Notes: generated by a model from the letters alone, not told the origin. Shown: positions 1-63,995, counted from the first letter of the whole stretch. The stretch: 63,995 nucleotides of DNA, filler included, from Porpidia crustulata (GCA_964255105.1; 3 parts of 3 records of this genome joined end to end with filler, not necessarily neighbours in it), one strand, 5' to 3'. Numbers and translations: made by a program.

Positions 1-638
1 CATTGGCGGAGTATCCCGGTGTAGAGTTTCGACCTCAATTCAGCTCTAAAACATTCGAGATACTTACTGGCTTTACAATTCCGAGCACTCTTCATATGAC
101 TGACAGATATTCAGCTTTACTGCAATGATGATCGATGGATCGGATATTAGCCGAGTTATTGTAGATTTTCTCATCCGTGAGGTATTACAAAGTCGGAGGA
201 GTGGAAGGTATTTTTACCAGGCAATACAAAGCTGTCATGGTTTAGGGCCCAGTCTGAAATTGGTTTGGGGAGGCCCGAAGGTCACCATTGATAGTCGTGA
301 TAATGAAATCGTTAGCGCCGCGCGAATATCTTATCATCCTCGGTCACCCGCGGCACAACAATACTCTCATTATCTCCGCTAGAAAGATCATCTCTACCAG
401 CACTGCCAAAGTTGGCACCGTAACCATCACTACCAATTCTTCATCAGTCATACTGGTACTCTAAGTACGATCAGAGTCCCCAAGCGATAATGGCAGGGAG
501 AAGTGGGATGCACTTGAAGTGCAAGTCTTCTACCTCACGCTACCATCCCCGCCCCAATAAACTTCATTGCCAAAGAAAACGCCTGCTGCTAATATCGTGT
601 CCTTGCCTTTATTGTGTCAATACTCTGTTCTCCCCATC

Positions 639-1702
639 TTACCTCCTACTAACAGGTCCATCATACAGCCTCCGTCTTCGGTTCAATATTGCGATCCCCC
701 ATAGCCATAGGGTTGGATACGTCTTTAAAGATCGGCCCTGGATGCGCAATAGCAAGGCAGAATACCGCAACGATGATCATTCTAACAAACTTGTCAGCAC
801 GCGCTCGTCTAATGTTGAGCCGACAACGATTGAGAGGGAGACACCTACACTCCTTCTAAGCCAAGGAAGAGCGGTTCATTATGTATCAATGGCCCATTAT
901 ACCCATCACTCAACTCATCGATTCGATACGCACACCGTATCAAAATCAGCAGGATGGCCAGGGCGAGGAAGCTGGAGAAGATCTTGAATCGCCCGGAGAG
1001 CTGTGTTTGGCTCTTCGAAGCTTTGACGTATCGTGATACGTATTCGGCCACCAAGGCAATGAAGATGCACAGTGTGAACACTTGGAAGGCGAGACCACCG
1101 ATGGAGACGTCGACGGCGGCTTTGGAACCGCCACCGGAGCCTGAGGAAAGAGCACCGCCGGCAGCTTGCAGGACGAGGGATAGGATATCGCAGGGGATGA
1201 AAACCCATAGGTAGAATTTTGGTGAGAATCGGGAGTATTGGGGACCAAGGTAAATGACTCTGGAGCCCATGTCAGCTATGTTACAGCAATCTCGCAACGG
1301 TCGCTGGAACTCTTACATCTTGTACAAGGTCAAGTATATTGCGGCTGTGAACCATGTCGGTCCGAGCGTGAGGCAGATGATTTGCATAAGAAAGCCGCTG
1401 AAGCTGAATGGATTCTGGTGAAGCATGATTCGTCCTCCGTATCCGATCACTTCGGCGACGATGCCCCAAAAGATGGTGGATGAAAAGAACCATGTCTTCC
1501 ATTTGAGTCCCATCAGAACGTGGATGATGAGCGCAATGATATAGAGGACCATAAAGGTTACATTGGCTGCAAGCGATGGGATGTATTGGTAGACGCCGTA
1601 CTTGGGGTCACAATAGTCGGGTCCGGCTTTCAATGTGCAGTTCGCGTCGCCTCCGTAGGCGATGAGACCGCGCAGCTTGGGATTCGTAGTTGGCATCTCC
1701 AT
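639..1702 (-). CDS. RTA1-family (lipid-translocating exporter, Rsb1/Rta1-like) 7-TM membrane protein; 3 exons (1702-1317, 1259-849, 781-639)
   Basis: ORFs 1313..1702 and 845..1297 are joined by a GTAAGA...CCAG intron. Family motifs EVIGYGGR, AAIYLTL, CDILSLVLQAAGG, LILIRCAYRIDEL and C-terminal HPG follow a second GTAGGT...TTAG intron; stop TAA at 641-639. Confidence 0.9.
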
Positions 1703-2447
1703 CCTGAAAGATTTTTAAATGTTGGCGATACCTAGGAGAGCTGAGGAATGGAGAATGGAGACCAGAAGAGCTAGCTGCTGGAATAGGATGTAAGGGAAGA
1801 TAGTCGAAAGAAGGATTGACACTAGGTCGAGAGATGTAAACTGGACAACCAATGTGGAATATCTTATTGAAGTGTTGTTGTCAACTTACTCGTACTCGTA
1901 ATGATAGATGGCGGAGTGCGAGATAGTCGTGATAAGGTATTGCAGGTGCAGAATGCGTTAACATCGACAGCGGCGCCTCCATGTCCACGATGGCAAAAGG
2001 ATCCAATCAGACCCTCGACATCGGACAGGATTGTGAAACGGCAATATAAAAGCATACAGGCAATTACTTCTGACGCTGAATGTGGAAGATTCCTCCAATT
2101 GGACGCGCACAAGGTGGACGAGGCAGCGAGCCTGCGGGAGAATATCGTACCGTCTATGACGTATTTTGCAGTAACTCCGTCTTCCAACGGAGATATATAT
2201 GCTTTGTGATCTGGCCGAATTTCATCATATGGTGGAGTTGTCGCTTCATTCATGACTTACGGACGTAACTGTCTAATGGTTCACAACAATCGGTCGCGTA
2301 ACAATCTACAGTCAGGTAGGCCATCTCAACTTTAGGTCAGAGTCTAAATGCTGATCTATTCAATGCAAGGGTACCCCATCTCATCCGACTACTCCGCTTC
2401 GTGTCGTTTCTATCGTCTACTGTGTTGGGAATGAAAACAGCACATGT

Positions 2448-4808
2448 CTAAAAAGCGCCTTTTTCTCCCAAAGACGTAGTCCTAGAGGTCATCATCCGGG
2501 TTTGAAGTTCATCCCAATCCTCTTGATTCCAGTTCATAAGATTGCCATCAAACAAAAATTCGGGAGGATGTAAGCTGAGGGAATCCTCGAGGTCATTCCC
2601 AATCATCGGCAGCAAGTGTTGGTTATCTGAGATTGGAGGGAATCCATCTGAGACTAGACTTCCCGACCATGGATCACTTCCCGATACTCGTAGCGGCGGA
2701 TCACTGCTACGCCGCTCAAAGCACTGTCTGGCACTTTTGAGGCTCTTTTTTACCATGGACAATGTTGGAACGACACGGAATAGCGAGTGCTTCGAAATGT
2801 TGTGCAGGTCCCGTGCAAGTTCTGCAAGTTCGGCTTGCCTCCCGATCATTCTCTCCTGATCCTCGAGTGAGCCGGCCATGGAGCGAGTGAAGAGCTCATG
2901 AAGTGCCCTACTGCACGTGTCGAGACCTAAAACTGCCATTTGTGGATTAGGAGACTCCGGAGAGTCGATGAGGACACTATGGGCTTCAGCTGGTTGGTCT
3001 AGGCTGCGTAAGCTATCCTTGAATACGGTAATGAAGCGGATAGCATCATTCAAAGTTGTTTTCGTGACTCGACTCGCTGATGCTCCTGGACTGGGTCGAG
3101 GAAATAGGAGATGGATTATCAGTATCCGATAAACCGACAGAGTGAAGATTTCTGAAGGATGGCTCCCCATTTGATTCTGGAATTTATCGAGGCCATCGGC
3201 CAAGATATCCCGGATCCTCCGACAGACGTCCGACAGGTTGTTGGGGCTTTCAAGAAGATGACGGAGTCGCGGTAAAGTTTGCGATACCCAACCACACGCC
3301 GGATTGGCGGTCGTCGCAATAGTGTGACGCGGATAGAGGGCATAAATGGATTCGATGGTAGAGGCAATATGGCTTAATGGCCACAGCTCAAGCATTGCTC
3401 TCTCCTGCGCTCCAAGTGTAGCAACGTTGCCAGATTCCTTATCTAAGGTAAGGACTGCCGAGGAAAATTCGTCTAGTGGTGGATATTTGACTTCAACTTC
3501 TAATGTCATTGGGTCAAGGAATGGTATGTCCATCTGCAACGCAGCCCACAATTCAAGTGCAAAGGTAAGCCAGTACATCCTTTGGCATAATTCCAATTCA
3601 ACCCTACCCACATCGACGCCATTAATCCAGTCAATCTCCGTCCTCGGCTCCTCATTGAGACGAGTATGGAAGTCGATTATTGCTACTCGCGCCACCTCCA
3701 AATAACAATAACCTCGTCGTGCCCGAGATAGGCATAGTTCGTGCCAACCAACCAGGATCAACGTCTGTATTAAGGGTAACGGTAAAGAACCTGCTTTCCG
3801 ATGGCATAGGCGGGATTGAACCCATTGAAATAACTTCTGTCCCGGATTGGATCCTGCTTCGTTGAAAGTAAAACTCGCACTAGCGAGTATTACTGCGAGG
3901 AGAGTTTCGTCGTGAGTGCCACTGCGGTATCCGTGAAGAAGTAAGGTTTTCGATACGATGAACGACAAAGGGTGGTGGAAGAACCATAGCTCAATCATTT
4001 GACAGACCTGATGATCATTGTACTTGGGAGGTGTTTCCACTTGCGTATGCGCATCAAACATGGTAACGCTTCTGTCTTGTGCGAGACTTGAGGCGAAGTA
4101 TGGAGTAAGAGTCTCATCGCGATGGCAAAGACCGAGAGAGCCGAAGCGAGCCGAGACTAATTCTACAAGTCCAGGAACAAGACCGAAAAATAATTTCTCA
4201 TAAGTCACTGTCATGGTTGTTGCATTTGCAAAGCCTGCCTGAGAATCTGGTGCAGCAGTATTCTTAAACATTCGTCCCCGGCTTAGTCTTTCGGATTCTG
4301 TTAGTGGCATCTTGCCATCGAGCATTGGCTCTTGTGGGGGGCAATCGAGGGAGATTCGGCGGAATGTGTGCTCCAATTCGGTGGAAATGAGATCGTCTTG
4401 CTTGAACATGCTTCCGCAAGATTTGGAAGGTACTCCAGCGCTTGCGGTGAGAGGTGTATGCCTTGAAGATTCTTTACGCAGTGGTGATCCAACATAGACC
4501 GGCAAAGGTCCGTCACTGGGATGATTCGGATTTTCGGGAAGCCGTTGGCCAGCCAGTTTCATGTTTTTTTGGGAAGAACTTCTCACTGAGGTAGAAGCTG
4601 ATGTCGAGCCTCGAGGACGGCCTTTGGAAGCTTCTCTCCCGTAAACGCAATCTAAGTTGCGCGCACGACAGGCTGCACAAATTCGCTGTCCAGAACACCG
4701 GATCTTGCGTAATCGACAAAAGTGGCAGCTTTTCCTTATGGCTGGAGACACGCCAGCGTCGACATTCTCCACAGCCATTTCGTCGGAATGAACGGGGAAC
4801 CCAGACAT
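2448..4808 (-). CDS. Zn(II)2Cys6 fungal transcription factor with fungal-specific TF middle domain, intronless; probable cluster regulator
   Basis: CHFCRLRKIRCSGQRICAACRARNLDC binuclear-cluster motif near the N-terminus; ELCQRMYWLTFALE middle-homology motif; first in-frame ATG at 4808 (alternative 4778). Confidence 0.92.
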   Translation of the reverse strand: MSGFPVHSDEMAVENVDAGVSPAIRKSCHFCRLRKIRCSGQRICAACRARNLDCVYGREASKGRPRGSTSASTSVRSSSQKNMKLAGQRLPENPNHPSDGPLPVYVGSPLRKESSRHTPLTASAGVPSKSCGSMFKQDDLISTELEHTFRRISLDCPPQEPMLDGKMPLTESERLSRGRMFKNTAAPDSQAGFANATTMTVTYEKLFFGLVPGLVELVSARFGSLGLCHRDETLTPYFASSLAQDRSVTMFDAHTQVETPPKYNDHQVCQMIELWFFHHPLSFIVSKTLLLHGYRSGTHDETLLAVILASASFTFNEAGSNPGQKLFQWVQSRLCHRKAGSLPLPLIQTLILVGWHELCLSRARRGYCYLEVARVAIIDFHTRLNEEPRTEIDWINGVDVGRVELELCQRMYWLTFALELWAALQMDIPFLDPMTLEVEVKYPPLDEFSSAVLTLDKESGNVATLGAQERAMLELWPLSHIASTIESIYALYPRHTIATTANPACGWVSQTLPRLRHLLESPNNLSDVCRRIRDILADGLDKFQNQMGSHPSEIFTLSVYRILIIHLLFPRPSPGASASRVTKTTLNDAIRFITVFKDSLRSLDQPAEAHSVLIDSPESPNPQMAVLGLDTCSRALHELFTRSMAGSLEDQERMIGRQAELAELARDLHNISKHSLFRVVPTLSMVKKSLKSARQCFERRSSDPPLRVSGSDPWSGSLVSDGFPPISDNQHLLPMIGNDLEDSLSLHPPEFLFDGNLMNWNQEDWDELQTRMMTSRTTSLGEKGAF

Positions 4809-5233
4809 TGCAGGTGGGAGGTAGGAGTACTTTGGAAGGGCCTTGAAGTACTTTGGACGCCTTTTTCTTCCGCGGATCCGAGATGCCAGTCCTGAGCCCA
4901 ACAACCATGCAAGGAGGGCCCACGCGACACCATGATGATGTGCCGTCCCTCACAAATCATGCCAGGCAATCTCTTTCGATATTGATAACCAAGCAGCGAT
5001 TGCCATGATGTCGGACAAGGGTTGGCAACAAGAGCCTCGATCGGAGAGCTAGTGGAGTAGTACAATAGTTTCAGCATCTCTTGGGTTCGTGCTAAGAGGC
5101 GAGATATAGTGCGATAATATCGGCGTCGGCTACAAGGGCTGTTTATGTTGAATGCACGTAAATACCTGCTGTCAGACTTACGGCAACTATACGAATAGTG
5201 CTCTATGTCATTGGGTCCCTCGGACGGGACCCT

Positions 5234-5251
5234 ATCGGCCGGGCCGCCGAT
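5234..5251. promoter_or_regulatory. Candidate Zn2Cys6 binding site: perfect inverted repeat ATCGGC-N6-GCCGAT (CGG-N8-CCG) in the divergent TF/PKS-NRPS intergenic region
   Basis: Sequence atcggc cgggcc gccgat, inside a CGG/CCG-dense patch (5221-5256). Zn2Cys6 proteins typically bind CGG repeats. Confidence 0.3.
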
Positions 5252-6342
5252 TCGGACATTTATTCGTCAGGGGGTATAAAAGTCATTGGACAGTTTGAAG
5301 CTAACACTTTTATCCAAAGTCGTCCAATGACTTTGGACGCCCCTGGTGGTTGTTGGTATCAGCTTAGTCAGATCAAGCTAGTCAATTGCACCTGCAACTC
5401 GCTATCACAACTCGAATGCAGACCCGCCTCATTCTCACATGAATCCGAATTCCATTAGCGAGAGCTGAGACAGTCTGTAACTGAGCTGATGAAGCTTATG
5501 GTAGTGGAGTTTTTGAGATGGCATGATCCAGGTCCCGAATGTATATTGATAGGTCAGCTTCCTAACTGATGTCCCAGAACCTTCCATATCACCATGTGCT
5601 TATCACACCATGCGGAATAGATTGCGAAGATCCCCAACAATTCGACACGGGATAATCAGGAGACATAGCGAGCTACTCCCACGATTTTAACCAACTTCAC
5701 GCACCTTCCTCCGTCCATCGATTGGAAGCTCTGCCAGCTAGCCACGTGTACGCTGTGCCACCCTAGAACAGCGATCTTCCAACGGCATTCAAGGCGTGGC
5801 ATCTTTTAAAGCGCTTGCACCTCTGTCCCAGGGCTATGACACGCCTAGTATTTTCAGCGGCCATGACAAAGCGAGAAGTAGCCGTTGAGACTGCTGCCTT
5901 TCTCGCAATCCTGGCTTTGACCACATGGCCGACAGGTCACGGAACATTTATCACGTCTCATGCTGCTGAAGCTTGATCAATCATCCCCTCCTTCACCTCT
6001 AGCTCCGCCCAACGACCTTGCAATCTCTCATTTTGTACCCAAGGATTCTCATTCTCCCATTTCCTTTTCGTCTTCCGTCTATTCTCGGATTTCATTTTAT
6101 GATGGGTTTCCATATGTCCGCTTGGTACTTCTTCTCCGTACCATGCTTGTCACCGTTTCCTTTCGGATGGATGAAGACTCCGCTCGTGGTCGGATGGCAT
6201 GTTTCAATGTGCTTAAAGCGCTTTTGTCATGTCGTCGTTAGTAGTGTCATGGAAAGAGCTTTATCACCACCAGGATACTTTAGCTCTGTTGTTTGGATCA
6301 ATTCACAGTCTTTTGATAATATATGTAAATTATTTGTAAACT

Positions 6343-9300
6343 ATGGCATCAGAAATTGGAACTCCCATGATGGTAGCAGCTACTTTTTCCCCTTTGAGCA
6401 GCAATGATGCAAGTGGGATACAGTCGCCTCGTGATTCAGAATCAAGCCAATCTTCGCTGGATTCTGGCGATGAGGCTCCAGTTATTCCAAATACTCCCAC
6501 GGTGGCAGACCCTTCGGTCATTGTCGGAATGGCTTGCCGCTTTCCCGGTGCCACCAGCGTTAGCAAGCTCTGGGAGGTTGTTGCCGAAAAGAATGACCTT
6601 CAGAGAAAAATGCCTGAAGATCGATTCAACGTGGATGCTTTCTACCATCCGCAAGGGACGAACAAGGGAACGGTAAATATTCCACCCAACTTCTTCAACA
6701 GTACTAATGATCTCAAGACCAATGCAAAATATGGTTACTTCCTCGATCAAGGCCTCGACGAATTCGACAATGAGTTTTTCCGCATCTCTGGAAAGGAGGC
6801 GGCGGCAATGGACCCTCAACAGCGACTTCTCTTAGAAGTCGTATACGAGGCTCTCGAAGATGGTAAGTCCCTATGAAGTCAGGAAATTAATGTGAACACC
6901 TTGAGCTTATAGAGAAAGCGGGCATCACTCTCGATGAGATCAGTGGAACGCAGACATCTGTCTTCTGTGGATCGTTTACCAATGACTATAACGCGATGAC
7001 AACAAAGGATCTTGCGCAATACCCAAAATATACTGTGACCGGCAATGGCAACGCTATTCTATCGAATAGAATATCATATTGCTACAACCTTCACGGGCCA
7101 AGCTTGACTCTTGACACAGCTTGTTCTTCATCACTGTATGTCCTTTTCAAGATCACTCCTTTCCCGACGGTATTGCGATTATGGAGACGAGAAATTGTCT
7201 GCCGAAAAAGATCTTTTGTTCTATTTATGAAATTGCCCTGTACCTTTTATGCTCATCATTGAAGACACCTGCTAACACTCAATGTCTTACTAGTGTCTGT
7301 TTTCATCTTGGTAACAAATCCCTACAAAACGGAGATGCTGAGATCGCAATCATAGCAGGATCTGCACTCCATTTTGATCCTAATATTTATATAACGATGA
7401 CTGACTTTGGGATGCTATCGACTGACGGTCGATGCCGTACATTCGATGCCAAAGGTAGCGGATACGTTCGGGGTGAAGGTGTCTCGGCTGTCATTCTAAA
7501 GAAGAAAAGTAGCGCAGAGCTGGCCGGAGATGAGATCAAATCGATTGTTCGTGGGACTGGCTCAAACCACGATGGCCTGAAAGATGGTCTGATGTTACCG
7601 AATGGAAAGGCACAAGCAGCACTTCTGCGACAGACATACAAGAATGCCGGGCTTTCGACAGCTGACACGGGCTATTTCGAGGTAAAACTCCCTGCTTCAA
7701 ATTCTCCAATACAAATTATTAGCTGCTAACATTTTTGAAGGCCCATGGGACTGGCACACCAGCGGGAGATCCTCTAGAAGCTAACGCCATAGGTAGCGTC
7801 TTCGCGCCAGATCGTGACCATCCACTGTACGTGGGTTCAATCAAGTCAAACTTAGGGCATCTCGAAGGCGCATCGGGCCTGGCTGGTATTATCAAGGCAA
7901 CTTTGAGCGTCAATGCAGGCAAGATCTTGCCAAATATGCATTTCGATACACCAAACCCAGTAATTGACTTCAAGAAATTGAAGATCGAAGTACCTACGGA
8001 GCTTATCGATTGGAAAACTGAGACCGGCGTGCGTCGAGCGAGCGTGAATTCTTTCGGATATGGTGGAAGCAACGCACATGTCATACTCGAGAATTATCGC
8101 CCCAAGCCGCGAGGAATGCTTGAAATCAAACCGTCGGACAAATTGCAAGTCAACAGGAGACCTTTCCTTGTACCATTGACATCCCACTCCAACGAGGCCG
8201 CCAAGCTTCTAATTTCAAGCATTAGCGACTACGTGCAGAGGAATCCTTTCGTAGAGACCGTCGATCTCTCATACAGTTTGAGCTTCAGACGTTCCATGCA
8301 CCGATATCGCTCGTTTGCTATTGGAAGCGACGCTGAATCCATATTGCAAGACCTTGCCAGCCAGAAGCCTACAGCTAAGTGGACCAAAGCCTTAGAAGGT
8401 AGCCCGAAGATCGGATTTGTCTTCACCGGTCAAGGAGCTCAATGGTACGCGATGGGAAGACAACTCATAGAGCAGTCATCAATGTTCAGACAGACAATAG
8501 AGAAATGTGATACGGTTCTACAGCGCCTTCCTGATTCGCCAGATTGGTCGTGTGTGGAGGAGCTTCTGAGATCTACCAAAGATTCCCGACTGACCCAGAG
8601 CCGTTTCTCACAACCTCTCTGTGCTGCTTTGCAGCTGGGAATCGTTGACCTTCTGCGAGCTTGGGGAATTGAACCTTCTGCTGTTGTTGGCCATTCCTCT
8701 GGTGAAATTGTTGCCGCGTATGCTGCAGGATCCCTTTCTTTTGAAAACTCAATTATATGTGCATACTATCGGGGACTGTACATGTCGAAAGGGACTGGAA
8801 TAGCAGCTACAGTCAGAGGAGCTATGATGGCCATAGGAATGACAGAAACCGAAGGCAGAGCCGAGCTGAAAGCATTTGAAGGACGCATAGCCCTGGCGGC
8901 TATCAACAGTCCATCCAGCCTCACATTATCTGGAGATGAGGATGCTATTATTGAGCTACAAGAAGCCCTCGAACGCAGAAAAGTTTTCACCCGCAAGCTA
9001 AAAGTTGAACAAGCATTCCATTCCCATCACATGGAGCCTCTCGCACCTGCATTTGAGCGGGCTTTATCCAATACACCAGGTTTCCGAAGTCAGGATGCCT
9101 TGATAAAGTTCTTCTCCAGTGTGACCGCCCGCGATTCCAGCGCCAGGAAAATGGATGCTGCCTACTGGGCAGCCAACATGACTGGCGTTGTTCTATTCTC
9201 CGATGCTCTGACAGGCCTCCTTCTGGACGGCAATGACGAGCAGGATGTTGATGTGCTTGTTGAGATAGGTGCACATCCAGCGATGAAAGGTCCTTCGAAT

Positions 9301-12300
9301 CAAATTATGAAGGCTTTGGGTGTGACAGTCCCTTACATTGCTTCGTTGACTAGAGAAGCGCCGGCATTTGAAAGCCTTCTTGCGACTGCGGGACAGTTAT
9401 TTTCTCTTGGATACCCTGTAGATCTGGCCGCAGTGAACAGCAGCCTCTCCATTGATAGTATGGGCAGGACCAGTCAAGTAGCAATTGGGCGAAAACTTCA
9501 AGACCTTCCGACATACTCATGGCATCACGGAAAGTTCTGGTCAGAGACACGGACAATCAAAGAGAATAGACTACGTACGCACCGTCATTCGTTATTGGGG
9601 GCTCCCATCCCTGGAGGACTAGGATATCATCCTCGATGGAGAAATTATCTCCGTCATGCAGAGATTCCGTGGCTGTCGCAACATGTGGTAGATGGAAAAG
9701 TGATTTTCCCCGCTGCAGGCTACATCAGTATGGCCATTGAAGCTATCGTTACACTTTCCCCGACGTTTAAGAATCTTGTTCTTCGGGATGTTGTTGTCAA
9801 ATCTGCGCTGGTAATCTCTGGCACTGACGCTGGCACGGAGATGATCACCGAACTGCAGCCACTTCCAACTTCTGCAAAGAACTCATCAAGCACATGGTAC
9901 CGATTTGCTTTATGCTCTTTTGATGAGAGTTATAAAACTGTTGAGCACTGCCATGGACTGATATGCGCGGAGAAGGGTGAGCCGGCTGCAGTTGCAAGCT
10001 TGGATGAATCTAGAAATGGATTTTCCCAAATGCAAAAAGCCACCAACCGCTGTAGACCGCCAGTACCATATTATCAACAGCTGAAGAAGATGGGAATCGA
10101 CTACAGCCAGGATTTCCAACTTATTTCCGGTGATATTGAGAGTGGGCCAGGATTCGCAATGGCTCCACTCACATTCTACCCTGCGAATGTCATTAGCACA
10201 CCTGCTGATGAGTGCATACTGCACCCGACGTTCTTGGATGCCTCTTTTCATACCATATTTGCTGCAATAGAGACGACGCAAGCGGGAAAATCTTTGGACG
10301 AAACCTTCGTCCCAACCTTCATCCGATCGATGACCGTATCTGGCCTGCTGAACAACAAAAAGTCCGATTTAGGGCGGCAAGATTTTTGGGTGAAAACAGA
10401 AACGGTTCTCCCTGGATCTCGCACTGCCATCAATCACTTGTCTATTCAATCCGATCGCTCGAACCAAGTTCTGGTCGACATGTCAGGATTCGAGGTCACT
10501 GCTCTTGGAAACGTATCATCAGACGATCAAGCTAAGCGCTCGCTGTTTTTCCAGATTAGGTGGCTCCCAGCGTTTGACTGTCTTGGAAGGAATAAACATC
10601 TGCCCTCCTTTGACAATATAGCAGGAGTATTGGATGTTTTTTGTCATCAATTTCCAAACTCCAAAATACTTCATCTCACTTCTAGTCTCGACATTACTCG
10701 AGAATGTCTCCGTTACTTGGGAGGGCACCAAAACGAGCGCCGTCGATTCCAGAGCATCACACCCTATTCGCAATCAATGTCTTTCCTAGAGTCAAGGCAG
10801 CACCTAGTCGATGAATGGGCTAGGCTCGTCGATTTTGAGGAGCCCAAGGCGGACTATTATGACCTTATTGTCATCAGTGAACCTGTCGAAGATCATGTAC
10901 TAGACTTCCTCAAGACGGATGGTTTCGTAGTCAGCGACAGGGTGGACTTCAATCCTCGCGGCTTGGCTGATGTTTTCCGGGGCCCTAGATACAGCTCATA
11001 TCAGAAGTCTACGCCTCGACCGATCTCCAAAGAAAGCTTGACCTTGCTGGTCTCTCCCACAACCTCTGACTCTACTGTGGCACTCGCTTCGGTAATTGAA
11101 TCACAATATCAGGGTAAAGTTACAAAGCTGATAATCACTGATATGCTGAAGTCGCCTCCCTCAAGCCAGAACATCATCTCGCTTGTAAGTCTTGATGAGG
11201 ATATGTTCTTTGAATCATCTGTAGATGATTTAGATAGGTACCACGCAGTCCAAGCTCTGCTAAAAAGAACAGATACAACTATATTGTGGATTCTAAATGG
11301 GGCGAGCCATGAAAGCTCAAATCCGGCCCAAGCCATGTTCTTGGGTCTTGCAAGAACAGTCCGAAGTGAGAATGAGGACATGAGATTCTTGACTCTCGAT
11401 CTCCCTTACGAGTATGATGTTGAGAGCAGCGGCAAAAAGGCTGTCGAGCTTTTCGGCAGTTCATTTACAGAGGACGAGTTCGCTGAGCGTGACGGCATTC
11501 TGCAAATTCCACGAATAGAAGTTGACGACGTACTGAACAGGAAATTGCCAAACGGAGGTCATCGACAACCTCGACTTGAACAATTCAGTCAGAATCGAAA
11601 TCTTGCCTTGAAGATCGGAAGAGTTGGTCTGCTAGACACTTTGGTATTTGAAGATGATGAATTTACTATGGACTCTCACCTGGACGATGATGACGTCGAA
11701 GTAAAGGTCAAAGCCTCAGCTCTCAATTTTAGGGACATCGCAGCTTCGATGGGTATCATTGACGATTATCGCTTAGGCGATGAATGCGCCGGCGTGGTCA
11801 CCCGTATCGGACGTAATGTGAAGGAAGAGGAATTTCGGCCAGGAGACCGCGTGCTAGCCTTTAGACCAGGACAAGGTTCTCATCGGTCAATTGTCAGGAA
11901 CCCTGCCATTCTTTGCCAGAAGATAGGAAATATGGACTTTGTGACTGCAACATGCATTGAATCGGTCCTTACCACTGCCTATTACTCTCTGATTGACACC
12001 GCAAGGCTACAACCAGGCGAATACTGTCTCATCCATTCGGCGGCTGGAGGTGTCGGACAGATGGCTATCCAAATTGCGCAGATGGTGGGTGCGAAAGTTA
12101 TCGCAACAATCGGTTCTCAGAGCAAACGAGACTTTTTGAAGGAAAAGTTTGGCTTAGAGGATGGAATGATCTTCAATTCCCGCGATTCGTCTTTTGTTGA
12201 GGGCGTGATGAAGGTTACTGGCGGGAGAGGCTGCGATGTTGCTCTAAATCAATTAGCAGGAGAGCTCCTCCATGCCACGTGGAGCTGTGTTGCACCATTC

Positions 12301-15300
12301 GGCCGGCTTGTCGAGATCGGAAAGAGAGACATTCACGAAAACACAAAATTGGATATGGACCCGTTTCGCCACAACATCTCATATTCTTCGATAGATCTCA
12401 TCACTCTATTCAGACTCAAGAAACCACTTCTCGGACGTCTCATGCGTGACTGTTTCAATCTCATCCAGGATGGTAAGATTATTCCTGCGAGTCCAATCAC
12501 CGAAGTATCCTACGCAGAAGCTCAAAAGGGATTCCGGCTGCTCCAGATGGGTAAGGTCTTTGGAAAAGTTGTTCTGGTACCTGGAGAAAACGACCTTGTG
12601 CCAGTTACACCCATTACGTACCAAGACAGACAACTGTTTGAACCCGCTAAGTCATACCTCCTGGTTGGTGGACTAGGCGGTATTGGACGTAGCTTGGCTG
12701 AGTGGATGTTCCGCAAGGGAGCGCGACACTTGGCTTTCCTTTCACGTTCGGGCGCCAATCATGGCGATGCAGAAGCTACAGTGGATTGGCTCAAGGCGAG
12801 AAACGTCAAGGTTGACGTATTTGCTGGAGATGTTGCAGATATCAGTGTTGTGAAAAGCTGCATCCGATCGCTTGGCAATGACCTCGCGGGGATCTTCCAA
12901 GCTGCTATGGTGCTGCGGGACCTGCCTTTCGCGCAAATGACCCTCGAGCAATGGCAAGCTTGTGTCACTCCTAAAGTTCGCGGAACGTACAACTTGCACA
13001 AAGCAACGATCGAGCTCAACACGAATCTCGATTTCTTCATTGGCTTCTCTTCAGCTTCTGCTATCGTCGGTGCAAAAGCTCAGGCTAACTACGCCGCTGC
13101 GAACGCCTATATTGATGCATTGATGCGTCAACGCCGGCAAAATGGACTTCCAGGCACGACTATGAATGTTGGTATGGTTGGTGGAGTCGGTGCGGTGGCT
13201 GAGGATGCCGGCCTACAAAAGGTCATGGAACGTATGGGCTACGAAGCCATAAGCGAAGTGGAACTATTCTATCAAATTGAGGAGGCTGTCACAGCCCAAT
13301 CGTCGCCTCTTAAGACAGCTCAAGAAGTCGATGATCATCAGATTATCACTGGTCTCAACATGCAAAGGAAAGATTTATATTGGGCTACCAAGCCTCTATT
13401 CCGAAATATCTATGCGAATCTCGACATTGGAATCAGTGCCGTGGCACCAGGTGTCGTTAATCTGATGAAATTGTTACAGGATGCGGGAACTGTCGAAGAA
13501 AGAACGAGCGTTCTAATGGCCGCTTTCATTGAAAAGATCGCTAGCGTTCTGTCAGTTCCTGCTGCTACGATTCAATCCGGGAATCCTCTCTCTGCATATG
13601 GCCTCGACTCAATTGTGGCTGTTGAGTTTCGAAAGTGGTTCTCTAAAACTGTGGCTGTTGATGTGTCACTTTTTGATATCCTTGGAGCAAAGTCTATCGA
13701 GGGCTTGGTCACAAAGATTAGTAAAGAGATCGCGACGACCGCCGCCGAGGTGCCAGTTGTTATATCAAATACAGCCGGTTACCAGGACTCCAAAACTGGA
13801 GAGGATGAAGTAGGCCGCACAACCAAGCAAACCCTTGCACAGGAGCTACAGATTATGCAGAAGCCAGAAAGAATCCCTATGTCAACATTCCAGAACCGTA
13901 TCTGGTTTCTTCACAATCTTCTCGAAGACCCAAGTTCTCTCAACTTCGTGATCGTGTCCCACATTGAAGGTCAGCCAGACCTCCATCTACTGCAAAAAGC
14001 ATACACCGAGTGCGCAAGGCGGAACGACATTCTTAGAACTCGATACTTCGAGGGCGATGAATTTGCTGAGCAAGCAATTATGGAGCAGAATAGTACCAAG
14101 ATAGAATCTCTTGATGTCTCAATCGATCCTCAACCCGAGAAAGCCCTTCAACGGTGCATCGCAGACACGCGCTCCATACCTCTGGACATTGAAGATGGGG
14201 AAATGATGAGGTCTATCCTGGTCAAACTAGCCGATGCACGATTTGCTTTGGTTCAAACATTCCACCATATCGCCCTCGACAATGGCAGCACCAAGTCCAT
14301 CATGGACCAATACGCAGGATTGTATGACGCTTTTCATGGCGAAAAAGATCTATCTATCGTGGCAGCTCCGCAAATCTCGTACTCGGACTTCACTGTCTGG
14401 CACAAAGACCATATGCAAACGAGACAACTTAAGGAAGACACAAGATGGTGGGAAGTTAAATTCAATGGTGCTGTTGGTGCTAATAGCCTCCTGCCTTTTG
14501 CGAAATCACAACGTCCGACGAAGCGCGGAAGTTCAAGGTCTATCTTGAGGCATACGCTTGGGCTGCCACTGCTAAAGCGGTTAAAGAGGGTCTGCACTCA
14601 GACCAATGTGACTCCATTTCAATTCCTTCTCACGGCCTTCCGCGCGTTCATTCATCGTTACACGCAAGAGGATGATCTGACTGTTTTGATGATTGATGGC
14701 AATCGCTCACACCCAGGTACGTATATTTCTGACTTGTGACCCTTCACTTTCGCGTTTCAGATTGCACGTAGAACAGCATAATGAAACCCTCGTCAAAGTC
14801 ATTGGTCAATTCTTTTTCTTTCACTCGTATTCGCTTTCGGAAGGAGACATGCTGACTTCAGAGGACTTGCTAGATCTAGAAGACGTCCTCGGATTTTTCG
14901 TCAATATGATTCCTCTTCGATGCCAAAACAACTGCGATACCAGCTTCGACAAACTCCTGGGACAAATGAAAGAGACAGTTCTTGAAGGCTTGGCTCACAG
15001 CCAGGTTCCATTTGACATCATTGTCAACGCTTCCAAAGTGAACACAGACCCTAGTCATTTCCCACTTGGTCAGTTGGTTGTTAATTATCAGATGTACGGT
15101 AAACCTCCTCAGTACAAGACGGCGGATTTCAGCATTGTAGATGTCACTATCGAGGACATTCCAACAGCAGTTGAAATGCAATTAGAAGCAATTGAAGATC
15201 CGAATTCGGGGCTGCAACTGCGATTCGAGTATGATTCCTTATTATATGGGGCTCAAGACATGGATCGATTTTTTGAGAACTTCACAACCTTCGTCAAGAG

Positions 15301-18300
15301 CGTTATACAAGATCATCTGCAGCCAGTAGACGAGATTGAAATGTGCGGTCCTAAAGAATTGAAACACCTCGAAGCTAGATGTTGGGCGGGTGATCTTCAG
15401 ATGAACGCATGGAACGATCAGTCAATTGTCAGCAAGATCATGGGATTTGCAGAAAGCCAACCTCAAGCGACTGCTATCATAACCTCGGATGGTGAAACAA
15501 TCACCTATGCAGATGTTGTTCTCAAAGGTCAAAAAATTGCTTCTCTACTCGGAGAAGCTGGGATCATGCCAGGTCAATTTGTCGGTATTTTATGCCAGCC
15601 TGGTATTGAGATGGTTACAGCTATGATTGGTGTTGCCTACATGCGATGTGGCTACGTACCTTTGGACCCGAAATTCGCACAGGGACGACTTGCCCATATG
15701 ATACAGGATTCTTCAGCTTCCATCGTATTGATTGGTACTGGTATGGACTTGCTTGTTGATGATATTTCTCGATTGCATGGAATGTCCGTATTGAAAATTC
15801 CAATTTCCTCCTCACCTTCTACACAAGATTTCGGTTTCCGCAATCCAGCGTCTGCCTTAGATCCATTCTATGTGATCTATACTTCGGTGATTTCCCCCAT
15901 ATTCTTAGTAAGATATCTTAGCTAACACATAGAAAATTAGGGGAGCACTGGGAAGCCAAAAGGCGTTGCTCTCACTCACGATAACACTCAAGCCATGTTG
16001 AGCAGTCACAATCAGCTTCACGGGTTCAATTCGCAGGACGTAATTCTCGCTCATTCGTCGATGTCTTTCGATCTCTCTGTGGCTCAGATATGGGGCTCAT
16101 TGACCTCTGGAGCTACTATGGCTTTGGCAACTCAAGAAGCAAGACATGATCCTGTTCAGCTCGCACAGTTTATGCGGAAAGCGGCTGTCACGATCACATA
16201 TATTCCGGCAACCCAATATGCTTTAATGCTGGAACACAACTCCCAAGATTTAGGACAGTGCTTGAGTTACCGTCGGGCTCTTTTCGCTGGAGAATATCTG
16301 CCAGTTCGGCTGGTCAAAGCCATCTACGACCTCGGGTTGCCAGTAGAGATTTTCAACCAATGGGGTCCTACGGAAACTACTGCGCAAACCACTTCGCACA
16401 TGGCTCCCTATCCCGGCCCTACGGAACTCAATATTCCAATTGGGCACCCCATCCCCAATTGCTCCCACTACGTTGTGGATCGACGCATGAGACCTGTCCC
16501 TGCAAGAGTTGTTGGAGAGCTTTGCATTGGCGGTGTTCAAGTTGGTCGCGGATATCTAAATCGACCCGCTGCTACAGGGCAAAACTTTGTGGAAGATAGT
16601 TTTGCTTCAGAAAGCTTCCGCGCTCAAGGATGGAAGACCCTTTACAAGACAGGAGATAAAGGTTGTTTTTTACCCGATGGGCAGATTGAATTCAAGGGCC
16701 GTATCTCTGGTGATAAGCAAATCAAACTTCGTGGTCACCGCATCGACTTAGCTGAAGTCGAGAACGAGATCCACCTTGCCGGTCAGCACCTCGTGGGGCA
16801 AAAGATTGTCGATGTTGCCGTGTTGCCATGCGCTTCTGCAATTGAGCAGACAGGATTGACCGATGACCGTCGACTCGTTGCTTTCATTGTCCTCAGTCGA
16901 GCATGCACTACTGCCGAGCAACGAATGATTGTCAACTCCTTGCGAAGGCTTCTCAGCCTAAGGCTAAATGATTACATGGTTCCCAGTGGTTGCCGGTTTA
17001 TGAACACTCTGTCTACACTGGTCAGTGCAAAAATTGATAGGCAGATGCTGCTTCAAAGTGATCTTAACCTGATCTACCCCTCATCGTGCCCGGATCCTGG
17101 AGAGCTGGAGAAACAAGGAGATCACGAGTTTCTGTCGTCGGTAATCGAAGCCTTCAAAGAAGTTTTGAAAATTGGCCACGATCGAGAGATCATTCCGACA
17201 GAGAATTTCTTTGATCTGGGTGGCCAGAGTATACTTTTACTTCGACTTCGAGCTGTGCTCAAACGCAAACTCAATGTTGAGATATCATTAACGGAGCTGT
17301 TCCAGCATCCCACACCACTAGGCATAGCCAAAAAGATACTGGAATATCCTGATGAAGAGAATCAACTGGCTTCAGCCGCTATGTTGACCGAAGGAGCAGT
17401 AAATTGGCAGAATGAGGCAATTCTACCCAACGACAGTCGTTACCATGTGAAGTCTACCGCTTTACAACTTCTTCGCTCTGATATCACAGAAATACTGGTC
17501 ACAGGTGTTGATTCATTCACTGGCGGTCATATGCTTGCGGAGCTTCTATCCGTCTACCCTTCTACACAGTTCCATGTTATGGGCTCGGAGGTAGAGCTCA
17601 CCCCTTTCGATCTATCGGCTATCTTCGAACAGTGGCAGCTCTTCGGTGATTCCGTCACCCAAGAAAGTCTGGATTCCAGGACACACTGCGTACCAGGTAC
17701 ACTCTCCTTGGCTCATTTTGGTCTGGACGAGCAGAAGTTTCAGGAACTTGGAAGAAGTGTCCAGGCAATATACCATTTCGGCGGCCAAGTTTCGCTACTC
17801 AAGACCTATCACGATCTTAAACGCCTAAATGTCGGAAGCACGCTCGATCTCGTGGAATTAGCCCGGTACGGCACCTATCTCACCGAGATTCACTATCTCT
17901 CAACCTGGAGTGTCGCGCACCTGCAATCGTGGACTAGTACCAAACGCAGCCATTCTACCGTCGACACGAGTGAGAGTAGCCCCATTCACTTCCAGCCCGG
18001 GGGCGGCGAGACCTTGGGATACTTCAAATCCCGCTGGGTGGCCGAAATGCTTCTATATGAAGCTTCGAATCGAGGCTTCCCTATCTCCATCTACCGGGCT
18101 TCTGCAGTCACAGCCAGTACAACTTCTAGTCTTGCGACCCCGGATGATAATTTCACTCACAATATGGTCCTTGGTATGATTAAGCTGGGACACATTCCAG
18201 ATTTTGGCAGTGTCGGCCCAGAGCCTACTATTGATTTCGTCCCTATCGACTATCTCGCCACGGTACTAGCTCGCCTATCAAGGAATGACCTCGTTCGCAC

Positions 18301-18637
18301 GGACAAGAGTTTAGCATACTACCATATCGGCAACCCGGCCCCGCTACCTCTGAAAGCGCTTCCGGACTTGATGGCTGAAGTCCGCGATGACGGTAGAGCA
18401 GGCTCTACTCTGCCTTTATTGGAGTGGGCTACACAGATGCGGAAGCACGGCGAGAACGATGATCAGGCACAAATGCAGTGGACTGTCTTTAAGGAATTTC
18501 TTGACATGGGGCATACGATGTTTTCTCTGGATGATACGAAGACAAAGGAAGCTTTGAAAATTATGGGAGATGGTTATGCATTTTGTCCGCCTATCGATGA
18601 AGAGTATCTTAGGACTCTGCTCAAGAGCCAGGGATAG
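6343..18637 (+). CDS. Iterative hybrid highly reducing PKS-NRPS, ~3921 aa: KS-AT-DH-psiMT-ER-KR-ACP-C-A-T-R; exons 6343-6672, 6718-6862, 6919-7135, 7294-7681, 7741-14716, 14874-15886, 15941-18637
   Basis: [35 protein letters not shown] and [18 protein letters not shown] and [33 protein letters not shown] and [40 protein letters not shown] (split by intron), [23 protein letters not shown]-terminal SDR-like R. Six GT-AG introns give an open frame of 11766 nt. Confidence 0.96.
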
Positions 18638-19127
18638 TAAGTCTCATCCCTTCTCTACACAGGCGTCGGCGTGTACTGACTTCCGCAGGAAATCCTGTAG
18701 AAGGCAGAAGAGACAGAGATTCCAGCGAAACATTTCCCTCGGTCGACCAATTCAGGCAGGGGATAGTGGACCTTTGTTCCACGCGTCGCCCATTACTTGG
18801 TTGACGGCCTCCTCATTCTGGCAAAGTGCCCCCGAAGCAGCGCCCGCTTCCAAGTCACATGTTGCTCCGCCAAAAAGCTTCCGTAGATAAATGGCTGTAG
18901 GTGTTTTCCCCATCGACTTTGTTATATACTGTCTTGTCTTAAGATTTCTTTGTTATACGAGGGCGCAAAAATACAATGTCTTCAGGGACTTCTCTTCGAT
19001 AGCTCATTAGATCGTAGTATATAGTGTTAGATGTATGGACTCATATAGATCGTATAAGTGTGAGCCGATAGAGTTATAGATATTAATCAAATTTAATGTA
19101 TATAACTGTCAATAGTAGAATGTCTCC

Positions 19128-19482
19128 GTCTATAACGAAAAGTCGAATGTGAAGAAAATCTCGTTCACATCACTGTGAAAATGATCGTCTTGTAGCGTTA
19201 CAAATGTTTAAATAATTCATTCTTTCGACAGTAGATCTCGAGACTTTTAGTTCTATTCTAAATCATTTTATGTTTTTAAGAATCAGATGTCGAGCAGTAC
19301 AGCAGTCGCACGATGTGTTTTGTTATTAATAAACTGAGTTTGCTTCTTCGCAGACGCATTAATCTACAGATCGTCGTTTAACTTCGATAATGCTTTTAAC
19401 TCGTCAGTATGCTCTTTATTAAACTCTGCTCTGAAATCGCACGAAAATTATGCGTGTTGAGCGTGATTTTAAATGACTTGCG
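19128..19482. other. AT-rich tract with no CC or GG dinucleotide; probable RIP-like mutated relic
   Basis: No CC or GG between the CC at 19126-19127 and the GG at 19482-19483, while CA, TG and CG are plentiful. Confidence 0.7.
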
Positions 19483-19671
19483 GATATAAAAAGCGACTGT
19501 CAGCGTCTGCGAGAGACTGACGCGAGTCGCGGTGTCCAAGGTCGGTAGTCGCTCGGTCTTGTTGCTGTGCGCTAAGGCTACTCTCCTTTGACAGACATTC
19601 ATCCATAAACGTGTTCTTCCCAATGCTTCATTGTCACTCGATCGGCCGTTCGGAAAAAGATTGGACTTCAC
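19140..19671 (-). pseudogene. Possible degenerate HET-domain (heterokaryon incompatibility) gene relic
   Basis: Minus-strand fragments EALGRTRLWMNVC...RLPT, then KLNDDL*INA (cf. KLGxxYLWIDA) and LLSKE*II* (cf. PLxxRGWxxQE), in the expected order but with stops and frameshifts. Confidence 0.3.
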
Positions 19672-19747
19672 TCAACGAGAACTAGCCGACGTTCACACAC
19701 TGCCAGATTCCGTCCGACATCCTCCAGCTTGAACAACACGAGACAAC

Positions 19748-20231
19748 ATGGCGGCGACAGACTCCTCGATCCGCTCCAGCTGCCACTGCGGCGCCATCAC
19801 AGTCACAGTTCCCCGGCTCCCCGACTACGTCAATGTATGCCAATGCACGATCTGTAGACGCTACGGCGCCGCTTGGGGCTACTACCATCCCGACGAAGTA
19901 AAGATCGAAACGAAGCCGAACGCAGTGATCAAGCAGTATGTCTGGGGCGATCGAGACCTGTCTTTCCACTTCTGCGATAAGTGCGGTCGCGTGTGAGTCG
20001 AGCAGTTTTTGCTCCATTCGATCGAAGACTGATGTTGTGTACGGTAGATGCTATTGGTGGCCCATTCGACCTCCGCCTACCGATGAAGGAGAATACAAAA
20101 TAGGACTTAACACAAACAATATCGATCCCGAGCTCCTGAGGTTCGTCGATCGAAAGTTTGAGTATTCGGTTTTGATGAGCCCGCTGCAGTCGAAGGATAC
20201 GGCGCATCCTAATGATCCGGCCAAGTATTGA
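19748..20231 (+). CDS. GFA/CENP-V family (glutathione-dependent formaldehyde-activating-like) zinc protein; intron 19993-20047
   Basis: SCHCGAI, CQCTICRRYGAAW and FHFCDKCG motifs; a GTGAGT...TAG intron joins ORF 19748..19996 to CYWWP...GLNTNNI. Confidence 0.88.
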
Positions 20232-20519
20232 ATACCGCGTCGAACCAGTGCAATACGCAGATGCCTTATAGATTGATTCACGAAACTTATTGCCGCATAC
20301 CTGAACGAATGTCTTCGTTCTGTGCTTATGATAGTCGTTACTGCTGTCCCAAAGTCTGCCTCGGAACTTTGAAAACCGTTGCAAACTCCAAAGCTTCATC
20401 AACAACATCACTTCTTCAACTTCCTTCTCCGACAACGCAACGTCATACCGAAACACACTCAGCGGCCCATAGCAACAGCAGCAATCACTAGGAAACGAAT
20501 CCCGTTGATACAAACCAGC

Positions 20520-20981
20520 AAATCATGGTATTTCTATCAGCACCCCTCCAAATTACTCCCGCCATCTTTCTCCTTTACCTCTTCACCGCATAAGATCCTG
20601 CTCCTAATCGCACACCCAGACGACGAAGCAACGTTCTTCGGGTTTGCTCTGCGCTACCTCACCCACCCAAGTCTCGGCAACCAAATAGTAGTCCCCTATT
20701 TCAACAGCGGCGATACCGACGGTCTAGGCCACATCCGCAAATCCGAACTCCAAAAGTCCGCCCTGCAACTCGGCATCACCTCCACCGAATACGTCGTCGT
20801 GATCGAGGATGAGAAGTTTCCGGATTCCATGACCACGAATTGGGATCCGAAAGCCATTGGGGCGATTTTACTTAGGTATTTCGCGCCGGAAATTGCCCAC
20901 ACGCCTAGTACTGCGGCATCAATAGTCTACATCGACGGATCTTGTACTTCCTCGTTGGACCCCGCGCGCTGTCGCAAATGA
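20520..20981 (+). pseudogene. Truncated PIG-L/GPI12-like GlcNAc-PI de-N-acetylase
   Basis: LLIAHPDDEATFF, GDTDGLGHIRKSEL and FPDSMTTNW are present. There is no in-frame ATG/TM leader, and the frame stops at 20981 before the TFD..GVSGHxNH motif. Confidence 0.65.
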
Positions 20982-21222
20982 AATAATACGACCAACTGCA
21001 TTGTCACGTGTTCGGACGAGGTATGATTCATTAGTTGAAGATCTTACAGCCTATGAAATATCCCGCTCTCAAATCGACCATTGATTCCTCAAAAAAACTA
21101 CAATCACCACCTGATGCCCCAGCTGCGCTCTCCCACGTCTTCACGATGACGCCGAACTCAAATCCCAGAGCTTCCCATACGTCACTGGTAGACTCCTCCT
21201 GGAAGCCGTACCGCTGTAGCTC

Positions 21223-21749
21223 TCATTTTAAGAGCCCATCCCCAACCCGATCATCCACGTTTTTGCAAAGCTCAACTGTCTCGGTCCAGAGTTTCTCAGA
21301 GAAAAACTTCCCATCAGCGGTGTCCGCGTAGGGGGCAAGTCTGAGAGAGATCGGGTTTGCTGATTAGCGTGCATACTTTCTTCCCGTTTGAGGCGGGAAA
21401 AGGGATTGGGTTATAGAGAGAGAGAGAGAAATTTGTCGACTTACGGACTAATCTCATTACTAGCAAGGTACCGACCATGCGATTCTTCGCCCGCAACTGC
21501 AGCCGCGTAGACCAAAGTCCTCGCACCCTCTTGCACCGTCCTCGCGCGCAGCTTGCGGTTCCAATTCATAGGCAGCCGCATATAAAACGGCAAATTGTTA
21601 TCGGCAGCCGTATCGACCGTTCCCGGACAAAGATTGTTGATGACGACGGCGTCGGTTCCTGCTCGGTCGGCCGTGTGTTTCGCCATCTCCCGTATGAACA
21701 TGGCGACGAGCATTCTGGAGTCCGGGTAGCGCGAGAAGCGGGAGTATTG
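21223..21749 (-). CDS. Short-chain dehydrogenase/reductase (retinol-DH/WWOX-like), 3' part only; 5' end lost in the gap; intron 21444-21341
   Basis: RYPDSRMLV, VVINNLCPGTVDT, ARTVQEGARTLVYAA and SHGRYL motifs; final exon ...EKLWTETVELC...LLK*. Confidence 0.8.
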
Positions 21750-21849
21750 NNNNNNNNNNNNNNNNNNNNNNNNNNNNNNNNNNNNNNNNNNNNTTAATTA
21801 ATTAANNNNNNNNNNNNNNNNNNNNNNNNNNNNNNNNNNNNNNNNNNNN
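21750..21849. other. Assembly gap: N44-TTAATTAATTAA-N44 artificial spacer
   Basis: N runs flank a 12-mer that has stops in all six frames; identical to the spacer at 43583-43682. Confidence 0.97.
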
Positions 21850-22365
21850 GGGGGAAAGGGGGGACGTACAGGCCCGTGACAGTGAAGGCGGTGAGGGCTT
21901 TGTAGAGCCTGCAGACCATGACTCCGGCAGTGTTGCTCCAGGTCTCGCGGGTGCAGCGATGGCCGAGGGTGTAGCTAAGGTTCCAGGTGAGGAAAGCGAG
22001 GCCGAGGATCCAGAGAACGGAAAGGAAGGAGTTGGTGTAGAGGTTAAGCTTTGGGGTGAGGGTACGGAAGTGGTAGAGGATGCTGGTGGAAATGAGGGCG
22101 ATGAGGGTGAGGAGGGACACGGTGAGGAGCTGCGGGTTGTTAGGCTGGTGCGATATGGAGGAGGAGATGGAATGGGGGTGCGCACAAGTAAGAAGGTCCA
22201 TGGGATGTAGTAGTGTTCGGCTTTGAGATGGTGAACGAAGAAAGACAGTACGGTCGCGACGATGATGGACGATAGCAATTGGCCCAGCCGGAGGATGTGG
22301 AAGGGGATTGGAGGGTAATGCGAGGGCTGCTTGGAGACTCGAGACCTTTTCATGTTGCCGTACAT
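21850..22365 (-). CDS. MARVEL-like 4-TM membrane protein, 3' end lost in the gap
   Basis: ATG at 22365; FHILRLGQLLSSIIVATVLSFF, IPWTF, an intron, further TM segments and a C..W....C.LYKAL pattern. Confidence 0.75.
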
Positions 22366-23049
22366 GGTGGACGAGACTGCAGACAAATGCAGATAAACGA
22401 ACGACTGAGAAAGAGATTCACAAGAAAGTTGAAATGGAGATTGTATGCTGTGGACGAACGAGGAAGAAACCAAATCTAACAGAGGTGATGATGTTGGCGC
22501 TAACGCTCAAGAGTTTTGGGCGGCAGGATGCCTGAAAGTTCGCGTCTCAGCCGCAATTATCCCCTCGCATTAATTGCCTGAAGGGACTGGAAGTTTCATC
22601 GTCGTCAACTCGTCGCCTGTCTGCAGCTTGGATGCTAGCTGTGCCTGTCAATTACCAGCAATATCCCTGGTGATGGTACGCCAGAGATTCTTGATGGTTC
22701 ACGGTGCAGGCTGTCTCAAGACGGAGTACTCTACTCACCCCTTCCTCGGCCATGTCGGCTTTAAATCGATCCTGTAGCCCTAACCCTTGGCAGGTGGCCA
22801 AAGGAGACTACCGTACACCCGCTGCTAACCGTGGCATCTTGTTCTATATTATAGACGCAGGAGCTTTCATTAGTCAGGCTTTAATCGTGGCCATAATATA
22901 TAGGACGTCGATGATTATGACATCCTGAATCAGTAACACAAGACTCTCACAGGAGTTCTCTGTTCCCATTGATAGGTACGGGATGTAGTAACGGTGATAC
23001 AGAGCTATCACAAGATCCTCACACAAGGACTCAACCACTCCCCGTAGTT

Positions 23050-24937
23050 ATGGCATTTGTACACGCCGGGACGATTGGGTGGCATGAAGGAGAAAAAAAG
23101 ATGCATTCGCTACTTCACGTGCCAAATCAAGATAATCCAACTGCCCCGGGGTTGACGTCTTATGGAGCACATATGCTTCAATTAGCTCCGGTCATGGCAA
23201 TTGGCACGTTGGACGACGATCACCTCCCATGGACGACGTTGCTAGGTGGCGAGCCCGGATTTGTCAGACCGCTAGGAAACTCCATGATCGGTATCAGAAC
23301 ATTGGTCGTACCGCAATACGATCCCGTCATCCAGCTCCTGGTAGGCGATGAGAATAATGGCGAAGTCAAAGAGAGCAAGAACAACAGCCGGATATTCTCA
23401 GGTTTAGCTATAGATCTGGCTACAAGGTCCCGAGTCAAGATAGCCGGAAGAATGGTTGCAGGCTCCTTAGGGAGTGTTGGTACTACCCCTGCAACTATTG
23501 ACGATGGCGTTGGAGAAGCCCAGCTTGTTCTCAAGATTGAACAGAGTTTGGGTATAAGAATCTCTTGCATTGCTTCGTTTGATTCATCATCTGAAATTAA
23601 TAACAGGGAATTGCCCGAAATATCTCAACAAAAAGAGAATCCTCGCCTGCTCGCCTGAGCCCACGTTGACGTCCGATTCACTTCCTCTACCTGATCTAGC
23701 TGTGACGTTATTAGCAAGAGCGGACCTTTTTTTCATTTCGTCTTCCAACCATGAGTCGAATATGGGTACCAATCATAGAGGTGGTCCACCAGGTTTCATC
23801 CGTATAATTAAAAATGATGCCTCCGGTACGACGCTGGCATATCCGGAATACTCTGGCAACCGCCTCTATCAGACCTTAGGCAATCTTCAGACTACTCCGA
23901 AGGCTGGACTTATGTTCCCCGACTTTGAAAGTGGCGATGTGCTCTATATGACCGGTACCACTGAGATTGTGGTTGGTCAAGAGGCAGCCGCACTTCTGCC
24001 TCGGTCCAACCTGGCTGTCAAAGTGAACCTCCATGCAGCACGCTTTGTACGTAAGGGACTCTCTTTTCGGGGCGTACCAGGCGAATTTTCTCCTTATAAC
24101 CCTCCAGTACGTTTCCTTGGTTCGGAACGTGCGCTGCCTAACTTACAAGCCAACGACAAAGATATTGTGTACGCGAAGCTTGTAGGAAAGGACCTAATCA
24201 CTCCTACGATTGCACGATTCCGATTCAGTGTGAGTGGTCCGGAATCGGCAGGGCGGTGGAAGCCGGGCCAGTATGTAGCGCTGGCTTTCGAGCAGGACCT
24301 TAGTGCAGGGTACAGCCATATGCGAGATGACGACCCTAGAAGTCTAAACGATGACTACGTCCGTACCTTTACAGTCTCCTCCCCACCAGGAGATGTTCTC
24401 CCTCTGGACGAATTCGAGATTACCATTCGTAATGTGGGGGTAGTCACAAGTTTCTTATTCAGGCAACACGTGCGGGCTGAAGTTGAGATTCTTCTACGAG
24501 GATTTAGCGGTAGTTTTGCCATAAATCAAAGAGCTGGAGAAATGATTCCGTTCGTCGCTGGTGGTATTGGTATCACGCCCTTACTCTCTCAGCTACCTGG
24601 TCTGGATATCAAATTTCTCCGATTGTTCTGGACCCTTAATATCCGAGATATCGGGCTTGCCAGTGATATTTTGGAAAGACACTCTTCTTTGGCTGCTTCA
24701 ACCAAGATCTTTGTCTCTGGCGTCACCAATGCAACGAATGGAGAAGACAATGACATCTTAGGTAGCATCAGGACCTTAGGTTGCCAAGTGGTTACTCGGC
24801 GCATGCTACCTCACGATGTTCAGAAGAATCGAGATCTCTATTCGAAATGGTATATTTGCACTGGCACTGAGCTACGAAAGTCTCTCTTGTCGTGGCTGGC
24901 CAATGAAGAAGTGCACTACGAGGATTTCAATTATTAG
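23050..24937 (+). CDS. Pyridoxamine 5'-phosphate oxidase-like FMN-binding domains fused to an FAD/NAD(P)-binding ferredoxin-reductase-type oxidoreductase; intron 23552-23606
   Basis: WHEGE, GTLDDDHLPW, GNCPKY across the splice junction, NHRGGPPGF, YPEYSGNRLYQTLGN, PGQYV, RTFTVSS and AGGIGITP. Confidence 0.88.
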
Positions 24938-25676
24938 ACAACATTTCGAAACGAACGTGGTTACACGGGCCTCTCACAGGGTACATGAAGTTTCTCCTTG
25001 TCTTTATCAGTTGCTTATCTTGAATCTCTATCATCAGCTTGTTGAGGTCCGTACGTTTAAAAGGCGAAAATCTCCAACTTTGCCCACGCGCGAAACTTAC
25101 CCGCGCCTCAGAATTGTTCCCTTGCAAGCGACACGCGACGAGGTCGGGCAGAAAACCTCACATCTGTCAGCCTGATGGAGGTTTCCGTTTATTCCCGTTT
25201 ACTTCAACGTTCAAAGTATCTTACTTACCTTTACGGCACACCGGCGCCACCCGTTCTGCTGATCTATGCGGTTGGGTAAGGACTTCATTAAGCCCCATCG
25301 ATGCTGTGGACCCCCAACTAGCTCTAAGCTTCGGCTCTCAACATGTCTTGGTGCCCTGACAGCTACAGAGCCGTTTGGGGTTGGCGGGTAATGTCGCCAC
25401 AGCAAAGCATCGCGTTATCGGAAGGAAAATATTTCGGGAGGAAGTTCCATGACGGCTGCACGGCGAATTGCGGTATTACAATTTGCATCATCTACTACTA
25501 ATGTTGAAGACGCTAGGGGCGAATTCATAAGGTATATATGAATTGATTCTGACGTTTATATTCGAGGCTCACTACATATAATATAAGCTTGGCTGTTGGT
25601 GAATCTTTGCCATCTCACATACCAACTGAACCAACTAATCATATCTTACAAGCATATATCACATACTACCTCAACC

Positions 25677-26543
25677 ATGCATGTCTCTCTCCTGTCACTT
25701 CTCCTCCTGCTAGTACAATATATGACCATCGCATCGGCTGCACCAGCCGTGCCGGTTACACCAGAAAACTTCCCGCAAATCTTGAGCGATCTGGTCATTC
25801 CGCAAGCGCAGCAAAACTCCACAGCTGCAGTAACGGCGAATCGCCCAAGAAACCGGAGCATCAGACGAGCGCTAGGGGGATTTTTAGCTCCTTCCACAGC
25901 AGCGGATGGATTGAAGACGAAGAACGAGGCACCGACCGTCATGATCCCATCCAGCGAAAAACACATCGACCAATCCCAGATCGCCAGGGCCGCACCTATA
26001 AGGCGGCAGCCCCGTATCCGCGGCTCCAACGGACCCGCCACCAGCAACTCCGCCATCATCAAGTGAGTCAGGTCTCGCAGGCCCTGCTTCGACTTTCACG
26101 ATTTCCCACTCTCCTGACAACACCAGCCGCACAGGCGATCCCAGCCAAGCTACCACGTCCCCGACACGAGCATCATCCTAATCTTCCGGCTCGGCGTGCC
26201 GATGCACCACGACCCGCTGGGCCGCGGCCTCGCGTCCGCGATGCTGTACGTGCAGAACGTGCTCGACGTCAGCGGCGACGGGCCCTTACCGCGCGCCCAC
26301 GATCCATTCGTGTACCGGGGCCAGCAGAGCGGGTTCTTGCTCGTGCTGCGCTCGCGCAACGATCGCGCCGACCGGTTGACGTGGGGGGAGGTGTTTGACG
26401 TCGTGATTGGCCTGTGGAATTATTTGTACCTGGGGCAGGTGTATCACCAGACTGGGTTTGATATCGTGGACAGTGCTCGGGGACAAATTGGGTTGGGGGC
26501 TTTGACTCAGCAGCCTCTGGTTCATGGAAACTTTACTCGGTGA
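25677..26543 (+). CDS. Secreted pre-pro-protein of unknown function; intron 26063-26134
   Basis: Hydrophobic signal peptide MHVSLLSLLLLLVQYMTIASA-AP; a GTGAGT...CAG intron joins in frame to ORF 26196..26543 and creates a KR site. Confidence 0.75.
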
Positions 26544-27488
26544 GGATTCTGATCATTGGCATTTACGGCGCGGCCTTGGGGACCATTTTGCATTTCCCGG
26601 CGTTCAAAAAAAACATAAACTATGGACTCATGATACCCCGGTGGGACGAGTCAGCGAGGCTTATCGGCTTAAGACTCGTGGTGGTGCTTAGCACAGTTTA
26701 ATCATTAATCAAAAATGATACCAAGACGGCGGTTCGTGCAGTTAAGATATTTCAATGCTAACGAAGATCATCCATCGTCGAAGATTCGCCTCGTCACTAC
26801 TGAACACACTTGATCACCGTGCAGGATTTACGGTCAACAGGGTAGGATTTACGGACTTGTCGAGTCAAAGTCCTTTCTCGAAACAAATCCCAGAACCCAT
26901 CCTATTCCTATCACAATCCCCTTTCACCCCAAAAACCTTCATGCAAAACTTCGGCGAAAAGTGACCGATGATCCGTAACCGTAAATCTCCAAAAATCACT
27001 CACTCACTTCCTGCGTCGAACACACACGGCTTGTAATCAATTGAGGATTCTTTGTTTCTCTATATATGAGAATTATTAGAGAATTGAAGATGTTTAGCAA
27101 CCTGGCATATCTTGGTGGGGGATGTTGGGTCTAAATCGCGTGGGATATGTGGGGTTGTTTGAATTTTTGTTGGGAAGGATATGTGGGAATGGGAATATGA
27201 GGTTTGGGGTCGGTTAGGGTGTGGGATTTGAATGGGTGGGTTTTACGGAGATACTTGATGCGTTGGGAATGAGAGAGATAGGATAGAGATCATATTTCTA
27301 GATTTGAGGAGATAGACTGGAGTAATCCTTACTAGAATTTACCTGTCGACCCCCCAAATGCTAATCTTAACGTCAAATGTCCTATGAGCTGATATCAAAA
27401 TGCCGGTCAACATGAGAGACATACTCGTGCAGCTACATTTTGATATCCCAAGGAAGTATCGAGTTACTTGTAGCATAGCCCCTCCCCA

Positions 27489-29181
27489 TCATGTCTGGAA
27501 TCTCCATCTTGGATCGTCGTCTCCCAGCCACTCGCCATGATGTAAACCAATCGTTCTGTCACTGCCACCAACACTGTCGCGTCTAGCATTCGCCGCCCTG
27601 AGAACTGCCCAAAGCGTACCGACAACGACGACATTCGCAGCCAGATATCCCAAGGCAAAACCGTGGCCCACGAAGAACCGCGGCCCGTCCGTGCTCCTAT
27701 ATAATTGCGTACCCAGCACCGCTCCCAAGTTCCCAATGGATATCTGCATGGCATTCGCCGTCGCCCGCTTGGTCTGACCACTGACGTTATTTGCAGGCCA
27801 TGAAAGTACGATGGCAGTGGCAGGGTAGATGCCGGCCGCTGCGAAGATGATGCCGACGTAGCTGCTCCCGGCTTTCCTGGCTGAAAGTAATATGATGTAG
27901 CCGATAATGGCCAGCGATGAGGAGCCAATGATGAACGGCGCTCTGATTTTGAACTTTTCGGAAGCGATGGCTACCGACAGTGTGAGTACGAATGCCACGG
28001 CGTAGGGTGGAACAGTGAGGAGCTGAGCTTGGGCGGCTGTGTAGCCGAGCTCCTTGATGATGGTTGGCAGGAATAGCGAAAGCGTGTAAAGGGGTAGACT
28101 TAAGGTGTGGAATCCGAGTCCGTAAAGCCATACTTTGGGGTCGCGAAGCGCGCGGCGCACGTTGTGCCATGTGAAAGCTTCGTCCCGAGTCGCGTCGTTG
28201 TTGGATCTAAGGCGAGCGATGATACATGCGCGCTCTTTCTCTGTTAGGAACTTCGCGGTCGCAGGATAGTTGTTGATGAAGAAATAGGCGATCAGGGACA
28301 CAACAACTGTCAGGATTCCCTCCAGGATAAAGATCCATCGCCACCCATTCAAACCACCCACGCCTTTCATGTGCGCAATTCCCTAGATTCGGTAAATTAG
28401 CCTTAGTTTGCCGCTTTTTGAGGTTCATCCCTCACGTATGCGAGGACGCCCCCGAATGCACCAGCTAACGATGCAGCGCTGAAGAACAGCGAAACTCGAT
28501 AATGCTGCTCTTCTCGCTTGTACCACATGGACAAGTAAAACACTACGCCCGGAAAGAGCCCACTCTCCGTCATACCTAGAAAGAATCGCGCGGCAAAGAA
28601 GCCTCCCATATTTTGCACGACGCCGAGAAGCGTAGCCACAATGCCCCAGGCGAGCGTCAATGTTGGAAGCCATCTTCGGGGTGAAGTCAGCTTAAGCGCC
28701 ACGTTACAGGGAATCTATCTCGATCAGCAAAGACTCGCTGCGGGTTGGGTATTGAATTACTTCGAATAAGACGTATCCGATGAAATACAGTGTCAGGCCT
28801 GTTAGGTATTGATTGCCCGCTATACAAGTCTTCAGCTGGGTAGTCTTCACCAAAACCGCAGCTACCGACTCATGTGTAAATCATTGACCAGTCCTTCCAC
28901 TCGCGCATTTCCCACTAGAGATCGATCAGCTAATTTCAGTATTTATCGGGGCAATTGTAGTAGTTACCATTACTGCGATCCAGGAAAGAGAGCAGGTAAA
29001 GTAATGTAAGAGCCGGTAGGAGCTTCAAGTCTAGCTTCCGCAGCAACGCTTTCTCGTTCACTCCATAGGTAGCTTCAAGGTCCTCATCAGGCTCGAGAAT
29101 TGGAGCAATCGGGGCATCCTTCTCGTGCGACACAGTGTCATTCACATTCGGAGAAGCAAGATATTTCTCAGCAATAACCAT
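27489..29181 (-). CDS. MFS transporter, anion:cation symporter/allantoate-nicotinate permease family, multi-exon
   Basis: KLDLKLLP...SFLDRSNVGNAR, ARFFLGMTESGLFPG, WYKREE, GWRWIFILEG, AQLLTVPPY and NNVSGQTKRA, spread over intron-separated ORFs. Confidence 0.92.
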
Positions 29182-30122
29182 TGTTTACTAAATTGAACAA
29201 GTGAAAAAACACATTGAAAGAGGATGCAGCATGAACTTGTACCAAACGTAGGCCACCAGGTTGCCTACCACCTGCATAACGGGATGGGTAGACGAATGGG
29301 AAGAATCTAGACCCTGCTCGTCGATATCCGGGGCTATAGCACACAAACGGTGATAGCGATGACATGGCGGCACACTTTATCAATAGTGCCATGATGTAAA
29401 GTTGGATTCAGCGAGTAAGAAAAGCATTGACTTGTGATGAGATGCTCTACCAACCTGGCCAGACGGGATGTTCGTAATTGACGCGAGAAACGTAGCTGAT
29501 GTCGTGATGATCGCCATCCCTTTTGGGTGTTCATCCACACCGTTGCATTATCACTGCTCCTAAGCTCCTTCAAATCTGATAAGCCACAAAGGAAAGACGG
29601 CCGGAACATTCAGCGATCAGATGGCATGCTAGGAAGACGAAATGGACCAAGGGTGAGTGACATTTTGTAACAGGGCTCACGACACAAATAACCACAGCTG
29701 CGAGGAAGGTCGATGTTGTAAGTCCCTCATTTCTGGACTTTGGGGTGTATCGACCGCATATAGGACGCTCTTCCCAGCTGCACAATTCAAAATCGTAAAG
29801 ATCAATGGCAGATCTATCTGAGTTCGAGCTTTGAAGCTCTCAAACTTACTGTGTTACTGCGACTGATGGCTGCGACTGATCTGTGGGTAGAAGCAACTAA
29901 TGATCTTATCTTATCTTGATCAGATCTAAGCGTATTTGGAGGTGAGCAAGAACACTAAGCCTTATTGAGAATAGTCTGCCAAGCTTCGGTGGTGTGGTAT
30001 GCCGACAAAAACTTGTCGCGAGGCTATTTTTCGCGATTTGAAAACCCACAAACATCCCGATAGTCCGTTCTGCGTTCCGGTTTCCTGGCTGACTGGCGAT
30101 CACCAGCAGCAGATCCACGGTG

Positions 30123-31739
30123 ATGGGAAGTGTCACTGTTCTTTTGGGCTCCCAATGGGGTAACTTGATGCGGATTCTAGAAAAATGTCCGGCGTTTATG
30201 CTAACTCCGATGCAGGTGACGAAGGCGTGCGTAATATCGCACGTCAACTCTATTTCTCGTCCGCTAATCTGATAACTTCTCATCATACAGAAGGGCAAAT
30301 TGACAGACTACCTCCTTTCCACAAATAAGTTCGACGTTTGCGCAAGAGCCCAAGGCGGTCACAATGCCGGGCACTCTGTCAAGACAGGCGGTCAAACTTA
30401 CAGCTTCCACCTCCTGCCGTCGGGCTTGATAAGCCCAAACACAGATAATCTGATAGGTTCGGGTGTCGTTTTCAATGTCGAAGCATTCTTCAAGGAAGTC
30501 GCCGATTTAGAGTCCAAAGGTGTGCCTCGTGTTCATGAGCGTATTCACGTCAGCTCCCGTTGCTTCCTCAATTTCGAGCTTCACTCCATAGTAGACGCCT
30601 TACAAGAAGAAGAACTTGGCAAAGACTCGCGGGGAACTACCAAAAAAGGCATTGGACCAGCCTACAGCAGTGCCGTGGCAAGAGAGAACTTGAGAGTTGT
30701 CGACATATACCATGACTCATTCGAGCAAAAGCTACGCTTGCTCGCCGAAGGCTATCGAAAGCGATACGGGTCGCTTCTCCAATACTCTGTAGACGCTGAA
30801 GTTCAAAGGTTTAAAGCCTACAGGGATCAATTGCATCCTTTCATAGTCGATGCTGTGGATTATATGAAGATTACGCGAGAGAAGAAGCGCACTGTCCTTG
30901 TGGAGAGCTCTCAGTGTGTATTCCCAGTTTAAGCCCAAGGCTCGAAGTCACTCTCTAATTTCTATATGCTCCCAGAGCATTGCTCCTTGATCAGACATAC
31001 GGAACATATCCCTTTTGCACCTCGAGCATCTGCTCAATCGGGTAAATTACCACCATGCTCAACAGAAGTGCAACGCAAGCTCTAACGTCTTTTAGTGGAT
31101 GCATCTCCGGGCTAGCACTTAATCCTTTCGATATCAAGAATGTAATTGGGGTGGTCAAATCCTACACCACTAGAGTCGGAGGTAAGCTTGCTTTCGTTGA
31201 AACAGGCTTCAAACTGAATTCCAGGTAGCCGGGCCCATGCCTTCCGAGCAACATGGAGAGATAGGCAACATATTACAAACAACGGGTAGAGAAATTGGCG
31301 TTAGCACCGGCAGACGAAGGAGGACTGGTATGTAACCCTCATGTATGCGTCAAGAGTGACAAGCGTTAATGTCCAACTAGGCTGGCTCGATCTTGTGGTT
31401 TTGAAACACTCCGCCGCGGTAAATCACTACACTTCCATCAATCTCACCAAACTCGACGTCCTCGACCAGATATCACCAATTCGCGTGGCTGTAGCATACC
31501 ATACAGCCAACGGCGAGAAGCTTACCAGCTTTCCCGCTGACTTGAGTCTCCTCGAAAATTGCACCGTGGATTATGTTGACCTAAAAGGTTGGATGTGTGA
31601 GACGCAAAAGGCACGAAGCTGGACCGACCTGCCCACAGAAGCAAAAGAGTACATCGAATTTATCGAAACTTCGATTGGTGTCAGCATCGACTGGATTGGA
31701 GTCGGTCCAGATCGCGAAGATATGGTTATTCGGAAATGA
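30123..31739 (+). CDS. ADE12: Adenylosuccinate synthetase, 7 exons including an 11-nt micro-exon (30216-30226)
   Basis: Spliced QWGDEGKGK P-loop, [45 protein letters not shown] and WIGVGPDR. Confidence 0.93.
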
Positions 31740-32770
31740 TTCTGATGGAATCTTGCAATAAGACGTGTTTCAAATAGACTTTATTCGAAAGATTCTCGTA
31801 AATACTGTTGAATATTCAGGATGGAAACCATTTATTTTGACATGTGTGAATATTATCGTGTTTCGAAACCCACTCTCAATATCTACTTACAATCCCTTAT
31901 CATCACGAATGTCTAAAAATTTTAACAAAGACTTTGCCCATGGAGAACGGATGTCCATCGAAGAGATAATCGAGCAAGCCCAACCACTGGAGGACCTTTA
32001 CCCAAACCCGTTACTACCATCGATTTGCGACCCCCCAACGATTGTGGTATCAATTTAGAAGGCCGAAACTTCTGTCAGTGTGCACGACCTCTTTCGAACA
32101 TTGCTCAAACCTAAAATCTCCAATAAGATGGCTCCAATTATTCTTGAAAAATGGAATTTCGTATGATATCTGTACTCACACGTTTCTCATGTACTTCCTT
32201 TAGTAAGAAAGAATATCTACAAGGCTCCTCCGAAGGCGTATCGAGGAGATGATACCTCTACACCAAGTGGACCCCATGCCGAACTACGTTTCTATATTTC
32301 GTTCTCCTATATGAGGACATCTCGCTTCGCTAAACATCCTCATTATTATAGGTGCATACAATCAATATATACCGTTGAACGCGGAAATTGAGCCTGATGA
32401 AGATACTATGTAGTATTGCGTACAGTACTGAATGAAGCATAGTGTGATGAAGCAATAGACTGCGTTATGAAATCATGTGAAGAAGATATGGTTCTTAAGA
32501 TCGAGCAGGGTAACGAGCTTGATTGTCTAGTGAATAGATCAAGCTTTGAACTGAGCAATGGATGAGGCCTGGTATGAGACATGATATGAGAATGTGCATG
32601 GTCGATAGATCTGCATCCTATGTAACGATGTTGCGATGCAGGTCCCTCGTCTCGTGGATGATCAAGACGAGCACAACTAATCGTTGAAAAATAGTAAAAA
32701 CTTGATGGAAATATAATCGGCAGCCTTATGATCAGGACTCATGCTCCAGCGATGCCACCAGAAATCCCAC

Positions 32771-33532
32771 CTACCTATCCGACAAACTATTAGAGTCCTC
32801 GCTTGGCACATTAGACGCACCCTTCTTGCTGTCCAGTAGCTCCGCCTGTCGCTTGAGTATATCACTCCTCCTCTTCAAAATATCCGCTTGGAACCCCCGG
32901 ATGGCTTTCTCGACCCGGGCTTTCGTCCCCGGGTCCTCCGATATCATCGCCTTCGCAGCGTACGTCCCCCACAACATGCCTGCAATCCGACCGAATATTA
33001 TGCCGGTCATGCCAAAAAGCGTATATAAGATGATGCCACCCTGTACCGTGGGACGCAATGGTATTTTGACCTCCGGAGCGATTTCTATAGCGACAGGGGT
33101 GTGAGCTTGCACGTGGTGTGGGTCAGGGAAAAGAGGGTGGAGGGGGCCCTGGACGGGGCGACGCACCTTTATGTCCATTGACAAAATTGGGATGGGTGGG
33201 TTTCCGTGTCGCTCGAAAGGCGTTGAATGCTTCGAGACGGGTGGAGCGGGACCGGTGAACGAGGATGACGCTGAGGCCTAGCCCTAGGACTATTCCAACG
33301 CGCTTGAACTTATAGATCTTGCTCGCTGAGGCCTCGAGAGTGTCGCGGTCGGTTTGGGTCAAGCTGTGCGAAGATTCGGAAGTCAGCACTGCTAATGTCC
33401 TTATGTGAGAGCTACTTTTGTGGCTGTGAAGCTTCATCGCAAGGTGCAAACAGGGGCGTACTCATGTTGAAGGTGCTGCTCTGCCACTCCGCGAAGATCG
33501 TCTTCAAGGAAGTTGAGGATATCAGAAGACAT
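32771..33532 (-). CDS. Conserved fungal hypothetical membrane protein, 3 exons (introns 33461-33364 and 33166-33085)
   Basis: Splicing joins MSSDIL...EQHLQHDLTQTDRDTL...AFRATRKPTH... to ...DPGTKARVEKAIRGFQADIL; two hydrophobic segments; canonical splice sites. Confidence 0.65.
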
Positions 33533-34000
33533 GCTTGAAGAGAAGGCAATTTTCGGTCAGGAAGCCTCATCACATAAGCCGATAGTGCATCAAAAATTGT
33601 TTAATGTCGGTGGTTGAGCTCGTAAATAAGGTCATTGTATGACGTCATCCCAGACTCTTTGCCGATGTGTAGATATCTTATGCAAATGCACAACGGTATG
33701 TCTACTTCTTCGCAATGGGGTAGATATTGAAATCAGAAGACAGCGAGCCCGAATGTCTACTTCCCATCATGATTTGTGGGTCGCTTGGGATTCTTAAGCT
33801 CATACGTATTCGAAAGTGAAATTGGCGTTTTCCATCGTGAACATGAGTCAAAGCCTCACGTGCTTAACATGCGTGGCAGGTACGACGAGTTCGGATAAAG
33901 GTTAATCCTAGCTAGCAATGCATCCATACACAATAGAGCATAGCAACTAGGTGGAAGTTCGCCATATCAACCACTTCCAATATATCACTATCTCCTAAGT

Positions 34001-35037
34001 ATGTCACAAGATCCACAAGCTCTTCTTCGGGATGTGAGTACTCAAGATGGATGTGATACTTCAGCCGCTGAGACGTTTACTGTAGGCAGACAAAGCTGCC
34101 CAGAATGCTTCCGGAGGATTCAGCTTGTTCGGAGGGCGCACAGAAAAGCATGAACTGGCTGCTGAGTTATACACGAAAGCAGCAGTAAGTTGATCATCAC
34201 GAAGTTCCTGTTATACCACAGCTAATGTCATCAGAATGCCTTCCGAATGCAAAAGCAGGGTATGTACTCGATCTACGCAGAACAGCATACTGTAGGACAC
34301 TGAATAACACCTTAGTAGGCACCCAAGCTGGCCGCGCATTAGAAAAGGCGGCGTCTATACAAAACTCGAAACTGAGCGAACCCGGTGATGCTGCGAACAC
34401 TCTCACAGAAGCCTTCAAAGCCTACCGGAAATCAGACCCCGAGGATGCTGCCAGGGTATTGAGCCAAGTGGTCTCACACTACACCTCAACCGGCAACTTC
34501 AGAAGAGCGGCTGGGCAGATGGAGAGTCTCGGGAGCCTGTACGAAGAAATGGATGATCGAAAACGAGCCCTTGAATCATACTCGACCGCTGCGTCTTGGT
34601 ACGAGGACGACAACGCCGAAGCTTTGTCGAATAAACTTTATCTCAAGGCTGCCGATTTGGGGGCATTGGATGGCAACTACCACCCAGCCATTGAGAACTA
34701 CGAACGAGTAGCAAAAAGCTCTATCGCCAGCAACCTCATGAAATGGAGTGTGAAAGACTACCTGTTCAAAGCTGGGCTTTGTCATTTGGCATCAGGCGAC
34801 ATGGTTGGCGTCAGCCGCGCACTTCAGGGATACCGAGATCTGGACCCTACCTTTGCGTCTACAAGAGAGCATCAGCTACTAGTTGATTTAGCCGATGCTG
34901 TGGAGCAAGGGGATCAAGAAGTGTTTGCTGATAAGCTATTCCAATTTGATCAGATGAGTAAACTAGACAAGTGGAAAACGACGATTCTTTTGCAAATCAA
35001 GAACAGCATAGAAGAAAAAGGCGAAGACTTCTCATGA
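34001..35037 (+). CDS. SEC17: Alpha-SNAP vesicle fusion protein, with 5' introns
   Basis: MSQDPQALL...GFSLFGGRTEK; NLMKWSVKDY, LDPTFASTRE and DQMSKLDKWKTTILL. Confidence 0.95.
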
Positions 35038-36439
35038 CGAAGATTGATTCGGGCGTTTGGGAGACGGATTTTCTATCGTCTTGCATGTGGGCATTTGAAG
35101 GTGAAGTGGGTTATCCGCAAGCAGAGGCCTTTGGTGCGCTTACCACATAATGCGTCATTTTACGTTGAACGTATCAATATGAGCAATGACATTGTTCCAA
35201 GATCACGTTCGCTGTTGGTGTGTTGATGACAACACTGACTGTGCTACAATTTTGGATGGCAAGAATCTTAATCTTTCAATTTCGTACAGGCTACCAAGCA
35301 ATGCGGTTCAATATCTAAGATTGTGGGCAATTGCGAAACTCATATACAGGGCGATGAGGTGATCTAGTGAGAGCGCACGGTAACTCGGGCTCACCAACAG
35401 CGAAGGTCCATTGCGAGGTTCGCCATCGATTGGCCGGGCTGGCGTTTCCGCCGTTACAATAATGATACCGACTACAGATCACCATCATTTCATGATCCGT
35501 GATCACATGCATAGCTGTATGTACTTGAATACCGACTGTTACCAATCAGTCCATGTACTCCATTTTACCATTAAGATAGCGTCAGTCGCGGAAACCGATC
35601 AAGGTCATCAAACCAAGCTTTTTCAGATATCCGAGTCAAACACGTCCAGCACTAATACATCCGTATGATCTTTCCTGATACAGAAGGTGGCACAGTCTCA
35701 TATATAAATATTCGAGTTGGCCGACCAATTGTACCTCGGATGCTTTGCGCAGAGCGGGAGATCGTCATCATGCAGTAAGCTGCCTCTTGACGGTCAGCCT
35801 CTCAATGTCGAACGTCCCCCGACGCTACCTTATCAGACCAAACATTGTTGTATTGAGATTTGGTGACCACCCCGACGGTCAATGCAAGGTACACAGATAT
35901 CCTGCTCATGTTCTGCTCTAACGTCCTTCCCTAATGATTTCTTTTAGCCTCTGATCCGATCATTGTTAGCTACTAGATCCCTGTAAGTCACACCTCCATG
36001 GTTCCATCCCCTTTATATAGTTGATCTGAACAAGCACCGCATCCCGCAATGAGCCGATGCGCAGCCGATACTGGTACTCCGGAAACACCTCCCTGTTGCC
36101 CCGCCTTGAAACTTCAGGGCCATCTCTCCAATCGCAGGCGAATACCTTCCAAAATGATACCTTCTCCGTCCTGGTTTACTCCAACCCATTCTTCTCGTCA
36201 GCTTGATCCTCGGCCAATCTTCCGTAGCCGAGATGGATGATCGTCATACAGCATATGCCGAGTTCGACCACTACAGCTACAGGAAAGCAACTGGAAAGTA
36301 ACACTCCTCCAGTTGTTGCAAAATGATTATAAAAAGCCGTCCTCCCCCATCCATTTCCAGGCCATCAATTCAATCATAAAACGCATTTACATCAATAGCA
36401 TTCTCAGCTGCTTGGAGATCGATTATTTCTCGAATCTTT

Positions 36440-37711
36440 ATGATGCATACCTTCACACAGTGGGCTACGGTGGCTGCCGTCTTTGGCGTTTTGGTGGCAG
36501 CGGTGCCACTGGAAAGTCGACAGGCCAAGGCCAAGACCTTCTCTTTCAAACAGCAGCCAGGAGCACAAGTTGTGAGGAACGGACCAACAGCCCTCAAAGC
36601 AGTCTACGATAAGTACCACAAGCCTTTGCCAAAGGATATTGCGGCTGCTGCCAGTAACAATGGAGAGGGGATCAACAACCCAACTGCCAGTGACACGCAA
36701 TACCTCACCCCAGTCAACATCGGCGGTCAAACTTTGAATCTTGACTTTGATACCGGTTCTTCTGATCTGTAAGTACATCGAACACTGAAACGTCGGTATT
36801 TGAAGCTATCCGGCAATGAACCTAGCTGACACTCTGAAAGCTGGGTTTTCTCTACTGAACTTAGCGCGGCTGATCAAGCTGGCCATAATCTTTATAATCC
36901 CTCGCAGTCGAGCAGCGCGAAGGCGTTGAGCGGCGAAACATGGAGTATCACTTATGGGGATGGCTCGTCTTCGTCCGGAAATGTTTACAGTGACACCGTT
37001 TCCGTAGGGACCACCAGCGTCCCCGGCCAAGCCGTCGAGCTTGCCCAAAAAGTTTCTGCGCAATTCCAAAGCGATACCGCATCTGATGGCCTGCTTGGTC
37101 TGGCCTTCAGTAGCATCAACACCGTAAAACCAAACCAGCAACTAACCTTCTTCGACAACGCAAAGAGTACCCTCGATGCACCCCTTTTTACCGCTGTACT
37201 CAAGCATCAGGCACCGGGATCATACGACTTCGGTTATATCGACAGTGCCAAGTACACTGGCTCGATTGCCTACACTCCTGTCGACAGCTCCCAGGGATTT
37301 TGGGCATTCAACGTTGACAGCTACACGGTCGGTTCAGGCTCGCCCGTATCCGCCAGCCTCAGCCCCATCGCGGACACCGGAACCACTCTCCTTCTTGTTG
37401 ATGACGCAGTCGTGACTGCCTATTACAGCGGAGTCTCAAGCGCGGCCTACGATTCAAACCAAGGCGGCTATACGTTCCCTTGTAGCAGCAGCCTCCCCGA
37501 CATTACTTTCGATGTCGGCGGTTACAGCGCGGTAGTCAGTGGTTCTCTCATCAACTTTGCTCCAACCGATGCTTCGGGAACAACTTGCTTCGGTGGTCTC
37601 CAGAGCAATGCTGGAGTTGGGCTTAGCATCTTTGGTGACATCTTCTTGAAGAGCCAATTTGTTGTATTTGACAGCAATGGACCTCAACTAGGCTTTGCGC
37701 CCCAGGCATGA
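36440..37711 (+). CDS. Secreted aspartic protease (aspergillopepsin/penicillopepsin-like, A1); intron 36769-36840
   Basis: Signal peptide and pro-region; catalytic DFDTGSSDL and IADTGTT; YGDGS flap; [15 protein letters not shown]. Confidence 0.95.
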
Positions 37712-38127
37712 TTTCATTTAACACATACATAGCTGCGGTAACGGGCATAGGCCGGAGTTTTTGATGTGCTTAACGCATGCGTCCACCTTTTTCATTTTCA
37801 ACATGTAATAATTCGACTCCACATAACATAGTATGTTTGCTTCAATTTAATTGCTAAAACATCAATACACACCTACCGTGCTATCTTATGCTCCCGTCTG
37901 TTGACGAGTCTAAAGCGCGGTATCCCGCACTATCTACTGGAACGGGCCGAGGTCTATGACGCGCAACTCAAGATGCCTGCGGAACGAGGTGCCATATGTT
38001 CTTATGGCAACTACCTTACCTTACCCACAAACCTAATCCTAACTCATCTGCGATCAAAGGGAACTTCAGCGGTTCACAACGCCTCCCATAGTCACATCCG
38101 TAAATGTTTATCTCTTGACCCATTGCC

Positions 38128-38908
38128 ATGGCAAGTTACCAAGGTACTATTCATTGCGAAATCTGGACAGCATCCACTAATGGTCTCAGTTGAGCACGGT
38201 ATCCCTGAGCATGAAGCCAACGATGCGCCTCCACACTCCCACCGCCGCCCTGACCTCTCCACGTTCTTCTCCACCTTCGAGCTCATCGATACCTCGAACA
38301 CAACGAACAGCAATGCCATCCCAACACCTGGGGACCTCTCAGCAGCCTTTAGATCATTGGCGGAGGCTTATGATATGATGCGGCAAGAGGGTGGGAGTGA
38401 GCTGCTGGATATATTGGCGGAGAGGTTGTACGAAAATGCGGAGGCGCCGCCAAGGGAAGTACAGGGTGTTAATGATGAGTTCCTCGCTGGTCAGTGGCAT
38501 GCCCATAGGAGTTGTGGCTTAGAAAACAAGAACCAAGCTACAGAGACTTTCAGCGCTGAATATAAAGCTGACAAGAAGACACCTCCCAGAACTCGAACGT
38601 GTCCCAAAGAAATCTATCAAACCTACGGACAGCTGTCCAATCTGCAGCAACCCTTTTCTAGAAGGTAAATCGTCCTTGCCCACCCTGCTCGAATCAGCTT
38701 CTGATACGATTCTCTAGACGAATACCCCCTAGTCGTCCGTCTCCCATGCCACAAGTCCCATATCTTCGATCTTGAATGTATAACGCCTTGGTTAAAGCTG
38801 CACGATACTTGCCCTTTGGATCGAAAGGACCTGGCGAAGAAAAAGGACCCCCCCAAGCCTCCTAATGAGGAGGAAGAGGAAGAGGAGTGGGAAGACATGT
38901 ACGCCTGA
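38128..38908 (+). CDS. RING-H2 zinc finger protein (putative E3 ligase), multi-exon
   Basis: Spliced CPIC...LPCHKSHIFDLECITPW...TCPLDR, an acidic tail ending EDMYA*, and N-terminal RRPDLSTFF. Confidence 0.8.
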
Positions 38909-40035
38909 CGCGTCAGTAAATCTGTTCCTGCGAGATGAGCGAACATTTATTGATACTAAGGTGTCTTTATCTTTGTTTTGGGGGATCGTTGACAGTATGG
39001 CAGTGAGCATATATTAAACTAATACTCTTCGTTATTGGATTAAAAATTCGGGATCTACGCCCCTACAATTGACTTGTTTCTTCGCTCTTCCAGGATTTCC
39101 ACTCCTCCCACTTTCAATCACACTGCCTACTCTATCCGCTTCCTATTCACAAGTCCTCACCTTTGTCCCTTCCACGGACACCAGCAAGGTTTCTACAACG
39201 TTTTTTACGCTTACCACCACTGCCAGCTTCTAAAATAGCATCTAATCTGCAGAGTGGAACGAAAGTCAGGGATCGAGCCAAATCCCAATGAATCGAAAGA
39301 CCCCTTTCCCCTGTCTCAAATCGATCCTCTCATTGTCCATTCCCCCCTTCATTCACCACAAAATCTCATTCACCTAGATCCTGCCGCTCTGCCTCCTTAG
39401 ACAACGTCATGCAGGTCCCCATTGCCTATGCTTTTCACGACTTTAATCTAGCAGCAGTCCTGACGGGAGTGAAGTCTGCTTTCACGTGAGACGTTGACGT
39501 TTCACAAAACCATAGTCATTGTTCACTCTTGACTCTCGCAGTTTCTATTGTTCTTTTTGTCTCGCCTTGCTGTGTTTTAGCGTTTGGTTGGATAGGAATA
39601 CTTCAATGCAAAGATCAAAACATTCAATATGAATACTGCAGCAGTTTTGCGGTTGTTCAAAACTCCTACTTGGCTGCAATGCCCGTACACGGTCTATTGT
39701 TCACTTTCGTTTCATCATGATGCCTATTCATCCACGCCACAGAGTCACGTCGTGCGTGGGTCTTGCCTTCACAACACCTTCATATTCGCTAGTGGGGCTG
39801 CCTGATATTGGTGTTATAGTCATACTGTGTTGAATTGGAAAACTTATTTGTTTTGGTATTTCCCTCTGAAGTAGCCCCTCAACTTGATTAGCTGTCATTC
39901 AATACTTTCTATTTTCAACGTTGGTTTAACAGAAAAAGTATCATACCCACGCTTGCTGTACGGCCTTGGCGTATCTTATTCGATACTGTGAGTTCCTCTT
40001 CTACTTTTCGCGTCCTACGGGAGATAAAGCCTGTC

Positions 40036-40938
40036 ATGGCTACCCAAAGTCATACAAGCTTCATGGAAATCAAAATCCACACAGCAAAATGCGATAGCTG
40101 CAATAAACACAACACCTCTACCATGTTCCGGTGTCGGGACTGCGGGCAGCAATGCTGCACTCCATGCTGGCAGCGGAAAGGTGGGGATGGCACTCACGTG
40201 TTGAACGCGGGAGACAAAGGGTGGACTGGAGAGAGAGCGCAAATTGCGGCGGTGCCGAAGCGAAAGCGGGTGCCACGGAAATCAAATGTGGATATGGTTA
40301 CTAAGATCCAGACCAAAAAACAAAGCAAGAAGCGGATAATGCTTGATGAAGAAGATGAGGACGGAAAGATGGCGGACGCGTTAGCTGAGGAAATCGAGGA
40401 GGGCGAAGTGGTAGAGGCACCTCCGAAAAAAATTACCAAACGTATCAAGAAATCAGACATCTCAGACAAAAGAGTAGCCTCCACAGCACCCATAGTCCTA
40501 GAGCGTCAAGCGAGCCCACCTGCCGCGTCACCCAAATTCGAGCCCGAAATTCAAGCCGCAGGCGACAGACTACTCCTCCGCGCTCTAGGCGTCCAGCCTA
40601 CCGACAAAGACACCGCTAATCTCGCCATGCTTATCAGAGCAGTCGACGCAATCGAGAGGCCAAGTTCAGGCTCGACCGGGTTACTCAACACAGAAAACAA
40701 AGCGGTGTCGACGCGCGATGCAGAGCCCCAAAGTCCGCTGTTTCTTTCGGAAGATGATCGTGGACTGGAGCCGTCGGAAGCGGTTCGTGCCAAAGAGCGG
40801 AGAGAGCGAGTGGTCTTAGAGCCTCGATCAGTTAGGAAGGGTGTGTCCCGGCTGGCTCATGATGACTTGGACAGAGGTCGCAAGGATAATGTAGGAAACC
40901 ATGAGAGAGGGCACCAACCGGAAGAAGTCGTGAGCTAG
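40036..40938 (+). CDS. Hypothetical protein with an N-terminal Cys/His zinc-binding (B-box-like) motif and a charged, disordered remainder
   Basis: CDSC..CRDC...CTPCW......H within a ~300-aa ORF; basic NLS-like stretches. Confidence 0.6.
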   Translation: MATQSHTSFMEIKIHTAKCDSCNKHNTSTMFRCRDCGQQCCTPCWQRKGGDGTHVLNAGDKGWTGERAQIAAVPKRKRVPRKSNVDMVTKIQTKKQSKKRIMLDEEDEDGKMADALAEEIEEGEVVEAPPKKITKRIKKSDISDKRVASTAPIVLERQASPPAASPKFEPEIQAAGDRLLLRALGVQPTDKDTANLAMLIRAVDAIERPSSGSTGLLNTENKAVSTRDAEPQSPLFLSEDDRGLEPSEAVRAKERRERVVLEPRSVRKGVSRLAHDDLDRGRKDNVGNHERGHQPEEVVS

Positions 40939-41626
40939 GAGCAATACAAATGAGGGATATGCGCACGGGGATTTTAGCATATGGTCGTTTACGAACGGGA
41001 GTAAGCAAGATGTAAGAAAAGTCCTAGGAGGTGTTTGGTGTCCTTTTTCAGTCATGATACCTAGTGAGATGGATTTCCGAAGCCAGCATGCGTGTACAAA
41101 GTTTTGATCTATTACACGTTTCAAATGGTTCATTTATGACATGAGGGAGTACTCGGCGCCGTCGTGCCTGTCCACAGTGGGCCTCCAGTGAGAGCATCCA
41201 CAGCGATTTTCTTGTTGATAACTCCTTTGAGTGGTTAGAATGAATACTTCTTCAATTCTGCGAAATGTTCGGTCCAGGCTGCAGGAACTTGATATGATGG
41301 CAGCAAATGCAACCGTCGAGGCCGTTATATTATAGACATTGGTAAAACACTATCGAATATCAATCATTCCTACAGTTCTTGGTCTTGGGTGGTGATCGAA
41401 TCCTCTTTTTCACTTAGGGCACGTTTATTTAGGCGTCCTAAGCGAGACGCAGGGGAGCAATCGGAGTAATCTTAGTGGGGAAGCTTAACTAGCTCTCCTC
41501 ACCTGTCACGCCTGTCAACTTCAAATAATCCATGAGCTGACACCTGTTCAAATCATTTCTCCGACCCAATTCATATGCACTTTGGAGATTTTGAAGACTA
41601 GTGCTATTTCTCAAGTCATCACCGAT

Positions 41627-43101
41627 ATGCTCAACGTACCAATGCGCAACGGGAAGACCTCCACTGCCTCGACCAAGGCTGTCATCCTTGTAAGCTTTAC
41701 TCTAGATTGTCAAAAGCGAAAGCTCACTGTTTTACCTAGGTTGGTGGACCTTCGAGAGGGACTAGGTTCAGACCTTTGTCATTAGACGTTCCTAAGGTCA
41801 GAACCATTGTCAAACTGAACTAAGGATGTTCTCTTATCCAATTACAGCCCCTCTTTGATGTCGCTGGTCATCCAATTATCTGGCATTGCCTGCGAGCGGT
41901 AGCTAAGGTCCCTGGAATTAAAGAAGTCATCCTAGTTGGCTACTATGACGAGTCTGTTTTTCGAGACTTCATCAAAGATTCAGCTAGAGAACTACCACAA
42001 ATTCGCATACAATACCTTCGAGAATACCAAGCATTAGGTACTGCTGGTGGACTGTACCACTTCCGTGATGCTATCCTCAAGGGTGGCCCAGAGCGCTTTT
42101 TTGTACTCAACGCTGATGTGTGCTGTTCATTCCCTCTCAATGAGATGCTGAAGGTATTTGAGGAAAAAGATGCCGAGGCGGTCATCCTAGGAACAAGGGT
42201 GAGCAACGATGCGGCGAGTAACTTCGGCTGCATTGTCTCGGATGCCCATTCGAAGCGTGTTCTACATTACGTCGAGAAGCCGGAGTCACACATTTCGAAC
42301 CTGATTAACTGCGGCGTCTATCTATTCTCGACCGAAACTATCTTCCCATCCATCAAATCTGCGATCAAGCGTCGTTCGGACCGTCCCCGTCTCGTCTCAT
42401 ATCCCTCTTCCGAGAACCTAGATTCCTCTTTTTTTGCTGAGAAGCTGGAAGACGGAGAGAAAAATGAGGTGCTTCGCTTGGAGCAGGACATCCTCTCCGA
42501 TCTGGCTGACAGCAAGCAATTCTTCGTCCATGAAACCAAAGACTTCTGGCGTCAGATCAAGACAGCCGGCTCGGCTATACCAGCGAACGCGTTGTATCTG
42601 CAGAAAGCCTTCCAGTCGCAATCCGAGGAGCTCGCTAAGCCATCAGCCAATATTCTACCTCCTGTCTTTATTCATCCCACAGCCGAAGTCGATCCGAGCG
42701 CCAAGCTTGGGCCGAATGTCTCCATCGGTCCTCGTGTTGTGATAGGCGCTGGTGTTCGAATCAAAGAATCTATCGTGCTGGAAGATGCGGAAATCAGGCA
42801 CGATGCTTGTGTCCTCTACTCGATCGTTGGCTGGAATAGCCGCGTGGGAGCCTGGGCAAGAGTCGAGGGTACTCCTACCCCTGTCGGAAGCCATACGACG
42901 AGTATTGTGAAAAATGGTGTCAAGGTGCAGAGTATCACCATCTTGGGTAAGGACTGCGGAGTGGGTGATGAGGTTCGCGTGCAGAATTGCGTTTGCTTGC
43001 CTAACAAGGAGCTGAAGCGGGCATGTTTTCCCTCCACCCCAATTAGTAAACGTATACATACTGACCATGACTAGGATGTGGCGAACGAAGTCATCATGTA
43101 A
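41627..43101 (+). CDS. Mannose-1-phosphate guanylyltransferase, GMPPA/alpha-type, multi-exon; last intron GC-AG (43021-43074)
   Basis: [27 protein letters not shown] (spliced), LGTAGGLYHFRD, YVEKP, hexapeptide repeats and C-terminal KELKRDVANEVIM. Confidence 0.93.
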
Positions 43102-43582
43102 CCGAGGATGAAAAGCATGTTTTGCGGTGGAACGATTCAAGCTTTTAGCGAGTTCTTATTTGACTATTCCAGCAAGTTGCATGATAGCTACGGTTTGTTG
43201 TTGAGAGGAATTTAAAAATAGCGAGCTAGGATAGACAGGAAGACGGAATTGCTCAGAGCATCAAAAACGATCCAACGGTTCAATGCGCCTTTCAATTCGC
43301 TCCATGAGCAGCTGACAGTACGCTTCATAGAATATTCTATGGCCGGATCTTCACGAGTAGAGCTCCTACCGCCGATTGTGAGGGCGCAGAACAAGAAATA
43401 ATTGTAATTGATTCGAATTGATCCGGCTACGGCTCCCATTTTGTTTTGTTTTTTGAGCACATATCTTGACCTCAGCTCGAGTCGAGTAGATACTCTGGTT
43501 CCCTTTTCCGAGCTTCAAAAAGATTTCCTCTCATCGTAGCTAGAGTCGATGATACGCGTGGTTACAAGCATTGCAACAGAAC

Positions 43583-43682
43583 NNNNNNNNNNNNNNNNNN
43601 NNNNNNNNNNNNNNNNNNNNNNNNNNTTAATTAATTAANNNNNNNNNNNNNNNNNNNNNNNNNNNNNNNNNNNNNNNNNNNN
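43583..43682. other. Assembly gap: N44-TTAATTAATTAA-N44 artificial spacer
   Basis: Same structure as 21750-21849. Confidence 0.97.
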
Positions 43683-46600
43683 TGTTTGAACCCATGACTG
43701 CCGCGCCGACGCCGTTCCTGTTCTGCTGGTTCGACTGCTGTGACCGCATCATCTGCGCGTACTGCTGAGGGTTGAGCATCGGGCTGTTGCCGTTCATCAT
43801 CGCTTGCTGCTGGTGCTGTTGGTTTTGCGCGGACGAAGGTACGGTAAGGGCGATAGTGGCGTTCGCGACGGCGGCGGCGGCGTTGGATCCGCCCGCGGCA
43901 GCTTGCATGGCGGCAGCTTGGACGTGGGACATGCGGTATTGATTTAGGGAGTCGGTGGTCATTTTTGTGATTTGCTCGGGGCTGGCCTGCGGGTGGCGGG
44001 CTTTGAATTGGTTGGAGATGTGGTTGACGGCGGGGACCATGCCGGAAGAAAGTGGCTGCGGTTGCGTGGAAGGATTGCTCATGCGAGGGGACGAGGCGGA
44101 GCCAGATGGTGGGGGAGGAACGCCGTTAGAGGAACCAGATCGGCCGCCTTGCAGGGATGTGAGGACGGCGGGGTTGGAACCCATGATGTTGGGGTTGCCC
44201 ATGTTGGGAGAGGCGGAACTACCAATCTGTGTGGATTGGGGGTGATGCTGTTGGCGTTGTTGTTGGAGGTAGCGCTGCTGCTCTTGTTGGACACGATTAG
44301 CTTCTTGGTAGACGCGCATGTTGTCGGAGCTCATTTGAGGCATGCGTGCCTGCATCTGCATGTGTGGCTGCATAGGCGCATGAGGTATTCCTTGGGGGTT
44401 GGTGGATAGACTGCCATTAGGAGTAGTGCCATTGATAAGTCTCGGTATTGGCGCATTTCTGGGTTGATTAATAGGCCCGCCGGATGTGTGACCGTTCGCC
44501 ACAGCAGAATGGGTGAGGGGACTGGTACCATTCGCTGGCCCTGAGGTCGGATTGCGTCCGTGCTGCATCATGTTGGGTCCGCCAAGCTGACCGGCCTGTT
44601 GGCTGGCCTTCTGAGCGAGGGCAGCCTTCGAAATGTAAGCACGGTGATTGAACGAATGGCAGAATGAGAAGATAGATGTGAGACTTATCCGGAGAGGGGG
44701 AAGCTACCTTTTGATGCTGAAGAATCTGCGCCCGGTACGCTTTAGCAGTCTCCTGCATTTTACACTCGCGCTCGTATTTCAAGCGGCTAAATTCTTGTGG
44801 CGTATGCATAGTAGGGCGTGCTTGTATGGCTTCGTTTGCTTTCCTCATGGCAGCAAGGTTAGCGACTACAGGCATAAGTTAGCACATGATGTATCAGATA
44901 TCTAAGTCTCGGGCTTAGGATAGGGGCTCGGACCATGCTGCTGCTTCTGTACTGCAGTTTCTCGCTTCTTGGCTAATTTGCGCATTGCGTCTACGAGGTG
45001 CAGGTGTTTGACGTTCTTTCTCCGATCCACAAGATAAGGTTGCGTAGTTCTCCGGCGCATGGGCATGTGGAGTGTGTTGTTGCCTTGATGTTGCTGTATT
45101 GCCTGTTGCTGAGCCTCATGCGTCCTTTGCGCCGCCTGTAATCTCGAATGATACGCTCGAAAATACCCCGTTTTTGACATTTCCGCTGGAAGTCCTTCCA
45201 AACCTACCCATCGCTCAAAGCATTCCCACGGGGTCCTTCTTTCAGCTCCGGATGAGAAGATAGATGGCGAAGATAAGCAGCTTGATATCAAAGACCAGTT
45301 ATAGGAGTACTCCCGAACGAGTTTCCGAAGCTCATCATCTTCTCCTTGAGTCCATTGCGAAGACTGACGGGACTCGAAAAAGGTTTGCAACGGCATAGGA
45401 TGCTCGGTAGGGGGTCTGAACGCGTGGCCAGCGTGTATACGATCCCGGATATGCTTATTCTCCGGGTCAAAGAGGGCAACGTCTTCTTGTTCTGGTGCGA
45501 GTATCAATGGGTTGACTGCTCTAGTCGAGTAAATTCCATCATTACGGTGTTGATTAGCATCGTCATAGTCATGGTAATCGTATCGACTCCGTTTGCGCGC
45601 TGGACCTTGTTCATGAGTAATCATCTTACCTTCTGCGAACCTTGAGATCGTTACAAGGGGTTTCTTCCACCTGAAATCGGGTGAGGAAGTATTGACCTGA
45701 AGCGCTGCATCCTGGATTTCCAGGGATGGCTGGTAAAGTGGCAATTCTTGCAGAAGTTTCCCGGTAGCAGGAGTTCTTTCCAATCCAAAAACAAACATAT
45801 CAGGAGCCAATGAAAAAATTGTGGCTGGTGCACTCCCCTGGGCAATGCTAGGACACGGAATATCGTCTTCTGTAGCATCACTAGAGTCATCTTCCGTGGA
45901 AGGCACTAAGTCAGGCGTGATTGCTAGAGATGGCCTCAATTCCATTCTGGAGGACACGGCTCGAATCGGAACCTGCATAGACCGGCGCTGTTCTGGCGAA
46001 CTTGAAACCCACACGGCACAGAAGTCCGCCAAACTCTTGGCAGCGGCAATTTTCCATTTTCTTTCCTCCCTGAAGTCCGTCCGCATCCAATTGGCGTGGC
46101 TGAGAAGCACATCCCAATGTGTGGCTGGTCTACCTGGTTCCACGGACCGCTCAACCTGTCGTAAAGACCAACGATTCGAGTATTGTAGCTGGTATATTTT
46201 GTTTAGCATTCGGCAATCCTGCTGCTCGTGAAAATCCGTAAAGCGGTTTGCTGTTGTGAGTGTCTTGTGAGCAGAAGCAATGAGGGAATGTAGGGGTTGC
46301 GAATTCGGGGCGATAGCCGCTTGCGCAGCAAATAAGGGCAAAAGGTAATCCTTTTTTTTTTGTGCAAGATCAGTCATATCAGATTGTTGAGCCTGTGTAG
46401 AGTCCGAGTACCGCGAGAGACTAGAAGGCTGCTGGCGAGCAAATACAACGGTAGAAAGCTTGCTTCTGCTTTCTTTTTCTCGCAATTCGCTCAGTCGTAC
46501 CTTAAATGCTGCAGAGTCAGGAGTAACCATTGACGATGCAGATCTGGGGGTTTGCACAGCATAGTCCTCTCTTTGAATGTCATTCATAGCTCTCTCTAGT

Positions 46601-48343
46601 GACCCTTTCTCGCCATGGTGGGTGACAGATTTTGGAGTCTCTCCAAGAATCTCTGACACCGATTTATGTCGAAGAGCTCCAGACGATACTCTTGTAGTCA
46701 TCCGTTCAGGCGGCGACTGTGCTTGTGAAGCCACCACAGGCCTGTGAGGTGTCACAGCACTTGAAGGCATATATGAATTCGCCGTATTTGGCGTCAAAAT
46801 CTTCTTACTGGGCAAGGATTTGAATTGGTCAGTAATGGGTGGGACACCTGTATCTATACGCATCGGTGGTCGTCGACTAAACGTGAGGTCCTTTGAGAGA
46901 TTGCCTGTCATTCCCGGGAATGTCTGCTCCCGCAGACCCACCGTTGGCTGTTCCACACGCCGGCTGCGGTCACTGAAAAGCTCGTTCGAAGGCCCAGCTG
47001 ATCGAAAGCCATTTCCATCGTTAGAGATCCGTACGCCAGCGATCCTGTCCCCTTCATCGCCAATCTGATCGAAGTGAGAGATTGTGTCAGCCGGATCTTG
47101 TAGGGACTGGGGTCCGAGCTCTCGGTTTCCCTTCTCTTTGATGCTTGTGCTGGGAACCGTGGCTAATTGCAAGGACTGGGCCTCCTCAAGTCGCAACTGC
47201 TCGTCAGGTGTGGAGGGGAAGCCCGGTCGTGGAGCACCCGTAGGCTGCTGCGTAGACTTTGGTGTTCCTATCCGGCTGAGGCGATCGCTCTCAGCTTGCT
47301 CTTCAATCGGTCCAGCTAAGCCTTCACTCAGTCCAAACGAGCGCGAAGTCTGGTGGCCACCTCTTTCATGCTCGACAGTCTCCGGTCCATTTACGGGAAT
47401 ACTAGTTGAGGAAACATTAGGTACGCGACTGTCTGATCTCTGTTGTTCCAAGGTGGGAGGCTCTTTTGTAGATAAAAGGATAGACTTGCTCTCATCAGGG
47501 GACGAGTTTGGCGGTTCGGGGGCTATGCTGATTATGTCGTCGTAAGGTACGTTTTGTTTGGGGAAGTCCTGAGACGAGCCGAGTAGCGAAGCTTGGAGAG
47601 TTGAGGATGTGGTATCATGGTTCACATCGATGGTACGCTGGCTCTTCTCGGCCTCCCGTGGCTTTGTCGTGGTCCATGTTATGCTCGTTTGTCCTTCGAC
47701 GGCTAACGGCTCAATTATTTGAGATTCAGCTGAGACGCAATCAGCGAGCGGCGTGGAAGACCTAGTCCTCGGCGTCAAGGACTTCGACGCTTCCAAAAGT
47801 GCAACGGCTCCCCCAGCTTCGCTACCACCCAGACCGTGCTCGGTTGACTCTCCATCCGATTTATGCGGTAGCCTCGATATAAATTCCTTGGGCCCGATAG
47901 AAGTCTGTTCAGTATTTGAAATAGTTATGGACTCGGTGGCCTTAGGTACGTCGCCAATGTAAAAGGTCGGAAGTGTCGAGGGATCGAAGAATCGACCTCT
48001 ACTTACGATTAATGATTTATAGAAGACCGGTACGGTTGTAAGTAAATATCTAGCTCACTCTGATAATTTATTTGCTTCCAGGAACGACGCCTCGCCATCA
48101 CTGTGAAGTCTTGCGCTGTTGAGATCGTGATTTTGGCTTGGTGACGCAGTCAAGGTTACTCGGATCAATTCAGTCAACAGCGACTCGTGAAGCTGAATAC
48201 ATCCCCTGGAAGTCGTCATAAAATCAACATTCGCGACTCATTTTGCTCGTAAAAAGCTCAAGAAGAAGCTGGGCGTTTTCACGACAATTTGAAACTTACA
48301 ATAGATCATCTTTCTTGTCGCTCAAGATGCTGGATCGGATCAT
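43683..48343 (-). CDS. EAF1: NuA4 scaffold subunit Eaf1/Vid21 (HSA + SANT domains, Gln-rich tail), multi-exon, 3' end runs into the gap
   Basis: HSA WSLRQ...HWDVLL..WMRTDFREERKWK; SANT WTQGEDDELRKLVREYSYNWSLIS...RRTPWECFERW; upstream exons give FLEAN..GRFFDPSTLP from the ATG at 48343. Confidence 0.9.
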
Positions 48344-48628
48344 TGGACGAATCGCAATTGCGACATTCGTAAATTCGCTAAAAAGCGATGACACTCTACT
48401 TGAAATGCATCGAACAAACGCGCAAGCTTAATTTGATGATTTTTGATCGTGGCGTTGAGATTTGCGATCGCAAACACTTCGTGACAGATAGGATGGTGAG
48501 GAGCGGCGTTGGATCCTGTAGAATACCGGGTTTTTCGCGTAGTTATATTAAGTTTCAACTCGGAATTTCACAACCAGTCAACACAAAACCTCACAATTTT
48601 TCAACGCTTTCTATGGCTAGGACGCGAA

Positions 48629-50282
48629 ATGGGAAAGAGGAAGAGAAATGTGACGAATGGTGCTATAAACGGTGGTGCAGCAGTTAATGGCGATCATCAA
48701 GAGTCGACCAACGACAAAAAATCAAAGCCAGAGCCAAAAAAAGTAACGTTGCTTGTGAGAGATGGCGGTGCTAGTACTTCAACAAACATCCAGATAGTGG
48801 TTGGCACATATGAAAAGATATTACATGGCGTCACGGCGACGTTTTCGGAGGGACCTGGTGAACTTTCTGGAGAATCCGTGGATTTTGCTGATACTTTTCT
48901 TTTTAATGCACACGCCTCAGCCATACGATGTCTAGCCATCTCTCCACCGTCCTCGAATACAGACGCTACGCAATCGGCAAAAGTCATTCTTGCCAGTGGT
49001 AGTTCTGATCAGATCATAAACCTTTACCACATCTCGACATCTCCCCCCCCAGCTCAGAAAAGCCAATGGGTATATGAACCAAGTTTAACTGGCCACAAGG
49101 TTACAGCGAATCCGAAGAACAGGGAGCTTGGATCCCTTCAACATCACAATTCAGGTGTTAATGCGCTCGAATTTCCTTCTCGTTCTAAACTTCTATCCGC
49201 AGCGGAGGATAACACTGTAGCAGTAACTCGCACGCGTGATTGGACGGTACTATCCACTATCAAGGTACCGATACCAAAAGCTCACGGACGTCCAAGCGGT
49301 GATACCGCCGCTCTGGGAGACACGCCTGCTGGCGTTAATGATTTCGCGATTCATCCTAGTATGAAACTCATCGTAAGCGTAGGAAGAGGAGAAAAATGCA
49401 TGCGACTCTGGAATCTAGTCACTGGGAAGAAGGCCGGTGTATTGAATTTTGAACGAGATTTATTGCAAGGGATCGGCGAGGGAAGATGGGCGAGTGGAGA
49501 AGGACGAAAGGTTGAATGGGATAGTCTCGGAGAGGAATTCGCAATAGGTTTTGAAAGAGGCGCAGTAGTATTTGGCATGGTAATTTTTATAGACCGTATT
49601 ACTGACGGACATGAATTGCTGACAATTTGAAAAGGACTCCAAACCTAAATGCAGGATTATACCTTTTCCCCCATCGAAGATACATCAACTTCATTATATG
49701 GAAATGCCCACCGGAAATGACAGCGTGCCCGACAAGTTAGCCATTTCAACAGAAGATGGCCGCATCCTATTTTATTCCACAGATATGAGTGGAGAAACGG
49801 AGAAGAGTGCCCAAGAAGCAGAATTCACAATATCAAATGCTAAAGCAATCGGCCAGATTGGAGGCAATCTAGATGAACTGAGAGGTCGTATCAAAGACTT
49901 TGAAATCTTGAAATTACCCGCTGCCAATGGCTCTACACAGAACCTGCTCATCATTACTGGCAGCAGTGATGGTTCGGTACGATTGTGGATGCTTGATCCA
50001 GCACAATTGACATCAGGAAAACCAAATCTATCCAGGCCCCCTAATGGTGAATTGCATGATCCGTCAAATAACAAGGACTTAGGAAAAAGCTTGAATCCAC
50101 TGTCAACACCTCAAGTTGGTCGTCTGTTGGGTACCTACGAGACTGGAAATAGAATTACTTGTCTTAAGGCTTTTATCATGTCTGAGTCGCAAGCTGCGGA
50201 AAATATCATACTAAAAGCTGAAGGTACAAGATCAAGCGGAAACGGCTCTGAATTAGATAGCAATGACAATACTAGCAGTTGA
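48629..50282 (+). CDS. MAK11: WD40 60S ribosome biogenesis protein Mak11; one intron ~49580-49634
   Basis: IQIVVGTYEKILHG, FLFNAHASAIRCLA, NRELGSL, VNDFAIHPSMKL, MRLWNLVTGKK, RIKDF and GNRITCL. Confidence 0.9.
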
Positions 50283-51100
50283 AAGCCCTTAGCAGACGTA
50301 TGCATCGTTGTCCTTGTATTAGACTTTTTTCACAGGACTCTTCATCATATTATGGCCGAGCTTCAGAGGTCTGTTTGCGCTGCTCAATTTCCTGCCCATT
50401 CTTCAAAGCCTCTCCATGACGAATTTTCACGTCCAAGACCGTTTCTTCCATGATATTTTGCTAGGAAAATTCGGCTCAACATTCTTAATGCTTAGAAGGT
50501 CTTAGGCGTCACACTTCATAATTTACTAGCAATTATTCGCATGACTGGAATCTGAAATAAAATGAAACTATCACCAGAGATAACATGCCTGCTTTCAAAG
50601 AAAACCTAAGTTACATTTTTACCGTCGATGACTTGATGAAATGAACAAAGGAAGCAAGTTTACCCTCCATTAATTAAGTTGTGCACAGCAGGATCAGTAG
50701 CATAACTAGCCACCTAGCCTCATGCAATTATATGTATAGATGCAAGCGCTAGACACGCGCTCCCGATTCTAAGCGGCAGCAGGGCTTAGCGCACAGGCGG
50801 AAAGTAAGAAGTTGACGAAAGTGAATATTCTTAGCGGACGAAATAGATATTGACTTACCTCCCAATTTACCAGGCTCATCCGTACTACGCAATCGATTCG
50901 TGGGTATCGATCAGCAGTACCTTAGCTGTCAGACATACCGCGTTGCAAATCCAAGATCCCATTAGGTACTGCAACGATCCTTCTTTCACCATCAAGGATC
51001 AAATCCCCTCCATTATTGAATAGAAAAACCAGCGCAATAGAGCACATCTGCAAGGAGATTTTAATTCTCCAGGGCGCCTAGCAAATCTTATACTGTAATC

Positions 51101-52754
51101 ATGGCTACGAATGGTGAGATGCCCTCGGACGACGAGTCTCTCGGAGGTTCCCCACCTTTTGAAGCCGTCAATGGCCACGATAATGATGATATTGATGACG
51201 AAGAACCGCTTGACAAGCCAAAGTCTGCGCTAAAAAAGATATCGCGACCTGAGCCAACACCAGAGGTTGTGAGGCCAGAGCTCCCAGAACAACCAGATCC
51301 GCGAACCCTAGATGTCTCTACACTAACCCCACTTTCCCCGGAGATCATTGCTAGGCAAGCCACGATAAATATTGGTACCATAGGCCATGTCGCGCATGGG
51401 AAATCGACAGTGGTAAAAGCAATTTCGGGTGTTCAAACGGTCAGATTCAAGAACGAGCTAGAGAGGAATATTACAATCAAGCTTGGATACGCGAACGCAA
51501 AAGTCTATCGGTGCGACAATGAAGACTGCCCGAGACCAGGGTGTTACAGAAGTTTCAAAAGTGAGAAGGAGGTTGATCCACCGTGTGAAAGAGAGGGATG
51601 TAGCGGTCGTTATAGACTACTTAGACATGTCTCGTAAGTAGCCATCTCCTTCACCTGACCATCGGACTGACTTTGGCCGCAAAGTTTTGTGGATTGCCCT
51701 GGTCACGATATCCTCATGAGTACAATGTTGTCAGGCGCCGCAGTCATGGATGCAGCGCTTCTCCTGATAGCCGGCAATGAAACATGTCCTCAGCCCCAAA
51801 CATCCGAACATTTGGCAGCCATTGAAATTATGAAGCTCAATCATATCATAATTCTGCAGAATAAAGTTGATCTCATGCGAGAAGAAGGCGCTGAGCAGCA
51901 TTACCAGTCTATTCTCAACTTCATCCGAGGTACCGTCGCTGACGGATCACCTATCATCCCCATTTCCGCTCAATTGAAGTACAATATTGACGCCATCAAT
52001 GAGTATCTCGTGACTAAAATACCCGTCCCCGTCCGAGATTTTGGCGCTGCACCACACATGATCATCATTCGCTCGTTTGATGTCAACAAACCTGGTGCCG
52101 AGATTGAGGACCTGAAAGGCGGTGTCGCTGGCGGAAGTATCTTGACTGGAGTATTGAAATTAGGGGATGAAATAGAAATTCGGCCCGGACTGGTCACCAA
52201 GGACGAACAAGGAAGGATCAAATGCCGGCCTATTTTCAGTAGAGTTGTTTCTCTCTTTGCAGAACACAACGATCTCAAATTTGCTGTACCTGGTGGCCTG
52301 ATTGGTGTTGGAACTCGTGTGGACCCTACACTTTGCCGAGCAGACCGACTCGTTGGATTTGTACTCGGATTGAAAGGTCGACTTCCAGCCATCTATACAG
52401 AGATTGAAGTCAACTTTTTCCTCCTCCGTCGGCTCCTTGGAGTCAAGACTGCAGACGGGAAGCAAGCTAAGGTCGCCAAGCTGGCAAAGAATGAGGTCCT
52501 AATGGTCAACATTGGGTCAACGGCTACAGGGGCTAAAGTCATGGGCGTCAAGGCGGACGCAGCAAAACTAAGCCTGACAAGTCCGGCATGCACAGAGATT
52601 GGGGAGAAGATTGCTCTTAGTAGGAGGATTGATAAGCATTGGCGACTCATCGGATGGGCGAATATTGTTGCGTGAGTTCGTCCGTTACAAGTCCAGGTCT
52701 GACAAGCTGACGGTAGCCTTCAGAGGAAATACGCTAGAGCCGAGTCTTGATTGA
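51101..52754 (+). CDS. GCD11: Translation initiation factor eIF2 gamma subunit, 3 exons
   Basis: [39 protein letters not shown] and [13 protein letters not shown]. Confidence 0.97.
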
Positions 52755-53511
52755 AGACGATGACATGGCTTTTGCAGCCTTTCCGTCTTACTCAGGAACA
52801 GATGAGTTTGATCAGCTCAGCATCCACAGTGAGTACTGCTCAGATCTACACGAGTCTAGCCCTCGATGTGTACATTGCGCGTAAGCGCTTGATCTCATGC
52901 GACAAAGATTCACGGAGTTAGCAATGGGTGAGCTTGAACTCAAGAAATAAGGAGGTGTATGTCAAAAAGGCAATTATGATGCAGTACATGGGCCGCAATG
53001 AAACAATCGTAGAAGCTGCAGTGGTGGGAATGAATCTTACCGAGGACTCGAATTGTAAATTGGTTACATGTTTTGTGCTGCTCATTGTCATTTGAAGACC
53101 GGAACCGGTTGAAAACGCTTGTATACCTTTTCGCCGTTACTCACTGATCCTGACACGATTAATTTGTTCGTTGGCTTTCCAAAAGTACTTAGAGGAATGA
53201 ACACGGTCCCTCGGGTGGATTTTGACACATTGTCGAACCGTTACGGCAGCCCAGAACAACACTCCAGACCAAAACTTTTATCCAGTCGTGCCAGCTCCAA
53301 TTCAGGAGCTCTTCATACACCATCAACCAACACGACCCGCCTTTGTAATCCTACCACTCTTTAGTTTTCTTATTCTAGGTATTAGATGCCTTCTTTGCGT
53401 CTTCACACTCCCTTCTGAAGTATTTCAAGCTTTCTACCTTCATACGCAATCGACCAAGGTCGACACAGTTACGCGGAAGGTGAATGAGCAACCTGGCTCA
53501 CCGCCGCAACG

Positions 53512-56500
53512 ATGGCAGCCCTTCCTATTCGCTTTACGGAGCTTTTACAGGTGAGACTGACTCTTGGTTTGATGAAGAAGCTGCATCTGGGATACCTGCT
53601 AATCTACCTGGGGGCAGTTGACGCAGTCGCAGATTGACGTAGGTTGACCTCAGCCATGTTAGACTGACACCATGGTCTATCTGATAGGCTTCAGCTGACG
53701 CCTTGGAAAGCCGGCATCCATAGGTTTCAATTCATGCGTAAGTTGGCGCTCCGTGAACATGTCGAATCGTTTCCATTAATCCTGGCGTAGACATTAGAAT
53801 CCGACCAATATATCTGCGTGCGCCAGAAACTCCCTGACGACGAATCACCTCAGTGCATCATCATCGATCTCAAGAACAACAATGAAATCATTCGGAGACC
53901 TATCAAGGCGGACAGTGCTATTATGCACTGGACCAAGCAGGTTATTGCGCTGAAGGCCGCCCAGCGAACCTTACAAATATTTGATCTTGCACAAAAAGTG
54001 AAGGTTCAGTCGACCACAATGAGCGAGGATGTACTATTCTGGAAATGGTTCAGTCCAATTAGCTTGGGCCTGGTGACAGAAACAAGTATATATCACTGGG
54101 ACGTTTACGAGCATGGCCAGACCAGTCCTATAAAAATATTCGAGCGCAACAACAATCTCTCGGTACGTTTGTGTCGTTATAAGTAGGGCCCGGCTAATTA
54201 TGTGGCGATCAGGGCTGTCAAATTATCAACTACCGTGTGAACGAGGATAACAGATGGATGGTTGTGGTCGGTATCTCGCAGCAACAGGGTCGTGTAGTCG
54301 GCGCAATGCAACTGTACTCGCGAGAGCGTGGTATAAGCCAAGCTATTGAGGCTCATGCCGCGGCTTTTGGTTCGGTCCGTCTCGAAGGAGCCCCTGCAGA
54401 CACACGTCTTTTCACCTTCGCTGTACGAACAGCGGTGGGTGCCAAGCTTCACGTGGTAGAGATCGACCATCAGAACACAAATCCTGTGTTTCCTAAGAAA
54501 GCTGTTGACGTCTACTTTCCGCCGGAAGCGACCAACGATTTCCCAGTAGCCATGCAAATATCCCAGAAGTACAGTATCATCTACCTCGTTACCAAATATG
54601 GATTCATCCATCTTTACGATCTGGAAACTGCTACCTGTATCTTCATGAATCGCATCTCGAGTGAGACTATATTCACCACAACTCTCGATTCCGAATCCTC
54701 TGGTATCATTGGGGTAAACCGTAAAGGACAGGTGCTTTCTGTCAGTGTTGACGAGAATACAATCATACCATATCTCCTACAGAATCCCGCGAATGGTACT
54801 CTGGCACTTAAGCTCGCTTCGAGAGCAGGTCTTCCCGGCGCAGACAGTCTATATCAGCAGCATTTCGAACAGCTCTGTACGCAAGGCCAATACCAGGAGG
54901 CTGCTAAGATTGCTGCAAGTTCTCCTCGTGGATTCCTACGGACACCTCAAACGATCGAGCGCTTCAAGCACGCTCCACAAGCGCAAGGACAACTTTCAGT
55001 AATACTACAATATTTCGGTGTCTTACTTGATAAGGGCAAACTTAACAGAATCGAGACCATCGAGCTTGTTCGTCCTGTCCTCGCGCAGAATCGCAAGCAC
55101 CTTCTCGAAAAATGGCTTGGGGAGGACAAATTAGAGTGCTCAGAAGAGTTGGGCGATATCGTCCGATTGCACGACGTCCAACTTGCGTTGAGTATCTATT
55201 TGCGTTCAGATGCCCCCCAGAAGGTGGTTGCAGGCTTTGCAGAGACTGGCCAATTCGAAAAAATCCTTCCATTCGCTAAAGAGAATGGCTACAACCCAGA
55301 CTTTGCACAACTTCTTCAAAGTATTGTGAGGGTAAATCCCGAAAAGGGCGCTGAATTCGCCACGGCACTTGCTAATGATGAGAGCGGACCACTAGTAGAT
55401 TTAGAGCGCGTAGTGGACATCTTTCAATCACAGAACATGGTACAGCCAGCTACAGCTTTCCTTCTGGATGCACTCAAAGATAACAGGCCAGAGCAAGGAC
55501 ATCTGCAGACACGTCTGTTAGAGATGAATCTGGTTAACGCTCCTCAAGTCGCAGATGCTATTTTGGGTAACGAGATGTTCTCACATTATGATAGGGTTCA
55601 GATCTCGCAGCTTTGCGAGAACGCGCAACTGTATCAGCGAGCGCTTGAAAATTCGGACGATCCAGCTGCGATCAAGCGAAACATTGTGCGGACTGATAAG
55701 TTTAAGCCGGATTGGCTGGTAGACTACTTCGGCCGAATGTCTTTAGAGCAGTCTTTGGACTGTCTAAATGAGATGCTCAAGGTTAACATTCGCCAAAACC
55801 TACAGGCTGCGGTACAGATTGCCACCAAGTATTCTGACCTGTTGGGCCCAAATAGGTTGATCGAGCTTTTTGAAAAGTATCGAACAGCTGAGGGTCTCTA
55901 CTACTATTTGGGTAGTGTCGTGAATTTGAGTGAGGATCCGGAGGTTCACTTTAAATACATCGAGGCGGCGACAAAGATGGGCCAATTCACAGAAGTAGAG
56001 CGGATCTGCCGGGATAGCAACTACTACAATCCGGAGAAAGTCAAGAACTTCTTGAAGGAAGCCAAGCTGACCGAGCAACTACCACTCATCATTGTCTGCG
56101 ATCGCTTCAATCTTATCCACGATCTGATACTCTACCTCTACCAGAACCAGCAGTTCAAGTCGATCGAAGTCTACGTACAACGAGTAAACCCTGCAAGGAC
56201 ACCTTTCGTCATCGGTGCCTTACTCGACGTTGATTGTGACGAGTCGATTATAAAGAATTTGCTGCAATCCGTAGATCCCTCCTCTATCCCCATTGATGAC
56301 CTGGTCTCTGAAGTCGAATCACGCAACCGCCTCAAGCTTCTTCTACCTTTCCTCGAGGCAACGCTTGCAAGCGGAAATCAGCAGCAGGCTGTTTACAATG
56401 CGCTTGCAAAGATATACATTGATAGCAACAACAACCCGGAGAAATTTCTAAAGGAGAATGACATGTATGATACGCTTGTTGTCGGTAAATATTGCGAAAA

Positions 56501-58826
56501 ACGGGACCCTAATCTTGCATATGTTGCATACCGGAAAGGATCAAATGACCTTGATCTTATCAATATAACCAACGAAAATTCCATGTTCAAGGCACAATCT
56601 CGGTATCTTTTAGATCGTGCTGACCGCGAGATATGGGCTTTTGTGCTGAAGGATAGCAACAACCATCGACGTTCACTAGTCGATCAAGTTATATCAACGG
56701 CCGTTCCTGAATCAACAGAGCCTGAAAAGGTGTCTATTGCCGTGTCAGCATTCTTGCAAGCCGATCTGCCAGCTGAACTCATCGAACTGTTGGAAAAGAT
56801 AATTCTTGAGCCGTCGCCGTTTAGCGACAATGGGAGTCTACAAAACCTACTCATGCTCACCGCTGCGAAGGCCGACAAAGGCCGGTTAATGGACTATATC
56901 CATCAACTTTCGGCGTACAATGCGGAAGAGATCGCCACTATGTGCACATCGGTAGGCCTCTTTGAAGAAGCTTTCGAGGTTTACAAAAAAGAAGACAATC
57001 ATACGGCGGCCACGAATGTTCTCGTCGAGCATATTGTCAGTATTGATCGTGCACAAGAGTACGCTGAGCGTGTTGAGCTTCCTCAAGTGTGGAGTCAGGT
57101 CGCGAAGGCTCAATTGGACGGCGTGCGTATTAGCGATTCCATCGTGTCATACATTCGCGCAGAAGATCCAAGCAACTATAACGAAGTCATTGAATCTGCA
57201 ACACGTGCCGGTAAAGACGAAGAGTTGATTAAGTATCTCCGGATGGCAAGGAAAACCCTACGCGAGCCACCTGTTGATACAGCACTTGCGTTTTGCTTTG
57301 CTCGAACAAACCAAATGAACGAGCTTGAAGACTTTTTGCGTTCGACCAATGTCGCAGACGTCGAAGCTTCAGGTGACAAAGCTTATGAGGAAGGCTATCA
57401 TCAAGCCGCAAAGATCTTTTATTCGAGCATCTCCAACTGGGCCAAGCTTGCCACTACCCTTGTGCATTTGGAAGAGTACCAAGCCGCGGTGGAATGTGGT
57501 CGCAAAGCAAACAGTGTGAAAGTCTGGAAGCAGGTAAATGAGGCCTGTATCGCCAAGAAGGAATTCCGACTTGCTCAAATCTGTGGGCTGAACCTCATCG
57601 TACACGCCGAAGAGCTACAAGGTCTTGTACAGCAATATGAGCGAAACGGGTATTTTGATGAGCTCATTTCACTCCTCGAAGCCGGCTTGGGGATGGAGCG
57701 GGCTCACATGGGTATGTTTACTGAACTTGGCATTGCACTTTCCAAGCACCATCCCGATCGAGTCATGGAGCATCTTAAGCTATTCTGGTCTAGAATAAAC
57801 ATCCCAAGGATGATTCGTGCCAGCGAAGAAGCACATCTATGGCCTGGACTTATTTTCCTATATTGCCACTATGACGAATGGGACAATGCCGCGCTTGCGA
57901 TGATGGAGCGTGCAGCGGATGCTTGGGAACACCATTCTTTCAAAGACATCGTTGTCAAGGTCGCCAACCTTGAGATATACTACCGAGCCTTAAGTTTCTA
58001 TCTCGAACAACAGCCTTCATTGCTTACAGACTTACTCCAAGCGCTGACACCCCGAGTCGATGTGAATCGAGTAGTCAAGATGTTTGTGAAGTCCGATAAT
58101 ATTCCGCTGATCAAGCCTTTCTTGCTCAACGTCCAGACACAAAACAAGAGAGCGGTTAACGATGCAATCAATGATCTGCTAATCGAAGAGGAAGACTACA
58201 AGACGCTGCGGGACTCGGTCGAAAATTATGACAACTACGACCCGGTCGATTTAGCATCACGTTTGGAGCAGCACGAGCTTGTTTTTTTCCGGCAAATTGC
58301 CGCAAACATTTACCGGAAGAACAAGCGATGGGAGAAGTCAATTGCCTTGTCCAAGCAAGATAAACTATTCAAGGATGCTATCGAGACGTCTGCGATGTCT
58401 CAGAAGAGTGAGGTCGTGGAGGACTTACTTCGCTATGTATGTCGACTTACGCTATCATTGATATTCTGGCTGACCTTCTTGCAGTTCGTCGATATCGGCA
58501 GCCGAGAGTGCTATGTTGGCATGCTGTATGCATGCTATGATTTGATTCGCCTTCACGTTGTCATGGAACTGTCATGGCGTCATGGTCTAACCGACTTCAC
58601 AATGCCTTTTATGATCAATTACATGAGTCAACAGGCGTCAACGATTGAGACGCTGAAGAGAGACAACGAGGAGCGGAAAACTCGCGAAGCCAAAGAGCAA
58701 AAAGAGGAGGACAATACACCGATCTTGGGAGGTTCGAGGCTGATGCTCACACAAGGGTCGGCAAGCCCAATGCCATACTCGCAGACCAACGGCATAACTC
58801 CGCAACCAACTGGCTACCGATTCTAA
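53512..58826 (+). CDS. CHC1: Clathrin heavy chain, with 5' micro-exons and a 48-nt intron at 58437-58484
   Basis: MAALPIRFTELLQ...GFNSCTLESDQYICVR, RRPIKADSAIMH, DFPVAMQ and clathrin repeats through a 1529-aa ORF. Confidence 0.97.
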
Positions 58827-59684
58827 ATGTCTGACACGGGAAGGGATCTCTTCCGAAGAAGCGTGGAATCTGACTCGAGAGAGGCTGAGGTAGGGTGGGC
58901 CTGTGGATGGGGCTATTGCTCTATCTCCGAAGATACGGTTCTTGCGACTAGAAGCTTCTTGGTGTGCTATGGGAGTGTTCCGCAACAGTTCTGCCGAGCC
59001 TTGAAGGGATTAGCTCGAAGTGTATTACTTGCACAAGATTTGACGATTTAGCGAGCTTCGATAGATGTAAGTTTAGGTAGTAGCAGATAATTGAGCAGCC
59101 AATTCGCTTGATGATGGTTCATGCATGACATTGCCAGCCGATGGCTGCCGGTGGTGCTCGAATGAAATGGTGTTGTTTGAGGCAGCCTGTCTTGGCTACA
59201 TGTTCGGAGATCCTTCTTGAGGCATAGTTGGCGGAGCTGTTGCGACTGACCGACACCCTTGGATGGACAAACGGGAAACCCACTCCGGAGGGTACAAGCA
59301 GTCCACGATCCCACGTATGCTCTCGCCATGTATCTTTTCTGGAGTTGCTTCCATTCGTGCGAATTGCACGTTGCGTGATGATTTGCGGTATTGGTAAGAC
59401 TACACCGTAAGATTATTATTTTGTGCTTATCGCGCACGTTGCGCTATCACGTATTTAGATAGTTGCATATCTTGCTTCTCAACCATTCCGCCCCGCCAAA
59501 ATCCTCCGTCCTTCCTTTTATCAATTGAATCATGCAAAACCTCTGAGACCACGTAACATCTACTTCATTGTACTCTTTCAAGCATCGTACAGCTTCAGTG
59601 TCAATTACAACTGTCCACTCGACCCGCTGACTTCGTTCCCTACGTTGGCATCGTCCCCGCTCCTCCGCAGTTCAACCCTTCACC

Positions 59685-62600
59685 ATGCCTGACCAGCACG
59701 ATCAGTATGCCGAGCATTTTGATGCCGGGCATTCGGGGAAGGACCATACAGTACATCAGAGGATGAGGGCAAACTCAACAATAATGGAGTTGAAGAAAAT
59801 ACTCGGTGCGCAATACACAGAGTGGACTAGGCGGTGAAGCTTGATCATGGCATGAGCGTTCAATGCTGACATTCAATCCCTCGTAACTTCTAGTGGCTAA
59901 TAGAGGAGAGATACGTAAGACCTCTTGACACTTGGTCCAGGAAAGATTCCATACTGACTGTCATACTAGCTATCCGAGTAAGCTAGCTCAATCGTCCACA
60001 TTCGGTAGAGATATTGGCTTACTCGAATGCGGTTATACAGATCTTCAGGACGGTAAGTTTGTTTATGCAACCAGGCTGTCCAACTAGACATTTCTGCTAA
60101 TTTTTTTTTGGAAAATATGTCATGAGACTAACATATACGTCTCATTAGGCACACGAGCTTTCCCTACAGACTGTAGCAGTCTTCAGGTACGTCAGAGGCT
60201 ATGTCCAACCTTGATTGCTTGCTAAGTGTTATCAGCTATGAGGACCGTCTTAGCATGCACAGGCAAAGTCAGTTCAGCTTGAAAAGTTGTTCTCAAGTGT
60301 AATCTCGCTAATGAAGGCCTCATTGCTCTAGAGGCCGACGAAGCATATGCAATCGGCAAAAGGGGCCAGTACACGCCTGTTGGTGCATATCTGGCCGGGG
60401 ATGAGATCATAAGCATTGCCAAGCAACATGGTGTCAACATGATCCATCCAGGCTATGGGTTCCTGTCCGAGAATGCAGGCTTTGCAAGAGCCGTGGAAGC
60501 CGCGGGTCTTATATTTGTAGGACCAACACCTGAAACAATCGATGCGCTGGGCGATAAGGTTTCGGCTCGTATTTTGGCACAGAAAGCAAAGGTGCCGGTT
60601 GTTCCTGGCACACCAGGTCCTGTCGAAAAGTTTGAAGATGTCAAGGCATTCACAGATGAGTATGGGTTTCCAATTATCATCAAGGCCGCTTTCGGTGGCG
60701 GTGGACGTGGGATGAGAGTGGTGCGAGAGCAAGCAACTTTGAAAGATTCGTTTGAGCGGGCAACATCAGAGGCTAAGTCTGCTTTTGGCAATGGAACGGT
60801 GTTCGTGGAAAGATTCCTGGACAAGCCAAAGCATATTGAAGTGCAGCTGCTCGGAGATAACGAGGGAAATGTGGTACATCTCTACGAGCGAGACTGCAGC
60901 GTCCAGCGCCGGCATCAGAAAGTCGTCGAGCTGGCCCCGGCCAAGGACTTGCCCGTTGAAGTTCGAGATAAGATTCTCGGGGACGCTGTCAAGCTGGCTC
61001 AGTCTGTCAACTACCGGAATGCAGGGACTGCTGAATTCCTGGTGGATCAGCAAAACAGATACTATTTCATTGAGATCAATCCTCGTATACAAGTAGAACA
61101 TACAATCACCGAAGAGATTACAGGCATTGATATCGTTGCGGCTCAGATCCAGATTGCTGCTGGTGCGAATCTCAAGCAGCTTGGGCTGACGCAAGATCGA
61201 ATCTCTACTCGCGGATTTGCCATCCAGTGCAGAATTACCACTGAAGATCCGGCTAATGGATTTTCACCCGATACTGGTAAAATTGAAGTGTACCGTTCCG
61301 CTGGTGGTAACGGTGTGCGTCTTGATGGGGGAAATGGTTTCGCTGGCGCGATCATCACACCGCACTACGATTCCATGTTAGTCAAATGTACTTGTCTCGC
61401 TTCGACCTATGAGATTGTCCGCAGGAAGATGCTTCGTGCCCTGGTAGAGTTCCGAATCCGTGGCGTGAAGACCAACATTCCTTTCTTGGGGTCTCTGCTC
61501 ACACATCCTACCTTCATCGAAGGCACTTGCTGGACCACATTCATTGACGATACGCCGGAGCTCTTCTCTCTTGTGGGAAGTCAAAATCGTGCACAAAAGT
61601 TACTGGCCTACCTCGGAGATGTCGCGGTCAACGGAAGCAGCATCAAAGGCCAGATCGGAGAGCCGAAGTTCAAGGCAGACATCATCATGCCTGTGCTATT
61701 AGATGAACATGAGAAGCCTCTTGATGTTTCTCAGCCATGTAAGGAAGGGTGGAAATATATTCTCGACAAAGAAGGCCCGGCGGCGTACGCAAAAGCTATA
61801 AGGGAGAACAAAGGCTGCCTGGTCATGGATACGACATGGCGTGATGCTCATCAGTCGCTACTGGCTACGAGGGTGCGGACGGTGGATTTGCTAAACATTG
61901 CGAAAGAGACAAGCCATGCTTATGCCAACTCCTACAGCCTGGAGTGCTGGGGAGGGGCAACTTTCGACGTTGCGATGCGTTTTCTTTATGAAGACCCCTG
62001 GGATAGACTACGTAAGATGAGAAGGGCCATTCCCAACATTCCCTTCCAGATGCTTCTTCGAGGTGCCAATGGTGTTGCCTACTCGTCCCTGCCAGACAAT
62101 GCCATCTACCACTTCTGCTTGCAAGCCAAAAAATACGGAGTCGACGTCTTCCGGATATTCGATGCACTGAATGACATCGATCAACTTGAGGTCGGCATCA
62201 GAGCTGTGCAGGAAGCTGGAGGTGTAGTCGAGGCGACGGTTTGCTACAGTGGGGACATGCTTAACCCAAAGAAGAAGTACAACCTTGAATATTATATGGA
62301 CTTGGTCGCAAATATTGTGAAGATAGGAACTCATATAATTGGTATCAAAGACATGGCTGGTGTATTGAAACCAAGAGCAGCAACTATGTTAATTGGCTCT
62401 ATCCGAAAAAAATATCCAGACATCCCAATCCATGTCCACACCCACGACTCGGCTGGTACGGGCGTAGCAACTTACGTTGCATGCGCAGAGGCGGGTGCTG
62501 ACGCTGTAGACACGGCTACTGACAGCATGTCCGGAATGACTTCCCAACCCAGTATCGGGGCTTTGCTTGCGTCGCTCGAAGGCACTGGTCTCGAGCCCGG

Positions 62601-63713
62601 TCTCAATATCCACCACGTCCGAGCCATTGACACTTACTGGGCTCAGCTACGTTTGCTGTACTCACCGTTTGAAGCCGGTCTTACCGGGCCTGACCCTGAA
62701 GTCTACGAGCACGAGATTCCCGGGGGGCAGTTGACTAATTTGATCTTTCAAGCGTCGCAATTGGGTCTGGGCGCACAGTGGGCAGAGACCAAGAAGGCTT
62801 ACGAACAAGCAAACGATCTGCTGGGCGATATCGTCAAAGTCACACCGACCTCGAAGGTGGTGGGTGACTTGGCTCAATTCATGGTCTCCAACAAACTCGA
62901 CGAAGACGCTGTTCGCGCCAAGGCCAAGGAGCTTGATTTCCCCGGCTCTGTGCTCGAATTCTTCGAGGGTCTCATGGGACAGCCGTACGGAGGGTTCCCG
63001 GAACCGCTGCGATCGGATGCTCTGCGTGGTCGCCGCAAGCTCGACAAGCGGCCCGGCTTGACGCTGGAGCCTTTGGACCTCAAGAAAATCAAGACGGACA
63101 TTAACGAAAAATATGGCAGCGCGTCGGAATGCGACGTTGCCAGCTACGCCATGTACCCGAAAGTGTTTGAGGATTACCGGAAGTTCGTGACCAAATACGG
63201 TGACCTCAGCGTCTTGCCGACGCGGTACTTCCTCGCCCGGCCTGAGGTGGGCGAGGAGTTCCACGTGGAGCTGGAAAAGGGCAAGGTGCTCATTCTCAAG
63301 CTCCTGGCTGTCGGGCCGCTGTCGGAGCAGACGGGCCAGCGCGAGGTCTTTTACGAGATGAACGGCGAAGTTCGATCGCTCTCGGTGGCGGATAACAACG
63401 CCGCGGTGGAGAACGTCAGGCGGCCCAAGGCGGACGGCAGCGATGGCAGCCAGGTCGGAGCACCGATGTCTGGAGTGGTGGTCGAGGTGCGGGTGCACGA
63501 AGGCGGGGAGGTGAAGAAGGGGGATCCCATTGCGGTATTGAGTGCGATGAAGATGGTGAGTGATGTTTGATTGGGGGCAACATTTGCCATGCTAACGATT
63601 GACCGCAGGAAATGGTCATCAGCGCGCCTCACTCCGGCAAGGTCGGATCGTTGCAGGTCAAGGAGGGCGACTCGGTGGACGGGCAGGACTTGGTGTGCAA
63701 GATTGTCAAATGA
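59685..63713 (+). CDS. PYC: Pyruvate carboxylase, 8 exons including several micro-exons
   Basis: Spliced KILVANRGEIPIRIFRTAHEL; IHPGYGFLSEN, RDCSVQRRHQKV, DTTWRDAHQSL, IKDMAG, HVHTHD and biotin-attachment AMKM. Confidence 0.97.
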
Positions 63714-63995
63714 GCGAGGCGGATGAATTGCATGATTGCTGTAAACGATGGTGATGGGTTGACGTGTGGCATGCATATGTTTCCATGATGGTATCTGTAT
63801 AGGTTCGTGTTGTAGATTGGCATTCGAGCATGCTCGAGAGCGCAGAGCTGAGTCGATTCGCTTCTAATCACTAGATATCTCGGAACCAAACAACTTTTTC
63901 GCTACAACCGCAGGTATCTTTGACTGCCACACCTACCTCGCCTACCCAGATAACTCCTTAACTACATTTACACCTCACCACGCCCCCTCCTAACC

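Follow-up and report, generated by a model that had tools for sequence, protein, structure and literature searches.

An enoylreductase-bearing PKS-NRPS hybrid of the pyranonigrin-type family in Porpidia crustulata

Genes at the locus

The window, by which we mean the whole 63,995 nt stretch of Porpidia crustulata DNA analysed (GCA_964255105.1; three parts joined with filler), includes a feature at 639-18637 made up of a PKS-NRPS hybrid gene, a Zn2Cys6 transcription factor gene that forms a divergent pair with it, and a gene for an RTA1-like membrane protein. Domains of the hybrid were located by running Pfam on reading-frame pieces, and a structure model was used for the linker between DH and ER. 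The features are as follows.

661-1702, minus strand: RTA1-like seven-pass membrane protein gene (Pfam PF04479 RTA1, 9.9e-42 and 1.3e-16, two ORF pieces)
1702-1317, 1259-849 and ~781-664, minus strand: exons of an approximate RTA1-like gene model from intron candidates, the last intron uncertain
2448-4808, minus strand: Zn2Cys6 transcription factor gene, single ORF, first ATG at 4808 (Pfam Zn_clus 3.3e-06, Fungal_trans 2.5e-04)
6343-18637, plus strand: PKS-NRPS hybrid gene, seven exons, product 3,921 aa (predicted from GT-AG candidates, refined against 10 homologues)
6343-6672, 6718-6862, 6919-7135, 7294-7681, 7741-14716, 14874-15886 and 15941-18637, plus strand: exons of the hybrid gene
6517-7948, plus strand: KS, across three introns (Pfam ketoacyl-synt and Ketoacyl-synt_C; DTACSSS, EAHGTGT)
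8416-9372, plus strand: AT, GHSSGE at 8689-8706 (Pfam Acyl_transf_1, 3.6e-57)
9586-10518, plus strand: DH, motif at 9682-9711 (10 protein letters not shown; Pfam PKS_DH_N and PS-DH)
10570-11019, plus strand: psiMT, methyltransferase-fold core of ~150 residues lacking the SAM glycine loop (structure model; no MT Pfam match)
11020-11520, plus strand: psiKR structural subdomain (Pfam PF23114; structure model)
11590-12576, plus strand: ER of MDR type, motifs (23 protein letters not shown) plus EIGK...IDL (Pfam ADH_N, ADH_zinc_N, ADH_zinc_N_2)
12652-13179, plus strand: KR, GGLGGIG at 12667-12687 (Pfam KR, 9.9e-59)
13504-13737, plus strand: ACP, GLDSI at 13600-13614 (Pfam PP-binding and ACP_SdgA_C)
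13870-15370, plus strand: condensation domain, HHIALD at 14263-14280, across the intron 14717-14873 (Pfam Condensation, two pieces)
15449-16800, plus strand: adenylation domain, across the intron 15887-15940, code DLATLAQAQK (Pfam AMP-binding, two pieces)
17141-17332, plus strand: thiolation domain, GGQS (Pfam PP-binding, 7e-13)
17498-18634, plus strand: terminal R-like SDR domain, non-canonical TGVDSFTG and YFKSR (Pfam NAD_binding_4, 3.6e-36)

The domain order is thus KS-AT-DH-psiMT-psiKR-ER-KR-ACP-C-A-T-R, and Pfam gave the series KS, AT, DH, PF23114, ADH_N with ADH_zinc_N, KR, ACP, C, A, T and NAD_binding_4. Each of the seven exons is open and bounded by canonical splice sites, the only stop in the translation is at its terminus, and the protein is collinear over its full length with each of the 16 full-length homologues aligned. 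The catalytic motifs of KS (DTACSSS, EAHGTGT and NLGHLE), AT, DH, KR and ACP are present, as an earlier note on this DNA had stated for catalytic residues including those of the ACP.

That note had also reported no trans-ER gene in the window, which was borne out. The 46 ORFs of at least 110 aa outside the hybrid gene in the whole window include no further ADH_zinc_N/LovC-like ORF, and no trans-ER was seen among 83/122 ORFs of at least 50 aa of 1-2500 and 18500-30400, in a search made at ORF level from window position 1 onwards that small multi-exon genes could escape. The window ORFs, downstream of the hybrid to 30 kb, gave no Pfam match to an FMO, P450, MT or hydrolase, and housekeeping genes lie beyond 30 kb on that side.

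Homologues of the Zn2Cys6 protein with 36-38% identity are encoded upstream of related hybrids in four loci (L005, L006, L007 and L012), and RTA1-like genes (~30% identity) adjoin the hybrid in the last two. The arrangement of RTA1, Zn2Cys6 and hybrid, for which the earlier note had proposed a synteny check, recurs in some relatives only; the synteny is partial and the identities are low.

The enoylreductase and the methyltransferase remnant

Alignment to the CurK ER places the enoylreductase at ~11590-12576 (330 residues), in agreement with the ~11600-12580 proposed earlier, and the three motifs then listed were all located in it: LNFRD at 11722-11736, IHSAAGGVG at precisely the 12031-12057 given before, and GRLVEIG at 12301-12321. 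The domain aligns over its full length to two active ERs, those of CurK (1.3e-44) and human FAS (6.6e-44), and carries all the features of an MDR-type FAS/PKS enoylreductase, namely the NADPH-binding GGVG loop, NF(R/K)D, TxGx3K and a Lys/Asp pair. The role of the Lys/Asp pair in the animal FAS ER is known from the FAS structure literature. When a motif list taken from the available text of PMC12881047 was applied, NFRD, GGVGQ, TxGx3K, EIGKRD and the downstream Asp were found in all 20 family rows (the hybrid and 19 homologues). The one deviation, GQMA for GQAA, is common to 17 of the 19 homologues including PynA, while two PKS-C rows have GQIA. Identity of the ER to the 19 homologues is 59-72% (KS, 66-78%), above that of DH, C, A and R, and its conservation is on a par with that of KS and AT.

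In a sequence search, FAS and MAS aligned contiguously across ER and KR, whereas the top-scoring segment in PsoA and in LovB covered the KR only (query 1020-1252/1279), in support of the earlier contrast with canonical hybrids, which lack this ER. Judged on these motifs and full-length alignments, the cis-ER looks functional, as had been proposed. On another reading the locus is not expressed, or the ER goes unused despite its intact motifs, and any product would be a polyene-type tetramate without enoyl reduction, resembling pyranonigrin A; the short unsaturated side chain of that compound, which is made by the paralogue PyrA, counts in its favour. The open, canonically spliced and collinear gene described above speaks against a silent locus, and an unused ER would not be expected to rank with the best conserved domains or to keep its motifs invariant across distant fungal classes, so we consider this reading very unlikely.

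The DH-ER linker gave no match to a methyltransferase Pfam family even at E<=10. Its structure model (pLDDT 86.7) contains a methyltransferase-fold core at residues 24-173 (window ~10570-11019), for which VIA-align against the PsoF, CalH, CurJ and DszA methyltransferases gave Z 11.5-14.0, the SAM-dependent C-methyltransferases PsoF and CurJ C-MeT scoring 14.0 and 12.1, respectively. The sequence ILHLTSSL (10666-10689) forms a strand-loop-helix at model residues 55-70, which we take to be the expected motif I position of the MT fold. SDR folds are the match for residues 174-333, and the model taken as a whole resembles KR structural subdomains (Z ~15). C-methyltransferase activity by the hybrid is impossible. 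The earlier note had described a deleted methyltransferase with a remnant at ~10560-10990. The remnant is there, but all 19 homologues examined align to 90-100% of the linker, which indicates that the stump is a family-wide feature and not a recent loss.

Canonical hybrids (PsoA, 9x29) and LovB (7cpx) share the overall order KS-AT-DH...KR-ACP-C(-A-T-R), and the CMeT-psiKR segments of both superpose on the linker, with Z 18.6 for PsoA and Z 18.1 for LovB (for the latter, rmsd 2.6 over 315 residues). They differ in possessing a full C-MeT, with CMeT and psiKR together covering ~555 residues compared with ~340 in the hybrid, and in having no ER fold and depending on a separate ER. The TenS, ApdA and CcsA types likewise have a C-MeT, no ER fold and a LovC-like trans-ER. 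The 330-residue ER and the MT stump with ILHLTSSL at motif I rule out assignment of the hybrid to the canonical ER0 PKS-NRPS type (PsoA/LovB/TenS).

Relatives of the hybrid

The hybrid is an uncharacterised member of an already catalogued family, the pyranonigrin-type hybrids with an ER, which include PynA, PyrA and PytA and form the Ia-A clade of Minami et al. 2020. Residues 16-3921 are collinear with residues 3-3897 of PynA at 50.5% identity, P0085 being identified as PynA by the presence of Swiss-Prot PYNA_ASPNC in its A. niger cluster. PynA (An11g00250, Aspergillus niger, pyranonigrin E) shares its entire Pfam architecture with the hybrid, MDR-type ER and missing methyltransferase included, and its ER motifs and non-canonical R-domain motifs are the same as those of the hybrid. 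The earlier view that this was not a characterised pathway is not supported, in view of a full-length homologue of the same architecture and of relatives in the published Ia-A clade, and there is a match, at moderate distance, to a MIBiG entry with a known product (PynA, BGC0001124).

The gene content of the two clusters agrees in part. As far as the available accounts of the pyn cluster describe it, it has no trans-ER and includes the Zn2Cys6 regulator gene pynR. The same accounts list the thioesterase PynI, N-methyltransferase PynC, FMO PynG, P450 PynD and protease-like PynH, none of which is encoded in the window, where an RTA1-like gene is present instead. As none of these tailoring genes is there, pyranonigrin is unlikely as the product. 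Of the key enzymes that mark pyranonigrin producers, no FMO or P450 was found among the window ORFs, the left flank beyond position 1 lying outside the sequence.

In a FastTree phylogeny of 32 rows, midpoint-rooted with no outgroup and with the other Ia sub-clades left out, the hybrid groups with relatives from Macrophomina and Neofusicoccum in a clade that is sister to PynA. To our knowledge this clade holds no characterised member. Both fungi are represented in Ia-A in Table S2 of Minami et al. 2020, by EKG19785 (our P0083, 55% identical to the hybrid) and EOD43397, respectively. For these two the table marks each of hydrolase, trans-ER, FMO and P450 as absent, and it marks trans-ER as absent in every sufficiently sequenced Ia-A row. 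Neighbouring FMO and P450 genes were used in that study to define the pyranonigrin clade; the sub-clade containing the hybrid lacks the pyranonigrin tailoring enzymes.

The closest named protein is the uncharacterised KAK0511414 of Cladonia borealis (66.2% identity over 3,921 aligned columns), which has the same architecture (no C-MeT Pfam), the A-domain code DLVTLAQVQK and a place with the hybrid in a fully supported 7-row clade in the FastTree phylogeny. An identity at this level points to lichen fungi of different genera or families. The available text of PMC8304397 reports a PynA-like hybrid (FAM00220) across Cladonia lichens without TE or PynBCDEFR, as in the window, and expects a different product. 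Wortmanamide appears as a known-cluster match in Cladonia borealis antiSMASH reports.

The same major clade includes PKS-C proteins of ~2,830 aa from Talaromyces marneffei and two Aspergillus species (KS-AT-DH-ER-KR-ACP-C) that have the same ER motifs and end after C, whereas the hybrid continues with A-T-R. These three domains rule out a PKS-C (TwmB-type truncated hybrid). Work by Hai and Tang in 2018 reportedly dealt with the PKS-C TwmB, a 'truncated PKS-NRPS', and the wortmanamides; none of the 120 relatives of the T. marneffei protein listed was named TwmB.

Chain release and the predicted product

The adenylation code DLATLAQAQK, with its ten positions mapped from GrsA motifs, agrees with that of the Ser-activating PynA at seven positions and differs at three. 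PynA forms its tetramic acid from acetyl-CoA, six malonyl-CoA and L-Ser according to the available descriptions, which also state that its release needs the thioesterase PynI and that PyrA may use the hydrolase PyrD.

Alignment of the terminal R-like domain to the R domain of MxaA (4.5e-26) places TGVDSFTG and YFKSR opposite TGATGFLG and GYAQSKW. The NADPH loop has lost its second Gly and Arg takes the place of the catalytic Lys, while the Ser/Thr and Tyr of the triad are kept, and the same deviations occur in all 17 family R domains. Compared with TGxxGxxG and Ser/Thr-Tyr-Lys, they rule against a canonical NADPH-dependent thioester reductase, and reductive release is disfavoured because the family as a whole has lost these residues. 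R* Dieckmann cyclase domains are said, from work on CpaS and EqiS, to lose the catalytic Tyr.

If R were nonetheless a working thioester reductase, an aminoacyl aldehyde would be released and would cyclise to a pyrrolinone-type product. The full-length SDR fold (MxaA R as above; PsoA R, 4.7e-18), the retained Ser/Thr and Tyr and a domain length conserved across the family agree with this. The altered loop (TGVDSFTG for TGxTGFLG) and the Arg do not; no Knoevenagelase-type hydrolase gene was found among the window ORFs, such a gene being marked absent throughout clade Ia (Minami et al. 2020), and PynA, with the same R features, gives a tetramic acid with help from PynI in the accounts available. 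We regard reduction by R as improbable.

The earlier note had called the locus a self-sufficient three-gene cluster. This is unsupported because the visible sequence ends ~660 bp beyond the RTA1 gene; in addition, PynA needs PynI, the R domain is non-canonical, and metagenome loci with related hybrids carry a thioesterase gene upstream of the hybrid (~9.5 kb away in L005/L006). The window ORFs gave no Thioesterase or Abhydrolase Pfam match, and tblastn of the thioesterase from locus L003 against the window, in which 6.3 kb upstream of the hybrid are visible, gave only noise (best E 0.18).

The same note had also proposed a FAS-like hybrid that attaches a highly reduced, unmethylated chain to a single amino acid and needs just a regulator and a lipid exporter. 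With a fully saturated chain, this would yield a lipoamino acid or, if release is reductive, a sphingoid-like amino alcohol, the Zn2Cys6 regulator and the RTA1-like exporter sufficing. The intact, highly conserved ER, the missing MT, the window ORFs free of trans-ER or tailoring enzymes and the RTA1-like genes beside two related hybrids (L007, L012) are consistent with such a product; by analogy, so might be the related PKS-C enzymes that make N-acyl amides in the available text of PMC11153888. Against it, the tetramic acids made by characterised family members contain, in the published descriptions, both beta-keto carbons and unsaturated ones, so that a FAS-like, highly reduced chain or sphingoid mimic finds no support in them. 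The R domain argues against reductive release, and the sequence past RTA1 is too short to speak for a complete cluster, thioesterase genes being found with relatives. A fully saturated product seems unlikely.

The best explanation as a whole, to which we give a probability of about 0.6, is that the hybrid is an iterative highly reducing PKS with one NRPS module that follows a pyranonigrin-type, acyl-tetramate route. The PKS part would use acetyl and malonyl units to build a chain that stays unmethylated, and the cis-ER would act on the enoyl intermediate in only some of the cycles. For PynA, a UniProt comment reportedly has the ER acting in the early cycles, so that the tail is saturated and the carbons after it are unsaturated or beta-keto. 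A small alpha-amino acid, loaded by the A domain, would then be joined to the chain by the C domain, and the beta-ketoacyl-aminoacyl thioester would be converted by Dieckmann-type cyclisation to a 3-acyl-tetramic acid. Either the non-canonical R-like domain or a separate thioesterase, encoded beyond the sequence seen here, could carry out cyclisation and release.

On this acyl-tetramate route, cluster regulation probably falls to the divergent Zn2Cys6 gene, and export of an amphiphilic product, or tolerance to it, may be the role of the RTA1-like membrane protein. As neither FMO nor P450 genes adjoin the hybrids of this sub-clade, the pathway probably ends in a simple acyl-tetramate, or in an N-acyl amino acid, and not in pyranonigrin.

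The hybrid gene and its enoylreductase

The window DNA is fungal, and a chain of open frames on the + strand encodes the PKS-NRPS hybrid. Splice junctions, picked from frame-restoring GT-AG candidates by alignment to 10 homologues, gave a predicted model with seven exons, 3,921 residues and a single terminal stop. Alignment to homologues placed the C-domain intron acceptor at 14873, and also revealed a 45-nt in-frame intron in the KS N-terminal region (6673–6717, GTAAAT...TACTAAT...CAAG). Read-through of this intron adds 15 residues that are missing in all nine aligned homologues having an N-terminus. Pfam matches were found in the following order:

6343–18637, + strand: KS, AT, DH, PF23114 (structural half of KR), ADH_N with ADH_zinc_N, KR, ACP, condensation, AMP-binding, PP-binding, NAD_binding_4

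The ADH_N and ADH_zinc_N matches represent an MDR-type enoylreductase (ER). A cis-ER is unusual among textbook examples of fungal PKS-NRPS. The earlier note described an apparently active cis-ER, and all of the motifs it quoted were correctly placed (LNFRD, 11722–11736; IHSAAGGVG, 12031–12057; GRLVEIG, 12301–12321; ILHLTSSL, 10666–10689). The ER aligned over its full length with the solved active ERs of CurK (1.3e-44) and human FAS (6.6e-44), and mycocerosic acid synthase (MAS) and a spinosyn module were also full-length matches. Together with the intact motifs, this bears out the cis-ER, the activity of which is predicted from sequence. The Lys of EIGK and an Asp about 26 residues further on align with FAS residues that we take to be the proposed proton donors. 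When a 1,300-residue query extending from DH to KR was used, FAS and MAS aligned contiguously over ER and KR, whereas the best-scoring stretch for the canonical hybrids PsoA and LovB was the KR part only. Hence, the domain is not the 'ER0' of textbook hybrids.

Identity of the ER to 19 homologues was 59–72%, level with the KS (66–78%) and AT (53–72%) and higher than the DH, C, A and R domains. Using a motif list taken from PMC12881047, NFRD, GGVGQ, TxGx3K and EIGKRD with the downstream Asp were found in 20 of 20 rows. The only deviating position was GQMA, which is GQAA in FAS and CurK; GQMA is common to 17 of the 19 homologues, including PynA, the Aspergillus niger pyranonigrin E synthetase, and two PKS-C hybrids, which end after the C domain, have GQIA. 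A literature search on PKS-NRPS with a functional ER domain recovered no paper treating a cis-ER hybrid. A Verticillium paper was rejected as evidence for a cis-ER, as it applies 'ER' to hybrids indiscriminately.

The DH-ER linker and the A and R domains

When the DH-ER linker was compared with Pfam, no methyltransferase family was matched even at E≤10, and PF23114 was the sole match. The linker (350 residues) was aligned with 51 family proteins and then modelled (pLDDT 86.7, pTM 0.86). The model superposed on the CMeT-psiKR regions of PsoA (Z 18.6, 324 residues, chain 1274–1823) and LovB (Z 18.1, rmsd 2.6, 315 residues, chain 1269–1823), and these two also occupied the top Foldseek ranks. Residues 24–173 of the model resemble SAM-dependent C-methyltransferases (PsoF, Z 14.0; CalH, 13.5; CurJ, 12.1; DszA, 11.5) and residues 174–333 resemble SDR folds. 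Thus, the linker comprises a methyltransferase core of about 150 residues and a structural KR subdomain (psiKR), making it about 210 residues shorter than the equivalent region of LovB. ILHLTSSL falls on the strand at model residues 55–59 and the loop and helix after it, the position at which a glycine-rich SAM loop would be expected. The linker was alignable over 90–100% of its length in all 19 homologues, though with only 31–40% identity, and the stump is therefore not the result of a recent deletion. The deleted methyltransferase proposed in the earlier note thus stands as a remnant lacking the SAM loop, but not as a recent event.

The terminal domain (17498–18634) has a full SDR fold (MxaA R domain, 4.5e-26; PsoA R domain, 4.7e-18) but includes TGVDSFTG and GYFKSRW where MxaA has TGATGFLG and GYAQSKW. 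In all 17 family R domains examined, including that of PynA, Ser or Thr takes the place of the second Gly in the NADPH loop, and YxxxK has Arg instead of its catalytic Lys. These deviations would accord with the report that PynA depends on a separate thioesterase. The A-domain codes, for which we assume that the positions map through the GrsA motifs, were DLATLAQAQK in the hybrid, DLVTLAQVQK in its Cladonia relative and DLVTLATVQK in PynA. As the equivalents of Asp235 and Lys517 are both present, an alpha-amino acid is expected, and the substrate is perhaps a small polar one.

Relationship to the pyranonigrin synthetases

Of 8,000 candidates scored in a search with the linker and ER, 1,289 proteins passed E≤0.001. 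The best 120 of the 1,289 matches included hybrids of approximately 3,900 aa from many ascomycete classes, including several lichen fungi. The 90% identity cluster of one A. niger match (P0085) contained the Swiss-Prot entry PYNA_ASPNC, 'Hybrid PKS-NRPS synthetase pynA'. Over the full length, PynA shares 50.5% identity with the window protein and Cladonia borealis KAK0511414 shares 66.2%, while the best partial proteins were 73–74% identical. All three full-length proteins share the same Pfam architecture, with an ER and without a methyltransferase. According to a UniProt comment, the ER of PynA probably works during extension rounds one and two and thereby produces the saturated tail of pyranonigrin E. 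GLPKS3 of Glarea lozoyensis (P0190; 3,006 aa), which has an ER, is also a family member and reportedly works with a separate GLNRPS7, the two being encoded by a dicistronic transcript. No protein named TwmB, the PKS-C enzyme of the wortmanamides, was present among the matches listed in a second homologue search.

A FastTree phylogeny of 32 rows, spanning KS to C and midpoint rooted with no outgroup, was divided into two clades. One contained PynA and proteins from Paecilomyces, Teloschistaceae lichens and Pseudogymnoascus. The second comprised the group of the window protein, a Botryosphaeriales/Xylariales group, Phlyctema and forms of approximately 2,830 aa that stop after the C domain. The window protein, the Cladonia protein and further relatives formed a seven-row group with full support.

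Minami et al. 2020 define a 'pyranonigrin' clade, Ia-A, for which their supplementary Table S2 lists PynA, the family member PytA and proteins from Byssochlamys, Endocarpon and Pseudogymnoascus, as well as Macrophomina EKG19785 and Neofusicoccum EOD43397. In that table, hydrolase, trans-ER, FMO and P450 are each scored absent for EKG19785 and EOD43397, and trans-ER is scored absent in every Ia-A row with enough sequence. EKG19785 (P0083) is 55% identical to the window protein. Because a cis-ER defines a catalogued clade with characterised members, the ER alone is no discovery. The hybrid is a new, uncharacterised member of a known ER-bearing, methyltransferase-less pyranonigrin-type family. 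The features recorded in the earlier note were seen correctly but the placement was wrong, as it had not recognised a characterised type of pathway.

According to PMC7902601 and PMC8362661, PynA uses acetyl-CoA, six malonyl-CoA and L-serine to form a tetramic acid. PMC7345139 states that release 'requires pynI', a thioesterase, and names the hydrolase PyrD as a possible partner of the paralogue PyrA. PyrA (An18g00520), which makes pyranonigrin A, is 53% identical to PynA (PMC7326050). In a Cladonia metagenome paper (PMC8304397), a genus-wide hybrid with high similarity to PynA is described as lacking a thioesterase and PynBCDEFR, and the authors expected a different product. In antiSMASH tables for lichen genomes, pyranonigrin E or wortmanamide matches are reported.

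Gene neighbourhood and predicted product

The following features surround the hybrid:

about 661–1702, - strand: RTA1-like gene, upstream of the hybrid
2448–4808, - strand: Zn2Cys6 gene, upstream of and divergent from the hybrid
19733–19993, + strand (as the hybrid): GFA-like ORF (PF04828, 9.6e-10), directly downstream
20373–20978, + strand (as the hybrid): PIG-L-like ORF (PF02585, 1.1e-10), directly downstream
23558–24934: PNPOx/FAD-like ORF
27492–28714, - strand: MFS gene
30276–63567: housekeeping block (adenylosuccinate synthetase, alpha-SNAP, pepsin-like protease, GDP-mannose pyrophosphorylase-like, Myb/HSA protein, WD40 protein, eIF2-gamma, clathrin heavy chain, pyruvate carboxylase)

Only about 660 bp separate the RTA1-like gene from the window edge. 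Downstream of the hybrid as far as position 30 kb, there are also some ORFs without matches, and the housekeeping block bounds any cluster on the right. Four runs of 44 N are present (21750–21793, 21806–21849, 43583–43626 and 43639–43682), and the first two break up ORFs that lie downstream of the PIG-L-like gene and have no family match. Among the window ORFs around the hybrid there was no thioesterase, hydrolase, FMO, P450, methyltransferase or second ER, consistent with the earlier statement that the window has no trans-ER gene. An aspartic protease (36830–37708) was rejected as a PynH analogue because it matches the pepsin family in full and is surrounded by housekeeping genes at a distance of 18 kb.

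Related hybrids were sought in metagenomes, and 80 loci were kept from 511 confirmed matches. The hybrids of L004–L008 and L012 share about 52% identity with the window hybrid over the large exon. A homologue of the transcription factor (36–38% identity, about 710 residues) is upstream of the hybrid in L005, L006, L007 and L012, and L008 has part of one. L007 and L012 also have an upstream RTA1-like gene (about 30% identity; Pfam 4.7e-27 in L007), and L001 possibly has one at its edge. A thioesterase gene (PF00975, 3.4e-18) precedes the hybrid in L003; its homologues occur in L009 and in L005 and L006, where they are at the far upstream edge, about 9.5 kb from the hybrid. The Zn2Cys6 regulator is a common companion of related hybrids, while the RTA1-like gene and thioesterase are occasional ones. 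Independent cases are few, as L005/L006 and L007/L008/L012 are probably from the same or sister organisms. In L003 (10001–16463), a match to the KS N-terminus (65% identity) lies only about 1 kb ahead of ACP-C and A-T-R homology and most of the PKS part is absent; this hybrid may be truncated or rearranged. A cytochrome-P450-reductase-like gene is also found upstream there, together with the thioesterase gene.

The branch of the window protein is without the pyranonigrin tailoring genes, and the hybrid most likely builds an unmethylated acyl chain that is reduced in part and coupled to a small amino acid, the conjugate being released as a tetramic acid. In the lichen/Botryosphaeriales sub-clade of ER-bearing hybrids there is no FMO, P450 or visible thioesterase, with a Zn2Cys6 regulator often, and an RTA1-like membrane protein in some cases, encoded close by. 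A tentative joint reading, to which we would give roughly three chances in ten, is that this sub-clade makes simple amphiphilic acyl-tetramates or N-acyl amino acids of a class not described so far, with the Tyr/Arg-type R-like domain releasing them alone and the RTA1-like protein serving lichen fungi either as a lipid exporter dedicated to them or in self-protection. To our knowledge, the chemistry of release by such a lone domain has not yet been described.

Placement in the PynA family corrects a tempting over-reading of the cis-ER. The branch without pyranonigrin tailoring genes is widespread, found in lichen fungi, Botryosphaeriales and Xylariales. We know of almost no PKS-NRPS products assigned to lichen fungi, and assigning a product to this hybrid would close a real, if modest, gap for lichen PKS-NRPS.
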